Positions 1 to 64,000 of a stretch of 64,000 nucleotides of DNA are shown here, piece by piece. Numbering within the stretch: the first letter of the stretch is position 1; each line of letters starts with the position of its first letter. This DNA is from Lachnospiraceae bacterium (GTDB taxonomy: Bacteria; Bacillota; Clostridia; Lachnospirales; Lachnospiraceae), in assembly GCA_900768755.1 (NCBI GenBank), contig CAAGDV010000025.1, positions 39,355 to 103,354 of the forward strand. The letters run 5' to 3'. Under the pieces are notes generated by a model. That model had not been told where the DNA came from. It made no database searches and was given only the letters and a program-made list of their open reading frames with translations. The position numbers were made by a program, and so were the translations under genes.

Positions 1-1
1 G

Positions 2-562
2 GAGAACCGCCCGGGTTCGCACAATGTGGGAACCATCAATTCCGAGACACATGCGGGCTGGCTGTCCACTACACTCGGAACTTACGGCTGGCATATTTTG
101 GTTGCGCTTCTGGTCATGGCACTCGTATTTATCTACATGAAATACAGCAAGCAGGGATACGAGATTGCCGTTGTCGGTGAGAGCGAGAATACCGCAAAAT
201 ACGCCGGCATCAATGTGAAAAAAGTTATTATCAGAACAATGGCAATCTCGGGCGCCATCGCTGCTTTGGCGGGCTTTTTGACGGTAAGCGGCGCCGACCA
301 TTCAATCAAAGCCGATTCGGCGGGAGGAAGAGGATTTACCGCGATTGTAGTGGCGTGGCTTGCGCACCTCAATCCTTTTGTGATGGTTCTGATTGCATTT
401 TTCCTGACATTTTTAAGCAAAGGTTCGTCGCAGATTGCAACGGATTTCAACCTGAACGACAGCCTGTCGGATGTAATTACGGGAATTATTCTTTTCTTTA
501 TTTTGGGATGTGAGTTTTTTATCAACTACAGGATTCAGACCAGGAAAGGAGAAAAGGAATGA
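2..562 (+). CDS. ABC transporter permease, C-terminal part (BMP/nucleoside-type; 5' end outside window)
   Basis: Open frame runs from the window edge. It is hydrophobic, multi-TM and overlaps the next permease gene by 4 nt (ATGA). Confidence 0.6.
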   Translation, partial: ENRPGSHNVGTINSETHAGWLSTTLGTYGWHILVALLVMALVFIYMKYSKQGYEIAVVGESENTAKYAGINVKKVIIRTMAISGAIAALAGFLTVSGADHSIKADSAGGRGFTAIVVAWLAHLNPFVMVLIAFFLTFLSKGSSQIATDFNLNDSLSDVITGIILFFILGCEFFINYRIQTRKGEKE

Positions 563-1539
563 ATTATATAGTACTTTTCATATCAAAAGCAATCAATCAG
601 GCATTGATAATGCTGTTCGGAGCTAACGGCGAGATTCTCACGGAGAAATCCGGCAACCTCAACCTCGGTGTTCCGGGAATCATGTATGTGGGCGGAATAA
701 GCGGCCTCATCGGAGCTTTTCTGTACGAGAAGAATGCAGCCGTGCCGGTTGCAGTGGTCGGACTGATTATCTCTCTGGTATGTTCGTTAATCGGTTCGGG
801 GCTTGCGGCGCTTCTGTACAGCTTCCTTACAATTACATTAAGAGCCAATCAGAACGTAACAGGTCTTGCACTCACGACCTTCGGAGTAGGTTTCGGTAAC
901 TTCTTCGGAGGCTCGCTTTCAAAGCTTGCGGGAGGCGTGGGTCAGATTTCCGTGCCGGTCACATCGGGGGCCTATCAGGCGGCAATCCCCGGACTTAAGG
1001 ATATTCCGGTGCTGGGAGAATTGTTTTTTGCTCGCGGATGGATGTTCTATGCGGCTTTGATTATCACTTTTGTTTTGTCATATTTTCTAAAAAGAACCAG
1101 GCAGGGACTTAACCTTCGCGCGGTCGGAGAGAACCCGGCTACAGCCGATGCTGCGGGAATAAATGTCGCAAGGTACAAATATATCTCGACCATAGTCGGA
1201 GGAATGATAAGCGGTCTGGGCGGATTGTATTTTGTAATGGATTTCTCAGGCGGAACCTGGACCAACAACGGTTTTGGTGAGAACGGATGGCTTGCCGTGG
1301 CGTTAGTTATTTTTGCGATGTGGAAGCCGCTCAACGCATTGTGGGCATCAGTGGTGTTCGGTGCATTATGTATTCTTTTCCTCTATATTTCGGGAATGGA
1401 TGCGCACCAGACGCAGCTCATCAAAATGCTGCCGTATCTGATTACAATAATTGTTCTTGTTGTCACCAGCCTTCGTAAGAAGCGCGAATACCAGCCGCCG
1501 GCGCATCTGGGCCTGCCATATTTCAGAGAAGAACGATAG
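559..1539 (+). CDS. ABC transporter permease (BMP-family, nucleoside/simple-sugar type, YufQ-like)
   Basis: 326 aa, polytopic, Gly-rich TM segments. It is translationally coupled to the upstream permease and immediately precedes xpt. Confidence 0.65.
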
Positions 1540-1549
1540 GAGAAGCGGG

Positions 1550-2125
1550 ATGAAGATTCTTGAGGACAGAATTAGAAAAGATGGCGTTGTTAAGCCGGGC
1601 AATGTGCTGAAGGTTGACAGCTTTCTCAACCACCAGATGGATGTGGACCTTTTTGTTGAGATGGCGCGCGAGTGGAAAAGACTTTTTGCGGGAAAGACGA
1701 TTAACAAAATACTCACGATTGAGGCGTCCGGTATAGGCATCGCCTGCATTGCCGCCGTGGAATTCGGCGTTCCGGTGGTTTTTGCCAAAAAATCCCAGAG
1801 CATCAATCTGGACGGCGAGATGTATTCGACGAGCATCGAATCTTTTACGCACAAAAAATCCTATGAGGTTATCGTGAGCAAGAAATTCATGGGCCCGGAG
1901 GACCACATTCTTGTCATTGACGACTTCCTTGCCAACGGCTGCGCAATCAACGGTCTCATTGAACTCATCAATGCGTCGGGAGCTACGCTCGAGGGCGTCG
2001 GAATCGCTGTTGAGAAAGGCTTCCAGACGGGCGGACAGCTCATAAGGGAGAAAGGCATTCAGCTTGAGTCGCTGGCAATAGTGGAAAGCATGAACGCCGA
2101 CACAGGTGAGATAGTATTCAGGTAA
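1550..2125 (+). CDS. xpt: xanthine phosphoribosyltransferase
   Basis: Motifs [13 protein letters not shown] and VIDDFLANG (PRPP-binding). RBS ggagaagcggg lies before the ATG at 1550. The tracked ORF carries a spurious upstream extension. Confidence 0.9.
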
Positions 2126-2148
2126 TATTGTCAGACAGAGAGAAAAAT

Positions 2149-2186
2149 AAGCAATACCGGAGTGGGAGGTATTGCTTATTTTTTAA
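2149..2186 (+). terminator. rho-independent terminator after xpt
   Basis: Perfect 10-bp stem aagcaatacc/ggtattgctt followed by attttttaag. Confidence 0.8.
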
Positions 2187-2475
2187 GTTTCTGCCATTCA
2201 GTAATGAAATTACTACAATTCCACTACACGGTGAAACGGAATATCGTCAGCAAGAAGAATCTCAGAAATCCTGCTTTCCAGTGTTTTGCATGAGACATAA
2301 CAATTAAGGGGATGCAGATAATTAAACTACCAAAAAGTAACGAAAAGAAACACCGAAAAACAACGGAAAATCTTTTCTGAATATGATATTATCAAGTGTG
2401 TCTGCTACAGATATTTTGTTAGATAACATTTTTTGTACAACATTTATTGACAGAAAATAGCGCGGAGGCGGAAGT

Positions 2476-3255
2476 GTGAGAAAAAGATTCATTATTTCCC
2501 TTGTGATTATGGCAGTCATGATGATAGTGGGAGTTATCACTTTTGGCAGTCTGAAATCAAAGACTTTTGATGTGACCATTACGTCCCACGACTCACTGAC
2601 TGAGTTTACAATTGAGAAAATGGCAGGAACCAAGCCGAAAGACTGGTCGCATGCATACGGATATGTTGGATTTGAGCTTGAGAGTGATTTTAATACGTTT
2701 GACAAGGCTCTTCATTCAGATTATTTTGCGTTCACAATCGATGATGGCGTAAATATCGGCAAAAAATACGGCGATACAATGGTTTTCCTTAAGGACGGGC
2801 ATTATTTTGCTATGCTCATTGACGAGGACATGATTAATGCAAGATTGGTTGAACTCATCAGTGTCATTGTTGCCAATGATGCGGTATTTGGACAGAGATG
2901 GTTCTATTTTACTTTTCCGTTTGTGTACCATAGAAGTTTTAACCAGTATATGCTTTTTGAAGAGGGAGAGACAGAACTGAATGTTCCATGGTGTGATACT
3001 TTGGGAATGCATTCTTTTGATGATGTGAAGACATTTTATACATACACCGGTGCTGATTATTTCATGATTGATGAAGAAGAACAGGCAGTTCTTCTGAAGT
3101 TCTATGAATGGGGGGAATGGACAGACCGGTATATGATGAGGGTTCAGGCTACAGAAGAGGGGCTTACGGTTACGCCCACACAGGATTTTCTTGATTACCT
3201 TGCGGATGCGGATCGTGAATCATCCTGGTTTCATAATGATGAGCCGATGTGGTAG
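2476..3255 (+). CDS. hypothetical membrane-anchored protein (single N-terminal TM, large extracytoplasmic domain)
   Basis: GTG start with RBS gcggaggcgg. One N-terminal TM helix, then a Trp/Tyr/Phe-rich domain with no motif I recognise. It is first in an operon with an ABC ATPase and permease. Confidence 0.5.
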   Translation: MRKRFIISLVIMAVMMIVGVITFGSLKSKTFDVTITSHDSLTEFTIEKMAGTKPKDWSHAYGYVGFELESDFNTFDKALHSDYFAFTIDDGVNIGKKYGDTMVFLKDGHYFAMLIDEDMINARLVELISVIVANDAVFGQRWFYFTFPFVYHRSFNQYMLFEEGETELNVPWCDTLGMHSFDDVKTFYTYTGADYFMIDEEEQAVLLKFYEWGEWTDRYMMRVQATEEGLTVTPTQDFLDYLADADRESSWFHNDEPMW

Positions 3256-3265
3256 GAGGACGCAT

Positions 3266-4120
3266 ATGAAGTGTGAAGGTTTATTTTTCAATTATGGCAG
3301 CAAAGAGATACTGAATGGTATTGGATTTTCGGTACAGCCCGGAGAGATAATTGCCATTGTGGGAGACAATGGCTGTGGCAAAACAACATTGTTAAAAGCA
3401 CTCGGGCAGTTCATCAGGATTAAGTCCGGCATGATAGATTACGAAAATGAGGATAGAGACACTTTTGACTATGCGGGGATTCTGGAGACACCTCATTTCT
3501 GGCCGCAACTGTCCGGTCGTGAGAATCTGCAGTATTACCTGAGGGATAAATACAATGATGAGCGGGCGTTCAAACTTATCAAGCGGTTTGATATGGGCAC
3601 GGCTGCCGGAATGAAGGTGAAGCATTATTCTTTGGGAATGCAGCAGAAATTAGCAGTTATACTTTCAATAATGACGGACTCATCAATACTGCTGTATGAT
3701 GAGCCGACTAATTCCCTTGACCAGGACAGCGTCGAGGTGTTTTTTGAGCTGATAAAAGAAGCGGCGGCGTGCGGAAGAACTGTCATAATGGTCACTCATG
3801 TTCTGTCTGAACTTGAAAAATACTGTGACAGGATTCTGCTGTTCAAAAATCAACAGCTTGTACGTCTGGAGGACGAACTGGCACATGAGAATAGGGTGTT
3901 ATATGAGATTTCATTTGATTCTGATACGGATGTAACGGAGGCTTCGGGGCTTCTGGATGAAAAACAGATTGAAAAGGTATTGGAACACGGAATTCTTATT
4001 CGCCTTGACGGAGAATCTATAAGCGATATTGTACGGAAACTGTGCAGCTACAACATAGTCGGAGTATCGCAGAAGAAAAAAACACTCAAAACACTTTACA
4101 AGGAGGAAATGCAGAGATGA
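3266..4120 (+). CDS. ABC transporter ATP-binding protein
   Basis: Walker A GDNGCGKTT, signature SLGMQQK, Walker B LLYDEPTNSLD. RBS ggagga precedes the ATG at 3266. Confidence 0.85.
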   Translation: MKCEGLFFNYGSKEILNGIGFSVQPGEIIAIVGDNGCGKTTLLKALGQFIRIKSGMIDYENEDRDTFDYAGILETPHFWPQLSGRENLQYYLRDKYNDERAFKLIKRFDMGTAAGMKVKHYSLGMQQKLAVILSIMTDSSILLYDEPTNSLDQDSVEVFFELIKEAAACGRTVIMVTHVLSELEKYCDRILLFKNQQLVRLEDELAHENRVLYEISFDSDTDVTEASGLLDEKQIEKVLEHGILIRLDGESISDIVRKLCSYNIVGVSQKKKTLKTLYKEEMQR

Positions 4121-5076
4121 AATACATTGTATTCCGGGTTTATAAGAGCATATTTCCGCTTGCTATTTTTGCTGTAATGATTGTAATAACGGTTTCATAT
4201 TCAATTAAGCTCTACCGCGAAGGATATATTCCGAATCAGAGATGGAGCAGATATTCCATAGAGAATTATGACGGCCCTTATTCGGTCCCGTTAGACGAAC
4301 AGATTCGTAATATGGAGAAACAATATGCTGACAGCGCTGACAGCGATACGCTGCAAAGTCTGAATGCCATGAAATTCTTAAAGTCCCGGAATATTCCATA
4401 TTCCCAGGTGGCGGAGGGTGGATTCTTTGTCGGGGATTCGAAAACAAAACCGTATTTTGATTATAAGATGTCGCAGAGAGTCTACCTGTTCAATGTGGTT
4501 GCTGTTGTTCTGATTATTGGTATGGTCTGCATTAACGGCAGGGCGAACGGAGCGTTTGCTTTTGATATGCTAATATGGGGAAGAAAAAGGATATACAGAA
4601 ATGAATTGACTTGCTGCTTTGTGATGATTACGGGATTATGCGTGCTTGAAATGCTGCTAATCTGGGCGTGTAGGAGCAGCTTTGATAATTATACCAAATA
4701 TTATCTGTATTATCGCAACGGGAAATTCTTCCTGATGAGCACTACTGCCGAGTCACTGCTGACTTATTTCTCATACTATCTGAAGCTGTTAGCGATGTCA
4801 GCTGTATATTATTCAATCGCCCGACTGATAGTGTATTCATTACCATATTACGCGCTTTCCGGTGCGGCGGCATATCTGCTTGTGTTTATGCACCTGAATA
4901 AGTATGATACCACTTTGCAGTTTGTACATAATGAGAATATCGGAACTTTTTATAAGCTATGGGATAGATATATTCAGTTCTGGGCGCTTAAGATTGGAAT
5001 TGCAATTGCCGTTGCTGCGTTGATGACTGTGACATATAAAATATACATAAAGAGAAATATGAGAACGGAATATTAG
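4117..5076 (+). CDS. ABC-2-type transporter permease-like membrane protein
   Basis: Its ATG overlaps the ATPase stop. About 6 predicted TM segments, aromatic-rich. Confidence 0.55.
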   Translation: MKYIVFRVYKSIFPLAIFAVMIVITVSYSIKLYREGYIPNQRWSRYSIENYDGPYSVPLDEQIRNMEKQYADSADSDTLQSLNAMKFLKSRNIPYSQVAEGGFFVGDSKTKPYFDYKMSQRVYLFNVVAVVLIIGMVCINGRANGAFAFDMLIWGRKRIYRNELTCCFVMITGLCVLEMLLIWACRSSFDNYTKYYLYYRNGKFFLMSTTAESLLTYFSYYLKLLAMSAVYYSIARLIVYSLPYYALSGAAAYLLVFMHLNKYDTTLQFVHNENIGTFYKLWDRYIQFWALKIGIAIAVAALMTVTYKIYIKRNMRTEY

Positions 5077-5282
5077 TGCGCGTGACAGAGATTTTCAAGT
5101 GCGGCGTATTCATTCCCGCCATAGGTTGTCGGTACAGAGAGTGTGTGTGAAGATTGTTGGTATATATTCTTATGCATAAGGATGATATGTAGCTAAGACA
5201 CTCCGAAATAGCTTGTTAAAAAAGTTCTAGAACAGTTGAGTTTGAATTATTGGATATGATACAACGAAAATAAGGAGGGCCA

Positions 5283-5726
5283 ATGAAAATGATGAAAGAT
5301 AAGAAAAAAATACTTACCATAGGGGTTATTATCATAGCTATCGCAGCGGTTGTTGCGCTTGTGCTGTACCTTAGACCTGTCCATGTGATTAAACATGTTG
5401 AACTGGTTAGTGAGGATAATGAAACAATTTCCATGGATTTGGATGTTACGTGGCACAAGAGTATCCTTAACAGGAAAACCTTGGATGGCGAGATATTATA
5501 TAATCAGACAAAATATCGAGATGGATTTAAGACCGATGACCAAGTTGATTTTTTTGAAAAATTGAATGGTACTGAGAAAATGTACATCTTCTCGGCGGAA
5601 GGGAATACCATAGGTGCTATTCTTGACAATTCAATTATGATAATCAGTGCAAATAATGATTTTTCTCAATTATCAGTCATAATCAATTACAAGGGCGAGA
5701 GTAAGTTTTATACTACCAAAAAGTAA
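5283..5726 (+). CDS. hypothetical membrane-anchored protein
   Basis: RBS aaggaggg. N-terminal K-rich segment plus a TM helix. Lies in an AT-rich region. Confidence 0.45.
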   Translation: MKMMKDKKKILTIGVIIIAIAAVVALVLYLRPVHVIKHVELVSEDNETISMDLDVTWHKSILNRKTLDGEILYNQTKYRDGFKTDDQVDFFEKLNGTEKMYIFSAEGNTIGAILDNSIMIISANNDFSQLSVIINYKGESKFYTTKK

Positions 5727-5936
5727 TGATGATTTGACCTCGTGACCTCGGATTTATCAAACATAATCATGCATTGGTGCGTAGGACAGTTTTTCAGGCT
5801 GCTGTGTATAATAACATTTCACAGCGGCCTTTTTCGCCCATTTTGCACATCCAACATAGTATGTCATTCAGGACTCGTTAATGTAGGACAAAATTGTGTG
5901 AATGAGATACAAGAAAAAATTCTGAATGATATAACT

Positions 5937-5965
5937 TTACAAATGATGAAAGGGGGGGGTATAAT
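5937..5965 (+). promoter_or_regulatory. sigma-A-like promoter with G8 homopolymer in the spacer (candidate phase-variable promoter)
   Basis: -35 TTACAA (5937-5942), 17-nt spacer atgatgaaa+GGGGGGGG, -10 TATAAT (5960-5965). Lies about 110 nt upstream of the lipoprotein ATG at 6077. Confidence 0.5.
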
Positions 5966-6076
5966 GTTTTGGCAGGAAGATATTGATGATTTGTGTATTC
6001 ATTTTTGTTATTAGCATATTGGCAACTATTCAGTCACATGACAAATCAAATTTGAAAGCGAAGTGGGGGAATTAAT

Positions 6077-6829
6077 ATGAGAAAAGTAATATTGTTTATG
6101 CTAATTATGGCAATGGGAACTACGCTCTGTGCATGTTCCGGCAAAGTGACCGGCTCTTCGGATTCGGAAAAAGACAGAAGTACAGAACAGAATGCAGCTT
6201 CAGATGAAAGCACGCCGGAATGGACATTGCCGGAAGACTATCGTGAATGGATGGATGAGATTCCGTCCGATGCAGAGTTAGGAGATAAGTCGTACAGTCT
6301 TGTCACTAGTGAGACCGAAAGAATATTATATCGTGATTATGACAGTCTGTACGAGGCCTCGGAGCTGATAGTTATCGGTGAGTTTATAGATGATGCAAGT
6401 CAGGAAATCAAGACCAGATATGATGATTCGCAGAAATGTGATGTCATATATGACGGAACGGCTACCAATACCTTTAGAGTTGATAAGGTTATAAAAGGCA
6501 ATGTTGAATTGGGAAGCGAGATAAGAATATCACAACGATATGTAGTTGATGAAGAGAATAAGAAAATAATATCATTCAGCAGCATGACACCCATGGAAAA
6601 AGGGACAAAATGGATTTACTGCCTCATGCCCTACAGCGAGCCAAGTAAATCATATTGGACGGCGGGGGATTACACCGGCAGATATCCCTATAGAGACATT
6701 AACTATGATGATTACATTGACGGAAAATATTCTGCAAGAGACTTGGGCGTATTGCAGCGCGGATTGTTCTACGGAACTTACGATATATATAAAACATTGG
6801 TAGAGAAAAATAATATAGTTTTTGAATAA
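6077..6829 (+). CDS. putative lipoprotein, unknown function
   Basis: Signal peptide MRKVILFMLIMAMGTTLCAC with a lipobox-like LCAC, then an acidic Ser/Asp-rich linker. RBS gaagtggggg. Confidence 0.55.
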   Translation: MRKVILFMLIMAMGTTLCACSGKVTGSSDSEKDRSTEQNAASDESTPEWTLPEDYREWMDEIPSDAELGDKSYSLVTSETERILYRDYDSLYEASELIVIGEFIDDASQEIKTRYDDSQKCDVIYDGTATNTFRVDKVIKGNVELGSEIRISQRYVVDEENKKIISFSSMTPMEKGTKWIYCLMPYSEPSKSYWTAGDYTGRYPYRDINYDDYIDGKYSARDLGVLQRGLFYGTYDIYKTLVEKNNIVFE

Positions 6830-6862
6830 TGACAGCCTGAACGAATAGTAGTTATACACAAT

Positions 6863-6894
6863 AAGGAACCTGCGTGATTTCACGCAGGTTCCTT
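6863..6894. terminator. strong hairpin between convergent genes (terminator-like, weak U-tract)
   Basis: Perfect 14-bp stem aaggaacctgcgtg/cacgcaggttcctt with loop attt. Confidence 0.55.
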
Positions 6895-6917
6895 GTATAA
6901 ATGCCATAATACAATCC

Positions 6918-9095
6918 CTATACGAGCATTGTGAGCTGAATTTTCTTTTTGGCGATATCAACGTTAAGAACCTTAACAGTTACGATATCACCCACGCTTA
7001 CGACTTCCATGGGATGCTTGATATATTTGTGCGACATCTGCGAGATGTGCACAAGACCGTCCTGATGAACGCCGATATCTACGAAAGCGCCAAAATCAAT
7101 GACATTCCGCACGGTTCCTTTAAGTTCCATTCCGGGAGTCAGATCTTTCATCTCCAAAACATCGCTTCGAAGGACCGGTTTGGGCATCTCCTCACGAGGG
7201 TCGCGTCCGGGCTTCTCAAGCTCCTTGACAATGTCTTTGAGGGTGAGCTCACCGATTGAGAGTTCTTTTGAGAGCTTCGAATAATCCTTCACGATAAGGG
7301 ACAGACCGTTAAGTCTTCCTGCGGTGATGTCCTCAGCGGTAAAACCTGTTTTGGACAGAAGTGCTTCTGCCGCCGCGTAGCTCTCGGGATGGACGCTGGT
7401 GGAATCCAAAGGGTTGTCGCCGCCGTTAATCCTCATAAAACCGGCGCATTGTTCATACGCCTTGGGACCAAGCTTTGGAACAGAAAGAAGCTCTTCTCTG
7501 GTGTGAAAACGGCCGTTAGCTTCCCTGTAGGCAACAATGTTTTTGGCAAGCTGCTTGGTAATACCGGAGATGTGTTCCAGAAGCGGCGCAGAAGCGGTGT
7601 TAAGGTCCACTCCGACACGGTTAACAGAATCCTCAACCACGCCGTTTAAGGCGTCGGAGAGTTTTTTCTGGTTCATGTCATGCTGGTACTGTCCGACGCC
7701 GATTGCCTTCGGGTCGATTTTGACAAGCTCGGCGAGGGGGTCCAAAAGTCTTCTTGCAATTGAGGCGGCACTTCTCTGGCCAACATCAAAATTCGGAAAT
7801 TCCTCGGTTGCGAGGGCGCTTGCGGAGTACACCGAAGCTCCGGCTTCATTGACGATAACATACTGAACGTCCTCGGGAATCTCTTTTATCAGCTCGGCAA
7901 TTATTGCCTCGGATTCCCTGGAGGCGGTTCCGTTGCCGCAGGAAATCAGTGAAATATTGTATTTTTTGATGAGTTTCTTGAGTATTGCTTTGGATTCCTC
8001 AACTTTGTTCTGCGGAGCGGTCGGGTATATCACAACTGTGTCGAGAACTTTGCCTGTGGCGTCAACCACCGCAAGCTTGCATCCGGTCCTGAAGGCAGGG
8101 TCCCATCCGAGAACCACATGGCCCGCAATCGGAGGCTGCATGAGGAGCTGCTCAAGATTTTTGCCAAAAACAGCGATGGCGCCGTCCTCGGCTTCCTCGG
8201 TAAGGGAATTGCGGAGTTCGCGCTCAATCGACGGCGCGATAAGGCGCTGGTAGCTGTCTGCAATTGCCTGCGAAAGGTATGTAGAAGAGTCTGAAGCTCT
8301 TAAAATAATCTGTTTCTCAAGGTAAGCGATAATCCTGTCCACGGGAGCCTCAATCCTGACTGTGAGAATCTTTTCTTTCTCGCCGCGGTTAAGTGCCAAA
8401 GTGCGGTATCCGGTCATTTTGTTCAGAGGACTCTGGAAGTTGTAGTACATCTCATATACCGACTGAACCTCTTCGTCTTTGGCGCGGGAGGTAATGAGCC
8501 CCTCCTTGAAGGTAATCTCGCGGATTCGCTGGCGGTATGATGCCTCATCGGAAATCTCCTCGGCAATTATGTCGAGGGCGCCGGCAATCGCTTCATCTGC
8601 ATTATTTACTTCTTTCTCTGCGTTAATGTACGCCTCTGCTTCTGCTACGATAACCGTTCCGGGATTCTGAAGCCTGATTATTGCAGCGAGGCCTTCAAGT
8701 CCTTTTTCCCTGGCGATGGTGGCGCGGGTGCGCTTTTTCTGTTTGTACGGGCGGTACAAATCCTCAACCTCAACCATTGTGCGGGCATCCGTGATGGCTT
8801 TCAAAAGCTCGTCCGTGAGCTTGCCCTGTTCTTTTATTGACTCGATGACCGTATCTTTTCTGTCAGAGAGATTGCGAAGGTAAGCGAGCCTCTCGTCGAG
8901 TTTACGGAGCTGCTCATCGTTGAGCGCACCGGTAGCCTCCTTGCGGTAACGTGAGATAAAAGGAATTGTACATCCCTCATCTATTAGGTTAACGGCGGCC
9001 TCAACCTGCCATTTCTTTACCTGTAATTCTTCCGTAATCTGTGAAATAATGTCCAAAATTGTGTCCTTCCTGAATAAAAAATTAATATTGTGCAA
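6918..9095 (-). CDS. tex: Tex-like RNA-binding transcription accessory protein
   Basis: 725 aa with YqgF/RNase H-like and HhH regions and a C-terminal S1 domain (GTVRNVIDFGAFVDIG). Overlaps mecA by 14 nt. Confidence 0.9.
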   Translation of the reverse strand: MHNINFLFRKDTILDIISQITEELQVKKWQVEAAVNLIDEGCTIPFISRYRKEATGALNDEQLRKLDERLAYLRNLSDRKDTVIESIKEQGKLTDELLKAITDARTMVEVEDLYRPYKQKKRTRATIAREKGLEGLAAIIRLQNPGTVIVAEAEAYINAEKEVNNADEAIAGALDIIAEEISDEASYRQRIREITFKEGLITSRAKDEEVQSVYEMYYNFQSPLNKMTGYRTLALNRGEKEKILTVRIEAPVDRIIAYLEKQIILRASDSSTYLSQAIADSYQRLIAPSIERELRNSLTEEAEDGAIAVFGKNLEQLLMQPPIAGHVVLGWDPAFRTGCKLAVVDATGKVLDTVVIYPTAPQNKVEESKAILKKLIKKYNISLISCGNGTASRESEAIIAELIKEIPEDVQYVIVNEAGASVYSASALATEEFPNFDVGQRSAASIARRLLDPLAELVKIDPKAIGVGQYQHDMNQKKLSDALNGVVEDSVNRVGVDLNTASAPLLEHISGITKQLAKNIVAYREANGRFHTREELLSVPKLGPKAYEQCAGFMRINGGDNPLDSTSVHPESYAAAEALLSKTGFTAEDITAGRLNGLSLIVKDYSKLSKELSIGELTLKDIVKELEKPGRDPREEMPKPVLRSDVLEMKDLTPGMELKGTVRNVIDFGAFVDIGVHQDGLVHISQMSHKYIKHPMEVVSVGDIVTVKVLNVDIAKKKIQLTMLV

Positions 9096-9762
9096 GAATT
9101 GTTAGTGCACTATCCTTTATGATTGTGTCGCAATGCTCGTTGAGGTATGCAAAAGTCGAGGAATTAGACTTCTCCTTCTGACCGTATTCGGACAAAAGAT
9201 TACATAACCGCACGAATTCGGTGTCATCCTCGTTATCGGTGACGACATTCAAAAGATAGAGCCCGTCTTTTTTACGCTTGTAGAGAACGCTCTTAAAGCG
9301 GGCAGGAGCCGTGCACGCTGATGCTGCCGAAGATGCCTCCTCCCATTTGCGGAAGGAGAAAACCACGCCAATCGGATGCGCGGAATCCAAAGCGCCCTCA
9401 TCCTTACGGTTCTTAATGTTCTCAAGCGTCTCGGACATGGGAATAAAACCGTCGTCGGGCTCATCCTCGCCGTCAGGCGGTTCGAAGCCTGAAAACTTCG
9501 AATCGATGTCTTCCGGGTTCTCGACTTTGGTAATAATCAGAATTATGCAGTCCGCCGATACCGGAATAGCCTCTATCATAAGCGGATAGTTGTCCGCCTC
9601 AAAACCAAACGACGCTTTTGCCTGCTCTATCATGTCGCGAAAAAGGAGTTTCGCTTTTTCAGAGCCGCATGCGAGTTCACTTAATTTTATTTCATGCGAT
9701 ATCAGATCCTCGCGGTTAAGCGTACAGCGAATCTGGGTGTCGCTTATCTTTTCTATTTTCAT
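9082..9762 (-). CDS. mecA: adaptor protein MecA
   Basis: N-terminus MKIEKISDTQIRCTLNREDL..EIKLSEL, acidic linker, C-terminal ClpC-binding domain. Confidence 0.75.
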   Translation of the reverse strand: MKIEKISDTQIRCTLNREDLISHEIKLSELACGSEKAKLLFRDMIEQAKASFGFEADNYPLMIEAIPVSADCIILIITKVENPEDIDSKFSGFEPPDGEDEPDDGFIPMSETLENIKNRKDEGALDSAHPIGVVFSFRKWEEASSAASACTAPARFKSVLYKRKKDGLYLLNVVTDNEDDTEFVRLCNLLSEYGQKEKSNSSTFAYLNEHCDTIIKDSALTILAQY

Positions 9763-9921
9763 CCTTATTCACATCCGTTCTCATACATTTTTTCATTAGT
9801 ATTATTAGTATAACGCAAGTCTTTTAGTAATGCAAATATTGTCTTTTGATATTGAAAAAATACTTGGAAAATAATAAAATGATTAACTTTCTAAAATAAT
9901 AATAAACAATCGGCAAAAGAC

Positions 9922-9950
9922 TTGAAATTCATAATTTTTTACTTTATCAT
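9922..9950 (+). promoter_or_regulatory. sigma-A promoter of the kinase operon
   Basis: -35 TTGAAA, 17-nt spacer, -10 TATCAT. The predicted TSS (about 9957) falls just after the in-frame TAG at 9954-9956. Confidence 0.55.
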
Positions 9951-9998
9951 ACATAGCACGGGGTATGTTTCCGGTTCGGACAACCGGGAGATGATAGC

Positions 9999-11321
9999 AT
10001 AAGGCAGGGCGAGATTATTTTTGGCAGATATCGGATTGACAGACTGCTTGGAGCCGGAGCCTTCGGGAAAGTCTATCTCGTTGAACATATTTATCTGAAG
10101 ACATATCGTGCACTTAAGTGCATCAACAGATGTCAGGATTCCCTTGATATGGCCCATAGGGAAGCGGACATTCTTAAGAATCTCAGACACCCTCTTATTC
10201 CGATAATCTACGATATAGAAGAGAATGATGAGAGCGTATGCATTATCGAGGAATATGTTGAGGGAATGTCGTTGGACTCACTAATAACAGACAATCATAA
10301 GTTTTCGATTAAGGAGATAATCCGGATATCGAGACAACTGTGTTCGGTGGTGAAATACCTGCACGATAACGGTATTTATCATCAGGACATAAAAGCCGAG
10401 AACATAATATGCAATGCCGGAAACATAAGGCTTATCGATTACGGGAACGCAGTTCATTCCACTAAGATACAGAAGATTCGGATGGGAAGTAAGTGGTATG
10501 CGGCACCGGAGGTATATGACGGAAAGCCCGGTGATGAACGGCAGGATATTTATTCAATCGGGGTTGTGATGCTTATGATGGCGGCAGGAAAGCCGGATAT
10601 GGACGCCATTAAAGGCTGCCCACAAGCTTTTGGTTCGGTGGTGGCAAAGTGTCTGGCTCACCAGAGCATTCGCAGATACCGGAGTGTATCGGAACTTGAC
10701 AATGCTCTTTATAAGATTAACACAAAGAAGTCTGTAACAGGTAACACATCCCGGAGAATACTGTTTATGGGGGCGCATTCCCATTGCGGTACCACTCACT
10801 GTGCAAGAATGGCAGCGGCATTTTTTTCTGCGTCGGGCAGAAAGGTTCTGCTTCGTGAGATTAACCGTTCCAAAGAGCTGATTCACATTATTTTTGAATC
10901 GGGCAGGGTGTATCTCGACCGCGGCATTTTCAGTGCTTTTGGCATGAACTGCCTTCCGTACTCGGGAGGCTGCGTGGCGTGGGATTTTGAGCAGGATTAC
11001 GACATCATCATATATGACTGCGGAGATTTAATAAGCAATGCAGTGAGAGAGGATGTGCATGCCGATGAAGTCTGTATAGTGACGGGGGCAAGGGGATATG
11101 AGCTGCAGGAACTTAAGGACATATACAGCGAGGTCCGCAAAACGGGAGTGTGCGACGGCGCAAAGCTGCATACACTTCTTAACTTCTGTGATGCGGGATT
11201 GTATATGAAGGCCGTGAGAACCGGGCAGACACAAAACCCCATAAGAGTTCCGTATATGCCGGATATACGGGGAAAAATACTTAAGAAACAGGGAAGGATA
11301 TTTTGCGCGGAAAAAAGATAA
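9999..11321 (+). CDS. Hanks-type Ser/Thr protein kinase fused to a degenerate ParA/MinD-fold domain (no canonical start codon)
   Basis: Kinase motifs GAGAFGKV, RALK, HQDIKAENI, DYG, APE. C-terminal domain has pseudo-Walker A GAHSHCGTTH, Walker B IIIYDCGD and a VPY tail. The first ATG is at 10149. SD gggaga sits 7 nt before ATA at 9999, and translation from there reads MRQGEIIFGRYRIDRLLGAGAFGKVY. Confidence 0.6.
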   Translation: MRQGEIIFGRYRIDRLLGAGAFGKVYLVEHIYLKTYRALKCINRCQDSLDMAHREADILKNLRHPLIPIIYDIEENDESVCIIEEYVEGMSLDSLITDNHKFSIKEIIRISRQLCSVVKYLHDNGIYHQDIKAENIICNAGNIRLIDYGNAVHSTKIQKIRMGSKWYAAPEVYDGKPGDERQDIYSIGVVMLMMAAGKPDMDAIKGCPQAFGSVVAKCLAHQSIRRYRSVSELDNALYKINTKKSVTGNTSRRILFMGAHSHCGTTHCARMAAAFFSASGRKVLLREINRSKELIHIIFESGRVYLDRGIFSAFGMNCLPYSGGCVAWDFEQDYDIIIYDCGDLISNAVREDVHADEVCIVTGARGYELQELKDIYSEVRKTGVCDGAKLHTLLNFCDAGLYMKAVRTGQTQNPIRVPYMPDIRGKILKKQGRIFCAEKR

Positions 11322-11884
11322 ATGAACAGGACAGGAATGTTGGTGTCGTAGGTATAGTCGGAACCGGAAACGGTGTCGGCGTCACACACACGGCGTATAT
11401 GCTCGCAGCTTTTTTTGCGGGAGTTATGGGATGCCGGGTGGCAGTGTACGAATATATATCGCTCAGTTTCCCTTGGCAGGCGGAGATTATACACAAAAAA
11501 TTTAATCACAGGGATATTAATATATATTCTCGAACTGATGGCGATGAACTCTACGATGTCATCAATCAGGGATATGACTGCGTCATTGTTGATTTTGGAA
11601 GTGAGTACGACAAAAACCGTTCGGAGTTTCTTATGTGCACACATAAAATAGTTGTCGGAAGTCTTGTCTGGTGGAATATTAGCGACTATGTGGGATTTAT
11701 CGCCAGAACCGAGGGAGAGAAATCGCGAAAGCACTGGATTTTTCTCGCGACTTCGCCGGTTGATGAGGGAATACGGTATCTCAAAAAATTAGGAATAAGT
11801 GTACAGTCGGTTCCCTATGAGCCGGACCCTCTGCGTCTTGACGAGAAAGGTCTTAATTGGGCCGGACAGCTTCCGCTTAGATGA
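11303..11884 (+). CDS. degenerate ParA/MinD-fold protein (pseudo-ATPase), paralog of the kinase C-terminal domain
   Basis: GIVGTGNGVGVTHTA aligns to the deviant Walker A GKGGVGKTT with both lysines replaced. Walker B is VIVDFG and the tail is SVPYEPDP. TTG start follows RBS gggaagga. Overlaps the kinase gene by 19 nt. Confidence 0.5.
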   Translation: MRGKKINEQDRNVGVVGIVGTGNGVGVTHTAYMLAAFFAGVMGCRVAVYEYISLSFPWQAEIIHKKFNHRDINIYSRTDGDELYDVINQGYDCVIVDFGSEYDKNRSEFLMCTHKIVVGSLVWWNISDYVGFIARTEGEKSRKHWIFLATSPVDEGIRYLKKLGISVQSVPYEPDPLRLDEKGLNWAGQLPLR

Positions 11885-11965
11885 AATTCGGTGGACGGGT
11901 GTAATTATATATCACATTTTACAGACAACCACCTCCTAATGAGCGTCCGCCGGGACGGAACAAAT

Positions 11966-12187
11966 ATGAAAAAGTATATACGAATCGCAGGTAATCCGCT
12001 CTATAATGAATTGTGCAGTCTGAACAGTATGGGCATTTCATTGATTGTTGATGACAGGAAGGTGACTCCGCATGAGGGAGCACTCTCTATGCTCGTTGCG
12101 GAGCCGGACTGCACATATATGCGCGATTACCACTATGAAGGCGGTGAAATCAAAGAAATAAGATTTGACCGCATTACAATTAAATGA
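11966..12187 (+). CDS. small hypothetical protein (73 aa)
   Basis: ORF MKKYIRIAG… with a weak SD. Convergent with the LytTR regulator. No motifs recognised. Confidence 0.25.
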   Translation: MKKYIRIAGNPLYNELCSLNSMGISLIVDDRKVTPHEGALSMLVAEPDCTYMRDYHYEGGEIKEIRFDRITIK

Positions 12188-12361
12188 CACGAGACCCCTA
12201 ATGCGTGTCACCATAACAGAAATCGTCCTCACGGAAAATAGAATTCCGGGGGACGATTTACTTAACTATACAGGTATAGTGTTCCGGGGATTTAAAAGAG
12301 TCTTTATAGGCTCTTCCGATTGGAATGTGAGTGTCATGGATATCAATGTAACGCCCATGAA

Positions 12362-12973
12362 TCATGCGAATGTAATTTGAGTTAACAATATACGATTTGT
12401 GGAACGCAAAAAGTAAGTGCACTTTTTCTTAAGGCGTGCATAAAGTGAGCCAAGTGATTCATTTACTTCAATCAGTTTACTGCTGTTCGTGTGAATAATG
12501 ACCTTGCGGTTGATGGATTCCAAATACACAATATTATTCACAGAAACAGATTGTGTATTTCTGTTACACACAATCCGGATCATGTTATTGTCTGAATCGA
12601 GTCTGCATATTAGTTTATTCATAACATTAGCAAAATCATCGTGCGATACAGGCTTTGCAAGAAAATCAAACGGATGCAGTGAAAACAACCGGGCAAGATT
12701 ATCGGTGTGAGAAGATACAAACACAATATATATATTCTCATCAACATCTATTTCTCTTAATGACAGACCGATGGTGTAACCATCAATTTCAGGCATCTCA
12801 ATATCAATAAAGACAATATCATACAGCTTGTCATTACGGCAGGTGTCGATAAAACATTTCCCGTCGGAATAAGCATCAATAACGGCGTTATTAAGATTCG
12901 GCAGCCGGCGAATGAATTCGAAAAGAGTCTGATATAAATAAGGCTCGTCACTAACAATTGCGATATTGTACAT
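12362..12973 (-). CDS. LytTR-family response regulator (REC + LytTR), orphan
   Basis: REC: MYNIAIVSDE…IVFIDIEMPEIDG…FLAKP. C-terminal LytTR-like region (IVYLESINRKVIIHT…FLRS). ATG at 12973 with RBS aaggaggga. The tracked ORF has a spurious N-terminal extension. Confidence 0.75.
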   Translation of the reverse strand: MYNIAIVSDEPYLYQTLFEFIRRLPNLNNAVIDAYSDGKCFIDTCRNDKLYDIVFIDIEMPEIDGYTIGLSLREIDVDENIYIVFVSSHTDNLARLFSLHPFDFLAKPVSHDDFANVMNKLICRLDSDNNMIRIVCNRNTQSVSVNNIVYLESINRKVIIHTNSSKLIEVNESLGSLYARLKKKCTYFLRSTNRILLTQITFA

Positions 12974-13341
12974 AAATCCCTCCTTACATAAAAATATAAT
13001 ACTATAAATTATGGATTGTTGCAATATCAGGATCAAAAATTGTTTTGACACGTGTAGATGGTTGTTTGCACATGTTAAACTGTCGTTTGTACCATTTCGC
13101 ACACAAGCGGACGATATTGTGATATAATAACTTAATAGATACATAACGGCAGTAGACATATTTCATATGCATAAAGACTAACTATTAAAAGTCAAGTCTT
13201 AAAATGATATTTTTGAATAAAGTACAGAAATGTATTTTAGATATATTTTGAACTCAGTTGGAGTTCTTTGTTCTTTGAAAACTGCATGACAAAAAGAGCA
13301 TCGTGATAGGTGCTCAAAAAGGAGTATGGAATTAGAATTGA

Positions 13342-14517
13342 TTAAGCCGCTTTGATGTATTGTTGATTCGATTTCTCAAGATGATAAATGACTCGAACCA
13401 GTTTTTTTACAGCATGTGATATGGCGACGTTATAGTGTTTACCTTCTGCTCGTTTTTTGGCGAGATAGGCTGCAAAAGTTGGATCCCAATGACAGACGTA
13501 TTTAGCTGCGTTGTACAAAGCATACCGAAGATAACGAGAACCTCGTTTTTCCATATGTGCGTAAGCACTATCCAGTTGCCCAGATTGGTATGTAGATGGT
13601 GAGAAACCGGCATAAGCCAGGATTTTATCTGGAGAATCAAAACGACTGAAATCACCAATCTCAGCAATAATCATAGCACCCATACGATAGTTAATTCCTG
13701 GTATGCTAAGAATTGGAGAATTGATTTCATCCATCATGACTTTGATTTCATTTTCGATTTCATCAATTTCTGAATCAAGTTCCTGAATTAACTTGATGGT
13801 GTGTTTCAGCTCCAGTGATTTTGCCGGCATATTTGAGCCGATAGAAGCTCTGGCGGCTTCTCTAAATGTAATAGAAGTATCTTTACCATATCGGCCTTTA
13901 GAAGCTTCTGAAAGAAGATTGGTAAGCCGGGTAAGATGAGCAGTAGCTACTTGTTTAGCGCCGGGAAACTCAGATAGCATTGCATATACGGATGCCATAT
14001 GAAGTGTCGGTACTAGTTTTTCTAATTCAGGGAATAAGATACAGACAAGTCTTGAAACGGAAGTTTTCAGTTTGGCACGCTCTTTTACTTTATCAAAACG
14101 ATAACGAGTTAATGACTTTAGCTCTTCGTTGTGATAAGATATGTCTGAGTAGGACTTTAAGTTCACATCAGACATCAGCATAGAAGCAATCGTGCGGGCA
14201 TCTACTTTATCCGTTTTCGTCTGTCTAAGGCTTAGACTTTTTCTGTACAGATTTGTATGTAACGGATTGATAACATAGGCGGGCAAACCTTTATCAATGA
14301 GATATCCTAGAAGATTGTAGCTATAGTGTCCTGTGGCTTCCAGTCCTACTTTTACTTTTGTTACATCTTCCATAACGGATTCAATCTTTCGATAAAGTTC
14401 ATTGAAACCATCTAGGTTGTTAGCGATGGGAAATGCTTTAAATAACACTTCTCCATCAGAATTGGTGATGAAGCAATCATGCTTATCCTTGGCAACATCA
14501 ATTCCTACGTAAATCAT
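13342..14517 (-). CDS. IS110-family transposase (DEDD RuvC-like N-terminus + C-terminal Tnp domain)
   Basis: MIYVGIDVAKDKHD…LEATGHY…, 391 aa. RBS aaggag (revcomp of ctcctt at 14524-14529). Confidence 0.9.
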   Translation of the reverse strand: MIYVGIDVAKDKHDCFITNSDGEVLFKAFPIANNLDGFNELYRKIESVMEDVTKVKVGLEATGHYSYNLLGYLIDKGLPAYVINPLHTNLYRKSLSLRQTKTDKVDARTIASMLMSDVNLKSYSDISYHNEELKSLTRYRFDKVKERAKLKTSVSRLVCILFPELEKLVPTLHMASVYAMLSEFPGAKQVATAHLTRLTNLLSEASKGRYGKDTSITFREAARASIGSNMPAKSLELKHTIKLIQELDSEIDEIENEIKVMMDEINSPILSIPGINYRMGAMIIAEIGDFSRFDSPDKILAYAGFSPSTYQSGQLDSAYAHMEKRGSRYLRYALYNAAKYVCHWDPTFAAYLAKKRAEGKHYNVAISHAVKKLVRVIYHLEKSNQQYIKAA

Positions 14518-14529
14518 AATAAATCTCCT

Positions 14530-14830
14530 TTGAAATGTATTTGATACTGTTTTAGAACCACAGGTGCTCCTTGCGATTGTAACCTCGTTCTAAATAAACC
14601 GTCATGCGGTATCTAACTGATTAACAAATGAACAAAGAGACTGTGGTTGGAGCCTTTCCTAAACCATCTGGTGGTAGGAGAAGTAACCAATCCACAGCAT
14701 CTTATATATCATAGTCTAACCTACGGAAGAGGTAAAGAAGAGACTATGACTTAATAGTATTAAAGACCTTGGAGAGGGTCTCTAAAAACTACTACTATAT
14801 AATACGAGGGAGGATTTCTTTTCACTTAAG
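14530..14830 (-). ncRNA. candidate IS110 bridge (seek) RNA in the 5' non-coding region of the transposase
   Basis: Long stem ctgtggttgg…ccaatccacag (14640-14698) and hairpin agaccttggagagggtct (14765-14784). The position matches IS110-subgroup bridge-RNA placement. Confidence 0.35.
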
Positions 14831-14863
14831 CTGCATTATGTGAGGGATGAGTTGGTGGAAGCA

Positions 14864-14889
14864 CATGTGGAGTAATTATATGTGGAGTA
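14864..14889. repeat. 11-nt direct repeat atgtggagtaa x2
   Basis: Copies at 14864-14874 and 14879-14889, separated by ttat. Confidence 0.6.
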
Positions 14890-14891
14890 AC

Positions 14892-14999
14892 TATCCTTCT
14901 GTGGGTACGTTCGCACTTATGTTGGAAACGTAGCGGACACTAAGATTGCAAAATACGCAATCTAAGTGCCGACGTTTCCAAAAAACCCACAGAAGGATA
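14892..14999. repeat. triple-nested perfect inverted repeats (cruciform/REP-like element)
   Basis: Outer 15-bp arms tatccttctgtgggt/acccacagaaggata. Middle 10-bp ttggaaacgt/acgtttccaa. Inner 6-bp gattgc/gcaatc. Confidence 0.8.
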
Positions 15000-15009
15000 A
15001 TTACATCCC

Positions 15010-15100
15010 GGGCTGTGCAAAGCGGAGGGATATTGGCACCTGAGGGTACGCAAAACGGAGGGACAATGATATCTCTGGGTGTGTGATGCGGACAAGCATT
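15010..15100. repeat. three degenerate ~30-nt tandem repeats (gYRcaaaRcggaSggaNa…)
   Basis: gtgcaaagcggagggatattgg, gtacgcaaaacggagggacaatg, gtgtgatgcggacaagcattgg. Confidence 0.5.
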
Positions 15101-15129
15101 GGAATGCTTCGATGTGGCGTTGGTATATT
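15099..15129 (+). promoter_or_regulatory. putative arsC promoter (extended -10)
   Basis: -35 TTGGAA, 19-nt spacer, TGgTATATT. Confidence 0.35.
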
Positions 15130-15154
15130 AAAAATGTTTTAAGAGGTTTTGATT

Positions 15155-15565
15155 ATGGATAAGAAGAGAGTGGCATTTATCTGTGTGCATAATTCCTGCA
15201 GAAGTCAGATTGCGGAGGCGCTCGGAAAACATCTGGCAGGAGATTGCTTTGAGTTTTATTCTGCCGGAACGGAGATAAAGCCTCAGATTAATCAGGATGC
15301 TGTAAGGCTTATGAATGAAATCTATAATATCGATATGGAGGCCAATGGTCAGCACAGCAAGCTCGTTGCAAAACTTCCGGAGATTGATATTGCAATCGCC
15401 ATGGGGTGCAATGTCGGCTGCCCGTTTGTTGGACGGCCATTTGATGACGACTGGGGTCTTGACGACCCGACCGGCAAATCGGATGAGGAGTTTCGACGGG
15501 TTATCAGCCGGATAGAGGGAAAAATTTTGGAGCTCAGAAATCATATTACAATGCAACCGAGATGA
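15155..15565 (+). CDS. arsC: arsenate reductase (LMW-PTP family, thioredoxin-coupled)
   Basis: CVHNSCRSQ (CX5R P-loop), downstream Cys pair …DWGLDDP…. RBS aagagg. ATG at 15155. Confidence 0.8.
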   Translation: MDKKRVAFICVHNSCRSQIAEALGKHLAGDCFEFYSAGTEIKPQINQDAVRLMNEIYNIDMEANGQHSKLVAKLPEIDIAIAMGCNVGCPFVGRPFDDDWGLDDPTGKSDEEFRRVISRIEGKILELRNHITMQPR

Positions 15566-15655
15566 TGATTTTGAGCAGATAAAAGGAAAAAATCTGTTTC
15601 ACACTTTTTGTCCAGAAATGGTCAGAAACGCTGTAAATATTTTGGAGGAAATGAT

Positions 15656-15693
15656 TGCGGAAGGCTTATTTTGAAACCTTCTGCTTTTTTTGT
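15656..15693 (+). terminator. intrinsic terminator after arsC
   Basis: Stem gcggaagg/ccttctgc (one G·U pair) followed by a T7 run. Confidence 0.5.
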
Positions 15694-15726
15694 AACAGCG
15701 AATGAATTATTCTTCCGCACTCAACC

Positions 15727-15751
15727 CCCTCCTATGGAGGGACTTTTTGCC
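15727..15751 (+). terminator. second hairpin+T-run
   Basis: ccctcc tat ggaggg followed by actttttg. Confidence 0.4.
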
Positions 15752-15917
15752 TTGCAAACCCCAAAATCTTTCCATGACATGACTTAAATAGCATTTTAAA
15801 CCAAAAAAGAGGGAGATTGACAGAAAATACCCCCTAAAAGAGGGGTGAAGGGGGTGAGATGGGTTTGGTACTATATACTCAACAAAGGGAAAACACTTTA
15901 TGTATGGAGGGAACATA

Positions 15918-17414
15918 ATGAAAACAAGAGCAATGAAGAGAATCGTATCTTTTGCATTGACAATGGCTGTTGCAGTAACAATGATTGCAGCAGGATTTAT
16001 TACAAAAGCTAAGGCTGATGTGAATGTATTCGAGACATATCTTGATGATTTAAAGTATACAGGCAAGTTTGTTGTATACGCTGACACATTTTTTCAGAGA
16101 TGCCATATCGACGGAAATATCGCAGTTAATTCTCTTGAAGAAGCGGCAGAGGGAATCAAGTCGCCTGTCAACTATTACTCATATGTTGCCGATGGAAACG
16201 GAAAGAGTTATTCATACCTTAACGGAAATACATATCTTTTCGGAAACAATGTTTTGCCGGGCAATCTTAACGGCGGAAGCAGATATATGAATCTTAACGG
16301 AAACACAAATGCTGCATCAATTATTGCAAAAGAAATGGGTCTTAGTTCTTCTAAGGTGGCTAAAGAAATCGAAATCAGAGATATGCTTGGCACAATCAGT
16401 GCGGCATCTGCTGCAGTAAGAAAAACAATGAGCACCGGGTACACAGGACTTGCAGCACTTAACAGAGTAAACACCTCCGCTACATATAATTATATATTCG
16501 CAACAGTACAGGACATCGCTAATTCAGAGTTTATCAAAGCAGTTGACAGATATACATCAACAGTTCTTAACGGAACCAACAAGGTGCTTGTTATCATGGT
16601 AATTCCGAATGCACAGACAGCATCAATTAACTTCAATGAGCCGATGAACGGAACAGCAGGATATTCCACAGCATCAGGTAACCTTATCTGGGATTTCGCA
16701 GACTTCACAGGTTCAGTAGTTATCAATGCAACAGCAGACGGTGTATTTGTAGCACCGAACGGAAGCGTAGTTAACAATGCACCGGTAGACGGAAGAATCG
16801 TTGCCAAGACAGTTGAGCAGCAAGGACAGGAGATTCACTATCCTATCGGCAGCATGGAGTGGGAGAAAGAGACAACAACAGAAGCTACAACCTCAACAAC
16901 GGAGGAAGCAACCACAACAACAGAAGAGGTAACTACAACAACAGAGGAAGCAACCACAACAACAGAGGAAGCAACCACAACAACAGAAGAGGTAACTACA
17001 ACAACAGAGGAAGCAACCACCACTACAGAGGCTACTACCACAACAACAGAAGCTGCAACCACAACAACAGAAGAAGCTACTACGACAACAGAAGCTGCAA
17101 CCACAACAACAGAGGAAGCAACCACCACTACAGAGGCTACTACCACAACAACTGAAGAAGCTACCACCACAACAGAGGAAGAGACAACAACAGATGAGCC
17201 TGCTACAACAAAGAGCGGCGAAGTTGAGGCTGACGAGGAGACAACCACAACAACAGAAGAGCGTACTACTACAAGAAGGGGTGGCGAAGTTGAGGCTGAT
17301 GAGGAGGCCAACACAGGTGACAGCGGAATGCTCGAAGTATATAGCATTCTTATGGTAATCTCAGGATTTGGTGTTGCAGGACTCGGAGCAGTCGCTTTCA
17401 TCAAGAAAAGATAA
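15918..17414 (+). CDS. cell-surface protein with signal peptide, Thr/Glu-rich tandem-repeat stalk and C-terminal TM anchor
   Basis: MKTRAMKRIVSFALTMAVAVTMIAAGFITKAKA signal. (TTTEEATTTTEEV)n repeats. C-terminal …NTGDSGMLEVYSILMVISGFGVAGLGAVAFIKKR with no LPXTG. RBS ggaggg. Confidence 0.7.
   Translation: MKTRAMKRIVSFALTMAVAVTMIAAGFITKAKADVNVFETYLDDLKYTGKFVVYADTFFQRCHIDGNIAVNSLEEAAEGIKSPVNYYSYVADGNGKSYSYLNGNTYLFGNNVLPGNLNGGSRYMNLNGNTNAASIIAKEMGLSSSKVAKEIEIRDMLGTISAASAAVRKTMSTGYTGLAALNRVNTSATYNYIFATVQDIANSEFIKAVDRYTSTVLNGTNKVLVIMVIPNAQTASINFNEPMNGTAGYSTASGNLIWDFADFTGSVVINATADGVFVAPNGSVVNNAPVDGRIVAKTVEQQGQEIHYPIGSMEWEKETTTEATTSTTEEATTTTEEVTTTTEEATTTTEEATTTTEEVTTTTEEATTTTEATTTTTEAATTTTEEATTTTEAATTTTEEATTTTEATTTTTEEATTTTEEETTTDEPATTKSGEVEADEETTTTTEERTTTRRGGEVEADEEANTGDSGMLEVYSILMVISGFGVAGLGAVAFIKKR
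16868..17185 (+). repeat. in-frame tandem ~36-nt coding repeats (Thr/Glu/Ala)
   Basis: Repeated acaacagaggaagcaaccacaacaaca units. The antisense ORF 16838..17404 is an artefact of the repeats. Confidence 0.85.
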
Positions 17415-17460
17415 TCAGAAGAATTGAACAGTCAGAAAAGTATATATAAGGTTGAATGTT

Positions 17461-17491
17461 TAGGGCTGTCACGGGCGTGTGATAGCCCTAC
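17461..17491 (+). terminator. hairpin terminator after the surface-protein gene
   Basis: 8-bp stem tagggcta/tagcccta followed by a weak T-tract. Confidence 0.4.
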
Positions 17492-17545
17492 TGATTTATA
17501 TTGAACATTTTGTCAGAAAAGTTATATATACGACAAATGCCATAA

Positions 17546-17586
17546 AATCAACGGCTGAATGCTAAACAGATTAGCCTTCAGCCGTA
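17546..17586 (-). terminator. terminator downstream of the MacB-like gene
   Basis: 9-bp stem acggctgaa/ttcagccgt. On the minus strand it is followed by tgattttatgg. Confidence 0.45.
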
Positions 17587-17655
17587 TCATTATCATAGAA
17601 GATATATTTTACAGACTTTATTTCATAGTCGTCTCTTGCTTAATATTTGACGAAT

Positions 17656-20304
17656 TTACTCAGTCCTCAGCGCAATAACAGGGTCTTTCCGTGAAGCAAC
17701 CTTTGCAGGGATGAGCCCGGCGATGAGGGTGAGGCCTACGCTGATGATAATCAGTATGACCGCGCCCTGCCACGGCAGTTTGGCGACGCCTGAGATGCCT
17801 GACAAAGCTTTGATTAAAATGTTGGCAGGTATATCAAGGAGCAGGGTGATTCCTATTCCCAACACGCCCGAAACCAGTCCTACTATCATGGTCTCTGCAT
17901 TAAAGACTCTTGAAACATCGTGTTTTGAGGCACCGATACTTCTTAAGATACCGATTTCCTTAGTCCGTTCAAGAACAGAGATGTATGTGATGATACCAAT
18001 CATGATTGATGAAACCACAAGCGAAATCGATACAAATGCTATCAGGACATACGATATTGCATTTACGATTGTGCTGACTGACGACATCATAAGTCCGATG
18101 TAGTCGGTGTAGGTTATCTCAAGATTGTCATTGCCTTCAGCGAGAACTTTTTTGTTGTAATCACTTATGATTGAGGTAATCTTATCCTTGCCGGCAAAAT
18201 CCTTTGCGTAGATGCTGATTCTGTAAGGAACGTCAGGGTCCGCATATCCGAGAAGTGAAAGGTTGGTGCTGTATGAGCTTGTTGACTGTGTCTGAAGCTG
18301 CGCCTTAAACATCTCAAGAATCTGGTCCTCACTCATGAGTGAGAGGGCAGCCTGATACTGCTGCTGTTGCTCAAGCGGAAGGGTGGCGATGTATGCATAG
18401 ATATCTTCGATGGTGATTTTTTCAATCTCCTCATCTGCGTTGACGAACGGAAGAGAGGTGAAGACATCAATCTCGGGGTCGGCAAGCTGCTTTTTGATAA
18501 GCTCGGAACGATTGGTCTCCTCGATAACCTTCATTGTGAGGTCTTTTGTGTATGCGATTGTTCCGTTTATGGAGGTCGCAACCGCGTCCTCATCAGGCTC
18601 AATGATTCCGACGATTTTTAACGGCATGCCTTCTGCAACCAGCTTGTTCAGATACTCTTCATCAGAGGAACGGTCTTCCCATCTGCCGGATTTCTCATCG
18701 TATTCGTAGTAATCGCAAGGAAGAACCAGGCTGAAATTCAAGTTAAAAATATCATCATAAGAATAAACGGTATCGTCAGTGTTAATCGTGTTGCCGTTTC
18801 CAATCTGGGAAAAAATGTTTTTCAGCTCGGAAGCATCCTTAAGTCCGAGTGCGTAGAGCGTCACATCGGAGATGGTGTGATGCTCGTCGGTTACGAGAAC
18901 GACTTCGTTGTAAGCCGAAGGCCATCTTCCGGCAAGAATATTGTATTGTTCATTAAGAAGCTCCTGATTGTCAATCATCTCGACCCACATATTGGAATTA
19001 CTGTAGTATGACATCATCTGGGAGGAGTCGCTTCCCATTGATACGCCCATGATGTCTTCCATGAGAGTGCTCGGGTTGACTTTGACGGTGCCGTTTTCGG
19101 TGCCGGTAGCATATATGTTAAGGTCAATCTGGTATGAATATTTTATATCCGATATGTATTCTGCAATATTGGTTGCAGGGTCCTCAAGATACTCTTTAAG
19201 CTCCTTGAGGCTGTTTGTCTTGACTTCGGACATCATGGCGTTAATCATGTCGCCGAGTATGGAATTGGTGTACAGAAATCCCGGCTCAGGATTCTCGATG
19301 ACGTTGCTTTTTCCGAGCATCTGCTCCATGAGACCGGACATATCCATCTGCTCGCTCTCGATTGTGATGGGGTATGTTGAAATTGTGTCTTCCTGGACTC
19401 TGTCGATATATGCCTGAAAACCGTTTGAAAGCGAAAGAATGAGTGCGATTCCTATTATTCCGATACTTCCGGCAAAAGAAGTGAGGAAGGTACGACCTTT
19501 TTTTGTCAGCAGGTTCTTAAAGCTTAACGAGAGGGCAGTAAAAAATGACATTGAGACGCCGGCCTTCTTGTTTTTTTTCTTTGGAACGGTAGGAGAAGTG
19601 ACCTGCGTTGGTTCTGATGTCTCTGCCATATACGGATTACTGTCATCAATTACTTTTCCGTCGAGAAGGCGGATGATTCTTGTTGAGTACTGCTCGGCAA
19701 GCTCCCCGTTGTGCGTTACCATGATGATGAGCTTATCGTCGGCAATCTCTTTTAATATATTCATAATCTGTACGCTTGTCTCAGAGTCAAGTGCGCCTGT
19801 CGGCTCATCGGCAAGAATGATATCGGGGTCGTTGACGAGGGCGCGGGCGATTGCAACACGCTGCATCTGGCCGCCGGACATCTGGTTGGGCTTCTTGTGA
19901 AGCTGGTCGCCGAGGCCGACTTTCTTGAGGGCTTCCGTAGCACGTTTGACGCGCTCGGATTTGGATACGCCCGAAAGAGTGAGCGCAAGTTCTACATTGG
20001 AAAGAACAGTCTGGTGCGGAATAAGATTATAGTTCTGAAATACAAAACCTATCTTATGGTTGCGGTAGCTGTCCCAGTCGCGGTCCTTAAAAAGCTTTGT
20101 GGAGCGTCCGCCAATGACGAGGTCCCCGCTTGTATATCTGTCCAGACCGCCTATTATATTGAGCATGGTTGTTTTGCCGCATCCGGACGGACCGAGTATG
20201 GATACAAACTCATGCTCACGGAAATCGAGAGTTATGCCCTTAAGAGCCATAACCTCAGAATCACCCGCAATGTAGTTCTTTGTAATATTATTGAGACTTA
20301 ACAT
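17656..20304 (-). CDS. MacB-like ABC transporter, fused ATP-binding and FtsX-like permease domains
   Basis: N-terminal [35 protein letters not shown]. Large extracytoplasmic domain and C-terminal 4-TM FtsX-type region. Confidence 0.85.
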
Positions 20305-20440
20305 ACGGTTATCCTTTCTTTGCTGTGATATTCATTTTCTTATTGTAACGAAAGTAAAAAAAATATCAATAGACAAAAAATAAAATTTTTATAAAAATAA
20401 TACAAATTCAAAGATTTTTGCTGATTTATTTGGGGTTCTG

Positions 20441-20449
20441 TGTTACAAT
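20441..20449 (+). promoter_or_regulatory. extended -10 (TGtTACAAT) for the deacetylase gene
   Basis: tgttacaat lies 54 nt upstream of the ATG at 20503. -35 is poorly defined. Confidence 0.35.
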
Positions 20450-20502
20450 ATGATAAATATGTCTGTATAGTGTGTGCAAGAGCACATAAGAAGGAGAATC
20501 AT

Positions 20503-21558
20503 ATGAAAGAGGACAGCGACGTCATATCAGAGAGAGAGCAGCGAAAGAAAAGGGTCAGATTATACAAAAGGATAATTTTGATATTGCTATTTTCCATAAT
20601 TATCCTGCCGACGATTCTTTGCATAATTCTTTTTGCCAAGCTTAACAGGATGAATGACAGGATTTCTAAGCTTAGCGCTTTGATTGAGCAGGAATCTGCT
20701 TATAATTCAGGGGCAAGTGAGGATGACACGGATTCGACCCCGACATCGGGGGATAACCTTGACGGGGATGTAACATCGGGTGAGGATGCATCCGCTCCGA
20801 CGAATTCGTCGGAGACAGAACCGGAGACAGAACCGGAGACAGAGCCGGAGACAGAGCCGGAGACGAGCGAAGCACCAACGGATCCTGCCAATACGCAGAA
20901 CACTCAGGAGCCGGGTGAAAAGGAACTGGTGGCGCAGGCCTTGGCAGAGGGCCGCAAGGTTGTGTATCTTACCTTTGACGACGGACCGTACAACAATACC
21001 AACAATCTTTTGGATCTGCTGGCAAAATATAATGTAAAGGCAACGTTTTTTGTCGTCGGTAACAAAATGCACAATGACAGCCTTCAGCGCATTGTCAACG
21101 AGGGACACAGCATCGGAATCCATTCGGTAACACATGATTACGCCAAGATATATGCCAGTGTTGATGCACTTGCCGAAGAGATATATGAGATGCAGGATTA
21201 TATTTTTCAGGTGACGGGATATAAGACATATCTTTTCAGATTTCCCGGAGGCTCAAGTAACAGCAAGACCAAGATACCTATTTCCGAATTTACGAGTTTT
21301 CTTAATGAGAACGGATTTACATATTTTGACTGGAATGTGTCGTCGGGCGACGGAGGAAACGTGATATCGTCTGACGAGGTTTACAATAATGTTATGAATG
21401 GCCTCAGCAAGGTCCAGAGTGCAGTTGTGCTGATGCATGATTCGCAGGGCAAGCTTACAACATACGAGGCGCTGCCGAGGATAATCGAGACTCTGCAGGC
21501 GCAGAATGCACTAATTTTACCTATTACTGAGGATACGGTGCCGGTGCACCACCGATAA
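20503..21558 (+). CDS. polysaccharide deacetylase (NodB domain), membrane-anchored with acidic Pro/Glu/Thr linker
   Basis: VYLTFDDGP, IGIHSVTHDY, N-terminal TM, linker (ETEP)n. RBS aaggag. Confidence 0.8.
   Translation: MKEDSDVISEREQRKKRVRLYKRIILILLFSIIILPTILCIILFAKLNRMNDRISKLSALIEQESAYNSGASEDDTDSTPTSGDNLDGDVTSGEDASAPTNSSETEPETEPETEPETEPETSEAPTDPANTQNTQEPGEKELVAQALAEGRKVVYLTFDDGPYNNTNNLLDLLAKYNVKATFFVVGNKMHNDSLQRIVNEGHSIGIHSVTHDYAKIYASVDALAEEIYEMQDYIFQVTGYKTYLFRFPGGSSNSKTKIPISEFTSFLNENGFTYFDWNVSSGDGGNVISSDEVYNNVMNGLSKVQSAVVLMHDSQGKLTTYEALPRIIETLQAQNALILPITEDTVPVHHR
20814..20867 (+). repeat. 12-nt tandem repeat gagacagaaccg x~4.5 encoding (ETEP)n
   Basis: Read directly from the sequence. Confidence 0.85.
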
Positions 21559-21588
21559 CCAGACAATTTAATTAAGGAGGATTTTATA

Positions 21589-22347
21589 ATGGGTTTTTTT
21601 AAAGATTTTAAAGAGGATTTGTCACAGGCTGTCAGCGAGTTGTCTGATGATGCAGGAAAGCTTATGGGCGGGAGCGCGGAAGAAGAGAAGGTTATTGACG
21701 ATGACGCAATGGTAGACACTCTTATGGAAGACGAAGAGGCTGAGATTCAGATGGAACAGTCACTTAAGAATCTTGTTAATTCTCTTGACGATGAGCCGGA
21801 GGCAGAAGAGGAGGACGAGAGCAGTGCTTTCGAGGAAGATATTGAGGAGAGAACTGACGATCCGGATGATAAGCAGGAGATTTCAGGCGATACTGCAAGC
21901 GATGAGACTACAATAATTACGCCGGGTCTTGCAATCAAAGGTGATATTACATGCAATGGTTCAATTGAGCTTCTCGGTAAGGTTGAGGGTAATGTTACCT
22001 GCCGCGGAAAGCTTGTTGTGAGCGGAGCGATAGAGGGAAATTCATCGTCTTCCGATTTCTATGCGGACAAAGCACGCATCACAGGAGATATTACCTGTGA
22101 GGGTCCTGCCAAAATCGGCAACGGCTCCGTTATCATCGGCAACCTCGTTGCAACCTCAGCGGTTATCGCCGGTGCAATCAAGGGAGACATCGATGTTCAG
22201 GGACCGGTTATTGTTGACACAACCGCAATTGTTATGGGCAACATCAAATCAAAACTTGTCCAGATTAATAACGGCGCGGTGCTTGAGGGATATGTATCGC
22301 AGTGCTATTCGGACAACAGCCCGAAGAAATTTTTCGGTAATCTATAA
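21589..22347 (+). CDS. bactofilin-family cytoskeletal protein with acidic N-terminal extension
   Basis: Repetitive β-helix G-x-I/V motifs (GDITCNGSIELLGKVEGNVTCRGKLVVSGAIEG…), DUF583-like. Confidence 0.7.
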   Translation: MGFFKDFKEDLSQAVSELSDDAGKLMGGSAEEEKVIDDDAMVDTLMEDEEAEIQMEQSLKNLVNSLDDEPEAEEEDESSAFEEDIEERTDDPDDKQEISGDTASDETTIITPGLAIKGDITCNGSIELLGKVEGNVTCRGKLVVSGAIEGNSSSSDFYADKARITGDITCEGPAKIGNGSVIIGNLVATSAVIAGAIKGDIDVQGPVIVDTTAIVMGNIKSKLVQINNGAVLEGYVSQCYSDNSPKKFFGNL

Positions 22348-22361
22348 TCAGTGAGGTTTTT

Positions 22362-23063
22362 ATGAAAGAGAAAAGAATTTTGTTAAAATTAAGCGGTGAG
22401 GCTTTGGCAGGAGACCGTCACACAGGATTTGATGAGGCAACCGTTCTTGAAATTGCAAGACAGGTAAGAATCATACACGATGATGGAGCCGAGATTGGCG
22501 TTGTTATCGGCGGAGGCAATTTCTGGCGCGGACGTACGAGCGAGAATATGGACAGGACAAAGGCTGACCAGATCGGAATGCTTGCAACGATTATGAACTG
22601 TATATATGTATCAGAGATGTTCAGAAGCGTCGGACTTGAGACTGAGATTCTTACTCCGTTTACATGCGGAGCCATGACCAAGCTGTTTTCAAAAGACCGC
22701 GCCAACAAATATTTTGCGCAGGGACGCATCGTATTTTTTGCCGGAGGAACGGGACATCCCTATTTCTCAACAGATACGGGCATTGTGCTTCGGGCAATTG
22801 AGATGGAGGCGGACGCAATATATCTCGCAAAGGCGATTGACGGCGTGTATGACAAAGACCCCAAGACCAATCCGGATGCTGTCAAGTTCGACACGGTATC
22901 TATTGACGAGGTAATAGAGAAGAAACTTGCGGTAATCGATATGACCGCTTCGGTTATGTGCATGGAGAATAAGATGCCGCTTGTTGTTTTCGGCCTTAAT
23001 GAGGCTGACAGCATTATCAACACCTATAACGGAAAATTCAACGGAACAGTTGTAACAGTTTAA
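22362..23063 (+). CDS. pyrH: UMP kinase
   Basis: ILLKLSGEALAG…, GGGNFWRG. Confidence 0.95.
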   Translation: MKEKRILLKLSGEALAGDRHTGFDEATVLEIARQVRIIHDDGAEIGVVIGGGNFWRGRTSENMDRTKADQIGMLATIMNCIYVSEMFRSVGLETEILTPFTCGAMTKLFSKDRANKYFAQGRIVFFAGGTGHPYFSTDTGIVLRAIEMEADAIYLAKAIDGVYDKDPKTNPDAVKFDTVSIDEVIEKKLAVIDMTASVMCMENKMPLVVFGLNEADSIINTYNGKFNGTVVTV

Positions 23064-23087
23064 ATTAATATTAATCGGAGGTTCATT

Positions 23088-23642
23088 ATGAGCGAAATTA
23101 CTAAAATATACGAAGATAAGATGGCAAAGAGCCTTGATGCTCTTGAAAACGAATTTGCCACAATCAGGGCAGGAAGAGCCAATCCGCATATTCTCGACAA
23201 ATTGTCGGTTGAGTACTACGGAACGATGACTCCGCTTCAGCAGGTTGCCAACATATCTGTGCCGGAGGCGCGAATCATACAGATTCAGCCTTGGGAGAGC
23301 TCACTTATCAAAGGAATCGAGAAGGCTATTCTCACATCGGATTTGGGACTCACACCGTCCAACGACGGCAAAATAATCAGACTTGTTTTCCCGGAACTGA
23401 CAGAGGACAGACGTAAAGAGATTGTTAAGGACATTAAGAAAAAAGGCGAGAACGCGAAAGTTGCCGTAAGAAATGTCAGAAGAGATGCCAACGACGCGAT
23501 TAAGAAGACTGCAAAGGAAAGCGATATGTCTGAGGATGAAGTAAAGAATACAGAGGCAGATATCCAGAAGATTACTGACAAGTACATCGCTGAGATTGAC
23601 AAGGCCGTTGACAGTAAAACAAAGGAAATTATGACGGTTTAG
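23088..23642 (+). CDS. frr: ribosome recycling factor
   Basis: Full-length, typical RRF sequence and pyrH-frr synteny. Confidence 0.95.
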   Translation: MSEITKIYEDKMAKSLDALENEFATIRAGRANPHILDKLSVEYYGTMTPLQQVANISVPEARIIQIQPWESSLIKGIEKAILTSDLGLTPSNDGKIIRLVFPELTEDRRKEIVKDIKKKGENAKVAVRNVRRDANDAIKKTAKESDMSEDEVKNTEADIQKITDKYIAEIDKAVDSKTKEIMTV

Positions 23643-23643
23643 T

Positions 23644-24378
23644 ATGGATAATTATAATGAAAAGCTGGGACTTAATGTACCCGAGCATGTCGGCATAATT
23701 CTTGACGGCAACGGACGCTGGGCCAAAAAACGCCTTATGCCGCGTAATTTCGGACATGTGCAGGGAAGTAAGGTACTTGAGCAGATCTGCGAAGATGCAG
23801 ACGAAATAGGTATAAAATATCTCACTGTTTATGTTTTTTCAACCGAGAACTGGAAACGCTCCGAATCGGAGGTCAGCGGTTTAATGACGATTCTTAGGGG
23901 ATACCTTAAGGATTGCATCAAGCGCGCGGCGCGCAACAATATGAAGGTGCGCATTCTCGGCAGAAGAGACAGGCTTGACGCCGATATCATAAAGAGCATT
24001 ACAGAGCTTGAAGAGGCGTCAAAGAACAACACAGGCCTTGTCTTTCAGGTTGCGCTGAATTACGGCGCGAGGGATGAGATGATACGTGCGATGAGAAGGA
24101 TGACTGCGGACATAATCGAGAACAGACAGTCACCCGAATGCATTGACGAGGAATTGTTTTCTTCATACCTTGACACGGCAGGGACACCGGATCCGGATTT
24201 GATAATACGAACAAGCGGAGAACAGAGGATATCCAATTTTCTTTTGTGGCAGTGCGCGTATTCCGAATTTGATTTTCCGGAAATTTTGTGGCCGGATTTT
24301 AACAAGAACAGACTGATTGAGGCTGTTAAGAGGTATAATAGTAAAGACAGACGTTTTGGCGGAGTTAAGGAGGAGTAA
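23644..24378 (+). CDS. uppS: isoprenyl transferase / undecaprenyl-diphosphate synthase
   Basis: HVGIILDGNGRWAKKR, RTSGEQRISNFLLWQ. Confidence 0.95.
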   Translation: MDNYNEKLGLNVPEHVGIILDGNGRWAKKRLMPRNFGHVQGSKVLEQICEDADEIGIKYLTVYVFSTENWKRSESEVSGLMTILRGYLKDCIKRAARNNMKVRILGRRDRLDADIIKSITELEEASKNNTGLVFQVALNYGARDEMIRAMRRMTADIIENRQSPECIDEELFSSYLDTAGTPDPDLIIRTSGEQRISNFLLWQCAYSEFDFPEILWPDFNKNRLIEAVKRYNSKDRRFGGVKEE

Positions 24379-24379
24379 T

Positions 24380-25183
24380 ATGCTTACCAGAATTATAAGT
24401 GCGGCGGTTCTTACGCTGATATTAGTCGGTTCCGTTATCGGTGGGCGTATAAGTATGTTTATATTGTCTTTTACGATTTCTGCCATTGGCATGTTTGAAT
24501 TGTACCGTGTGGTCGGAGTTCACAAAAAGCCGATTGGAATAGTCGGATATCTTATCGCAGCGGGGTACTATGCTCTTTTATGGTTCGGACTTATGGATTA
24601 TATGATGTATTTCTGCGTTGGTTCGGCAATACTGATAATGTTTACGTATGTCTGCTCATTTGCAACCGTGAAGGCAAGTCAGGCAGCGTTTACTTTTCTC
24701 GGAATATATTATGTTGCCATACCGCTTTCATTTTTGTACCAGATAAGAATGATTGACCGATACGGAATATATCTGTTCATACTTCTGTTTGTGTGTTCGT
24801 GGATTGCCGATACGTTTGCGTATTTTACGGGGGTATTGATTGGAAGGCATAAGCTTGTGCCGCGCCTAAGCCCCAAAAAATCCGTTGAGGGAGCAATCGG
24901 CGGAGTTGTAGGCGCTGCCGTAATCGGACTTATATACGGATTAGTTTTGGAGAACATTACGGGAATCAAAGCAGGCATTCCGTTTACCATCATCAGTGCA
25001 ATCGGTGCCTTTATCTCGATTTTCGGAGATTTGGCGGCGTCGGCGATTAAGCGTAATTTTGACATTAAAGATTACGGCAAACTGATTCCGGGACACGGCG
25101 GAATACTTGACCGGTTTGACAGCATGATTTTTGTCGCTCCGATAATCTATATTGCAGCGATGCTTCTGGCACCGCTTATGTAA
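24380..25183 (+). CDS. cdsA: phosphatidate cytidylyltransferase
   Basis: Polytopic. C-terminal KRNFDIKDYGKLIPGHGGILDRFDS. ATG at 24380 follows ggaggagt. Confidence 0.9.
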   Translation: MLTRIISAAVLTLILVGSVIGGRISMFILSFTISAIGMFELYRVVGVHKKPIGIVGYLIAAGYYALLWFGLMDYMMYFCVGSAILIMFTYVCSFATVKASQAAFTFLGIYYVAIPLSFLYQIRMIDRYGIYLFILLFVCSWIADTFAYFTGVLIGRHKLVPRLSPKKSVEGAIGGVVGAAVIGLIYGLVLENITGIKAGIPFTIISAIGAFISIFGDLAASAIKRNFDIKDYGKLIPGHGGILDRFDSMIFVAPIIYIAAMLLAPLM

Positions 25184-25196
25184 GACAGGTGGTTTT

Positions 25197-26330
25197 ATGA
25201 TAAATATATCAATTCTGGGGTCCACGGGTTCCATCGGAACCCAGACTCTTGATGTTGTGCGCAATAACAATGACATTAATGTGGTGGCACTCGCTGCCGG
25301 ACATAATATCGAAGCTTTGGCTAAGCAGATAATTGAGTTTAGACCAAAGCTTGTTTGCGTTGCTGATGAAAAAGATATCCCAAGGCTTTTGGAATTAACG
25401 GGCGAAGTCCGCTACGAGATTAGCCACGGCATGGACGGACTCATTGAAGCCGCAACTGCAAAAGAAGCGGGAATTGTCGTCACGGCGATTGTAGGAATGC
25501 TTGGAATCAGACCGACGATTGAGGCGATAAAGACAGGGCATGATATTGCCCTTGCCAACAAGGAGACTCTTGTGACCGCAGGCCACATCATTATGCCGAT
25601 GGCAAAAGAATACGGGGTAAAAATACTCCCGGTTGACAGCGAGCACAGCGCTGTTTTTCAGTCGCTTAACGGTGAAAATCCCGACACAATCGACCGGATT
25701 CTTCTCACTGCGTCGGGCGGTCCTTTTCGTGGCATGACGAGGGAGCAGATGCGTGATGTCAAGCCAAAAGATGCCCTTAAGCATCCCAACTGGTCGATGG
25801 GGAGAAAAATTACCATCGACTCTGCTACAATGGTCAACAAAGGACTTGAAGTCATGGAGGCGGGCTGGCTGTTTGGAGTTCCGCTTTCAAAGGTTTCGGT
25901 TGTGGTCCAGCCGCAAAGCGTCATTCATTCGATGGTGCAGTTTGTTGACGGAAGTATTATGGCACAGCTCGGCTGTCCGGATATGAGGCTTCCGATTCAG
26001 TACGCTTTGTATTATCCGCACAGAAAGCCTATGAACAGTGAACGCCTTGATTTTGCAAAGCTCGGTTCTATAAGCTTTGAAGAGCCTGACATGGTTAACT
26101 TTAAGGGACTGGCGCTGGCATACGAGGTCGGCAGCCGCGGCGGCAACGCTCCGGTTGTGTACAATGCGGCAAATGAGCTTGCGGTTTCTTTGTTTTTGAA
26201 CGGAAAGATTGGCTTCCTTGACATAACCGATATGATTGAGAAGGCACTAAGCTGCATAGAATATATAGATAATCCCGGAGTGGATGATATTTTGGAGACG
26301 GAAAGAGCAGTATATCAGCTGTTTGGGTGA
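25197..26330 (+). CDS. dxr: 1-deoxy-D-xylulose 5-phosphate reductoisomerase
   Basis: ILGSTGSIGTQTLDV, LANKE, HPNWSMG. Confidence 0.95.
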   Translation: MINISILGSTGSIGTQTLDVVRNNNDINVVALAAGHNIEALAKQIIEFRPKLVCVADEKDIPRLLELTGEVRYEISHGMDGLIEAATAKEAGIVVTAIVGMLGIRPTIEAIKTGHDIALANKETLVTAGHIIMPMAKEYGVKILPVDSEHSAVFQSLNGENPDTIDRILLTASGGPFRGMTREQMRDVKPKDALKHPNWSMGRKITIDSATMVNKGLEVMEAGWLFGVPLSKVSVVVQPQSVIHSMVQFVDGSIMAQLGCPDMRLPIQYALYYPHRKPMNSERLDFAKLGSISFEEPDMVNFKGLALAYEVGSRGGNAPVVYNAANELAVSLFLNGKIGFLDITDMIEKALSCIEYIDNPGVDDILETERAVYQLFG

Positions 26331-26336
26331 TGAGTA

Positions 26337-27617
26337 ATGAAATATCTTTTAGCTTTTTTGGTATTAAGCATAATTGTGATGGTGCACGAATTCGGGCATT
26401 TTGTCATAGCAAAAGTAAGCGGCGTCACCGTGACGGAGTTTTCCATCGGAATGGGACCGAGAATCCTCAAATTCACGCGCAAAGGAACGATGTACAGCCT
26501 TAAACTGTTTTTGTTCGGAGGCTCGTGCAGAATGCTCGGCGAGGACGAGGACAACAGCGCGGAAGGTTCTTTTAACAGCGTGTCGGTGTGGAGAAGAATT
26601 GCCATTGTCGCTGCGGGGCCGGTGTTTAATTTTGTCCTGGCTTTTGTGCTTTCGGTGGTGCTTATCGGCACAATCGGATATGACCCGTGCGTGATTTACA
26701 GCGTGGATGAGAAATCGCCCGCCGCGGAGGCAGGGCTTCTGCCTGATGATCGGATTGTCAAAATCAATAAGACCAAAATAACCTTCTACGGAGACTACAG
26801 CATTTACACCATGGAAAATGACAAAGACCCCATGGAGATTACCTATATCCGCGACGGCAGTAAATATACTACCACGGTTACGCCGGAATATGTCGACCGT
26901 GATGTGTACCAGATGGGCGTTCTTATGAACAACGACGCACCGAGCCTTTACAGTGTTTCCGAGAATACTCCCGCGGAGAGTGCGGGACTTAAAGCCGGCG
27001 ATTTGATTTTGAGCATCAACGGTGTGACTATTAACTCCACGGAGGAAGTTTCGCCTGCAGTCAATTCAAGTAACGGCGAGCCGATTACCGTTGTTGTCAG
27101 AAGAGACGGGCAGGAGATGTCTTTTACCTTTACGCCTAACAAGGTCCATCAGACATATTATTACAGCGGAATGAACATGTCGGGCATGCGTGTGAAGTGC
27201 AATCCCCTTGAGACCGTAAAATACTCTTTCAAATACACCGGATACTGGATAAAAGCGGTGTTTAAGAGCCTTAAGATGCTGATTCTCGGCAAGGTTTCAG
27301 CCAACGAGGTTTCAGGACCGGTCGGAATTGTATCCGCGATAGGCGATATTGTTGAAGAGAGCAAGAGTGACGGAGTGTTGTATATTTTCCTCAACCTCGT
27401 TAACTGGTGCGTCATGATAAGCGCCAACTTAGGAGTCATGAACCTGCTTCCGATACCCGCTTTAGACGGCGGAAGGCTGGTATTCCTTGCAATAGAGGCA
27501 GTCAGAAAGAAACCTGTCCCGAGGGAAAAAGAGGGAATGGTTCATTTTATCGGAATAGTGCTTTTGATGATTCTTATGGTTGTTATTCTGATAAATGATA
27601 TCAGAAAATTGTTTTAG
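26337..27617 (+). CDS. rseP: RIP zinc metalloprotease (site-2 protease)
   Basis: HEFGHF, internal PDZ regions, C-terminal LDGG motif. Confidence 0.9.
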   Translation: MKYLLAFLVLSIIVMVHEFGHFVIAKVSGVTVTEFSIGMGPRILKFTRKGTMYSLKLFLFGGSCRMLGEDEDNSAEGSFNSVSVWRRIAIVAAGPVFNFVLAFVLSVVLIGTIGYDPCVIYSVDEKSPAAEAGLLPDDRIVKINKTKITFYGDYSIYTMENDKDPMEITYIRDGSKYTTTVTPEYVDRDVYQMGVLMNNDAPSLYSVSENTPAESAGLKAGDLILSINGVTINSTEEVSPAVNSSNGEPITVVVRRDGQEMSFTFTPNKVHQTYYYSGMNMSGMRVKCNPLETVKYSFKYTGYWIKAVFKSLKMLILGKVSANEVSGPVGIVSAIGDIVEESKSDGVLYIFLNLVNWCVMISANLGVMNLLPIPALDGGRLVFLAIEAVRKKPVPREKEGMVHFIGIVLLMILMVVILINDIRKLF

Positions 27618-27628
27618 TGAGGTTAAAT

Positions 27629-28684
27629 ATGTATCGCGACAACACCAAGGTTATACGGATTGGCAATAAGGTAATAGGCGGCGGCAATCCAATTCTCATC
27701 CAGTCAATGACCAACACAAGGACTGAGGACGCCGATGCGACAATTGAACAGATACAGAGGCTTACAAAAGCAGGCTGCGACATTGTTCGTTGCACCGTAC
27801 CGACCGCTGAGGCCGCAGAGGCAATCGGCATAATAAAAAAGCATGTCAGTATACCTGTTGTTGCTGACATTCATTTTGATTACAGAATGGCAATTCTCGC
27901 CATGCAAAACGGTGCCGACAAAATCCGCATCAATCCCGGCAATATCGGCGGCGACGACAGAATTAAGGAAGTCGTTGACTGCGCGAGAGCATACGGCGTG
28001 CCGATAAGAGTCGGTGTAAACAGCGGCTCACTGGAAAAAGAGCTTGTCGCAAAATACGGAGGAGTGACGGCGGAAGGACTTGTCGAGAGTGCGCTTGACA
28101 AAGTTTCGGTCATTGAGCGCTTCAATTACGACAACATCGTTGTCAGCATAAAATCCTCTGATGTTATGATGTGCGCCAGGGCGCATGAGCTTATTGCGCC
28201 GAAGTGCCCATACCCGCTGCATGTCGGAATTACGGAGGCGGGCACAGTATATTCGGGCAACATCAAATCAGCCCTCGGACTCGGAATGATTCTTTCAAAA
28301 GGAATCGGTGACACGATAAGGGTGTCCTTAACCGGCGACCCGGTTGAGGAGGTCCGCTCCGCAAAGCTGATTCTTCGCACGCTCAAGCTTCGTAAATCGG
28401 GAATAGAGGTTGTATCATGCCCGACCTGCGGACGCACCAGGATTGATTTGATATCACTTGCGGGCAAGGTTGAAAAGCTGGTGGAGAATTATGACCTTGA
28501 TATCAAAGTGGCTGTCATGGGATGCGTTGTCAACGGCCCCGGCGAGGCAAGGGAAGCCGATATCGGAATTGCCGGCGGTGATAAAGAAGGACTTCTCATC
28601 AAAAAAGGTGAGATAGTGAAAAAAGTACCTGAGGATGCACTTTTAAAGGTCCTCAAAGAAGAGTTGGACAGATGGGAAGAGTGA
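27629..28684 (+). CDS. ispG: 4-hydroxy-3-methylbut-2-en-1-yl diphosphate synthase (flavodoxin)
   Basis: Full-length GcpE. C-terminal CPTCGRT…GCVVNGPGE. Confidence 0.95.
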   Translation: MYRDNTKVIRIGNKVIGGGNPILIQSMTNTRTEDADATIEQIQRLTKAGCDIVRCTVPTAEAAEAIGIIKKHVSIPVVADIHFDYRMAILAMQNGADKIRINPGNIGGDDRIKEVVDCARAYGVPIRVGVNSGSLEKELVAKYGGVTAEGLVESALDKVSVIERFNYDNIVVSIKSSDVMMCARAHELIAPKCPYPLHVGITEAGTVYSGNIKSALGLGMILSKGIGDTIRVSLTGDPVEEVRSAKLILRTLKLRKSGIEVVSCPTCGRTRIDLISLAGKVEKLVENYDLDIKVAVMGCVVNGPGEAREADIGIAGGDKEGLLIKKGEIVKKVPEDALLKVLKEELDRWEE

Positions 28685-28685
28685 C

Positions 28686-31600
28686 ATGGAAGAGAAAAGT
28701 TTTTTTGAAACATTTCCGACTTTGCAGCTAAAAAAAGAAGTGGCTTCGGTTATGGCTGATTCAACAATAACACATATTGTCATGAACAGCCAAAAGAGCC
28801 GGGTCAAAATATATGTCAGCTTTAAAAGGCTCATCGGGCGTGACGTCATTGCTTATGTTGAGAATGAGATAGGCCGCCAGATAAGGCCTTTTTTTGGCAT
28901 GGAGATAAAAATAACCGAGAAATTTGAACTGTCAACCTTACATACGCCAAAGACCATACTTGACGAGTACCGCGACAGTATTTTGTTCGAACTTAAGAAC
29001 AAAGGAATGCTGTTGCGAAATGTCTTTTCCGAAGCGGACCTGGCTACGGATGACAACGGCAATATATCTCTGACCTTCGCCGACAATTTTGTGGCGAGAC
29101 AGTTTGCGGACGAGATATGCGATTATCTTAAGGACATGTTTATCACGAGGTTTGCCAAGGACATCGATGTGACTGCCGGATACAAGGAAAAAGAGAAGAG
29201 CAGGAGAAGCAGGGAGACTGAGTACATACTTGACAGAAGGGTTCAGGAGATTGCCGACAGAGTGACTGAGGCAGAGGAAAAAGAGACCGCAGCTGCCGCT
29301 GTAAAAGCAGAGAAAACCGAGGCACCGAAGCAAAACAACAGCAGCTATTCGCCAAAAGCTTTTGCCGGTAAAGGAAGAAATGCCGCAAATGGTAATTTTG
29401 TGCGTCCTATCAGAAAATCCGACAATCCGGATATCATTTACGGCAGGGATTTTGAGGACGAGGCAATTGAACTGTCAGGTGTCGTTGGAGAGATGGGTGA
29501 GATTACCTTCCGCGGTCAGGTTATGAACGTTGACAAAAGGGAGCTCCGAAACGGCAAAGTTATTCTCATGTTTGACATGACGGATTTTACAGACTCAATA
29601 ACGATCAAGCTTTTTTTGCAGCCGGAGCAGGTGGAAGAACTTACAAAGAACATATCTGCCGGAGCGTTTTTGAAGGTCAAAGGAGTGACGACAATCGATA
29701 AATTCTCGGGTGAGCTGACCATCGGCTCGGTTGCGGGAATTATGAAGATACCGGATTTTAGAAAAAAACGTCTCGACCTCGCGCTTGAGAAGCGTGTGGA
29801 GCTTCACTGCCATACCAAGATGAGCGAGTTTGACGGCGTGAGCGATGCCGCTGCCATAGTAAAACAGGCGGCCGACTGGGGACATCAGGCGTTAGCAATC
29901 ACCGACCACGGCGTTGTGCAGGGCTTTACCGATGCATTCCATGCAAAGCTTGGCAACAAGGATTTCAAAATAATATACGGCGTGGAAGCGTATCTTGTAG
30001 ATGACCTCAAAAAAATAATCGAAAACCCGGCAGGGCAGGATTTTGACACATTGTCGGTGGTTTTTGATCTGGAGACGACGGGACTTTCCCCGGTAAAGGA
30101 CCGTATTATAGAGATAGGCGCGGTAAAAATACTCGGAGGCAAGATAATCGACCGTTTCTCATGTTTTGTCAATCCCGAAATCCCTATTCCGTACGATATC
30201 CAGAGTCTTACGGGAATCAATGACAGAATGGTCGAGAATGCGGAGACCATAGAGACTGTGCTTCCGCGTTTTATGGAGTTTTGCAAGGATGCGGTCATGG
30301 TTGCTCACAATGCGGGATTTGACGTGGGATTTATCAAAGAAAAATGCAAAACCGTGCTTAATATGGATTATGAATGTACGGTTGTCGATACCGTTGCGCT
30401 TGCGAGGGCTCTTTTGCCGGCACTCGGAAAATTCACACTCGACCATGTTGCCAAGGCTTTGGGAATTCCGCCGTTTAATCATCACCGCGCAGTGGACGAT
30501 TCCGAGGCATGTGCCGACATATACGGTGCACTTATCAAGAAACTGAGAAGCCGTGGCATTGACAACATGGACAGGGTCAACGAGACCACTGAATTCAATA
30601 TCAATGCAATAAGAAAGGCGAAAACCTACCACGCCATTATTCTGGCAAAAAGCGAAGTCGGCAGAGTTAATCTGTACCGTCTTATTTCGATGTCCAATAT
30701 TACATACTACAACAAAAGACCGAGAATTCCCAAAAGCGAGATTTTAAAACACCGCGAGGGTCTGATCCTCGGCTCGGCCTGCGAGGCGGGAGAACTGTAT
30801 CAGGCAATTTTAAGCGATGCGCCGGATGAGGAGATTGTAAGGCTTGTCAATTTCTACGATTATCTGGAGATTCAGCCTCTCGGAAACAACCGATTTATGA
30901 TAGAGGAACCAAAGATTAAAAAAGTCCAAAGCGAGGCAGACCTCATCGCAATCAACAAGGAGATTGTTGCTCTCGGCGAAAAGTTTAACAAGCCCGTTGT
31001 TGCAACCTGCGATGTCCATTTTCTTAATCCGGAAGATGAAATCTACCGCCGCATCATCATGAAAGGCCAGGGATTTCCTGATGCGGACAATCAGGCGCCT
31101 TTGTATCTTAGAACGACAGAGGAGATGCTTGCGGAATTTGCGTATCTCGGCGAGGAAAAAGCGTACGAGGTTGTTGTCGCAAATACACAAAAGATTGCCG
31201 CGGAATGTGACCGTATCGAGCCGGTGCGCCCTGACAAATGCCCGCCGGTTATCCCTCATTCCGATGAGACCTTAAGGGAGATATGCTACAACAACGCCCA
31301 CCGCATGTACGGGCCTGAACTTCCCAAGGTGGTTGCGGACAGGCTTGAGAGGGAGCTCAATTCCATTATTTCCAACGGTTATTCCGTCATGTATATAATT
31401 GCGCAGAAGCTTGTGTGGAAGTCCAATGAGGACGGATATCTGGTAGGCTCTAGAGGTTCGGTAGGTTCTTCTTTTGCCGCGACAATGGCGGGAATAACGG
31501 AGGTTAATCCGCTCAGTCCTCACTATCTGTGCCCAAAATGCTATTACTGTGATTTTGACAGTCCTGAGGTTAAGGCTTTTGCGGGCGGCGCCGGATGCGA

Positions 31601-33152
31601 TATGCCCGATAAGAAATGCCCGGTCTGTGGAGGAGACCTTAACAAAGAGGGATTTGACATACCTTTTGAGACCTTCCTGGGATTTAACGGCGACAAGGAG
31701 CCGGATATCGATTTGAACTTTTCGGGAGAGTATCAGTCAAAAGCGCATGCGTACGTCGAGGTTATTTTTGGCGAAGGCCAGACCTTTAAAGCGGGGACTG
31801 TAGGCACACTCGCAGACAAAACAATGTACGGTTACGTGAAAAATTATTATGCCGAGAAGAAGGAACACAAGAGGGACTGCGAGATTAACCGTATTGTGGC
31901 GGGAGGCGTCGGAGTCAAGAGAACGACGGGGCAGCACCCGGGAGGCATTATTGTTCTGCCGTACGGAGAGGAGATTCATTCTTTTACCCCGATTCAGCAC
32001 CCGGCAAACGATATGACCTCAAACATAATCACGACGCATTTTGATTACCACAGCATTGACCACAACCTGTTAAAACTTGATATTCTGGGGCATGATGACC
32101 CCACAATGATAAGGATGCTTCAGGACCTTACGGGAATGGACCCTAGGACAATTCCGCTTGACAGCCCTGAGGTAATGTCGCTCTTTCAGAGCACGGAGGC
32201 GCTAAAAATTACGCCCGATGATATCGGGGGAACTAAGCTCGGGTGCCTCGGAATTCCTGAGTTTGGAACGGATTTTGCCATGCAGATGTTAATTGAGACG
32301 CAGCCGAAGCATTTTTCCGACCTTGTCCGCATTGCGGGTCTGTCACACGGCACCGACGTATGGCTCGGAAATGCGCAGGAACTCATCTCAAAAGGAACGG
32401 CGACAATTTCAACCGCCATATGTACCAGAGACGATATTATGACCTACCTTATCGGCATGGGAATTGAGGCCGGTAAAGCCTTTAAAATCATGGAAAACGT
32501 CCGCAAGGGAAATGTCGCGAAGCACAAGTGTGACAAATGGGATGAGTGGAAGGCGGATATGATTGAGCACGGTGTACCCGAATGGTATATCTGGTCCTGC
32601 GAGCGTATCCAGTACATGTTCCCAAAGGCGCACGCCGCTGCATACGTAATGATGGCGTGGAGAATAGCGTACTGCAAGGTATTTTTCCCGCTGGAGTACT
32701 ATGCGTCATACTTCAGCATCAGGGCGGATGATTTTTCATATGAGCTGATGTGCTTCGGCAAAGAAAAACTTGAGCATTATATCAATGAGTTCAAAAGAAG
32801 GTCCGACTTAAGTAACAAAGAGGAAGGCCAGCTTAAGGACATGCGCATTGTGCAGGAGATGTATGCGAGAGGTTTTGAGTTTATTCCGATTGACCTCTAT
32901 AAGTCACAGGCGCGCAATTTCCAGATTGTTGACGGCAAACTTCTGCCGCCGTTTAAATCGATTGACGGACTCGGAGAATCTTCCGCAGACAATATTTACG
33001 AGGCGGCAAAAAACGGAGAGTTCCTTTCGCAGGAGGACTTCATAAACAGGACAAAGGTTTCCAAAACCAATGTAACCCTTATGGCGGATTTGGGAATATT
33101 GAGCAATCTGCCGGAAAGCAACCAGCTGTCTTTTTTTGACATGCTTAAGTAA
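28686..33152 (+). CDS. polC: DNA polymerase III PolC-type (Gram-positive replicase)
   Basis: 1488 aa with an internal DEDDh exonuclease (FDLETTGLS), PHP and polymerase domains. Confidence 0.97.
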   Translation: MEEKSFFETFPTLQLKKEVASVMADSTITHIVMNSQKSRVKIYVSFKRLIGRDVIAYVENEIGRQIRPFFGMEIKITEKFELSTLHTPKTILDEYRDSILFELKNKGMLLRNVFSEADLATDDNGNISLTFADNFVARQFADEICDYLKDMFITRFAKDIDVTAGYKEKEKSRRSRETEYILDRRVQEIADRVTEAEEKETAAAAVKAEKTEAPKQNNSSYSPKAFAGKGRNAANGNFVRPIRKSDNPDIIYGRDFEDEAIELSGVVGEMGEITFRGQVMNVDKRELRNGKVILMFDMTDFTDSITIKLFLQPEQVEELTKNISAGAFLKVKGVTTIDKFSGELTIGSVAGIMKIPDFRKKRLDLALEKRVELHCHTKMSEFDGVSDAAAIVKQAADWGHQALAITDHGVVQGFTDAFHAKLGNKDFKIIYGVEAYLVDDLKKIIENPAGQDFDTLSVVFDLETTGLSPVKDRIIEIGAVKILGGKIIDRFSCFVNPEIPIPYDIQSLTGINDRMVENAETIETVLPRFMEFCKDAVMVAHNAGFDVGFIKEKCKTVLNMDYECTVVDTVALARALLPALGKFTLDHVAKALGIPPFNHHRAVDDSEACADIYGALIKKLRSRGIDNMDRVNETTEFNINAIRKAKTYHAIILAKSEVGRVNLYRLISMSNITYYNKRPRIPKSEILKHREGLILGSACEAGELYQAILSDAPDEEIVRLVNFYDYLEIQPLGNNRFMIEEPKIKKVQSEADLIAINKEIVALGEKFNKPVVATCDVHFLNPEDEIYRRIIMKGQGFPDADNQAPLYLRTTEEMLAEFAYLGEEKAYEVVVANTQKIAAECDRIEPVRPDKCPPVIPHSDETLREICYNNAHRMYGPELPKVVADRLERELNSIISNGYSVMYIIAQKLVWKSNEDGYLVGSRGSVGSSFAATMAGITEVNPLSPHYLCPKCYYCDFDSPEVKAFAGGAGCDMPDKKCPVCGGDLNKEGFDIPFETFLGFNGDKEPDIDLNFSGEYQSKAHAYVEVIFGEGQTFKAGTVGTLADKTMYGYVKNYYAEKKEHKRDCEINRIVAGGVGVKRTTGQHPGGIIVLPYGEEIHSFTPIQHPANDMTSNIITTHFDYHSIDHNLLKLDILGHDDPTMIRMLQDLTGMDPRTIPLDSPEVMSLFQSTEALKITPDDIGGTKLGCLGIPEFGTDFAMQMLIETQPKHFSDLVRIAGLSHGTDVWLGNAQELISKGTATISTAICTRDDIMTYLIGMGIEAGKAFKIMENVRKGNVAKHKCDKWDEWKADMIEHGVPEWYIWSCERIQYMFPKAHAAAYVMMAWRIAYCKVFFPLEYYASYFSIRADDFSYELMCFGKEKLEHYINEFKRRSDLSNKEEGQLKDMRIVQEMYARGFEFIPIDLYKSQARNFQIVDGKLLPPFKSIDGLGESSADNIYEAAKNGEFLSQEDFINRTKVSKTNVTLMADLGILSNLPESNQLSFFDMLK

Positions 33153-33157
33153 TGCTA

Positions 33158-33186
33158 TTGACATATTTTTTCCTTAAAGGTAAAAT
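33158..33186 (+). promoter_or_regulatory. sigma-A promoter
   Basis: TTGACA, 17-nt spacer, TAAAAT. Confidence 0.5.
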
Positions 33187-33211
33187 ACAGAATAACGTAA
33201 GGAGACAGTTT

Positions 33212-33715
33212 ATGAAAAAGAGATTTTTATCATTGATTCTTGTGCTTTTTACCGTGTTCGCTGTGAGCGGATGTTCGGTAAGGGGCATTTCTGACACTAC
33301 TACGGCTGAGACAACTACCGGCGTCATTGACGAGAGCACCGTCAATGTAACTCTGGAGCAGTTCCGCAAGATTTGCGAGGACAACGGCATGACAGTGTAC
33401 GACAGCACCGAGTATGATAAGGGTGAGGTGTATATAGCGGAGGGTAACGGCCTTCACGCACAGTACTATATTCACTATAACGCCGAGGAGGTTGATCGGG
33501 CATTCAGCAAGCTTTTGGTTGTGTGCGCGCGCAAATTTAACCAGGAAAGCTACGAATCCGTTGAATTCGACGATGAATACTACGGAACATTTATGTACAA
33601 TGACAGCGTGGAGATTTACGCTTCCTACAGAAGTACGGCTATCCTTTATGTCACCAATATTACCGAAGACGGAATTGGCAAGGTAAAAGATTTTGCCGAG
33701 TCAATCAAATATTAG
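33212..33715 (+). CDS. putative lipoprotein
   Basis: MKKRFLSLILVLFTVFAVSGCS lipobox. RBS aaggag. Confidence 0.6.
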   Translation: MKKRFLSLILVLFTVFAVSGCSVRGISDTTTAETTTGVIDESTVNVTLEQFRKICEDNGMTVYDSTEYDKGEVYIAEGNGLHAQYYIHYNAEEVDRAFSKLLVVCARKFNQESYESVEFDDEYYGTFMYNDSVEIYASYRSTAILYVTNITEDGIGKVKDFAESIKY

Positions 33716-33724
33716 GAGAGAACC

Positions 33725-34294
33725 ATGTCAGATACCGGACGCATTGCACGTGCAATTGAATTTGCCCGCCGCTCCCACGAAGGTAGTTTTCGTAAAGGAA
33801 CGGATATTCCTTACATCAACCATCCCCTTGAGGTTTTTGATATCGTAAAGGGGATGACGGATGATGAGGATGTGATTATTGCGGCTTTGTTACACGACGT
33901 CGTTGAGGATACGCCGTGCTCTGTGTCCGACATTGAAGAAATGTTCGGCGCGCGTGTGGCGGAACTGGTAAAAGCGGAGAGCGAGGACAAAAGAAGAGAC
34001 CTTCCGCCTGAGTCAACCTGGAAAATCAGAAAGACGGAGTCGATAGAACACCTGAGAAAATCCCCGATTGATGTGAAGATAATCGCCCTGGCGGACAAAT
34101 TATCCAATATGCGCGCAACGCAGAAGCAGTATGCGATTAAGGGCGAGGACATGTGGAAGTGCTTTAATGAGAAGAATCACAGCGTGCAGGGCTGGTACTA
34201 TTATTCAATCGCCGATGCCGTAAAAGAACTGTCCGATACAAAGGAATGGAAAGAGTATCTGAGTCTGTGCGAAGATGTTTTTTCCGAAAAATAA
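33725..34294 (+). CDS. HD-domain phosphohydrolase (RelA/SpoT-type hydrolase fold)
   Basis: H..HPLEV, LLHDVVEDT. Confidence 0.7.
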   Translation: MSDTGRIARAIEFARRSHEGSFRKGTDIPYINHPLEVFDIVKGMTDDEDVIIAALLHDVVEDTPCSVSDIEEMFGARVAELVKAESEDKRRDLPPESTWKIRKTESIEHLRKSPIDVKIIALADKLSNMRATQKQYAIKGEDMWKCFNEKNHSVQGWYYYSIADAVKELSDTKEWKEYLSLCEDVFSEK

Positions 34295-34313
34295 ATTTTT
34301 TTTAAAAAAGTGC

Positions 34314-34342
34314 TTGCATTTTCTATAAAGGTATAGTATGAT
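34314..34342 (+). promoter_or_regulatory. sigma-A promoter of tRNA-Glu
   Basis: TTGCAT, 17-nt spacer, TATGAT. The tRNA 5' end is 20 nt downstream. Confidence 0.65.
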
Positions 34343-34361
34343 AAACAAGCACGAGACAGAT

Positions 34362-34433
34362 GGCCAATTGGTCAAGCGGTTAAGACGCCGCCCTCTCACG
34401 GCGGAAACAGGGGTTCGATTCCCCTATTGGCTA
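34362..34433 (+). tRNA. tRNA-Glu (anticodon CTC), no encoded CCA
   Basis: 72 nt. Acceptor GGCCAAT/ATTGGCT (G1·U72). D-arm GGTCAAGCGGTTAAGAC. Anticodon stem CCGCC/GGCGG with loop CTCTCAC. T-arm AGGGGTTCGATTCCCCT. Near-identical to Bacillus tRNA-Glu apart from the anticodon. Confidence 0.85.
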
Positions 34434-34458
34434 CTTTATTTTCATATTTTCTCAGCAT

Positions 34459-34499
34459 CCCTCATGAACCGGTATTTTCAAGGTTATGAGGGCTTTTTT
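34459..34499 (+). terminator. terminator after the tRNA
   Basis: Stem ccctcat/atgaggg with a 20-nt loop, then cttttttat. Confidence 0.5.
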
Positions 34500-34577
34500 A
34501 TGCCAAAATACCAAACATCAGTTGTTATTATCAGAAATAAATGGTATAATGAAATATACTTTTTACGGAGGTATCGG

Positions 34578-36131
34578 ATGAAGCGAAGGTTTGTATCAAT
34601 AATCACAACACTGGTTATTGTTATTTCATTGTTGTGCGGATGCGCAATACCGTCACCCAACATATCAGTTGAGAAGCAGTCGGCGGGTCCCGGAGCCGGA
34701 ACAACGGCAGTTGCCGACGCTGACACATCCACTTTTGCGGATTCTGTAGAAGTATCCGGCGAGGAATTAACAGAGGCTAACGCGGACAACACGACTGATA
34801 ACACTGACGGTGTAAAGAACACTTCCGCAGATAATACCGCAACCATATCTGACGGCGATAGTGAGACAGGTACACAGCCTTATGTGACAACCGAGGACAA
34901 CAACGGTACAACAACTTCATCAGATGCACGAGAGACTACGGAGCTGACAAGCTCGGTTTCCGATAAGCAGACAACAACTGCAGATAAACAGACGACTGCA
35001 GATAAGCAGACGACTGCAGATAAACAGACGACGGATGATAAGCAGACGACCTCTGCAGACAAGCAGACAACAACTGCGCAGCAGACGACAACCGCGCAGC
35101 AGACAACAACCGCTCAGCAGACGACAACTGCACAGCAGACAACATCAGGCGAGCAGACCACTTCTCCAACGCAGTCGACTACGGAGGATGTCACCGATCC
35201 ACCAACGGTCGCAAGAGGAGAATACCCTGTTATTGCGGGAGATTCATCTACAGTTGTTCATTATGCAACGGAGACTACAACCGGTTCCGCTGCAATGACC
35301 AGACTTGCGGACAAATTCCGCAATGCATATGACAATTGGGATTTCACGGGATTTACCGCATATGAACTTGAGATTTTCAAGGGAGTAAAGAAAGCTCTGG
35401 ATTCTGCCGCAGGATATACAAGGGATGTCGATAAGGAGAAAGCAATCCATGACTGGATTGTGCTCAATTGTGAGTACTGTCAGGATGAGCTTAATATTAC
35501 CGGCAATAGTGTTGCGCATAAAGCCTGCTATGAGATTGACGGAGTTTTCAGATACGGCAGAGCCGTGTGCGACGGATATCAGAAAGCTTTTCTTTTGTGC
35601 ATGAGAATTCTGGGAATAGAATGCGAGACCGTCACCGGAACCTGTACCGGGGGACTTCATGCATGGAATGTTGTTAAGATTGGCGGAGAGTGGTATCAGA
35701 TTGACTGTACATGGGACGATCCGATTCCGGATGTTTCGGGAAGAGTGCTGTATAATTATTTTAACCTCACTGATTCACAGATGAAACAGGACCACACTTA
35801 TTCCTGCCAGAGAGTATCCAACTCCACTACATATTCATATTACAATACATACATCAAGAAGAACGGTGATATTTTTGTCACAATCGAGAGCGATTTTCTG
35901 GCGCTGATAGATTACGTCGTTGCTAATAATACAACCGAGATTGTTGTCTATATTGAGTACAATTTTATTAATGAACACCTTGCATCGGTTGAAGGCAAGA
36001 CAGGATACGGTTGTGATACCTGCCGCGGCTATTCGGTTGAGCGACTCGGAAAGTACAGCAGTGCAATAACATTCGGAGACTATTTCCCCTACAACGGTTA
36101 TATGTATGTGACATCTACATTCAGACCATAG
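34578..36131 (+). CDS. lipoprotein with Thr/Gln-rich repeats and C-terminal transglutaminase-like cysteine-protease domain
   Basis: Lipobox LLCGC. Repeats (DKQTTA)n and (AQQTTT)n. CDGYQKAF…GGLHAWNVV…DCTWDD (Cys-His-Asp). ATG at 34578 with RBS ggaggt. The tracked ORF has an upstream extension overlapping the tRNA. Confidence 0.7.
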   Translation: MKRRFVSIITTLVIVISLLCGCAIPSPNISVEKQSAGPGAGTTAVADADTSTFADSVEVSGEELTEANADNTTDNTDGVKNTSADNTATISDGDSETGTQPYVTTEDNNGTTTSSDARETTELTSSVSDKQTTTADKQTTADKQTTADKQTTDDKQTTSADKQTTTAQQTTTAQQTTTAQQTTTAQQTTSGEQTTSPTQSTTEDVTDPPTVARGEYPVIAGDSSTVVHYATETTTGSAAMTRLADKFRNAYDNWDFTGFTAYELEIFKGVKKALDSAAGYTRDVDKEKAIHDWIVLNCEYCQDELNITGNSVAHKACYEIDGVFRYGRAVCDGYQKAFLLCMRILGIECETVTGTCTGGLHAWNVVKIGGEWYQIDCTWDDPIPDVSGRVLYNYFNLTDSQMKQDHTYSCQRVSNSTTYSYYNTYIKKNGDIFVTIESDFLALIDYVVANNTTEIVVYIEYNFINEHLASVEGKTGYGCDTCRGYSVERLGKYSSAITFGDYFPYNGYMYVTSTFRP

Positions 36132-36165
36132 ATGATTATTAATTTAATATAATGGAGGGTATACA

Positions 36166-37602
36166 ATGAAAAATATTTTGTTTATCGCATCGGAAGCGGT
36201 ACCGTTTATCAAAACAGGAGGCCTTGCCGATGTTGCCGGCACACTGCCAAAGTATTTTGACAAGAGCAAATACGACGTAAGGGTAATGATTCCTAATTAC
36301 AAATGTATTCCGCAAAAATACAAGGAGCAGATGCATTTTATCACCAATTTCTACATGGACCTTTCGTGGAGAAGCCAGTATGTAGGTGTTCTGGAAGCGG
36401 AATATGACGGCGTTCATTATTATTTTATTGATAATGAGTTTTATTTTAACGGTTTTAAGCCGTACGGTTATATTCATCAGGACATTGAGAAATTTGCTTT
36501 TTTCAGTAAGGCTGCACTTTCTTCAATACCGCTTATCAATTTTAAACCCGACATCATCCACTGCCACGACTGGCAGACCGGTCTCATTCCGGTGTATATG
36601 AAAGAGCGTTTCCATCAGGGAGCATTCTTTAGGGATATGAAGTCCATAATGACTATACATAACCTGAAATTCCAGGGAATCTGGGACGTAAAATCAGTAA
36701 AAGATATCACCGGACTTCCGGATTCATATTTTACGCCGGACAAGCTGGAGGCTTTCGGAGATGCCAACTACTTAAAGGGCGGAATTGTTTACGCGGACAA
36801 GGTTACAACTGTGAGCGCAAGTTATGCGGAGGAGATTAAGACCGGCTTCTACGGCGAGAAGCTCGACGGACTTATGCGTGCACGCTCCAATGATCTGGTC
36901 GGCATAGTTAACGGAATTGATTATGATGAGTTCAATCCCGAGACGGACACAAGAATAGTTAAGAACTACAACCAGCAGACTTTCCGGAAGGATAAAGTAA
37001 AGAATAAGCTGGCTCTTCAGAAGGAACTTGGACTTACCGTTGATCCGAAGAAGTTTATGATTGGTATTGTGTCAAGACTCACGGACCAGAAAGGTTTTGA
37101 CCTTATTGCGTATGTTATGGACGAGCTGTGCGCAGAGGATGTGCAGCTTGTTGTTCTCGGAACCGGCGAGGAGAGATACGAGAACATGTTCAGACATTTT
37201 GATTGGAAATATCAGAACAGAGTGTCTGCCAACATTTATTATTCTGAGGATATGTCACACAAGATTTATGCATCCTGCGACGCTTTCCTCATGCCGTCTC
37301 TTTTTGAGCCGTGCGGCTTAAGCCAGCTTATGAGCCTTCGATACGGTACAGTGCCGATTGTCAGGGAGACCGGAGGACTCAAGGATACCGTAATCCCTTA
37401 CAATGAGTATGAGGGAACGGGAACGGGCTTCTCATTTGCCAACTACAATGCTCATGAGATGCTTGGCATTGTTAACTACGCAAAACATGTTTTCTACAAC
37501 AGAAAGCGCGACTGGAATAAGCTTGTTGACAGAGGTATGCTTACCGATTTCTCATGGGGAAGCTCGGCAAAGAAGTACGAAGAACTTTACGATAATTTGT
37601 AA
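36166..37602 (+). CDS. glgA: glycogen synthase
   Basis: KTGGLADVAG, 478 aa, GT5 family. Confidence 0.9.
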   Translation: MKNILFIASEAVPFIKTGGLADVAGTLPKYFDKSKYDVRVMIPNYKCIPQKYKEQMHFITNFYMDLSWRSQYVGVLEAEYDGVHYYFIDNEFYFNGFKPYGYIHQDIEKFAFFSKAALSSIPLINFKPDIIHCHDWQTGLIPVYMKERFHQGAFFRDMKSIMTIHNLKFQGIWDVKSVKDITGLPDSYFTPDKLEAFGDANYLKGGIVYADKVTTVSASYAEEIKTGFYGEKLDGLMRARSNDLVGIVNGIDYDEFNPETDTRIVKNYNQQTFRKDKVKNKLALQKELGLTVDPKKFMIGIVSRLTDQKGFDLIAYVMDELCAEDVQLVVLGTGEERYENMFRHFDWKYQNRVSANIYYSEDMSHKIYASCDAFLMPSLFEPCGLSQLMSLRYGTVPIVRETGGLKDTVIPYNEYEGTGTGFSFANYNAHEMLGIVNYAKHVFYNRKRDWNKLVDRGMLTDFSWGSSAKKYEELYDNL

Positions 37603-37637
37603 TTTAGAAATTGTTATTACATCTTAATGGAATTAAA

Positions 37638-37680
37638 ACAGAGCGAGATACAATTTAGGGTACCCCGCTCTGTTTTTATT
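37638..37680. terminator. terminator shared by convergent glgA / rqcH
   Basis: Stem acagagcg/cgctctgt followed by ttttattt. Confidence 0.55.
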
Positions 37681-39421
37681 TGCATAATTCAATTTTATCG
37701 ATATCCGGTGCGATTACCATTGAATAGTTGGTATGGTATATGACAAAACCGTAGGCTGCGCCGTTCACTTTTTTGACATGCTGGCGTTTGACATAATCAA
37801 CTTCAACCTTGGGCTGGTTGCGGCCTTTTGAATAGTATGCCGCAAGGGCGGCAGCTTCCTCAAAGGTTGAATCCGGGATGTCGCGGCCGTTGCATTTGAC
37901 AATGACGTGGGAGCCCGGCATGTCCTTTGCATGGAACCACCAGTCGGATGAGTCTGCAAGCTTAAATGTCAGTTCCTCGTTCTGAATATTGTTTTTGCCT
38001 ACCCAGATATCAAATCCGTCGGAGGATAGATAGTGCCACGGCTTACTCTCGGAACGCGCGGACTTTTGCCTGCCGTGGTCGGATTTCTTGCGGATATATC
38101 CGAAAGTCTCAAGCTCTTTTCGGATATCCGTGAGGGCTTCGTAGTCCGAGATGATTTCAAGCGAGGTCCACACGGACTCAAGATGAGCAATCTCGTCACT
38201 TGTGGATTTAATCTGTTCGGTCATAGCCTCAAAAGTCCTTTTGAGCTTATTGTACCGGGCAAAATATTTTACGCTGTTCTCCCGCACCGTGAGGGCAGGG
38301 TCAAGCGGGATGGTAATCATGGTGTTGTCATAATAATTGAGAGCCTCAAATTCCTCTGCTCCCTCGGGAATATTATATCCGTATGCGTTCAAAAGCTCGC
38401 CGTATATTCTGTAGGTGTCGCGCTTTTTGGTGTCTTCAAGCTGTTTCTGCTGCAAATCCAGTTTTTTGTAATCCTTTTCCAAAAGACCGGACACAATCTG
38501 GCGAAGGTCGGCAGAATGGTTGCGGACTCTGGAAATTGCGTTTTTCTCGGAATAGAAGGCCTCAAGCATGGAACTGATTGTATAAAAATCCGTGGCGGGA
38601 AGACCGGCATACGCGCTCAGTTCTGTTACGCCAAAATCCTTCGGGCGGTTGTTCTCATAGTAAATTGCGGGCGAATACGCCGAATTCTTAAGCTTCGCCA
38701 TAACCGCATCGAAACAATCGTACAGCTTTTTGAGGTCAGAATCTGAAAGAATCGCTGCGTTTAGCGACGAATCCAGACCTGCGCTTACACACATGCTCTC
38801 GGCAACAATCGGACTTATGCCGGTATACGAGGTGTAGATGGCTTTTGACATGGCGATTGGTTTAGTGCGCAAAAGACCTGCAAATTCGGCAAAAGATGTA
38901 TCAAGCGGGTTGCGTTTATCGCCGGTGTTCGGTATAAAATATGTTCCGCCCGGAAGAACCTCCCTGACAGAGCTTATGCCCGCATTAATTCTTTTTATGC
39001 TGTCGATGATACGGTTGTTGTCATTAAGAAAAATAATGTTGCTGTGTTTGCCCATAAGCTCAATCATTATATGCTTGGTGCACAAATCGCCCATCTCGTC
39101 AAGGTGTTCAATTGTTATGTCGAGGATTCGCTCTAGTCCCGGCTGCGTGATTGAGACAATCCTGCCGTTGTTAAGGTGTTTGCGAAGCAACATGCAAAAA
39201 CCCGGTGCGGTGAGCGGGGCTGTTTTGTTCGTATCGGTCAGATATAACAGCGGAAGGCTTGCGTTGACCGAAACCAACAGGCGGAAGGTTTTGGAAAAAG
39301 TCTTTATGGTGAAAAAAAGTTCGTCTTTTTCTGTCTGGGCTATTTTGTTGATTCGCCCCTGGGAGAGGGCGCTGTTAAGTTCCTGCGCCAGTGCATGCAC
39401 GCAGAGTCCGTCAAATGCCAT
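37676..39421 (-). CDS. rqcH: NFACT-family ribosome quality-control protein (RqcH / FbpA-like)
   Basis: MAFDGLCVHALAQEL…KIAQTEKDELFFT N-terminal NFACT-N, coiled-coil middle, C-terminal NFACT-R. Confidence 0.8.
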   Translation of the reverse strand: MAFDGLCVHALAQELNSALSQGRINKIAQTEKDELFFTIKTFSKTFRLLVSVNASLPLLYLTDTNKTAPLTAPGFCMLLRKHLNNGRIVSITQPGLERILDITIEHLDEMGDLCTKHIMIELMGKHSNIIFLNDNNRIIDSIKRINAGISSVREVLPGGTYFIPNTGDKRNPLDTSFAEFAGLLRTKPIAMSKAIYTSYTGISPIVAESMCVSAGLDSSLNAAILSDSDLKKLYDCFDAVMAKLKNSAYSPAIYYENNRPKDFGVTELSAYAGLPATDFYTISSMLEAFYSEKNAISRVRNHSADLRQIVSGLLEKDYKKLDLQQKQLEDTKKRDTYRIYGELLNAYGYNIPEGAEEFEALNYYDNTMITIPLDPALTVRENSVKYFARYNKLKRTFEAMTEQIKSTSDEIAHLESVWTSLEIISDYEALTDIRKELETFGYIRKKSDHGRQKSARSESKPWHYLSSDGFDIWVGKNNIQNEELTFKLADSSDWWFHAKDMPGSHVIVKCNGRDIPDSTFEEAAALAAYYSKGRNQPKVEVDYVKRQHVKKVNGAAYGFVIYHTNYSMVIAPDIDKIELCK

Positions 39422-39489
39422 ATTTTTGCTCCTAAATAATCATTTTTTCACATTATATCACGAAATCACTCTTTTACAAACACCAAAAA

Positions 39490-39686
39490 TGTTGTATAAT
39501 GTACGCGAGCGAAAAACAAGCGACGCCCAAAGGGCGGCATTTGCTTTTCGCCGCGATAACGAGCAAACGCCTGCGGAAGCAGGCGCCAAGCGCGACAGCG
39601 CGGGTTTGCGAGTCATGGAAATGGTACGCGGGCGAAAATTTGCTTTTCGCCGCGATAACGAAGCAATTGTAAAGCGGAGGTGTAGT
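39490..39686 (+). promoter_or_regulatory. GC-rich structured leader with 24-nt direct repeat upstream of the cupin gene
   Basis: -10 TATAAT at 39494. The repeat tttgcttttcgccgcgataacga occurs twice (39540-39563, 39638-39661). Hairpins gcctgcGGAAgcaggc and ggcgaaaatttgcttttcgcc. Confidence 0.4.
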
Positions 39687-40019
39687 ATGCTGTTTGAATA
39701 CGACAAAATACCCGAGACAGTAATCCCCAATTTTAAGGGCGGAGAGAAGGAAGCCATAGCAAAGATGTACAGCGACGGCCTTAACAGGATAATGCTCGGT
39801 CGGTTAAAGCCCGGGGCTTCAATAGGACTTCATACACATGAGACAAACAGCGAGATTGTATATATTATCAGCGGGCGCGGCATAGTGATAATTGACGGCG
39901 AGACGGAAGAATTGTATCCCGGTATCTGTCACTACTGCCCGAAGGGACATACGCATACGATGATTAACAACAGAGAAGATGAAGACCTGGTGATTTTTGC
40001 GGTGGTGCCCGAGCAGTAG
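39687..40019 (+). CDS. cupin-domain protein (111 aa)
   Basis: GLHTHETNSEIVYIISGRG…CPKGHTHT. RBS agcggagg. The N-terminal part of ORF 38838..40019 is spurious (antisense of rqcH). Confidence 0.6.
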   Translation: MLFEYDKIPETVIPNFKGGEKEAIAKMYSDGLNRIMLGRLKPGASIGLHTHETNSEIVYIISGRGIVIIDGETEELYPGICHYCPKGHTHTMINNREDEDLVIFAVVPEQ

Positions 40020-40086
40020 GCTCATTGTATAATTGTTGCTGCACATTGATAAATCTGGTACAATATTCCTATCGGAGGAACATATT

Positions 40087-40965
40087 ATGATAAAAAGCAT
40101 GACAGGGTTTGGACGATGCGAAGTCTCAGACGCCGACAGAAAAATTACGATTGAGATGAAATCGGTCAATCACAGATTTTTTGAACCGAATGTCAAGATG
40201 CCGAAGAAGCTTAACATATACGAGGCCGGCATTAGAACGATTCTCAAGAAATACATTAACAGGGGAAAGGTTGATGTATTTGTTACATACGAGGATTATT
40301 CGGAAAACAAATTCTGCCTGAAATACAATGCAGAGCTTGCGGACGAATACATGAGCATTTTCGGGTACATTGCGGACCAGTACGGAATTGAGAAAGACAT
40401 TAAGGTCTCTACACTTGCGAGGTTTCCTGAGGTTATTACGATGGAGGAGCAGGACAACGACGACGAGGAGCTTTGGCACCTTTTGGAGAAAGCAACGGAG
40501 GATGCCTGCCGGCACTTTGTGGACACGAGAATTACCGAAGGAGAACGCCTTAAGAACGATATAATCAACAAACTTGATTATATGCTCTCTCTTGTGGATA
40601 ACATTGAAGAGAGGAGTCCTGAAGTTGTTTCGGAATACAGAGCAAAGCTTGAGGACAAGGTCAAGGAGCTTTTGTCGGATTCATCAATTGATGAGAGCAG
40701 AATCGCAACCGAGGTTACGATTTTTGCCGACAAAATATGTGTGGATGAGGAGACCGTAAGGTTAAGAAGTCATATTGAGAGCACCAAAGAGACCCTGCTC
40801 GAGGGCGGAAGCGTCGGAAGAAAACTTGATTTTATCGCACAGGAGATGAATCGTGAGGCTAACACAATCCTTTCAAAATCCGGGGACCTGGACATAACCG
40901 ACTGGGGTATCAGCCTTAAGACCGAGATTGAGAAGGTCAGAGAACAGATTCAGAATATTGAGTAG
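40087..40965 (+). CDS. YicC/YloC-family stress-induced protein
   Basis: [10 protein letters not shown]… N-terminus. RBS ggagga. Confidence 0.8.
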
Positions 40966-40973
40966 GTGTCGGT

Positions 40974-41243
40974 ATGGGTTTTGTAAATGTTGGCTACGGA
41001 AATATCGTCAATGATAACAGAATAGTTGCGGTGATTTCACCTGATTCAGCACCTGCCAAAAGACTTGTCGGCAAGGCGCGCGATGACGGCATGGTAATTG
41101 ACGCAACACAGGGAAGAAGAACACGGGCGGTTATTATCACTGATGCGGGATATGTTGTTTTATCGGCGATTCTGCCCGACACGGTTGCAGCCAGAGCAAG
41201 AAATTATTGTTCACAGCCGGGAGTAGGAGAAGAGAATGAGTAG
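40974..41243 (+). CDS. remA: DUF370 protein (RemA/YlzA-like regulator)
   Basis: [12 protein letters not shown]…[16 protein letters not shown]. Lies between yloC and gmk as in Bacillus. Confidence 0.75.
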
Positions 41244-41856
41244 AGGAAAACTTATTGTAGTGTCAGGTTTTTCCGGTTCGGGCAAAGGAACCGTTATGAA
41301 CCGTCTTGTCGAAAGGTATGACAATTATGCGTTGTCAGTGTCAGCGACGACAAGAGCGCCAAGACCGGGAGAGGTTGAGGGCGTGTCGTATTTTTATAAG
41401 ACCGATGAAGAGTTTCAGATGATGATTGAGCGCGATGAGCTGGTGGAATATGCGGGATATGTAGGGCATTACTACGGAACTCCAAGAGCGTTTGTCGAGG
41501 AAAATCTTTCGGCCGGAAAAGATGTTCTTCTTGAGATAGAGATTCAGGGAGCAATGAAAATCAAAGCCCGCTTCCCGGATGCGGTTCTTTTGTTTATCAC
41601 GCCGCCGAGCGCAAAGGTGTTAAAAGACCGCCTGATTGGCAGGGGCACCGAGACAATGGACGTGATTGACCAGAGACTTGCAAGGGCGGTCAAGGAAGCC
41701 GAGGGAGTTGAGGCTTATGACTATATTGTAGTCAACGATATTTTGGAAGATTGCGTCGAAACTGTTGACAGAATCATAAAAAGTGAGCATAATAGAACAA
41801 GTGACCGCATCAATCTGATATATAACATCAGGGATGAATTAGCAGGTCAGAATTGA
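41236..41856 (+). CDS. gmk: guanylate kinase
   Basis: [13 protein letters not shown]. Confidence 0.95.
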
Positions 41857-41869
41857 AGGAGACGATAAA

Positions 41870-42112
41870 ATGATACATCCATCTTATTCAGAATTAATGA
41901 ATGTAATTAACAGCGAAGTTGAGCCGGGCGAGCAGCCGCCTGTACAGAGCAGATACTCAATTGTTATTGCTACATCAAAGAGAGCAAGACAGATTATTGA
42001 CGGAAGCGAGCCGCTTGTGAGCAACGCCCGCAACAAAAAACCGTTGTCGATTGCCGTTGAGGAGCTGTATGACGGCAAGGTTAAGATTGTCGGAGATTCC
42101 GAGGAGGAATAG
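41870..42112 (+). CDS. rpoZ: DNA-directed RNA polymerase subunit omega
   Basis: 80 aa, YSIVIATSKRARQI. Confidence 0.85.
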   Translation: MIHPSYSELMNVINSEVEPGEQPPVQSRYSIVIATSKRARQIIDGSEPLVSNARNKKPLSIAVEELYDGKVKIVGDSEEE

Positions 42113-42120
42113 AGAATTAA

Positions 42121-42960
42121 TTGAATATTATAGAGATTATTAAGGTTATAGTGTTTGGTATTGTCGAAGGCATCACGGAGTGGCTGCCGGTAAGCAGTAC
42201 CGGACATCTGATACTTATTGATGAATTTCTTAAACTCGATGCCGATGAAAGTTTTATCGAGATGTTTGATGTGGTAATACAGCTGGGAGCCATTCTCGCG
42301 GTTGTGGTTATCTACTTCAAAAACTTATGGCCGGTAACTCACAAGGAGTCGGGCAAAGGACTTTGCTTTGATAAGAAGAAGCTTTCTTTGTGGGGCAGGA
42401 TTCTTATCGCATGCGTTCCTGCAGGCATTATCGGAATACTGTTTGATGATTTGATTGATAAGTATTTTTACAATGCATATGTGGTGTCCGTAACGCTTAT
42501 CGTATACGGAATATTGTTTATTCTTGTTGAGATACGCAATAATAAGCGGGAGATTAAGGTTTCGGATGTCACAGGCATCACGATAAAGACGGCGCTGTAC
42601 ATCGGAATTTTCCAGGTTCTTGCGCTTATTCCGGGAACCTCGCGCTCAGGTGCAACGATTGTTGGAGCCATGTTAATCGGAACATCAAGAACGGCTGCGG
42701 CTGAGTTTACTTTCTATCTGGCAATTCCGGTTATGCTCGGAGCCAGCGCACTGAAGCTTATCAAGTTTGTTGCGAAGGGAGGCGGATTTGCCGCTGACGA
42801 AGTCGCCTATCTGCTCATCGGAATGGCTGTTGCTTTTCTGGTATCCATCGTGGTCATCAAGTTTTTGATGTCTTTCATCAAGAAACACGATTTTAAACCG
42901 TTCGGAATCTATCGGATTATTCTGGGCGCAGGAGTTTTGATATACTTTTTGGCAAAATAG
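42121..42960 (+). CDS. uppP: undecaprenyl-diphosphatase
   Basis: GITEWLPVSSTGHL, PGTSRSGATI. TTG start after gaggagga. Confidence 0.9.
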   Translation: MNIIEIIKVIVFGIVEGITEWLPVSSTGHLILIDEFLKLDADESFIEMFDVVIQLGAILAVVVIYFKNLWPVTHKESGKGLCFDKKKLSLWGRILIACVPAGIIGILFDDLIDKYFYNAYVVSVTLIVYGILFILVEIRNNKREIKVSDVTGITIKTALYIGIFQVLALIPGTSRSGATIVGAMLIGTSRTAAAEFTFYLAIPVMLGASALKLIKFVAKGGGFAADEVAYLLIGMAVAFLVSIVVIKFLMSFIKKHDFKPFGIYRIILGAGVLIYFLAK

Positions 42961-42967
42961 AATTACG

Positions 42968-43009
42968 GCCGCTTTCTGACGATGATGTCTGTCAGAGGCG
43001 GCTTTTTTG
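42968..43009 (+). terminator. rho-independent terminator after uppP
   Basis: Interrupted stem gccgctttctgac…gtcagaggcggc followed by a T6 run. Confidence 0.75.
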
Positions 43010-43079
43010 CTGAAGAAGGGCGGTCTGCGCACCGCCATAAAAATAATGTTGAAAAAACGTATCCGGAGCGCTTTTTTGG

Positions 43080-43108
43080 TTGACGATAAAAATGAAAAAT
43101 GGTATCAT
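43080..43108 (+). promoter_or_regulatory. sigma-A promoter of the aminotransferase gene
   Basis: TTGACG, 17-nt spacer, TATCAT. Confidence 0.55.
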
Positions 43109-43145
43109 TGTCAATAATTACAATGCAGATGCAGGAGGCTTGATT

Positions 43146-44423
43146 ATGAAATACAGTGAAATGTCCGGAGCACAGTTAGAAGAAGAACTTGCGTGTTTGC
43201 GCAAAGAGTATGATGCGCAGATGAAAGCAGGTCTTAAATTGGATATGTCAAGAGGTAAGCCGTCGCCTTTACAGTTGAACGTTACCAACGAATTGCTTGA
43301 CGTAATTAATTCCGGGACAAGCTGTGTTACGGATTCCGGTATTGATTGCAGAAACTACGGAAATCTCGAAGGCATTCCCGAAGCAAGACAGCTTATGGGC
43401 GAGTTTATGAGAGTGCCTGCGGACAATGTTTTTGTGTGCGGCAATGCCAGCTTAAGCATTATGTATGAGTGTATTGCAGGCTCAATGCTTTTCGGAGTTA
43501 TGGGCAGCACGCCGTGGTCAAAGCTCCCCAAGGTAAAATTCCTTTGCCCGGTTCCGGGATACGACAGGCATTTTAAGATAACCGAGCTCATGGGAATAGA
43601 GATGATTAATGTTCCGATGACCGCAGAAGGTCCGGATATGGATATGGTTGAGAAGCTTGTCAGCGAGGACGATGCAATAAAGGGAATCTGGTGCGTGCCT
43701 AAATATTCTAACCCGCAGGGTATCGTGTACTCTGATGAGGTCGTAAGAAGAATGGCTAATCTTAAGCCTAAGGCTTCTGATTTCAGAATATATTGGGACA
43801 ATGCATATGCAATTCACTATATTTATGACGATGATATCGAGATTCCGGAGATTCTTTCCGAGTGTGAGAAAGCCGGTAATCCTGACATGGTATACGAATT
43901 TTGTTCAACCTCTAAGGTAAGTTTTGCCGGCGGCGGAATCTCCGCAATCGCAGCTTCCAAGGCCAATCTGTTGTGGCTGAAGAAAAGACTCATGGTGCAG
44001 ATAATCAGCTTTGACAAAATCAACCAGCTGAGACATGTTTTATATTTCAAAAACGGTGACGGTCTCCGCGCACATATGAGCCGTCATGCAGCTTTTATGC
44101 GGCCGAAGTTTGATGCGGTTATGAAGGTACTTGACGAGGAACTGGTTAAAAGAGGAGCAGGCTCATATATCAAGCCTCTCGGCGGATATTTTATTTCATT
44201 TGAGACGCTTCCCGGCTGCGCCAAAAAGGTTGTCGCAATGTGTAAGGATGCAGGAGTTGTACTGACTGAAGCGGGGGCACCGTTCCCGTACGGAATCGAC
44301 CCCGGAGATTGCGTAATCCGCCTTGCTCCTTCATATCCGTCAATAGAGGAACTCAACAAAGCGGCATCGCTTTTTGCCCTTTGTGTTAGAATTGCAACAA
44401 TTGAAAAGCTTATTGCTGAGTAG
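43146..44423 (+). CDS. PLP-dependent aminotransferase (class I/II fold)
   Basis: 425 aa. SKVSFAGGGIS suggests a Lys-PLP region. RBS gcaggagg. The tracked ORF is extended upstream. Confidence 0.6.
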   Translation: MKYSEMSGAQLEEELACLRKEYDAQMKAGLKLDMSRGKPSPLQLNVTNELLDVINSGTSCVTDSGIDCRNYGNLEGIPEARQLMGEFMRVPADNVFVCGNASLSIMYECIAGSMLFGVMGSTPWSKLPKVKFLCPVPGYDRHFKITELMGIEMINVPMTAEGPDMDMVEKLVSEDDAIKGIWCVPKYSNPQGIVYSDEVVRRMANLKPKASDFRIYWDNAYAIHYIYDDDIEIPEILSECEKAGNPDMVYEFCSTSKVSFAGGGISAIAASKANLLWLKKRLMVQIISFDKINQLRHVLYFKNGDGLRAHMSRHAAFMRPKFDAVMKVLDEELVKRGAGSYIKPLGGYFISFETLPGCAKKVVAMCKDAGVVLTEAGAPFPYGIDPGDCVIRLAPSYPSIEELNKAASLFALCVRIATIEKLIAE

Positions 44424-44435
44424 ACGGGAGGTCTT

Positions 44436-45233
44436 TTGGTGAATACTTTTGGATTTATCGGAATGGGAAACATGGGACATGCCATGCTTAACGGCATACT
44501 TAAAAGATTCGATGCCAATCAGATTATGTTTACGGATGTCTCGGAGGTTATAAGGGTTAATGTTGAGAAGGAGACCAATGTTACTGCGTCACCTACCAAT
44601 ATTGAACTGGCAAACAGCGTAAAATACATTATTCTTGCTGTTAAACCGCAGTATTACGAGACTGTAATAAAAGGTATCCGCAATGTTGTTACCGAGGACA
44701 AAATAGTTATTTCCCTTGCCCCGGGAATTACCATTGAGAAGGTAAAATCTCTTTTTGACAGGGACGTAAGGGTCGTAAGATGCATGCCGAATACGCCTGC
44801 AATGATTGGCGAGGGAATGACGGGCGTGTCGTATGACAGAAGCCTTTTTGACCTTGAAGAGCTTGATGTAATATCGCAGTTTTTCAGTTCTTTTGGTGAG
44901 TTCAGGGTTGTTGAAGAGCGTCTTCTTAACACTGTAACCTGTGTCAGCGGAAGCTCTCCGGCGTATGTATATATGTTTATTGAGGCGCTTGCGGACAGCG
45001 CGGTCAAGTACGGAATGACAAGGGATGACGCAATTACTTTTGCCGCAATGACAGTCAAAGGCGCTGCGGATATGGTTCTTACAACAAAGGAACATCCGGC
45101 CGTGCTTAAGGATCGGGTGTGCTCGCCGGGCGGAACCACAATTGCCGGCGTGTGTGCGCTTGAGGAGAACGGGTTCCGCAATGCGATAATATCCGCAACC
45201 GACAAGTGCTATGAGAAATGTACAAGGATATAA
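44436..45233 (+). CDS. proC: pyrroline-5-carboxylate reductase
   Basis: FIGMGNMG, CSPGGTTIAG. GTG start after gggagg. Confidence 0.9.
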   Translation: MVNTFGFIGMGNMGHAMLNGILKRFDANQIMFTDVSEVIRVNVEKETNVTASPTNIELANSVKYIILAVKPQYYETVIKGIRNVVTEDKIVISLAPGITIEKVKSLFDRDVRVVRCMPNTPAMIGEGMTGVSYDRSLFDLEELDVISQFFSSFGEFRVVEERLLNTVTCVSGSSPAYVYMFIEALADSAVKYGMTRDDAITFAAMTVKGAADMVLTTKEHPAVLKDRVCSPGGTTIAGVCALEENGFRNAIISATDKCYEKCTRI

Positions 45234-45236
45234 TAT

Positions 45237-45776
45237 ATGGGCGGAATCAGAAGAATTAACAGAACTTTGGCATACGAGGGCAAAATACTCGATGTCTATC
45301 TTGATGATATGGAATTTCCTAACGGAGTGGTTGAACAGTGGGATTTTATGTCACACCGTAAGGGCGCTGCCGCAGTTTTGGCAGTGACCGAAGACGGACG
45401 CGTTCCGATGGTCAGGCAGTACCGCAACGCGCTCGGACGCTTCACATGGGAGATACCGGCGGGCTGCCGGGACTCTGCAGACGAGGCGTATGAGCTTTGC
45501 GCTGCAAGGGAATTGGAAGAAGAGACGGGCTACATAGCAGGGCATATTGAACCATTGGTTACCGTTGCGGGAGCCGTGGCATACTGTGATGAGATTGTGC
45601 CCGTGTTTCTGGCAACCAATCTTTCCGTGGGAAAACAGCACCTGGACCCGGCTGAATTTGTTGATGTGAAGCTTTTTGAGCTTTCTGAGCTTGAGGCTAT
45701 GATATACGAACAGAAGATTCAGGACGGAAAGACTATAAGCGCTGTTTTGGCGTACAAAAATAAGTATTGTTCATAA
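45237..45776 (+). CDS. NUDIX hydrolase (ADP-ribose pyrophosphatase-like)
   Basis: Nudix box GCRDSADEAYELCAARELEEETG. Confidence 0.85.
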   Translation: MGGIRRINRTLAYEGKILDVYLDDMEFPNGVVEQWDFMSHRKGAAAVLAVTEDGRVPMVRQYRNALGRFTWEIPAGCRDSADEAYELCAARELEEETGYIAGHIEPLVTVAGAVAYCDEIVPVFLATNLSVGKQHLDPAEFVDVKLFELSELEAMIYEQKIQDGKTISAVLAYKNKYCS

Positions 45777-45805
45777 AGCAAAGCACCGGTTCATATCAAT
45801 AGAAT

Positions 45806-46330
45806 ATGGACAGAAGGTACATATTTTTATTTATTTTCGCATTCGGTGCAGGAATATTATTTACAAATATTTCCGGGGCTGATGCCGTGAATTCATGGCA
45901 TATTTTTTCGGAAAATTACACGTATGCATATTCATCCGTGAAAATCAATTTGAAAAGTGCATATGTGTTTGTCGCCGTAAAAAGGCTTAGGTTATTTTTG
46001 TTTACGCTGGTGGGAAGTTTCACACCTTTCGGCAGAAAATTAGCGGTTTTTCTTTTTGTATGGCTGGGATTTAGTCTTGGCGTGGTAAATTGTGCTATCG
46101 CAATTCAGTACGGAGTCATATATTTTGCCGTGATAACACTTTTACTTTTTTCATATATTTTTTTATTCGGACTCTTTGTGTACGGCATGCTTATCCATTC
46201 TTCCAACAGAAGAGATAAGGCAAAATGGAATGCGTACATGATTCTGGTTTTTTTAGGAGGAGTACTGGCAGAAACGCTGGTGGAAGTGAAACTTTTGCCG
46301 GCTTTTTTAGCTTATGCATTACGACGATAG
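45806..46330 (+). CDS. polytopic membrane protein, possibly stage II sporulation protein M
   Basis: 4–5 TM helices. The spoIIM assignment rests only on nudF–spoIIM–xerD synteny with Bacillus. Confidence 0.35.
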   Translation: MDRRYIFLFIFAFGAGILFTNISGADAVNSWHIFSENYTYAYSSVKINLKSAYVFVAVKRLRLFLFTLVGSFTPFGRKLAVFLFVWLGFSLGVVNCAIAIQYGVIYFAVITLLLFSYIFLFGLFVYGMLIHSSNRRDKAKWNAYMILVFLGGVLAETLVEVKLLPAFLAYALRR

Positions 46331-46346
46331 GGATAAGGGCAGGGGA

Positions 46347-47228
46347 ATGAATCTGGTAATTGAGAAATATCTGACATATCTTTCGACTCAGAAAGGCTCA
46401 AAAAATACGGTGACGGCGTACGGCATCGACCTTTCAAGGCTTTTTGCGTATCTTGAAACAAAGGGCATTTACGACCCCGAAGGAGTTACCTTCACTGATT
46501 TGAATTCATACATTCTTTCACTGGAGAAAAATAACGCATCAATGGCGACGGTTTCCAGAAATGTGTCCTCCATACGCTCCTTTTTTATGTGGCTGTTTAC
46601 GGAAAGGATGATTAAAAGTAACCCGGCGGTCAACCTAAAGGCGCCCAAAATTGTGCGAAAAAAGCCAGAGATACTTACAAAAGAGGAGATGTTAAAGCTT
46701 TTGGATGCACCCGACCGCACGAGTGCAAAAGGACTTCGTGATGCGGCAATTCTTGAACTCTTGTACGCCACGGGGATAAGGGTCAGCGAACTTGTCAACC
46801 TGCGCTGCGCGGAAGTCAATCCTGCGACGAGGTTCTTAAAAATAAAAGATGACAGGCATGAGAGAATGATTCCTTTCGGCGTGCCCGCCCAGAAGGCATT
46901 GCACGATTATCTTTCGGACGGAAGGGACAAGCTGATTAAAAACGCTGATGAGGATATTTTTTTTGTCAATGCAAAGGGTGAGCAGATGACAAGGCAGGGC
47001 GTGTGGAAGATTATTAAGACCTACGGAAAAAATGTCGGAATAACAACGGAGCTGACGCCCCACATCATAAGGCACACATTCGCTGCGCATATGGTGATGA
47101 ACGGGGCTGATTTAAAGACTTTGCAGGAAATACTGGGCCACGAGGATATCACCGCGACCCAGATATATACGGGATTTGCCGATAACAGGCTTGATTACGT
47201 GTATGAAAAAGCACATCCGCGAAGATAA
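46347..47228 (+). CDS. xerD: tyrosine site-specific recombinase XerD/XerC
   Basis: R…HxxRHTFA…LGH…Y catalytic residues. The stop abuts the convergent aroG stop. Confidence 0.85.
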   Translation: MNLVIEKYLTYLSTQKGSKNTVTAYGIDLSRLFAYLETKGIYDPEGVTFTDLNSYILSLEKNNASMATVSRNVSSIRSFFMWLFTERMIKSNPAVNLKAPKIVRKKPEILTKEEMLKLLDAPDRTSAKGLRDAAILELLYATGIRVSELVNLRCAEVNPATRFLKIKDDRHERMIPFGVPAQKALHDYLSDGRDKLIKNADEDIFFVNAKGEQMTRQGVWKIIKTYGKNVGITTELTPHIIRHTFAAHMVMNGADLKTLQEILGHEDITATQIYTGFADNRLDYVYEKAHPRR

Positions 47229-48269
47229 TTAGCATTTCTCGGCGATGGTATAGAGCAGGCGCTCTGTATCATCCCATCCAAGGCACGGGTCGGTGATTGA
47301 TTTGCCGTAAATATGCTCACCGATTTTCTGACATCCCGGTTCAATATAACTCTCAACCATTACTCCTTTTACCAAAGATTTGATGGCAGGATTCATATTT
47401 CTGCTGTGAAGTACATCCATAACGATGCGGACCTGCTCCATATACTGTTTGTTGGAGTTGGAGTGATTAGAGTCCACAATAACCGCACGGCAAAGATGCT
47501 CATGCTCGTCATACAGCTTATTAAGCAAAAGCAGATCTTCGTAGTGATAGTTGGGCACGCACTGGCCCTTTTTGTTGACATATCCGCGGAGTACGCAGTG
47601 AGTGAGGCTGTTGCCGCTTGTGGAAACCTGCGCGCCTCTGTATATAAAAGTGTGCGGGTGTGATGCTGCGTGGACAGAGTTGAGCATCACGTCAAAACCG
47701 CCTGCGGTCGGATTCTTCATTCCGACGGGAACGTCCATTCCGCTTGCGGTGAGTCTGTGCTGCTGGTCCTCAACGGAGCGCGCACCTATTGCAACATAAG
47801 AAAGCGTGTCGTCGCAGTACATCCAGTTCTCCGGATAAAGCATCTCGTCAGCCGGGAAAAATCCGGTCTGTGAGATAACATCAAGGTGAAGCTTACGGAT
47901 GGCTTTGATGCCGGCTTCCATGTCCGGTTTCTTCTCGGGGTCGGGCTGGTGGAGCATTCCTTTGTAGCCGTCGCCTGTGGTTCTCGGCTTATTGGTGTAC
48001 ACACGCGGTATAATGATAACTTTGTCCGATATTTTTTCCTGAACGGCGGCGAGCCTTGACACGTAGTCCAAAACAGCCGCCTCGTTGTCCGCAGAGCACG
48101 GGCCGATTACGGCTAGAAATTTGTCGGATTTCCCGGTGAAAACATCCCTTATCTCCGCATCTTTCTTTCTCTTGAGCTCTTTCTGTTCAGCACTCAAAGG
48201 ATACTCTGATTTAATCTCGTCCGGCGACGGAAGCGCCTTGATAAATTCTATACTCATATTTTCCTCCAA
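47229..48269 (-). CDS. 3-deoxy-7-phosphoheptulonate (DAHP) synthase, class I alpha
   Basis: VIGPCS, AIGARSVEDQQHR, KSITDPCLGWDDTE. Strong resemblance to E. coli AroG. Confidence 0.9.
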   Translation of the reverse strand: MEENMSIEFIKALPSPDEIKSEYPLSAEQKELKRKKDAEIRDVFTGKSDKFLAVIGPCSADNEAAVLDYVSRLAAVQEKISDKVIIIPRVYTNKPRTTGDGYKGMLHQPDPEKKPDMEAGIKAIRKLHLDVISQTGFFPADEMLYPENWMYCDDTLSYVAIGARSVEDQQHRLTASGMDVPVGMKNPTAGGFDVMLNSVHAASHPHTFIYRGAQVSTSGNSLTHCVLRGYVNKKGQCVPNYHYEDLLLLNKLYDEHEHLCRAVIVDSNHSNSNKQYMEQVRIVMDVLHSRNMNPAIKSLVKGVMVESYIEPGCQKIGEHIYGKSITDPCLGWDDTERLLYTIAEKC

Positions 48270-48307
48270 ATTGTGATTATGTTCACGTTGTCACATACTG
48301 TATAAAG

Positions 48308-48336
48308 TTGCTAAATATTTTTTATAATGGTATAAT
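48308..48336 (+). promoter_or_regulatory. sigma-A promoter of deoB-pdp
   Basis: TTGCTA, 17-nt spacer, TATAAT. Confidence 0.55.
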
Positions 48337-48435
48337 AAAGGCAAAATATCTTTTACTTCTACATCATAATATAATAAGCAGTAGGAAAAAACAAGATATT
48401 TGTTTTTTGAGATGTTTATTTATGGGAGGAATGTT

Positions 48436-49605
48436 GTGAGACGTGTAATATGGATTGTTTTGGACAGCGTCGGAATGGGTGAGATGCCCGACGCCATGCG
48501 TTTTGGGGATGCGGGCTGCAACACACTTGCGCATACATGGGAGTACAATAACGGACTTGAGATTCCCAATCTGATAAATCTTGGCTTGGGCAATATTGAC
48601 GGAATGCGTGCGGTCAGTGAATGCGACTGTCCGCTTGGCGCGTATGCGAGAATTGCGGAGCAAAGTAACGGCAAGGACACGACCGTAGGGCATTGGGAGA
48701 TGGCGGGAATCATTTCAAGTAGTCCTTTTCCCACTTATCCGGAGGGATTTCCTAAGGAGATAATAGATGAGTTCGTGGCGCAGGCTAATATACCGGGAGT
48801 TCTCTGCAACGGTGTCGCATCGGGCACCGAGGTTATTGAAAGGTTCGGGGACGAGCATGTTAGTAGCCAAAAGCCCATTGTGTACACATCTGCGGACAGC
48901 GTTTTTCAGATTGCGGTGGATATGGCGGTGTATTCTCTTGATGAATTGTACCATATGTGTGAAATAGCAAGAAAGATTCTTACCGGGGAGCATGAGGTCG
49001 CAAGGGTGATTGCAAGACCGTACATCAGGGATAACAAAAGATACGTAAGAACCTCCGACAGAAGGGATTATGCAATAGTTCCGCCGGACGGCAATCTTTT
49101 GACTGAGTTAAAAAAACGCGGACAGAATGTCATCGGTGTCGGCAAAATTGAAGATATTTTCGCCAAAGCGGGAATAACTTCGGCAACCCACACCAAAAAC
49201 AATATGGACGGAGTGGATGTGACTCTTAAGTACATGGCGGATACGGAAGGCGGACTTATTTTTACCAATCTGGTTGAGTTTGACTCCACCTGGGGACACA
49301 GGCGCGATGCCAAAGGCTACGGTACGGGGCTTGAACAGTTTGATGCGCGTCTGCCGGAGATAATGGCGGCGATGAGGGATGAGGATATTCTAATCATCAA
49401 TTCAGACCACGGCTGCGACCCGACTTTTAAGGGCACGGACCACACCAGGGAATATATACCGCTTTTGGTGTACTCACATCTGATAAAGAGCACCAATCTC
49501 GGTACAAGAGAGGGACTTTCGGATATAGGCCAGACTGTTATGGAGTATCTTACGGGTGAACGCATCCATAACGGAGTGAGCTTTTTGTCTGAGATAATGA
49601 GGTGA
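48436..49605 (+). CDS. deoB: phosphopentomutase
   Basis: VIWIVLDSVGMGEMPDA. GTG start after gggagga. ATG-extended ORF from 48400. Confidence 0.9.
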   Translation: MRRVIWIVLDSVGMGEMPDAMRFGDAGCNTLAHTWEYNNGLEIPNLINLGLGNIDGMRAVSECDCPLGAYARIAEQSNGKDTTVGHWEMAGIISSSPFPTYPEGFPKEIIDEFVAQANIPGVLCNGVASGTEVIERFGDEHVSSQKPIVYTSADSVFQIAVDMAVYSLDELYHMCEIARKILTGEHEVARVIARPYIRDNKRYVRTSDRRDYAIVPPDGNLLTELKKRGQNVIGVGKIEDIFAKAGITSATHTKNNMDGVDVTLKYMADTEGGLIFTNLVEFDSTWGHRRDAKGYGTGLEQFDARLPEIMAAMRDEDILIINSDHGCDPTFKGTDHTREYIPLLVYSHLIKSTNLGTREGLSDIGQTVMEYLTGERIHNGVSFLSEIMR

Positions 49606-49612
49606 TTGAATT

Positions 49613-50932
49613 ATGAGAATGTATGATATTATAGCAAAAAAAAGGGACGGCAAAGCCTTAACCGACGAGGAGATAAGCTTTTTTATCAAGGGAATAACCG
49701 AAGGCTCAATCCCCGACTATCAGGCGTCTGCGCTTGCCATGGCAATATACTTAAACGGCATGGACGAGCATGAGACGGCGACGCTTACCATGCGGATGGC
49801 AAAAAGCGGCGATATGCTGGACCTTTCGCCCATAAAGGGAATCAAGGTGGACAAACACAGTACCGGTGGAGTCGGTGATAAGACGTCTCTGGTGTTGGGG
49901 CCGATGGTTGCGGCACTCGGCGTAAGCGTTGCCAAGATGAGCGGCAGGGGTCTTGGGCATACCGGCGGAACAATAGACAAGCTTGAGAGCATTCCGGGAT
50001 TTGTAACCTCAATTACGCCGCAGGAATTTTTTGATAATGTCAACGGGATAGGAATTGCGATTGCGGGGCAGAGCGGGAACCTCGCGCCTGCAGATAAGAA
50101 ACTCTACGCACTCAGGGACGTGACCGCGACGGTTGAGAGCATTCCGCTTATCGCCAGCAGCATTATGAGCAAAAAAATTGCCGCCGGTGCAGACGTGATT
50201 GTGCTTGATGTCAAAAGTGGTGACGGCGCATTTATGAAGGATGACGAGTCGGCTCTGGCACTCGCAAAAGAGATGGTTAAGATTGGCAGCAATGTTGGCA
50301 GAAGAACCATGGCGGTGGTCAGCAATATGGACGAGCCTCTGGGCTATGCGGTGGGTAACTCGCTTGAGGTGATAGAGGCAATAGAGACACTTAAAGGCAG
50401 AGGACCAAAGGATTTGACAGAGCTTTGCATTGAACTGGGCTCGCATATGGTCGTGGGTGCCGGAATCACGGACGATACCGAGACTGCAGCAGGTATGTTA
50501 CGAAGTACGATTGATGACGGTCTGGCACTCAAAAAAATGTGTGAATTTGTTGAGCATCAGCACGGAGACGCATCGGCGGTTCTTAACACGGACCTTCTTC
50601 CGAAAGCGTCCATTGTTCACGAAGTAACAGCCGATATGAGCGGTTACGTATCGCATATAGAATGTGAGCGCGTGGGCACCTGTGCAATGCTTTTAGGCGG
50701 CGGACGCGAGAACAAGGACAGCGTTATCGACCTCGCCGTCGGAATAGTTCTTCAGGTGAAAGTCGGGGATGAAGTGCGTAAAGGCGATGTGATTGCGCGC
50801 CTGTACGCCAACGATTCCGCAAAGCTTAACGCCGCACTGGAGCGTTTTGACGGGGCAGTAAGAATTACAGGAGACAAAGTTACTCCAAAGAAGCTTATTA
50901 AGTACATCGTTACGGAGGCGGGAATAAGATAA
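49613..50932 (+). CDS. pdp: pyrimidine-nucleoside phosphorylase
   Basis: KHSTGGVGD, SGRGLGHTGGT. Confidence 0.9.
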   Translation: MRMYDIIAKKRDGKALTDEEISFFIKGITEGSIPDYQASALAMAIYLNGMDEHETATLTMRMAKSGDMLDLSPIKGIKVDKHSTGGVGDKTSLVLGPMVAALGVSVAKMSGRGLGHTGGTIDKLESIPGFVTSITPQEFFDNVNGIGIAIAGQSGNLAPADKKLYALRDVTATVESIPLIASSIMSKKIAAGADVIVLDVKSGDGAFMKDDESALALAKEMVKIGSNVGRRTMAVVSNMDEPLGYAVGNSLEVIEAIETLKGRGPKDLTELCIELGSHMVVGAGITDDTETAAGMLRSTIDDGLALKKMCEFVEHQHGDASAVLNTDLLPKASIVHEVTADMSGYVSHIECERVGTCAMLLGGGRENKDSVIDLAVGIVLQVKVGDEVRKGDVIARLYANDSAKLNAALERFDGAVRITGDKVTPKKLIKYIVTEAGIR

Positions 50933-51666
50933 TGAGCGGACAGCTTGATACATTGAAACATTGGATAGAGGAATCGGACAACATTGTGTTTTTCGGCGGC
51001 GCGGGAGTGAGCACCGAAAGCAATATTCCGGATTTCCGCAGTACCGACGGGCTTTACAACATGCGGTACAAATATCCGCCCGAAACCATACTTTCACATT
51101 CGTTTTTTATGAGCCGCACGGAGGAATTCTATGATTTTTACCGTGATAAGATGATATATAAGGATGCGAAGCCGAACAGGGCACATATTGCGCTGGCAAA
51201 GCTTGAGGCTTTGGGCAAACTAAAAGCCGTGGTGACGCAGAATATTGACGGGCTTCATCAGCTTGCGGGAAGCCGCAACGTATTGGAACTGCACGGAAGC
51301 GTGCTCCGTAATTACTGCATGAAATGCCGTAAAAAATACGACGGAACGGATGTTATAGTCAATTCCGAAGCGATTCCGAAATGTTCCTGCGGCGGTACAA
51401 TCAAACCCGATGTGGTGCTGTACGAAGAAGGTCTTGACCAGGATATTGTAAGCCGAAGCGTTCACGCAATTGCCGACGCAGATGTGCTCATTGTTGCGGG
51501 CACCTCGCTTACGGTATATCCGGCAGCCGGACTTATCGATTACTACCGTAAAGATAAACTGGTGCTTATCAATAAAGATGCCACCGCAAGAGACGGTGTT
51601 GCAGACCTTGTAATATACGGAAGCGTCGGGGACGCATTGGCTTACTGTGTTCCCATGGAGGATTGA
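50932..51666 (+). CDS. cobB: NAD-dependent protein deacylase (sirtuin)
   Basis: GAGVSTESNIPDFR, QNIDGLH, Zn ribbon C…C…C..C. Confidence 0.85.
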   Translation: MSGQLDTLKHWIEESDNIVFFGGAGVSTESNIPDFRSTDGLYNMRYKYPPETILSHSFFMSRTEEFYDFYRDKMIYKDAKPNRAHIALAKLEALGKLKAVVTQNIDGLHQLAGSRNVLELHGSVLRNYCMKCRKKYDGTDVIVNSEAIPKCSCGGTIKPDVVLYEEGLDQDIVSRSVHAIADADVLIVAGTSLTVYPAAGLIDYYRKDKLVLINKDATARDGVADLVIYGSVGDALAYCVPMED

Positions 51667-52577
51667 AAGTGAACGACAATGTTTTGAATCTCATCAGTGA
51701 AAAGATGAATTCTTTCAGCAAAAATCAGAAAAAAATAGCGCACTATGTTCTGGATAATCTGAATGAAGCGGCATTTATGACCGCGGCACGCATAGGCGAG
51801 GCCGTCGAATGCAGCGAGTCCACGGTGGTCAGATTTGCAACCGCTTTGGGATATTCCGGTTTTCCGGAGTTCATAAAGGAGTTGTCGGATGTTGTCAAAC
51901 TGAAGCTTAATTCAGTCAACAGAATTGATATTTCGGACGCAACACTCACCCAGTCGCGTCTCATCAGATTTGTCATGCAAAACGATGCGGCCAAGATTGA
52001 GCATACACTGAAAAACATTGATGACAATACTTTTTCTCAGGCGGTCGACATGATTGAACGCGCCGAAAAGGTATACATAGTCGCCGTGCGCGCAAGTGTT
52101 GCAATCGCTGAATTTCTGGCATTTTATCTTAAGATGGCGGCAAAAAACGTGGTTACGGTGACGACAAACAGTTCAAGTGAGATTTATGAGCAGATGATTG
52201 ATGTGAGCCAGAATGATGTGGTTATAGGAATCAGCTTTCCGAGATATTCCGTGAGAACACTTCGCGCGATGGAATTTGCCAATGAGCGCAATGCACAGAT
52301 TATAGCAATCACAGACAGCATTCATTCACCCATGAACCTGTATTCGTCCTGCAATCTTTTTGCCGTAACGGACATGGCGTCAGTCGTGGATTCACTGGTG
52401 GCGCCGCTTTCGCTTATCAATGCGCTTATCGTTGCGTTGTGTGTTAACAATCCCAAACGAATTGTTGAGCGCCTTGAACTGTTAAATCAGGTCTGGGAAG
52501 ACTATGAGGGAAACGGCAAAGACGAAATCAATTATCTGGATGAAGAACTGATGAAGGATTTGAAGGGACTTTTGTGA
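51663..52577 (+). CDS. RpiR/MurR-family transcriptional regulator (HTH + SIS)
   Basis: N-terminal HTH (IGEAVECSESTVVRFATALGYSGF) and C-terminal SIS domain. Confidence 0.8.
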   Translation: MKVNDNVLNLISEKMNSFSKNQKKIAHYVLDNLNEAAFMTAARIGEAVECSESTVVRFATALGYSGFPEFIKELSDVVKLKLNSVNRIDISDATLTQSRLIRFVMQNDAAKIEHTLKNIDDNTFSQAVDMIERAEKVYIVAVRASVAIAEFLAFYLKMAAKNVVTVTTNSSSEIYEQMIDVSQNDVVIGISFPRYSVRTLRAMEFANERNAQIIAITDSIHSPMNLYSSCNLFAVTDMASVVDSLVAPLSLINALIVALCVNNPKRIVERLELLNQVWEDYEGNGKDEINYLDEELMKDLKGLL

Positions 52578-52578
52578 T

Positions 52579-53805
52579 ATGTCAAGAGTAGTTGTTGTGG
52601 GCGCCGGCGCGGCCGGAATGATGGCAGCCATCGCGGCGGCAGAGCTGTCGCACAAAGTTATTTTGTACGAGAAAAACGAGAAGGCCGGCAAAAAACTGTA
52701 CATTACCGGCAAAGGAAGATGCAACCTTACCAATGCCTGCGATGTCACGGATTTATTCAAAAACATTGTAACCAACGCAAAATTCATGTACACCCCGATA
52801 TACTGTTTTGACAACAGTATGGTGATGGATTTTTTTGAACAGAACGGGTGCAGGCTGAAAACTGAGCGCGGCCAGAGGGTTTTTCCCGAGTCCGACAAGG
52901 CTTCTGACGTGATTAACACTTTGTACAACGCAATGAAGCAGCTCGGAGTTGAGATTCATTTTAACTCACCGGTGACGGATGTGGTTGTCAGAGACCAAAA
53001 GGTCTGCGGTGTCATGGTGCAGGGAAAGACAGTGCCCGCGGATTCGGTTATCATCGCCACGGGCGGGTATTCGTACCCATCGACCGGCTCAACGGGTGAC
53101 GGCCATAACATCGCCAAAAAACTGGGACACCGCGTCACGAGGTGCGTCCCGGCGCTGGTACCTTTCATCACAAAGGAAGAGTGGGTAAAAGAACTGCAGG
53201 GCTTAAGCCTTAGAAACTGCGGTGTGCGTGTTATGGACGGTACCCGGCTGGTATACGAGGACTTTGGCGAGCTTTTGTTCACGCATTTCGGCGTCAGCGG
53301 TCCGACAGTCCTGTCGGCAAGCAGTTATGTCGCGGACATAATCAAAAACCGTGAATTAAAGCTTATAATTGACTTAAAGCCCGCCATGGACGTAACGCAG
53401 CTTGACGCCCGGATACTTCGTGATTTTGAAAAAAACATCAACCGAAGCTTTTCCAATTCGCTCAATGAGCTTTTCCCCAAATCCCTGATACCGGTGATGA
53501 TTCACAGAACCGGAATCGACCCGGACAAAAAGGTCAACGGGATTACGAAGCAGGAGCGCGCAAGGCTTCTTAAGCTGACAAAAGAATTTGATATGACACT
53601 TGTAGGACTCAGGGGATTCAACGAGGCGATTATCACACACGGCGGAATTGATGTGAGGGATGTTGACCCGCACACAATGGAGTCGACAATAATAAAAAAA
53701 CTGTATTTTGCCGGAGAGATACTTGATGTGGATGCCGTCACGGGAGGTTTTAATCTTCAGGTAGCGTGGTCAAGCGGACATCTGGCGGGAATATCACAGG
53801 AATAA
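52579..53805 (+). CDS. HI0933/YhiN-family FAD-dependent oxidoreductase
   Basis: VVGAGAAGMMAAI dinucleotide-binding motif, KLYITGKGRCNLTN. Confidence 0.8.
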   Translation: MSRVVVVGAGAAGMMAAIAAAELSHKVILYEKNEKAGKKLYITGKGRCNLTNACDVTDLFKNIVTNAKFMYTPIYCFDNSMVMDFFEQNGCRLKTERGQRVFPESDKASDVINTLYNAMKQLGVEIHFNSPVTDVVVRDQKVCGVMVQGKTVPADSVIIATGGYSYPSTGSTGDGHNIAKKLGHRVTRCVPALVPFITKEEWVKELQGLSLRNCGVRVMDGTRLVYEDFGELLFTHFGVSGPTVLSASSYVADIIKNRELKLIIDLKPAMDVTQLDARILRDFEKNINRSFSNSLNELFPKSLIPVMIHRTGIDPDKKVNGITKQERARLLKLTKEFDMTLVGLRGFNEAIITHGGIDVRDVDPHTMESTIIKKLYFAGEILDVDAVTGGFNLQVAWSSGHLAGISQE

Positions 53806-53821
53806 ACGGAGGAAACAGAAA

Positions 53822-54490
53822 ATGTCTTACAATATTGCAATCGACGGACCTGCAGGAGCAGGCAAAAGCACAATTGCCAAAAAAATCGCAAAGGAGCTGG
53901 GCTTTATATATGTCGATACCGGCGCGATGTATCGCGCCATGGCGGTGTACTGCCTCGACAACAGGGTTGATGTTAACAACGAAAAAGAGACAGGAGAGGC
54001 GCTTGCACCTGTCGATGTAAAGCTTGAATACGATGACGGCGTTTTACAGATAATACTTAACGGAAACAATATCACGGGCAGGCTCCGCACCGAGGAGGCG
54101 GGCAACACAGCGTCGGTTATAGCCGTATATCCTTCGGTGCGCGCAAAGCTTCTTGACCTCCAGAGAAAAATTGCGGCAGATAATAATGCTGTAATGGACG
54201 GAAGGGACATAGGCTCTTTTGTTCTGCCAAATGCAACCCTTAAGATATATCTCACGGCGAGCGTGGAGACACGTGCCCAAAGAAGATATGCGGAGCTTAC
54301 AGAGAAGGGCGTTGACGCTGATATAAAAGCTATCAAAGAGGATATTGCAGACCGCGATTACCGCGATATGAACAGAGCAGTTTCTCCGCTTGTAAAGGCA
54401 GAGGACGCTGTCCTGGTGGATTCATCGGAGATGTCGATTGAGGAGGTAGCCTCTGCAATCATGGATTTGTTTTCCGAAAAAATAAAATGA
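53822..54490 (+). CDS. cmk: cytidylate kinase
   Basis: IAIDGPAGAGKST. Confidence 0.95.
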   Translation: MSYNIAIDGPAGAGKSTIAKKIAKELGFIYVDTGAMYRAMAVYCLDNRVDVNNEKETGEALAPVDVKLEYDDGVLQIILNGNNITGRLRTEEAGNTASVIAVYPSVRAKLLDLQRKIAADNNAVMDGRDIGSFVLPNATLKIYLTASVETRAQRRYAELTEKGVDADIKAIKEDIADRDYRDMNRAVSPLVKAEDAVLVDSSEMSIEEVASAIMDLFSEKIK

Positions 54491-54503
54491 CGGGAGTAAG
54501 ATT

Positions 54504-55355
54504 TTGGAAATAATAACCGCAAAATCCGCAGGCTTCTGCTTTGGCGTAAAGCGTGCGGTGGATATGGCTTACGAACAGTCCGAAGGTCAGAACATATACA
54601 CCTTTGGCCCTGTGATTCACAATGAACACGTGGTGAAAGACCTTACGGATAAGGGAATTAAGGTCCTTAATTCGGTTGAGGACATTATGAACGCACCGGT
54701 CGGAACCGTAATTATCCGCGCCCACGGCGTAACCACCGAAGTGTATGATGCAATCAAAGACAGAGGGCATATGCTTGTCGATGCCACCTGTCCTTTTGTG
54801 TTAAAAATTCACAACATAGTCAGAAAAGCCTCAAAGGAAGGCAGTTATATTGTTATTATCGGGGATGCAAATCACCCTGAGGTGATGGGTATAAAGAGCG
54901 AGGCAAAAGACAATTCCGTCGTACTTTCCGATATTTCCGAGGCTGAAAAATTCATGAGTGACCCCGAAAACTGCCGTAAAAAACTTTGTGTGGTGTTCCA
55001 GACAACATATAATTTCAAGAAGTTTCAAGAATTTGTTGAAATTTTTCAAAAAAACAGTTATGATAAAGTAGATGTTCTGAATACAATTTGCAATGCCACA
55101 GAGGTCAGACAGCATGAGGCGGCAGAGATTGCAGCATGCGTCGATGCCATGATAGTTGTGGGGGACTTAAAAAGCTCCAATTCGCAGAAGCTTTATGAGA
55201 TATGCAGCAATGCCTGCAGGCATACTTTTTTTATTCAGACTGCAGATGATATGGATTTTTCAAAATTGAAAGGTTTTGAGAGAATCGGTATAACTGCCGG
55301 GGCATCAACCCCAAACAATATTATCAAGGAGGTTCAAATACGATGTCAGACATGA
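54504..55355 (+). CDS. ispH: 4-hydroxy-3-methylbut-2-enyl diphosphate reductase
   Basis: AGFCFGVKRAV, three conserved Cys. Confidence 0.95.
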   Translation: MEIITAKSAGFCFGVKRAVDMAYEQSEGQNIYTFGPVIHNEHVVKDLTDKGIKVLNSVEDIMNAPVGTVIIRAHGVTTEVYDAIKDRGHMLVDATCPFVLKIHNIVRKASKEGSYIVIIGDANHPEVMGIKSEAKDNSVVLSDISEAEKFMSDPENCRKKLCVVFQTTYNFKKFQEFVEIFQKNSYDKVDVLNTICNATEVRQHEAAEIAACVDAMIVVGDLKSSNSQKLYEICSNACRHTFFIQTADDMDFSKLKGFERIGITAGASTPNNIIKEVQIRCQT

Positions 55356-56494
55356 GTTTTGAACAGTTATTGGAAGAGTCACTTAAAACTATACATACAG
55401 GGGAGGTTGTTGACGGTAAGGTTATAGCGGTTAAGGAAGACGAAATCATCCTTAACATCGGATATAAAGCTGATGGTATTATTTCTCGCAATGAATATAC
55501 AAGTACACCCGGTCTTGATCTTCGCACTGTTGTAAAGGAAGGAGACCAGATTAAGGCGAAAGTCGTTAAGGTCAATGACGGAGACGGTTATGTATCCCTG
55601 TCATACAAGAGACTTGCCGCAGAGGCAGGAAGCAAGAGACTTGAAGAGGCTTTCGAGAACAAAGAAGTACTTACGGCAAAGGTTACCCAGGTTCTCAGCG
55701 GCGGACTTACCGTTGTTGTGGACGAGGCAAAGGTATTCATACCTGCTAGTCTTGTATCCGATACTTTTGAGAAGGACCTCTCAAAGTACGCTGACCAGGA
55801 GATTGAGTTTGTAATTACAGAGTTCAATCCCAAGAAGAGAAGAGTTATCGGTGACCGCAGACAGCTCATCGTTGCCAAGAAGGCAGCTCTTAAGGAGCAG
55901 GCGATGGCCAATATTTCAGAAGGACAGGTTGTAGAAGGCACAGTTAAGAATGTTACCGACTTCGGCGCATTCGTTGACCTCGGCGGTGTTGACGGACTTC
56001 TGCATGTATCTGAGATTTCATGGGGACGTGTTGAGAATCCTAAGAAGAAATTCAAGACAGGCGACAAGGTTAAGGCGTTCGTTAAGGAGATTAACGGTGA
56101 CAAGATTGCACTCAGCCTTAAATTTGACGACCAGAATCCATGGCTTGATGCCGAGACCAAATATGCAGTAGGTACCATTGTTACCGGAAAAGTTGCAAGA
56201 ATGACTGATTTTGGTGCTTTTGTTGAGCTTGCACCCGGCGTTGACGCTCTTTTGCATGTATCTCAGATTTCCAACGAGAGAATTGAGAAACCGTCAGATG
56301 TTCTCAAGGCAGGACAGGAGATTGAGGCAAAGGTTGTTGACCTCAATGTTTCTGAGCACAAGATAAGCCTCAGCATTAAGGCACTCCTTCCCGATACTGC
56401 ACCTGAAAAAGAGGCAGAGACTGTAGCCCCCGAGACAGAAACAGAGACTGAAGTTTCTGAGAGCACAGAGGGCGCAGAGGCAGCTGAAGAATAG
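55343..56494 (+). CDS. rpsA: 30S ribosomal protein S1 (four S1 domains)
   Basis: Repeated S1 motifs (GTVKNVTDFGAFVDLG and similar), acidic C-terminus. Confidence 0.9.
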   Translation: MSDMSFEQLLEESLKTIHTGEVVDGKVIAVKEDEIILNIGYKADGIISRNEYTSTPGLDLRTVVKEGDQIKAKVVKVNDGDGYVSLSYKRLAAEAGSKRLEEAFENKEVLTAKVTQVLSGGLTVVVDEAKVFIPASLVSDTFEKDLSKYADQEIEFVITEFNPKKRRVIGDRRQLIVAKKAALKEQAMANISEGQVVEGTVKNVTDFGAFVDLGGVDGLLHVSEISWGRVENPKKKFKTGDKVKAFVKEINGDKIALSLKFDDQNPWLDAETKYAVGTIVTGKVARMTDFGAFVELAPGVDALLHVSQISNERIEKPSDVLKAGQEIEAKVVDLNVSEHKISLSIKALLPDTAPEKEAETVAPETETETEVSESTEGAEAAEE

Positions 56495-56518
56495 AATATT
56501 CTAATTTGCGGAGGATGT

Positions 56519-57301
56519 TTGATGGAAGGTACATATGAGAAGTTCAAATCTGATGTACTTGCGATGACCAAAATAGATCTTAATGCTTATAAAGAGCGAC
56601 AGATGAAGAGAAGAATCGACACTCTCATCGGAAAGCACGGATATAAAGGATATACTGATTTTGCCGCAGCATTGAGAACCAACAAGCAGCTTTTTGACGA
56701 GTTTGTCAATTATCTTACAATCAATGTATCGGAGTTTTATCGCAATCCCGAGCAGTGGGAATATCTGGAGCAGAAGGTTTTTCCTGACCTTATCTCAAAG
56801 TTCGGTCACGGAATCAGAATATGGAGCGCTGCCTGTTCGACAGGGGACGAGCCATACTCGCTTGTAATGCTTTTGTCCAAATTCCTGCCGCTTAACCAGA
56901 TTAAGATATTAGCAACGGATATTGATGAGCAGGTTATGGCGAAAGCGCAGATTGGTCTGTATAAGTCAGCAAGTCTTTCGGGGCTTCCGGAGGAGTTTCG
57001 GAAGAAATATTTTACAGAGATTTCAAAGGACACATTCCAGATTTCCGATGAGATTAAGAGATGTGTTGAGTTCAAAAAACATAATCTTTTGAAGGACCCT
57101 TATCCGTCCGACTGCCATATGATTGTGTGCCGCAATGTCCTGATTTACTTTACGGACGAGGCAAAGAACGTAATTTACAGAAAGTTCAATGATTCACTTG
57201 TCAAAGAGGGAATCCTTTTTGTGGGAAGCACGGAACAGATTACCAACTATAAGGAGATTAATTTCACTTCCCCGAAATCATTTTTCTATCAAAAAGTATA
57301 G
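56519..57301 (+). CDS. cheR: chemotaxis protein-glutamate O-methyltransferase
   Basis: SEFYRNPEQW, IWSAACSTGDEPYS, IVCRNVLIYF. Confidence 0.8.
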   Translation: MMEGTYEKFKSDVLAMTKIDLNAYKERQMKRRIDTLIGKHGYKGYTDFAAALRTNKQLFDEFVNYLTINVSEFYRNPEQWEYLEQKVFPDLISKFGHGIRIWSAACSTGDEPYSLVMLLSKFLPLNQIKILATDIDEQVMAKAQIGLYKSASLSGLPEEFRKKYFTEISKDTFQISDEIKRCVEFKKHNLLKDPYPSDCHMIVCRNVLIYFTDEAKNVIYRKFNDSLVKEGILFVGSTEQITNYKEINFTSPKSFFYQKV

Positions 57302-57315
57302 AACAAAGTATGAAT

Positions 57316-57352
57316 AAAGCTTACGGATTGGTGTCCGTAAGCTTTTATTTTA
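57316..57352. terminator. bidirectional terminator (cheR / convergent gene)
   Basis: 11-bp stem aaagcttacgg/ccgtaagcttt followed by tattttat. Confidence 0.8.
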
Positions 57353-57391
57353 TCGCAGAGCCTCACATATGAAATTTTATTTATATAGGCG

Positions 57392-58540
57392 TCACTGCTT
57401 TTTTGCCAGTGTTGCGATGATATGGGCGGCATATTCTTTTATGCGGCCGTTGTCGGACGAAAAATCGTCGGTAAGTTCAAAATATGTAATGGTATCCATA
57501 TAGTCAATCTTAAAGTAGGGCTCAAAAACAGGGCGGTATTGCGGAAGGAAAGTGCCTGTTTTTTTGCTGTAGCAGTCCGCGGCCTTTGCCTTGGTGCGAT
57601 AGTTTTTGTCAACGTAGAATGCAACACTTTTGTGGATTGAGCAGTCCTCCGCGGGAAGATAATAGTAATCCTTGTAATTGGGATAAAAATATTTTAACTC
57701 GTCGGTATGGATGCGCACGCAGATTTTTGCGGTGTCGCCGCAGGCAGTAAGATAGAAATTGTCATTGCCGTTGGAAATTCTGACGGGGATATCAGCCGCA
57801 GTCCTTAAGGTTATTACCGCTTCCTTAACTGTGACATCCGAGGCGGTTTTCGAGTCAGTGACGGTAAAATCCGACACGGTGAAGTTACCGTTTGCAAGCT
57901 CAATGTAATTGAGGACGCTTATGATTTTAAGCATACCGAGTACATCCTCGTAATTGTGCAGAAGAAGCAGCATAAGAAGCTTGTCAGAGGGTGAGGATAT
58001 GTAGGAATTGTATACCTTAATCAGCTCGCCGCCGCTGTACTCATCTTTTCTGCTGATTCCCATGAAATCTTCAAGCTGCTTCTGTTTTAGTCCCGCAAGC
58101 TTCAAAAAATCCTTGTACGGGGTGATTAGCTTGTATATGTCAATGCTCTTTAGATGCGAAAAATCGCAGGGAATATGATATATAGCACACTTTTTGATGA
58201 TGTAGGGAATATCAAAACCTGCACCGTTGTAGTGGATTATTTTGGAAAAGCCGGAGCAGAAATCCAAAAAAGCGCAAATTAAAGCCTCTTCATCCTCCGG
58301 GGTATCAAGAAACCACTGTGAAAGATGAAGAACCTTATCCTCAAAATACGCGCACCCAATAAGATACAAAGACGAATTGGCGGGAACAAATCCGGTTGTC
58401 TCAATATCAAAAAAGACGCCGTCATAGTAGCGCTCGTACAAATACTTAACCAATTCATCGGGAAGATTCAATATCTTGTCGTATACCTTCAAAAAATGTC
58501 CTCCTTTGACAATCTGCTTAACTTGATTATAATATAGCAC
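57392..58540 (-). CDS. YprB-like RNase H-fold (DEDD-type) exonuclease-domain protein
   Basis: VFFDIETTGF near the N-terminus and a …HNYEDV… motif. Confidence 0.45.
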   Translation of the reverse strand: MLYYNQVKQIVKGGHFLKVYDKILNLPDELVKYLYERYYDGVFFDIETTGFVPANSSLYLIGCAYFEDKVLHLSQWFLDTPEDEEALICAFLDFCSGFSKIIHYNGAGFDIPYIIKKCAIYHIPCDFSHLKSIDIYKLITPYKDFLKLAGLKQKQLEDFMGISRKDEYSGGELIKVYNSYISSPSDKLLMLLLLHNYEDVLGMLKIISVLNYIELANGNFTVSDFTVTDSKTASDVTVKEAVITLRTAADIPVRISNGNDNFYLTACGDTAKICVRIHTDELKYFYPNYKDYYYLPAEDCSIHKSVAFYVDKNYRTKAKAADCYSKKTGTFLPQYRPVFEPYFKIDYMDTITYFELTDDFSSDNGRIKEYAAHIIATLAKKQ

Positions 58541-58595
58541 ACCAAAAATTTGTAGCTTTTTTTATCAAAAAGATATAGAATATAAACAGATTATT

Positions 58596-58973
58596 TTGCC
58601 GACAGGATGTGACGAATTGTTAAAAAAAGTCCGAAAATTTGATATTATTCTGGCAGTCGCGGTTCTAGCGGCCGGAGGTTTGCTTATGTTCCTTTTTCAG
58701 TTTGCAAAGAAGGACGGAAGCTACGTGGCTGTCAGGCAGGGAAAGAAACTTGTGGGTGAGTATCCGCTGTCAATTGACGGAACGTATGAGATTACAACCT
58801 TTTACGGCCGCAATGTCCTGGTAATCAAGGACAATGAAGCATATATGGCAGAGTCCGACTGTCCGGACCACATCTGTGAGCGGATGGGACATATAAAGAA
58901 TACGGGCGAGACAATAATATGTCTTCCCAATGAAGTTTTCATAACAATTACAGACCGAAAAGGCGGTGAGTAG
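58596..58973 (+). CDS. NusG domain II-containing membrane-anchored protein
   Basis: N-terminal TM plus a β-domain. Typical partner of Gx transporters. Start codon uncertain (TTG). Confidence 0.45.
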   Translation: MPTGCDELLKKVRKFDIILAVAVLAAGGLLMFLFQFAKKDGSYVAVRQGKKLVGEYPLSIDGTYEITTFYGRNVLVIKDNEAYMAESDCPDHICERMGHIKNTGETIICLPNEVFITITDRKGGE

Positions 58974-59492
58974 ATGCAGGCAAAGAATGATTTGGTGCTG
59001 TACGGGATGCTTGCAAGCATCGCGCTTGTGCTTGGCTATGTGGAGAGCCTGATTCCGATTAATCTTCTGATTCCGATTCCCGGTGTGAAGATAGGATTTG
59101 CCAATGTGGTTACAATATGGGTCCTGTACTCTATGGGAACAAAAGAAGCATATTTAATAAGTGTTGTCAGAGTTTTGCTTTCGGGATTTCTTTTTGGAAG
59201 CATGTATAGTATAATATTCAGTATGGCGGGGGCACTCGTAAGCCTCACGGTTATGTGGGCACTAAAGAAGAGCCGCGTATTCTCGACCTTCGGCGTCAGC
59301 GTGGCAGGCGGAGTGACCCATAATATCGCCCAGATTATTGTGGCTATGATTGTGCTTGAGAATGCGGGAGTATCGTTTTACCTGCCCGTTCTTTTAATAA
59401 GCGGTGTCGCAAGCGGAATTGCGGTCGGAATTCTAGGCACGCTTTTGTACACCAGAATCAAAATACAGATGCCCAAGGAAGGTAAGCAATGA
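58974..59492 (+). CDS. Gx transporter family protein (heptaprenyl diphosphate synthase component I-like)
   Basis: 5-TM small membrane protein of ECF S-component-like topology. Confidence 0.5.
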   Translation: MQAKNDLVLYGMLASIALVLGYVESLIPINLLIPIPGVKIGFANVVTIWVLYSMGTKEAYLISVVRVLLSGFLFGSMYSIIFSMAGALVSLTVMWALKKSRVFSTFGVSVAGGVTHNIAQIIVAMIVLENAGVSFYLPVLLISGVASGIAVGILGTLLYTRIKIQMPKEGKQ

Positions 59493-60082
59493 TAACATAT
59501 ATCAAGGGAGAACTTTGTGAAATTACTGACAACAGCATAGTTGTAGAGGCGTACGGAATAGGCTATGAGATAATGGTTCCTAAGTCCATTACAGGGCAGC
59601 TTCCCATGACCGGCAACGACGTCAAAATATATACATACCAGTACGTCAAAGAGGATGCGCTGGATTTGTACGGCTTTTTGACAAAAGATGATCTGATTAT
59701 ATTCAAGCTTCTGATAACGGTTAACGGAATCGGCCCAAAAGGGGCTCTCAATATTTTGTCATCGGTAACTCCGGATGAACTTAGGCTCGCCGTGATATCA
59801 GGGGATGCAAAGAAGATTCAGTCAGCGCCCGGAATCGGCTCAAAGACTGCCCAAAAGCTGATAATCGAGCTCAAGGACAAAATATCAATCAACACGGAGT
59901 ATGAGAATTTTGTCAATGCTTCCCATGATGATGTGCCGCGGGACGACGCCATTGAGGCACTTGTTTCACTGGGATATTCGCCCTCGGATGCAATCCGGGC
60001 AGTCAAGGCGGTTGCGGGTGCCGAGAACATGGACAGCGAGGCAATCCTTAAGGCTGCGCTCAAAAAACTTGCTTTTATGTAG
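59489..60082 (+). CDS. ruvA: Holliday junction branch migration protein RuvA
   Basis: MITYIKGEL…, HhH motifs GIGPKGAL/GIGSKTA. Confidence 0.95.
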   Translation: MITYIKGELCEITDNSIVVEAYGIGYEIMVPKSITGQLPMTGNDVKIYTYQYVKEDALDLYGFLTKDDLIIFKLLITVNGIGPKGALNILSSVTPDELRLAVISGDAKKIQSAPGIGSKTAQKLIIELKDKISINTEYENFVNASHDDVPRDDAIEALVSLGYSPSDAIRAVKAVAGAENMDSEAILKAALKKLAFM

Positions 60083-60094
60083 ATTGGAGCATGA

Positions 60095-61102
60095 ATGGAA
60101 AGAAGAATTATTACAACTGATTTTACATCGGAGGATGCGGGCATAGAGAATAATCTGCGTCCGGAGAGATTGGACGATTATATCGGGCAGGAAGCAATCA
60201 AGAACAATCTGCGGGTGTTTATTGAGGCGGCAAAGTCCAGGGGCGAGTCGCTTGACCATTGCCTTTTCTACGGACCTCCGGGTCTGGGCAAAACAACTCT
60301 CGCCGGAATTATCGCGGCGGAGATGGGCGTCAATATCAAAATAACCTCTGGCCCCACAATAGAAAAGCCGGGAGATATGGCGGCTATTCTCAATAATCTC
60401 AATGAAGGTGACGTTCTTTTTGTCGATGAGATTCACAGGCTTAACCGTCAGGTTGAGGAGGTTTTGTATCCTGCGATGGAGGATTTTGCCATCGACATCA
60501 TGCTCGGAAAGGGGCAGACTGCGCGCTCAATGAGGCTTGAGCTTCCGCATTTTACCCTTATCGGTGCGACAACAAGGGCGGGTCTTTTGACGGCACCATT
60601 ACGCGACAGGTTTGGAGTCGTTAACAGGCTGCAGTATTATACCGTCGATGAACTTAAGAAGATTGTCATCCGCTCCGCGGGAGTGCTTTCGGCGGGAATC
60701 GATGATGAGGGCGCGACTGAGCTTGCAAGGCGCTCCAGAGGAACTCCGAGACTTGCCAACCGGCTTTTAAAGCGCGTACGGGATTTTGCCCAGGTAAAAT
60801 TTGACGGAAAGATTACAGGCGAAGTGGCGGATTACGCCTTAAACCTTCTTGAGGTCGACAAGGAAGGTCTTGACAAAAACGACAGAAATATTTTGTTTAC
60901 CATAATGGAAAAATATTCCGGCGGCCCGGTGGGGCTTGACACACTCGCGGCGTCTTTGGGCGAGGATGCGGGAACGCTTGAAGATGTGTATGAGCCGTAC
61001 CTTTTGTTCAACGGATTTATCAACAGAACGCCGCGTGGCAGGATGGTTACCAGACACTGCTATGAGCATTTTGGCATGGAGCCTCCGAAGGACATTGTTT
61101 AA
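60095..61102 (+). CDS. ruvB: Holliday junction DNA helicase RuvB
   Basis: [20 protein letters not shown]+ fold. Confidence 0.97.
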
Positions 61103-61158
61103 ACTGCTTTGACAGAACAGGGCATATATGTTAGTATTAAATATATCACATAAAGGGG

Positions 61159-61569
61159 ATGAAGATTGTGGCAGCTAAGAATGAAACAGAGGTTGTAATC
61201 GGTGGCAGGACATTTACACTGAGCGGGTTTGAGAGCGAGGAATATCTTCAAAAGGTGGCTTCTTACATCAATACCAAGATTTCGGATTTCAAGAAATCTG
61301 ACAGCTTCAGAAGACAGACACTTGATATGCAGGCCGTTATTATTGAACTTAATATTGCGGATGATTATTTTAAAGCAAAGAGGACCGCGGACGAGCTTGA
61401 AGGGGATATGGATGTCAAGGATAAAAGCATCTACGACCTTAAGCACGATTTGATATCTGCGCAGATTAAGCTGGATGCGGCGAATCAGGAGATTGAGAGG
61501 CTCAAGAACGAGATTAACGAGAATCAGAAGACCATCGTAAGGCTTGAGACTGAATTAGCGAACGCATAG
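61159..61569 (+). CDS. zapA: cell division protein ZapA-like
   Basis: VVIGGRTFTLSGFESEEYLQKVASYIN followed by a coiled-coil C-terminus. Confidence 0.65.
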   Translation: MKIVAAKNETEVVIGGRTFTLSGFESEEYLQKVASYINTKISDFKKSDSFRRQTLDMQAVIIELNIADDYFKAKRTADELEGDMDVKDKSIYDLKHDLISAQIKLDAANQEIERLKNEINENQKTIVRLETELANA

Positions 61570-61597
61570 ATTTGTCCAATATTATTTTGATTAACTA

Positions 61598-61626
61598 CGG
61601 GTACTTTTATGTACCCGTTTTTAGAT
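61598..61626 (+). terminator. rho-independent terminator after zapA
   Basis: acgggtac ttttat gtacccgt followed by ttttag. Confidence 0.75.
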
Positions 61627-61686
61627 TTTTGATTGAAGATATTCGTTTTCGGATAATAATTAATACATATTCGTTTTGGAGATTTT

Positions 61687-63792
61687 ATGGGTAATACTAT
61701 TAGTGCGGAGGTGCTTGCACCGGCGGGGGATTTTAATACGTTTAAGGCCGTTATTAATGCGGGCGCTGACGCCGTCTACTGCGGCGGCAGTATGTTCGGG
61801 GCAAGGGCGTACGCTGACAATTTCAGCACCAAGGAGCTTCTTTGCGCCATCGACTACGCGCATATGTTTGGACGTAAGGTCTATCTCACCGTCAACACAC
61901 TCCTTAAGAACGAAGAGCTGGAGAAGAAACTGTATGATTACCTTAAGCCTTTTTATGAGGCCGGGCTTGACGCGGTGATTGTGCAGGATTACGGTGTCAT
62001 GGATTTTATTTCAAGGATTTTTCCGGACATGCCGGTCCACGCAAGCACACAGATGACGATAACGCACAGATTTTACTGTGATTTTCTGGCAAAATACAAT
62101 GTCACAAGAATTGTTCCGGCGAGGGAACTCTCGCTTTCGGAGATTGCCGCAATCAGGGAATATGCCCCCGGTATGGAGCTTGAATGCTTTGTGCACGGTG
62201 CTTTGTGCTACTGTTATTCCGGAATGTGCATGATGAGCAGTTTTTATGGCGGAAGAAGCGGGAACCGCGGGCGCTGTGCGGGAACCTGCAGACTTATGTA
62301 CGATGCAGGCGGCACAAGGCGCCCGATACTTAGTCTTAAGGATCTGTGCACGCTTGAAAGCCTTCCGGATATACTGGATGCCGGCGTTATGTCCTTAAAG
62401 ATTGAAGGTCGTATGAAGAGCGCAGAATATGCTGCGGGCGTCACCTCAATATACCGCAAGTATGTGGACATGTATCTAAGTGGACGCGACAATTATTCGG
62501 TGGATCCTGCGGACATAAAACGTCTGCTGATGCTTTTTGACAGGGGCGGAATGACGGATGGATATTATTTCAGGCATAATTCCCCGGATATGATTGCCGA
62601 TGAGAATAAGAGTGCCAAATCCCTTGATGAAAAGTCGGAATACGAGAAAATGATACATGACAGATATGTTATTTCCGACATCAGACACAACATAAGCCTA
62701 ACGGGAGAGTTCTGTCTCAATTCCCCGGCAAGTCTCTCGGTTGAAGGAAAGTGGGGAAAAGTAACCGCAAAAGGCGACGCTCCCGATGAAAGCATTAACC
62801 GCCCCATGAGCGCCAAAGATATATCAAAACAGCTTGTCAAAACAGGCAACACGGTGTTTAATGTTACGGACTGTCTGATAAAGTCTGACGACGGAATTTT
62901 TATTCCGAACAAAGCGCTCAACGAACTCAGAAGACAGGCGATTGAAGAATACGGAAAGCTTTGCCCCGACAGGGTGCGGCGAAGTGCTTTAGAGTGCACA
63001 ATTCGTCCTGCAAAGGCTGATTTAACTGTTGAATCTCAAAGAGTACAAAGAACGGCAAAGGTCTCTGACACCGGGCAGGCGCTTTCGTGCATCGCATGCG
63101 GTGTGGACAGGCTTTACCTCGAATCGGAGTCCATGACGGAGGATGAGATGCTTGCAATCCTTGACAGGTGCCGCGAACAATCGATTCAATGTTTTTACAG
63201 CATGCCGCGTGTTCTAAGAGATGATATTGCGGTTTTGAAAGGCTTTGACGGCTATCTTGTACGCAATATTGCGGAAAAATACTATCTGATTAAGCAAGGG
63301 ATAACCGAACCTATAGTGTTTGATTACACGGTGTACGCATTTAACAATCAGGCCGCCGCGGTGCTTTCGGATGAGGGTTACGAGAGGATTTTTTACCCTA
63401 TAGAACTCAATTACAAAGAACTCTCCAACCTTATTCTTTCGCAGGGAGAGCTTACCGTGTACGGAAGGCTGCCGCTTATGGTGTCTGCCAACTGCATCGA
63501 CAATTCACTTCACAGATGCCATCACGGTGGCATTCACAGGGCGTCTTTTACCGACCGCAAAAATCAGCGTCTCATGTATATGGCGTGCTGCCGGTATTGC
63601 TATAATGTTATTTATAACGGAATGATATACGATATTCGTGACAAAATATCATCAATGGACAGAATTCGTGCGGCTGCCCTGAATTATTCTTTTACCTTTG
63701 AGACCGCAGATGAAGTCAGAAAAATACTGACGTCGGATGAGGTGGATTTGGTTGCAGTCACACGTGGCCATTTTAAGAACGGAGTAGAATAG
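61687..63792 (+). CDS. U32-family peptidase-like protein
   Basis: MGNTISAEVLAPAGDFNTFKAVINAGADAVYCGG, E..C..HGALC. Confidence 0.8.
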   Translation: MGNTISAEVLAPAGDFNTFKAVINAGADAVYCGGSMFGARAYADNFSTKELLCAIDYAHMFGRKVYLTVNTLLKNEELEKKLYDYLKPFYEAGLDAVIVQDYGVMDFISRIFPDMPVHASTQMTITHRFYCDFLAKYNVTRIVPARELSLSEIAAIREYAPGMELECFVHGALCYCYSGMCMMSSFYGGRSGNRGRCAGTCRLMYDAGGTRRPILSLKDLCTLESLPDILDAGVMSLKIEGRMKSAEYAAGVTSIYRKYVDMYLSGRDNYSVDPADIKRLLMLFDRGGMTDGYYFRHNSPDMIADENKSAKSLDEKSEYEKMIHDRYVISDIRHNISLTGEFCLNSPASLSVEGKWGKVTAKGDAPDESINRPMSAKDISKQLVKTGNTVFNVTDCLIKSDDGIFIPNKALNELRRQAIEEYGKLCPDRVRRSALECTIRPAKADLTVESQRVQRTAKVSDTGQALSCIACGVDRLYLESESMTEDEMLAILDRCREQSIQCFYSMPRVLRDDIAVLKGFDGYLVRNIAEKYYLIKQGITEPIVFDYTVYAFNNQAAAVLSDEGYERIFYPIELNYKELSNLILSQGELTVYGRLPLMVSANCIDNSLHRCHHGGIHRASFTDRKNQRLMYMACCRYCYNVIYNGMIYDIRDKISSMDRIRAAALNYSFTFETADEVRKILTSDEVDLVAVTRGHFKNGVE

Positions 63793-64000
63793 ATGGATTT
63801 ACTTATAAGCAGAGTGCTTAAATATGTGCTGATTTTTTTGATGCTGATATATGTGTATTTAAGCTACAGTGCGGGAGTGGGCGGTGTCGGAAGACGGCGG
63901 GCAAAACTTGTTTCTCAGAATGTCGTCATGCTCCTTGTGTTTTCAATATGTACGGCAATTGTGTTATACAACAGACCGGGCGCGGATTATGCGGTGCTGT
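63793..64000 (+). CDS. hypothetical membrane protein, N-terminal fragment (runs off the window)
   Basis: ATG directly after the U32 stop. MDLLISRVLKYVLIFLMLIYVYL…, two TM helices. Confidence 0.3.
   Translation, partial: MDLLISRVLKYVLIFLMLIYVYLSYSAGVGGVGRRRAKLVSQNVVMLLVFSICTAIVLYNRPGADYAVL

Follow-up and report, generated by a model that had tools for sequence, protein, structure and literature searches.

A conserved gene module of gut Lachnospiraceae joining a Hanks-type kinase to degenerate ParA/MinD-fold domains

Genes and domains at the locus

We analyzed a 64,000-nucleotide stretch of DNA (the window) from a Lachnospiraceae bacterium, in which a gene for a Hanks-type kinase with a C-terminal ParA/MinD-like domain (A type) is followed on the same strand by genes for a free-standing paralog of that domain (B type) and for a small protein. 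The features of the locus and its flanks are given in Table 1.

Table 1. Features at and around the kinase-A/B locus (positions in the window)
Feature	Position	Strand	Basis and remarks
Promoter-like site, sigma-70-type TTGAAA-17-TATCAT	9922..9950	+	Consensus scan, 10/12 matches; 5' of kinase gene
Leader hairpin	9968..9990	+	Comparison of upstream regions; pairs with ribosome-binding site GGGAG
Kinase-A gene	9999..11321	+	440-aa soluble Hanks-type Ser/Thr kinase with A-type pseudo-ATPase domain; Pkinase E 1.8e-44
Kinase catalytic domain	10029..10703	+	Residues 11 to about 235; Pfam match 11-207 and motif positions
A-type degenerate ParA/MinD-fold domain	10722..11267	+	Kinase residues 242-423
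B gene	11303..11884	+	193-aa free-standing B-type pseudo-ATPase; TTG start; 19-nt overlap with kinase gene
Small-protein gene	11966..12187	+	73 aa; motif YMRDY...G.(I/L)KEIRFD; third gene of module
Synteny break	12217..12218	.	blastn of loci against window and gene tables; L010 colinearity ends here
REC-LytTR response-regulator pseudogene	12258..12973	-	Frameshift at T5 run 12423-12427; outside module
IS110-family transposase gene	13342..14517	-	DEDD_Tnp_IS110 E 2.7e-41, Transposase_20 E 4.8e-22; flanks rearranged segment, outside module

The Hanks kinase that an initial annotation had read from the first gene was borne out by a Pfam Pkinase match to residues 11 to 207 (152.6 bits against a cutoff of 31.7). 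The set of catalytic residues is complete, i.e., the G-loop GAGAFGKV (residues 18 to 25), the β3 Lys-40, the αC Glu-55, HQDIKAEN with Asp-130 and Asn-135, the DFG-type Asp-147 in DYG (147 to 149), and APE (169 to 171). The arginine of the HRD motif is missing, the window kinase having HQD and its relatives HQD, HHD, or YLD; by this motif the kinase is of the non-RD subtype, and the loss of the arginine is no ground for excluding it from the Hanks-type kinases. Pfam and NCBIfam domain scans detected neither a transmembrane segment nor a PASTA domain, and the best NCBIfam domain-level match, PknB_PASTA_kin (E 2.2e-41), fell far below its full-length cutoff.

The A-type domain carries a pseudo P-loop, GAHSHCGTTH (258 to 267), followed by E-x-N (287 to 289), a Walker-B-like IIIYD (336 to 340), LLN (393 to 395), and VPYMPD (417 to 422), and the B protein carries the pseudo P-loop GTGNGVGVTH (20 to 29), a Walker-B-like CVIVD (93 to 97), FLMCxxKIVVGSxxWW, and VPYEPD (170 to 175). 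The motifs quoted in the initial annotation, namely, GAHSHCGTTHCA, IIIYDCGD, and VPYMPD in the kinase tail and GTGNGVGVTHTA, CVIVDFGS, and VPYEPD in the 193-aa product, were all found in place. On these motifs A and B had been called clear paralogs. Their homology emerges only with profiles: hhalign of A against B gave a probability of 97.8% (E 9.7e-13, 169 columns), and a profile of the free-standing B family (69 sequences) scored 49 bits on kinase residues 242 to 423 with hmmsearch. "Clear" was nevertheless an overstatement, since pairwise BLASTP yielded a 12-residue match with an E value of 0.04. The ParA/MinD (SIMIBI) fold proposed for both domains was also confirmed, with matches to BY-kinases ranking beneath those to ParA/MinD proteins. 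Sequence-profile searches of the PDB gave only marginal matches to ParA, Get3, and SRP54, and the model of the A domain is of moderate confidence (pLDDT 68, with residues 68 to 89 and 182 to 201 below 50). None of the curated models CbiA, AAA_31, ParA, and MipZ scored above threshold, the best being AAA_31 on the window kinase tail (E 0.048); sub-threshold matches to AAA_31 and CbiA occurred in 7 and 6 of the 69 family members, respectively.

The description of the domains as lysine-less holds for the two Walker A positions only, as they contain 10 and 11 lysines elsewhere. Among the 127 members that carry the loop pattern, out of the 150 best matches, none has a lysine at either position, and the loop consensus of the family is G-x-x-x-G-x-G-[VTA]-T. 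Judged from these sequences, loss of both Walker A lysines is a family-wide trait. Gly-17, Gly-20, Gly-26, Thr-28, His-29, Glu-50, Asp-97, and Gly-99 are invariant or nearly so in the B family, and the A type retains the GTT, E-x-N, hhhhD, and LLN motifs.

The 73-aa ORF noted in the initial annotation is present; it is no spacer, being conserved as the third gene of the module. Twelve lineages were sampled in addition to the window. In nine of them (L001, L002, L010, L011, L012, L014, L016, L018, and L024), a homolog lies directly 3' of the B gene or of the gene for the fused kinase, and none was found in the other three (L003, L006, and L007). The L011 homolog, which had been left out of profile building, scored an E value of 2.9e-17. 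The small protein belongs to no Pfam or NCBIfam family and has no PADLOC match.

Conservation, gene order, and family size

The overlap of 19 nt between the kinase and B genes (11303 to 11321) was as first reported. It varies from 4 to 31 nt in relatives, and in L006, L011, and L024 at most 10 nt separate the two genes; the usual overlap suggests that their translation may be coupled. The gene pair is also conserved in related genomes, a point that the initial annotation had proposed to check: kinase-A followed by B, mostly together with the small gene, recurs across many genomes (L001 to L007, L010, L011, L016, and L024 to L026). L012 and L013 have a kinase with a single domain, the L014 locus begins inside the module, and L018 and L019 encode a natural fusion in which kinase, A, and B form one protein of 637 aa.

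In the eleven other lineages sampled, the module adjoins mecA, which is upstream in most loci, and is followed by genes for a GH18 protein and a CwlD-like amidase, the latter scoring 216 bits against a cutoff of 221.6. The 96%-identical locus L010 is colinear with the window from 6023 to 12217 and then continues with GH18, Amidase_3 (CwlD-like), Sua5, LMWPc, RpiB, and the atp operon. In the window, a rearrangement has parted GH18 and cwlD from the module; thus, physical linkage to them is not essential. Besides, the mecA...cwlD-sua5-rpiB-atp region is a conserved backbone of Firmicutes, so that adjacency of the module to these genes may say nothing on function.

An exhaustive HMM search placed the size of the family at 1,403 clusters at 50% identity. 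Only this search revealed its extent; word-indexed homolog searches, which returned 1, 9, and 2 matches, badly underreport the family. One member occurs in 316 indexed blocks of the assembly collection, and those of its contigs that were read are metagenome assemblies of the human-gut type. The taxonomic range rests on a few named genomes (Diplocloster agilis, Suonthocola fibrivorans, "Clostridium sp." MAGs, and Butyrivibrio), and one locus search found a single GTDB genome, an uncultured Butyrivibrio MAG. Named members are annotated only as "hypothetical protein" or "serine/threonine protein kinase." The initial view that the family had not been described held, in that the new domain has no model in Pfam, NCBIfam, or PADLOC, and no description of this conserved, hard-wired union of a Hanks kinase with a ParA/MinD domain was found in the literature searched. 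That kinase-A, B, and the small protein form a conserved, unnamed three-gene module of gut Lachnospiraceae is well supported, and vertical inheritance in Lachnospiraceae-type Clostridia is the best explanation of its distribution.

Proposed function of the module

The best explanation overall, which we favor with modest confidence, is that the three genes constitute a signaling module in which a pseudo-dimer of A and B regulates or localizes the kinase. The anatomy of the module (folds, paralogy, lysine loss, gene order, and natural fusion) is well supported, and from it we infer the following mechanism. By analogy with ParA/MinD-type ATPases, A and B would pair face to face, giving a pseudo-dimer comparable to the two halves joined in ArsA. 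As the lysines that clamp the nucleotide have been lost, the dimer would not be a switch driven by ATP but a scaffold, either fixed or regulated by phosphorylation. The scaffold would control the location of the kinase or its partners, and the small protein may be a bound partner or a substrate. The constant place between mecA and the GH18/CwlD-like pair, a positional link only, hints at a role in spore-cortex or cell wall development.

Alternatively, A and B might be working nucleotide switches which bind ATP, GTP, or another phosphorylated ligand, dimerize in a ligand-dependent manner, and make the kinase responsive to energy or nucleotide status. Since the glycine-rich loop, its threonine, E-x-N, and the Walker-B aspartate are conserved, some nucleotide or phosphate binding may indeed persist in both domains. 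The Walker A lysine of P-loop NTPases normally contacts the β and γ phosphates, and the lack of any lysine at either position in the loop-carrying members, as well as the failure of every curated ATPase model to reach threshold, makes this alternative rather unlikely, despite the invariant B residues and the motifs retained by A. TadZ, a deviant-Walker-A relative of ParA/MinD, offers it a precedent, as this protein is reported to bind ATP for dimerization (PMC13170226). TadZ/CpaE (and the actinobacterial Ssd) differ from the module, whose domains are without both Walker A lysines: the N terminus of TadZ is a REC-like domain, whereas that of the module is a kinase, and TadZ is encoded in tad/cpa pilus loci, whereas the loci examined place the module beside mecA, GH18, cwlD-like, sua5, and atp and contain no pilus genes.

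A bolder and, in our view, improbable proposal is that the P-loops of A and B read protein-borne phosphate and no longer nucleotides, so that phosphorylation by the kinase replaces ATP in closing the A-B sandwich. Candidate phosphorylation sites would be the invariant P-loop threonine of the partner domain and a residue of the YMRDY protein. If this were true, a positioning ATPase of the ParA/MinD type would have become a switch operated by the kinase, setting the place or the time of a cell wall or spore-cortex event in Lachnospiraceae.

The module differs from all systems with which we compared it. Members of the ParA/MinD family (MinD, Soj/ParA, FlhG/FleN, McdA, and MipZ) have the KGGxxGK[ST] signature and the Walker A lysines, in place of which the module has GAHSHCGTTH and GTGNGVGVTH, and each is one homodimerizing protein, whereas the module has two paralogs as a putative pair, one of them fused to a protein kinase. 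The paired SIMIBI NTPases ArsA/Get3, Ffh-FtsY, Nbp35-Cfd1, and the mycobacterial Get3-like A/B proteins are enzymatically active, retain their P-loop lysines, and are in no case fused to a protein kinase; the pairing that they provide a model for would be shared by A and B. The Firmicutes Hanks kinases PrkC/Stk1 and YabT have the same catalytic domain as the module kinase, but the latter is without a detected transmembrane segment or PASTA domain and without the HRD arginine, and a degenerate ParA/MinD domain takes the place of the C-terminal sensor or anchor. BY-kinases (Wzc/CapB), whose fold is MinD-like, depend on the Walker A lysine and on a tyrosine cluster at the C terminus, whereas the module sequences have neither this lysine nor a visible tyrosine cluster.

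ParA/MinD ATPases and Hanks kinases are two of the main means by which bacteria organize and regulate their cells. Defining the family would give a new domain family for annotation, a natural pair of P-loop NTPases turned into a pseudo-enzyme scaffold, and a testable lead on Ser/Thr signaling beside spore-cortex genes in abundant gut anaerobes.

Kinase initiation, defense systems, and the downstream rearrangement

Position 9999 is an ATA codon in a frame open from 9957, and the first ATG, GTG, or TTG appears only at 10149, 3' of the codons for the glycine loop and the catalytic lysine. The ATA sits 8 nt past a GGGAG ribosome-binding site (9986 to 9990), and the kinase is likely initiated there. 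Six of the seven lineages compared have an in-frame ATA, ATC, or ATT 5 to 9 nt past the conserved Shine-Dalgarno sequence. Given that four of the seven close lineages lack a canonical kinase start codon, expression of the kinase is assumed here. The leader motif CCGGGAGATG(A/G)T is kept in six of the seven lineages (all except L007), whatever the reading frame; the predicted fold of the leader RNA (-12.5 kcal/mol, z -1.45) is by itself not significant. The promoter-like site in Table 1 is a consensus match only, and such sites are regionally no commoner than in shuffled sequence. A sporulation-specific promoter 5' of the kinase was considered and rejected, the best match being this ordinary sigma-70-type site, and an Rfam scan of positions 9000 to 18000 gave nothing credible.

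The missing start codon might mean that the locus is decaying in this genome and that the kinase is a pseudogene, with nothing functional encoded. The adjoining regulator is a pseudogene, the region has been rearranged by an IS110 element, and gene callers shorten the kinase to 350 to 390 aa. We regard decay as very unlikely, however, as the protein sequence of the 50 N-terminal codons, with the G-loop and the catalytic lysine, is conserved, and internal stops occur in no lineage. Moreover, the startless layout, with a conserved Shine-Dalgarno sequence and then ATA, ATC, or ATT, recurs in relatives of about 40 to 60% protein identity, which argues for a conserved noncanonical start.

Similarly remote is the possibility of a kinase-based anti-phage defense system like PD-T4-6 or Mad6, in which the pseudo-ATPases would serve as sensors or effectors. 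Among the PADLOC models, mad6 (E 1.2e-48) and PD-T4-6 (E values down to 8.7e-46) hit the kinase domain, and phage-like small genes occur just upstream in L003 to L005; nevertheless, the matches span the generic kinase domain only (residues about 3 to 200), which is all that the module shares with these systems, and B and the small protein match nothing. Besides, among relatives with as little as 25 to 45% identity between B proteins, the module keeps a single chromosomal position (mecA, GH18/cwlD/sua5/rpiB/atp), which points to vertical descent rather than to a mobile, variable defense island.

The initial annotation had further placed an orphan REC-LytTR regulator, convergent with the kinase, in the module as a plausible substrate. 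The gene does start at 12973, and no histidine kinase was found among the neighboring ORFs scanned, but it is a frameshifted pseudogene: only positions 5 to 50 of the 98 in the LytTR profile are in frame as encoded, compared with positions 5 to 94 (E 4e-11) after addition of one base, and the same frameshift is present in an independent assembly (L020, 99.97% identical). Despite its closeness to the kinase, the regulator is scarcely conceivable as the kinase's substrate and does not belong to the module, as it lies past the 12217 synteny break beside the IS110 element and is missing at that position from all eleven other lineages examined, and the pairing is refuted as a conserved association. 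In one distant relative, L024, a LytTR regulator with its own histidine kinase forms a two-component pair located about 3.8 kb downstream. We also considered that the window regulator is a remnant of such a conserved downstream pair and rejected this, as the two regulators are 22% identical and the window holds no histidine-kinase trace. The IS110 transposase itself falls into a 90%-identity cluster of 6,487 members.

A kinase, two pseudo-ATPase domains, and a small protein

Three close-packed plus-strand ORFs lie between mecA and an IS110 element in the window. The first encodes a kinase in which we found all catalytic residues (the GAGAFGKV glycine loop, Lys40, Glu55, the HQDIKAEN catalytic loop, DYG, and APE), and which is predicted to be active. 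It is a non-RD kinase, since the HRD arginine is absent from it and its relatives, which have HQD, HHD, or YLD instead. Neither a PASTA nor any other sensor domain was detected in it by Pfam or NCBIfam models.

Features of the window and their positions
Feature	Position	Strand	Observation
mecA	9082-9762	minus	MecA, E 2.6e-59
Leader hairpin	9968-9990		9 bp (UUUCCGGUU/AACCGGGAG)
Kinase-A ORF	open 9957-11321	plus	Pkinase, E 1.8e-44, residues 11-207 numbered from 9999
B gene	11303-11884	plus	TTG start; 19-nt overlap with kinase ORF
Small-protein gene	11966-12187	plus	73 aa; homologs with YMRDY...G.(I/L)KEIRFD motif
REC-LytTR regulator gene	12258-12973	minus	Inactivated by one-base frameshift, T5 run 12423-12427
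IS110-family transposase	13342-14517	minus	Beyond synteny break; 90%-identity cluster of 6,487 members
Inverted repeat	14887-15004		20-nt arms, 95% complementary, 78 nt between
504-aa protein	15900-17414	plus	Long Thr/Glu-rich repeats (TTTTEEATTTTEE...), hydrophobic C-terminal segment
Polysaccharide deacetylase, then bactofilin-domain protein	20440-22347	plus	Polysacc_deac_1, E 1.2e-30; bactofilin, E 3.2e-23

The initial annotation described the kinase C-terminal domain (A) and the next gene product (B) as clear paralogs. The homology holds, but it is not clear from raw sequence: pairwise BLASTP of the kinase tail against B was near noise (E 0.04), and paralogy was settled by profile comparisons, in which hhalign of 10 B-type proteins versus 6 kinase tails gave a probability of 97.8% (E 9.7e-13; 169 columns) and a 69-member B-type profile scored 49 bits on kinase residues 242 to 423. 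The overlap of the two genes (11303 versus 11321) was as originally reported, and the B N terminus aligns with its homologs from residue 1 onward.

In the B model, strand 1 and helix 1 are joined by the glycine-rich loop, and the conserved Asp is found at a strand end; the two thus stand where Walker A and Walker B, respectively, would be. The pseudo P-loop reads GAHSHCGTTH in A and GTGNGVGVTH in B, and both lysines of KGGxxGK[ST] are missing from each. Among the best 150 family representatives, the loop pattern was present in 127, none of which had a lysine at either Walker A position. Thus, the degenerate ParA/MinD-type fold and the lysine loss originally proposed for A and B are both borne out.

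The 73-aa ORF, previously regarded as a spacer, is the third gene of the module: homologs lie directly 3' in nine of the 12 lineages sampled, and the L011 homolog was matched (E 2.9e-17) though left out of the profile.

Conservation at one chromosomal site and possible function

Gene order was comparable in 11 of the 12 other lineages sampled, namely, those with enough upstream sequence (L001, L002, L003-5, L006, L007, L010, L011, L012/13, L016, L018/19, and L024-26); the locus of the twelfth, L014, starts inside the module. Conservation of the gene pair, which had been left to be checked, was found throughout these 11 as kinase-A, B, and usually the small ORF, with variants in L018/19 and L012/13, while B identity to that of the window falls to about 25%. 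mecA is upstream in most loci whose contig reaches far enough, and GH18 and Amidase_3 genes are downstream in every locus with a long enough contig, followed in many by sua5, an LMW phosphatase, rpiB, and the atp operon. The Amidase_3 neighbor scored 216 bits against the CwlD model (cutoff, 221.6). The module has thus been inherited vertically at one chromosomal site, and the neighboring genes, as the sole basis, suggest a link to the spore cortex or cell wall. A defense system is an improbable alternative, with only generic kinase-domain matches in its favor and the fixed genomic position against it. In L003-L005, several small phage-like genes in succession (HTH_3, VbhA, DUF7723, and DUF7724; L003 1-4641) lie 5' of the kinase in the place taken elsewhere by mecA, and resemble a prophage or island inserted there.

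Overlapping or adjacent genes and natural fusion of parts characterize the module. In L018/19, the kinase, A, and B form one 637-aa protein, and in Diplocloster (L012/13) the kinase has a single A/B-type domain and no separate B gene after it. ArsA and Get3 differ by fusion or fission of two paralogous SIMIBI domains, and A and B, fused in L018/19 and separate in other lineages, are comparable; this fusion/fission is the best available argument that they act as a pair. In the fused L018/19 lineage, a 307-aa protein (L018 6925-7848; L019 4364-5287) with a possibly membrane-spanning N-terminal hydrophobic segment and no Pfam match is encoded before the small YMRDY gene, where other loci have a separate B gene.

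Word-indexed homolog searches gave almost no matches, whereas an exhaustive profile search recovered 1,403 clusters at an E value of ≤0.001 and 664 at ≤1e-10, the majority being proteins of about 200 residues. All long matches scanned (355 to 681 aa) had an N-terminal Pkinase and a C-terminal A/B-type domain, doubled in some. Neither Pfam nor NCBIfam has a model for A, B, or the small protein; AAA_31 and CbiA matched only below threshold (7 and 6 of 69 members, respectively). Source names are "hypothetical protein [Clostridium sp.]" or "serine/threonine protein kinase [Diplocloster agilis]," and no description of the architecture was found in the literature searched, in agreement with the initial annotation. 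The module is genuine, is conserved, and has yet to be named; it is a novel variation within established superfamilies, and its anatomy is solid.

As for mechanism, we infer that A and B may form a ParA-style pseudo-dimer which, because the ATP-clamping lysines are missing, would be a constitutive or phospho-regulated scaffold positioning or gating the kinase; the small protein might bind the A-B/kinase assembly or be a kinase substrate. The main rival is that A and B still bind nucleotide or another phosphate ligand through the Gly, Thr, His, Glu-x-Asn, and Asp positions that remain conserved. The nearest functional precedent is TadZ/CpaE, a ParA/MinD protein whose Walker A is likewise atypical; it is fused to a signaling domain and has a localization role. 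TadZ differs in that it retains ATP binding, carries a REC domain, and is found in pilus loci (PMC13170226).

Initiation of the kinase gene

The first ATG, GTG, or TTG in the kinase frame (10149) lies 3' of the glycine loop and catalytic lysine codons, and position 9999, the start originally assigned, is an ATA codon 8 nt 3' of GGGAG. The Shine-Dalgarno motif CCGGGAGATG(A/G)T is conserved in nucleotides irrespective of reading frame, with an in-frame ATA, ATC, or ATT 5 to 9 nt past it, in all but one (L007) of the seven lineages compared, and only three of the seven have a usable ATG. On these grounds, kinase translation probably begins near 9999 at a conserved noncanonical initiation codon. 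This start-region pattern (9957-10148 in the window) also occurs in L001, L002, L003, L006, and L010, and gene callers cut the kinase to 350 to 390 aa. The leader hairpin pairs with the kinase ribosome-binding site; comparable CCGGT/ACCGG pairing occurs in relatives, where some of the changes compensate for one another. By itself, the fold energy does not reach significance (z, -1.45).

The regulator gene and other downstream features

L010 (96% identical) is colinear with the window from 6023 to 12217 and then continues into GH18; past 12217, the window instead enters the regulator gene by its 3' end and runs on through the IS110 transposase to an ArsC-type phosphatase and genes unrelated to the module, and it lacks the GH18/cwlD/sua5/atp genes found downstream in all relatives. 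The break (12217/12218) directly follows a short hairpin 3' of the small-protein gene. The LytTR domain as encoded ends at profile position 50 of 98, with the remainder in another frame, and one added base recovers positions 5 to 94 (E 4e-11). The frameshift is real rather than a sequencing slip, because the identical lesion and IS110 element recur in an independent metagenome assembly (L020; 99.97% identity across 14.6 kb). The gene is absent from all related loci; L024 has a downstream LytTR pair, but the regulator there shares only 22% identity and comes with a histidine kinase of its own. Accordingly, we rejected the proposed signaling link from the kinase to this regulator and removed the regulator, lying past the break, from the module.

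The IS110 element may be delimited by an imperfect direct repeat (GAAATGTATTT...), with copies at 13227 and 14532. The inverted repeat sits in a noncoding stretch of about 630 nt after the element, and Rfam gave nothing credible for it (best E, 0.97); part of it (14929-14994) shares 80% identity with intergenic sequence that precedes GH18 in L002. The 504-aa protein, which matched no Pfam family, is probably surface anchored or glycosylated.

Follow-up and report, generated by a model that had tools for sequence, protein, structure and literature searches.

An IS110-family element with a candidate two-loop bridge RNA between arsC and a LytTR regulator gene of a gut Lachnospiraceae-type bacterium

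The bridge-RNA elements of the IS110 family were described in 2024, with IS621 of Escherichia coli as the element studied (Durrant et al. 2024, PMC11208160; Hiraizumi et al. 2024, PMC11208158). The promoter of IS621 is complete only across the right-end/left-end (RE-LE) junction of the circular form, and the second of the two RNA loops is the conserved one in the published pattern (PMC11208160). The handshake bases adjoin the core complement and pair with position 7 of the non-cognate DNA (PMC11208158). Elements of the IS1111 group, ISEc11 among them, encode a seekRNA (Siddiquee et al. 2024, PMC11187229), and IS900 of Mycobacterium avium subsp. paratuberculosis, another IS110-family member, has the target motif CATGNNNNNNTCTCCTT (PMC8141618).

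In the window analysed here, a stretch of 64,000 nucleotides from a gut Lachnospiraceae-type bacterium, positions 13175-14808 are understood as an intact IS110-family element with a two-loop bridge-RNA guide in its upstream non-coding end (Table 1). We put the probability of this reading, which is drawn from comparison of sequences, at about 0.9. The element belongs to a known class, the IS110 bridge-RNA elements described in 2024. Its transposase contains both IS110 domains, PF01548 (2.7e-41) and PF02371 (4.8e-22), and scores 210.6 bits against a cut-off of 140 in the NCBIfam model NF033542 (IS110 family RNA-guided transposase). All five catalytic residues of IS621 are kept: D7, E60, D103, D106 and S312 align with D11, E60, D102, D105 and S241 of the structure 8wt6 (allowing for an offset of +2 in the PDB chain numbering), in an arrangement of N-terminal DEDD RuvC-like domain and C-terminal Tnp domain with the serine. 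The call of a DEDD-type IS110 transposase in the initial annotation of this DNA is thereby borne out. The identical 391-residue protein is encoded on at least 14 contigs and occurs at several different sites within the same samples, which is why we regard the element as recently active.

Table 1. Features of the element and its flanks in the window (all on the minus strand)
Feature	Position	Strand	Sequence, basis or remark
Whole IS110-group element, CT core to CT core	13175..14808	-	1634 bp; DNA common to >80 copies in differing genomic contexts
Left CT core dinucleotide	14807..14808	-	CT invariant at both junctions of relatives
Right CT core dinucleotide	13175..13176	-	same copy alignment
Left target flank ATCCTCC, host DNA	14809..14815	-	resembles Shine-Dalgarno complement; 2-3/7 guide matches
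Right target flank TTATGCA, host DNA	13168..13174	-	3/7 guide matches, 2/5 of informative positions
Transposase / bridge recombinase gene, 391 aa	13342..14517	-	PF01548, PF02371 and NF033542 matches
-10 box TATTAT, left end	14799..14804	-	read from sequence; conserved in relatives
-35 box TTGACT, right end, facing outward	13190..13195	-	nearly invariant in 84 loci
Terminator-like hairpin 3' of transposase gene	13291..13315	-	GAGCA, 10-nt loop, TGCTC, TTTTT; read from sequence
First 5' hairpin, SL1	14754..14795	-	predicted by folding
Second 5' hairpin, SL2	14709..14749	-	folding and pair count across relatives
Target-binding loop	14641..14697	-	10-bp outer stem with bulged A, internal loop, inner hairpin ACCA-CCAGA-TGGT
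Left target guide and core, ACTTCTC-CT	14676..14684	-	5' side matches left flank plus CT core
Right target guide TTAGGAA and core complement AG	14654..14662	-	3' side complementary to CT plus right flank
Candidate handshake bases GC of target loop	14652..14653	-	rule from PMC11208158
Donor-binding loop	14577..14627	-	outer stem TTGTTAATC/GGTTACAA, internal loop, inner hairpin ACCG-CATGA-CGGT
Left donor guide AGTTAGAT	14611..14618	-	six contiguous bases match right-end terminus AGTTAG-TCT
Right donor guide AACGAG and handshake G at 14583	14583..14589	-	reverse complement of left-end CTCGT

The ends were set by aligning first 14 and later 84 copies from unrelated contexts; relatives number roughly 8000 altogether. 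Comparison with other copies had been advised in the initial annotation, and with more than 80 of them aligned it defines the exact ends and the loops. The left end reads CT followed by CGTATTATATAG and the right end reads TTGACTTTTAATAGTTAGT followed by CT. Both junctions are CT in all aligned copies, the ends are not inverted repeats, and where the guide loops correspond to the core they have CT in their 5' half and AG in their 3' half. The bounds given originally, 13250-14870, are replaced by 13175-14808 on the evidence of the copies. With a left end of 291 nt (14518-14808) and a right end of 167 nt (13175-13341), the description of structured non-coding DNA upstream of the transposase gene stands, with the correction that only 291 nt of it belong to the element; the remaining ~340 nt as far as arsC are host DNA with an unrelated palindrome. 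The location between a response-regulator gene (12362-12973, minus strand) and arsC (15155-15565, plus strand) agrees with the original description. Neither a second copy nor solo ends were found within the 64-kb window.

Some short contigs (L014, L020) have this right flank together with left flanks of other origin, and the converse case is also found, which shows that assemblers switch paths inside the repeat. An arsC-element-regulator order created as an assembly chimera, by collapse of a repeated element, is nevertheless exceedingly improbable. Junctions of arsC with the left end (L027-L029) and of the right end with the regulator (L022-L024) occur at 99.9-100% identity in separate samples, both element/flank junctions are seen again in three to four independent samples of metagenomes, and a 107-kb contig shows the identical arrangement. 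The alternative left flanks of L014 and L020 were also considered as rearrangements and were rejected in favour of path-switching, because the arsC junction is present in the same samples. Element-only contigs of 1.57-1.64 kb were considered as evidence of circles; they look like collapsed repeats instead.

At the level of sequence, joining the right end to the left end in a circular form would place TTGACT and TATTAT 17 nt apart, as a sigma-70-type promoter across the RE-LE junction, which would read TTAGT-CT-CGTATT. Both boxes are conserved among the more than 80 relatives with 80-97% protein identity, and the promoter rebuilt over the circle junction that the initial annotation had expected of this subgroup is present as sequence in that form. 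In the integrated copy, the hexamer upstream of TATTAT is AAGTGA, a poor match. Transcription from the junction promoter would start near position 14792. Downstream of the transposase gene, the terminator-like hairpin has a conserved stem and a variable loop in relatives; the scanner missed it because the loop exceeds 8 nt. Apart from these signals, a perfect TATAAT lies on the plus strand of the left end (14798-14803) with no usable -35 box, and it is speculative whether the neighbouring gene could receive transcription from the left end by this route.

All of the structured 5' DNA falls within the element: the left end starts at 14808, and the hairpins and loops extend over 14577-14795. The left end folds better than all 200 shuffled sequences (z = -4.1 and -4.4). 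Across the relatives, 93.5% of the cells in the stems are paired compared with 25-46% when the partners are slid, and 82 cells are doubly changed as against 26.6 in shuffles, with a covariation score reached by none of 500 shuffles; the relatives share ancestry, and shuffle statistics such as these overstate independence somewhat. The extended imperfect stem noted at 14640-14698 is real, CTGTGGATTGG pairing with CCAACCACAG at 14641-14697, and constitutes the target-binding loop. Pairing amounts to 98.4% in its outer stem, where three pairs have changed in both partners (UA>CG five times, GC>AU five times, GC>UA 13 times), and to 99.2% in its inner stem, where two pairs show compensation. The donor-binding loop completes the two-loop architecture that bridge RNAs are known for; it is almost invariant across 62 sequences and 98-99.6% paired. 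The hairpin noted at 14765-14784 likewise exists, as the tip of the longer SL1. Some relatives have only SL1 and others only SL2, while the window copy has both in tandem; helices 1 and 2 of SL2 pair less (86% and 76%), since the alignment puts SL1-only sequences into the same columns.

Covariance models added no family assignment. A scan of 12500-15600 with Rfam 15 (E <= 10) returned chance-level matches and no bridge-RNA match, a collection that may hold none, and no Rfam 15 family matched the left end in the window copy or 12 relatives. One sub-threshold match to RAGATH-35 in the left end (19.4 bits, threshold 38.9) was dismissed because it did not recur in the 12 relatives.

The assignment of the two loops as guides depends on how their bases vary with the DNA they are thought to read. 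Among the relatives the target-loop bases form 53 distinct natural guides, both sides covarying with the flanks. Two natural subtypes have the target guides ATTTTTC / TTACGAA and CTTCCTC / TTAGGAA, with TTTTTC-CT-TTCGT and CTTCCTC-CT-TTCCT as the respective expected sites. The left target guide has on average 4.91 of 7 matches to the left flank compared with 3.43 in shuffles (sd 0.14), and the reverse complement of the right target guide has 4.72 of 7 to the right flank compared with 3.42 (sd 0.11); in each case none of 10,000 shuffles was as high. The signal of the right guide is confined to its first five positions. When 12 positions are combined, cognate guide-flank pairs average 8.9 matches and non-cognate pairs 6.2 (sd 1.7). 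In the donor loop, the left guide has only six contiguous matches to the element's terminus, and it pairs imperfectly across its final base and the core. The right donor guide changes together with the left end: CTTGT goes with AACAAG (L066, L085) and CTAGT with AACTAG (L095), hence two distinct kinds of compensatory change in three genomes.

The handshake positions follow the rule established for IS621. Of 69 distinct cases, all 69 allow the first handshake base of the target loop to pair with the base that ends the left donor arm (G.T 64, A-T 3, T-A 1, T.G 1). The base after the right donor guide likewise has a pairing partner in the final base of the left target flank, again in 69 of 69 (G-C 62, A-T 3, T-A 2, G.T 2). 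The A-T and T-A switches occur in separate lineages.

A structured left end could also be nothing but a 5' leader through which transposase expression is regulated at the level of transcription or translation, for instance by attenuation or by occlusion of the ribosome-binding site, with no part in the choice of target and donor. The leader runs straight into the coding sequence, so co-transcription is expected, and when the full leader is folded to minimum free energy, a downstream CCTGTGG can serve as alternative partner for the 3' strand of the target-loop stem. A leader role, however, does not predict internal-loop bases that track the host flanks at independent insertion sites, a loop base that changes in step with the element terminus, or the handshake rule, and we consider it very improbable. 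The layout, the guide-flank covariation and the donor guide changing with the element end support the candidate bridge RNA proposed at the outset.

For the bridge-RNA element, a cycle may be proposed in which transcription, RNA-protein binding, circle formation and chemistry are carried over from the work on IS621. Upon excision, the element would circularise as IS621 does, and the joined right and left ends would create the sigma-70-type promoter described above. From it, a bridge RNA of ~215 nt would be made from the left end, together with the transposase gene behind. In this RNA the two 5' hairpins would be followed by the target and donor stem-loops, each with its internal loop. In the target loop, the 5' side (CTTCCTC-CT in sister copies, ACTTCTC-CT in the window copy) would pair with the bottom strand, because its sequence is that of the left target flank followed by the CT core; the 3' side TTAGGAA-AG would pair with CT and the right target flank on the top strand. 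The donor loop would read the element's own ends likewise, AGTTAG against the right-end terminus and AACGAG against the left-end CTCGT. The RNA-bound DEDD/serine recombinase would then exchange strands at the CT core, using the five residues aligned above (D7, E60, D103, D106, S312).

What the lineage encodes as its target is CTCC-T-TTCT-like, the complement of the Shine-Dalgarno sequence. The invariant centre of the target loop encodes C(T)C-CT-TTCT, and in several natural guides 12-13 of the 14 bases of TCACCTCCTTTCTA can be read. As a result, insertion takes place 9-13 nt before a start codon, with the element pointing away from the gene. The insertion pattern is CAT, 7-9 nt, then (C)TC-CT-TT, with the start of an open reading frame 1-20 nt away (mode 9-13), and a start within 20 nt is present for 40 of 58 unique left flanks compared with 4 of 65 right flanks. 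It is possible, at odds which we place a little short of even, that the target loop of this lineage evolved as a mimic of the anti-Shine-Dalgarno tail of 16S rRNA; the window copy, whose guide matches at the central C-CT-TT only, would then be evidence that insertion in vivo can do without the distal guide positions. If so, the element would home to ribosome-binding sites genome-wide, which are degenerate and abundant sites as opposed to one unique sequence. IS900 was reportedly described by Doran et al. in 1997 as targeting translation initiation signals, and the mimic, if real, would give such 'translation-signal targeting' of the IS900 type an explanation at the level of RNA. Our literature search found no paper connecting bridge RNA with Shine-Dalgarno sequences. 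A family that lands ~10 nt upstream of start codons cuts genes off from their promoters and could affect expression in common gut Lachnospiraceae.

The window copy itself occupies an atypical site. Its guide-to-flank match of 4-5 of 12 is no better than chance, given the non-cognate mean of 6.2, and the guide model alone thus fails to explain the site. GGAGGA is present at the left flank without an adjoining start of an open reading frame. The left target guide shows a 1-nt deletion relative to the CTTCCTC-CT of sister copies, found in the window and in L014 and absent from L011/L021; the predicted target thereby becomes ACTTCTC-CT-TTCCTAA, in place of CTTCCTC-CT-TTCCTAA for the sister copies. 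We incline slightly to understanding this copy as stranded or off-target, a matter of the copy's history and not of the element's identity. It may have inserted at a poorly matched site by virtue of the central C-CT-TT and the handshake only, or it may have changed after insertion, whether by the 1-nt loss in the guide, by gene conversion with another copy or by rearrangement of a flank. The match ties with that of L093, whose ends are doubtful, for the worst of 58 cognate pairs; no gene start adjoins the left end, unlike in 40 of 58 relatives; the guide deletion is missing from the same locus in another sample (L011/L021); and the 64-kb window offers better-matching sites, one with 10 and two with 9 of 12. 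Half-matched and off-target insertions of IS621 are documented (bioRxiv 10.64898/2026.08.31.748434). Against such a history, the central positions do match (C as last base of the left flank, the core CT, and TT as first two bases of the right flank), so the insertion may simply be within tolerance, and the pre-insertion site AAATCCTCC-CT-TTATGCA is only a reconstruction, no IS-free allele having been found. Recombination between two copies would have kept each flank matching its guide half, a pattern not seen here. A one-base register shift, suggested by TCCTCC of the left flank matching the guide one base out, was rejected as predicting a junction other than the one observed.

Effects of the element on the adjacent LytTR response-regulator gene had been suggested in the initial annotation, in that the element might now drive the gene or have displaced a partner of it. 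The regulator shares the strand of the element and follows it at a distance of 200 nt, the right end has the outward -35 box 15 nt from the core, and no sensor kinase gene is adjacent to the regulator. Yet the hexamers 16-18 nt past the -35 box (TATGCA, ATGCAT, TGCATA) have at most 3 of 6 matches and none was called by the promoter scan; the terminator-like hairpin at 13291-13315 follows the transposase gene; the regulator has three promoter-like sites of its own shortly before its start (13036-12996), beyond the limits of the element; and the right-end side lacks association with gene starts in the lineage (4 of 65). The regulator gene is furthermore frameshifted, LytTR profile positions 5-50 lying in one frame and 48-94 in another; its full-length homologues have 236-240 residues. 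Control of the regulator by the element finds no support in these observations, nor does displacement of a partner, for which no IS-free allele was found, and either effect must be regarded as highly doubtful. Every contig retrieved by exact-protein look-ups with the regulator and ArsC either contains the element or ends within it, a gapped pattern joining both flanks had no match in the metagenome collection, a related-locus scan with the regulator gave only relatives of at most 38% identity and no IS-free allele, and a large protein search with the regulator gave one cluster at 100% and nothing else above 40%.

The results leave the known working of IS110 elements unchanged. Their importance is in allowing the ends of the element and the parts of its RNA to be placed to the base, and the 'non-coding' DNA upstream of the transposase is better read as a guide-RNA gene than as regulatory region of arsC or LytTR. 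The lineage additionally provides a set of natural variation from gut Firmicutes, comprising 53 target-loop variants with their sites, the donor compensations and the handshake switches.

There exist clear parallels between the window element and IS621. Both have a DEDD and serine recombinase whose five catalytic residues align, a CT core at both ends, a guide RNA encoded in a long left end with the promoter split over the circle junction, and a target loop that varies ahead of a donor loop that is conserved. They share the strand rule, by which a loop has the sense of left arm and core on its 5' side and complements core and right arm on its 3' side; the right target guide signal extends ~5 nt beyond the core, and the handshake positions obey the published rule. 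The protein similarity is distant (E 4e-22 over two segments), the window protein having 391 residues with a longer linker as compared with 326-328 in IS621. Two tandem 5' hairpins and an RNA of ~215 nt are predicted for the window element, whereas IS621 has one hairpin and an RNA of 177 nt. The lineage target is the Shine-Dalgarno complement in place of the REP sequence of IS621, and the host is a gut Lachnospiraceae-type bacterium.

With IS900, the lineage shares orientation-specific insertion, the ribosome-binding-site complement as target and a fixed short distance from the start codon. The window element differs in lacking a long antisense 'hed'-like reading frame (its antisense frames reach at most 67 residues) and in residing in another phylum, the window copy moreover having no adjacent gene start. 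The IS1111 group has the same transposase superfamily and an element-encoded RNA that matches both target strands. Its RNA lies downstream of the transposase gene, with the strand-matching segments in reversed order, whereas the loops that covary with the flanks in the window element lie upstream of the transposase gene, in the order of the IS110 type.

The element between the LytTR response-regulator gene and arsC is a well-formed member of the IS110 group with a bridge RNA, of a kind already known. This bears out the main reading of the initial annotation, as seen from the protein domains and catalytic residues of the transposase, the two-loop fold of the left end, and the covariation of guides with flanks and of donor loop with element ends. 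Two aspects are of some interest: the lineage's guide is directed at Shine-Dalgarno sequences, and the window copy sits at a site that matches poorly. The transposase has both IS110 domains (PF01548 at 2.7e-41, PF02371 at 4.8e-22), scores 210.6 bits with the NCBI model NF033542 ('IS110 family RNA-guided transposase'; cut-off 140 bits) and, in a search of solved structures, aligns with the IS621 recombinase 8wt6 (E 4e-22). In that alignment, in which the PDB chain numbering is shifted by two relative to the published residue numbers, D7, E60, D103, D106 and S312 lie opposite the IS621 catalytic residues D11, E60, D102, D105 and S241 (PMC11208158). Relatives of the transposase number in the thousands in gut metagenomes (~93% identity) and occur at 80-97% identity in isolate genomes and MAGs, for the most part from Lachnospiraceae (Agathobacter, Roseburia, Blautia, Lachnospira, Kineothrix).

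Element ends were set by flank alignment of copies fetched from unrelated contexts. The DNA common to the aligned copies starts, after a C, with CTCGTATTATATAG and ends with TTGACTTTTAATAGTTAGTCT before TT; identical ends were recovered in 84 loci, and the few apparently 'shared' bases outside the CT cores are conserved target sequence, not element. Core to core the element measures 1634 bp, and its ends are unique in the 64-kb window, where neither a second copy nor a solo end was found. The interval first annotated, 13250-14870, overlaps the element; given the CT-core boundaries of 13175-14808, it therefore overshot the left end by ~60 nt and missed ~75 nt of the right end. The annotation's further proposal of a promoter rebuilt across the circle junction holds at the level of sequence: TTGACT and TATTAT, both near-invariant among relatives (84 loci), would be separated by a spacer of exactly 17 nt in the circle joining ...TTAGT-CT to CGTATT..., and the integrated copy has AAGTGA, a weak match, at the -35 position. 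The left-end -10 region is palindromic and so also contains a perfect TATAAT at 14798-14803 (plus) that points outward to the neighbouring gene, with no usable -35 box ahead of it.

Features of the element and of the adjoining regulator gene (window coordinates)
Feature	Position	Strand	Basis
Response-regulator ORF, 203 aa	12362-12973	minus	receiver domain and first half of LytTR
Right CT core	13175-13176	minus	flank alignment and guide analysis
TTGACT (-35 box)	13190-13195	minus	right end, read from sequence
Terminator-like hairpin	13291-13315	minus	3' of transposase gene
Transposase ORF, 391 aa	13342-14517	minus	PF01548 and PF02371 matches
Second stem-loop, same shape (donor loop)	14577-14627	minus	folding
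Stem-loop with large internal loop (target loop)	14641-14697	minus	folding; 'imperfect stem' of the initial annotation
Hairpin SL2	14709-14749	minus	folding
Hairpin SL1	14754-14795	minus	folding
TATTAT (-10 box)	14799-14804	minus	left end, read from sequence
Left CT core	14807-14808	minus	flank alignment and guide analysis

Folding of the left end beats 200 of 200 shuffles (z = -4.1 for 298 nt, z = -4.4 for 226 nt) and yields, in the order 5' to 3', SL1, SL2, target loop and donor loop. When 62 distinct left ends are aligned, the six specified helices are 93.5% paired, as against 25-46% with partners slid, and contain 82 doubly-changed cells as against 26.6 in shuffles; the outer stem of the target loop shows compensatory changes at three pairs (UA>CG, GC>AU, GC>UA). 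The donor loop is near-invariant in the same alignment, and the combination of a variable first loop with a near-invariant second one fits the IS621-type picture, in which a variable target loop precedes a conserved donor loop (PMC11208160). Left ends of relatives (L001-L109) carry SL1 only (~247 nt), SL2 only (~245 nt) or both in tandem (~292 nt); the long form, present in the window copy (14709-14795), has the appearance of two alternative 5' modules fused together.

The published rule (PMC11208160) is that a loop spells left arm plus core along its 5' side and the complement of core plus right arm along its 3' side. The first two subtypes encountered agree with this strand rule straight away, in that loop sides CTTCCTC-CT and TTAGGAA-AG occur together with flanks such as TTTCCTC-CT and CT-TTCCTAA, and ATTTTTC-CT and TTACGAA-AG with CTTTTTC-CT and CT-TTCGTAA. 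In a set of 55-57 unique pairs of guide and flank, with 32 and 22 distinct guides, agreement between left guide and left flank amounts to 4.91 of 7 positions versus 3.43 when shuffled (sd 0.14), and that between right guide and right flank to 4.72 of 7 versus 3.42 (sd 0.11), the right-arm signal being limited to the first five bases; none of 10,000 shuffled pairings was as high as observed for either guide. At 12 informative positions, cognate pairs have a mean of 8.9 and non-cognate pairs of 6.2 (sd 1.7).

On the donor side, AACGAG in the loop is the reverse complement of left-end CTCGT, and AGTTAG.. is a copy of the right-end terminus. A left end CTTGT goes together with AACAAG in L066 and L085 (L-numbers denote loci of related copies in other contigs or genomes), and CTAGT with AACTAG in L095. 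The weak point is the left donor guide, whose pairing is not clean over the last base plus core. The donor-loop base directly 3' of the core complement is pairable with the final base of the left target flank in 69/69 distinct cases (G-C usually, A-T in Galacturonibacter copies, T-A in L068 and L087), as is the corresponding target-loop base with the final base of the left donor arm (69/69). Two Lactococcus plasmids, NZ_CP117408.1 and NZ_CP141718.1, match query bases 154-337 of the left end, where the guide loops lie, at ~72% identity, one match being without an annotated feature beneath, which suggests that distant Firmicutes have related bridge-RNA regions.

ORFs of at least 60 codons that start within 20 nt of the element end and read outward from it occur at 40 of 58 unique left flanks (mode 9-13 nt) and at only 4 of 65 right flanks, and the encoded targets have the common centre C(T)C-CT-TTCT. 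Of the 53 distinct guides, seven agree with 12-13 of 14 bases of TCACCTCCTTTCTA, the 3' tail of 16S rRNA. Left-flank ORF starts and encoded targets together indicate that the lineage (left flanks of L001-L109) inserts into Shine-Dalgarno complements, at a distance of 9-13 nt ahead of start codons and pointing away from the gene. Our literature search found no paper tying such target logic to bridge-RNA guides. In Extibacter muris (L087:2931-3192), the right end of a relative lies ~100 nt from a signal recognition particle RNA gene (RF01854, 196 bits).

The window copy is intact and has a 1-nt deletion in its left target guide (TTACTTCTCCT in place of TTACTTCCTCCT), which L014 shares and which L011/L021, representing this locus in another sample, lack. 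Its flanks, ATCCTCC-CT-TTATGCA, agree with its own guide at 4/12 positions and with the sister guide at 5/12, under the non-cognate mean and at the central C-CT-TT only; among 58 pairs, only L093 scores lower (2/12; ends doubtful). Better guide-matching sites exist in the 64-kb window, one at 10/12 and two at 9/12. The left flank reads GGAGGA outward, with no ORF found after it, and the arsC start is 340 nt from the element, past a palindrome. We lean slightly towards off-target insertion or later change as the origin of this odd site; bioRxiv 10.64898/2026.08.31.748434 reports off-target insertion for IS621. An assembly artefact behind the arsC-element-regulator order was rejected, since each of the two junctions is found again, at 99.9-100% identity, in three to four other samples; a 107-kb contig has the same order. 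In the L014 and L020 contigs the regulator flank is linked to different left flanks, probably through assembler path switches, because their samples also hold the arsC junction. More widely, one flank is joined via the element to differing opposite flanks in L002/L007, L014/L020/window and L016/L019/L020; copies may have recombined or the assembler may have switched paths, and the sample evidence at the window locus favours path switching. Exact-protein look-ups, a gapped flank pattern in metagenomes, a related-locus scan and a protein search found no IS-free allele of the locus.

The 203-aa regulator covers LytTR profile positions 5-50 only, with a score below the cut-off, and the second half (positions 48-94) lies in another frame at 12258-12422 (23.0 bits versus a cut-off of 22.6). 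The nearest full-length homologues have 236-240 aa (<=40% identity), and gene calls in six contigs from several samples give this identical 203-aa product; the gene (12258-12973, minus) therefore looks frameshifted in the population. The side idea that the element may now drive this gene, or may have displaced its partner, finds no support. As to driving it, the right-end -35 box has no usable -10 in the regulator-side flank, the transposase gene is followed by a terminator-like hairpin, and promoter-like sites just upstream of the regulator lie outside the element. On the other side, host DNA between element and arsC contains a large nested palindrome (14887-15004; outer arms 20 nt, 95% complementary; inner arms 10-12 nt) and, after it, direct repeats CAAA(G/A)CGGAGGGA at ~15020-15080. 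A 504-aa ORF at 15900-17414, with no Pfam match, combines a long tandem repeat rich in threonine and glutamate (15 copies, period 21 nt) with a hydrophobic segment at the C terminus.

Compared with known systems, the element has the split-promoter arrangement of IS621 (PMC11208160), seen here in sequence alone, and the handshake positions of its lineage follow the 'handshake guide' rule of IS621 (PMC11208158). IS900 differs in having a long antisense ORF, which the element in the window lacks, and shares with the lineage the Shine-Dalgarno-complement target logic, known there from the target motif CATGNNNNNNTCTCCTT (PMC8141618).
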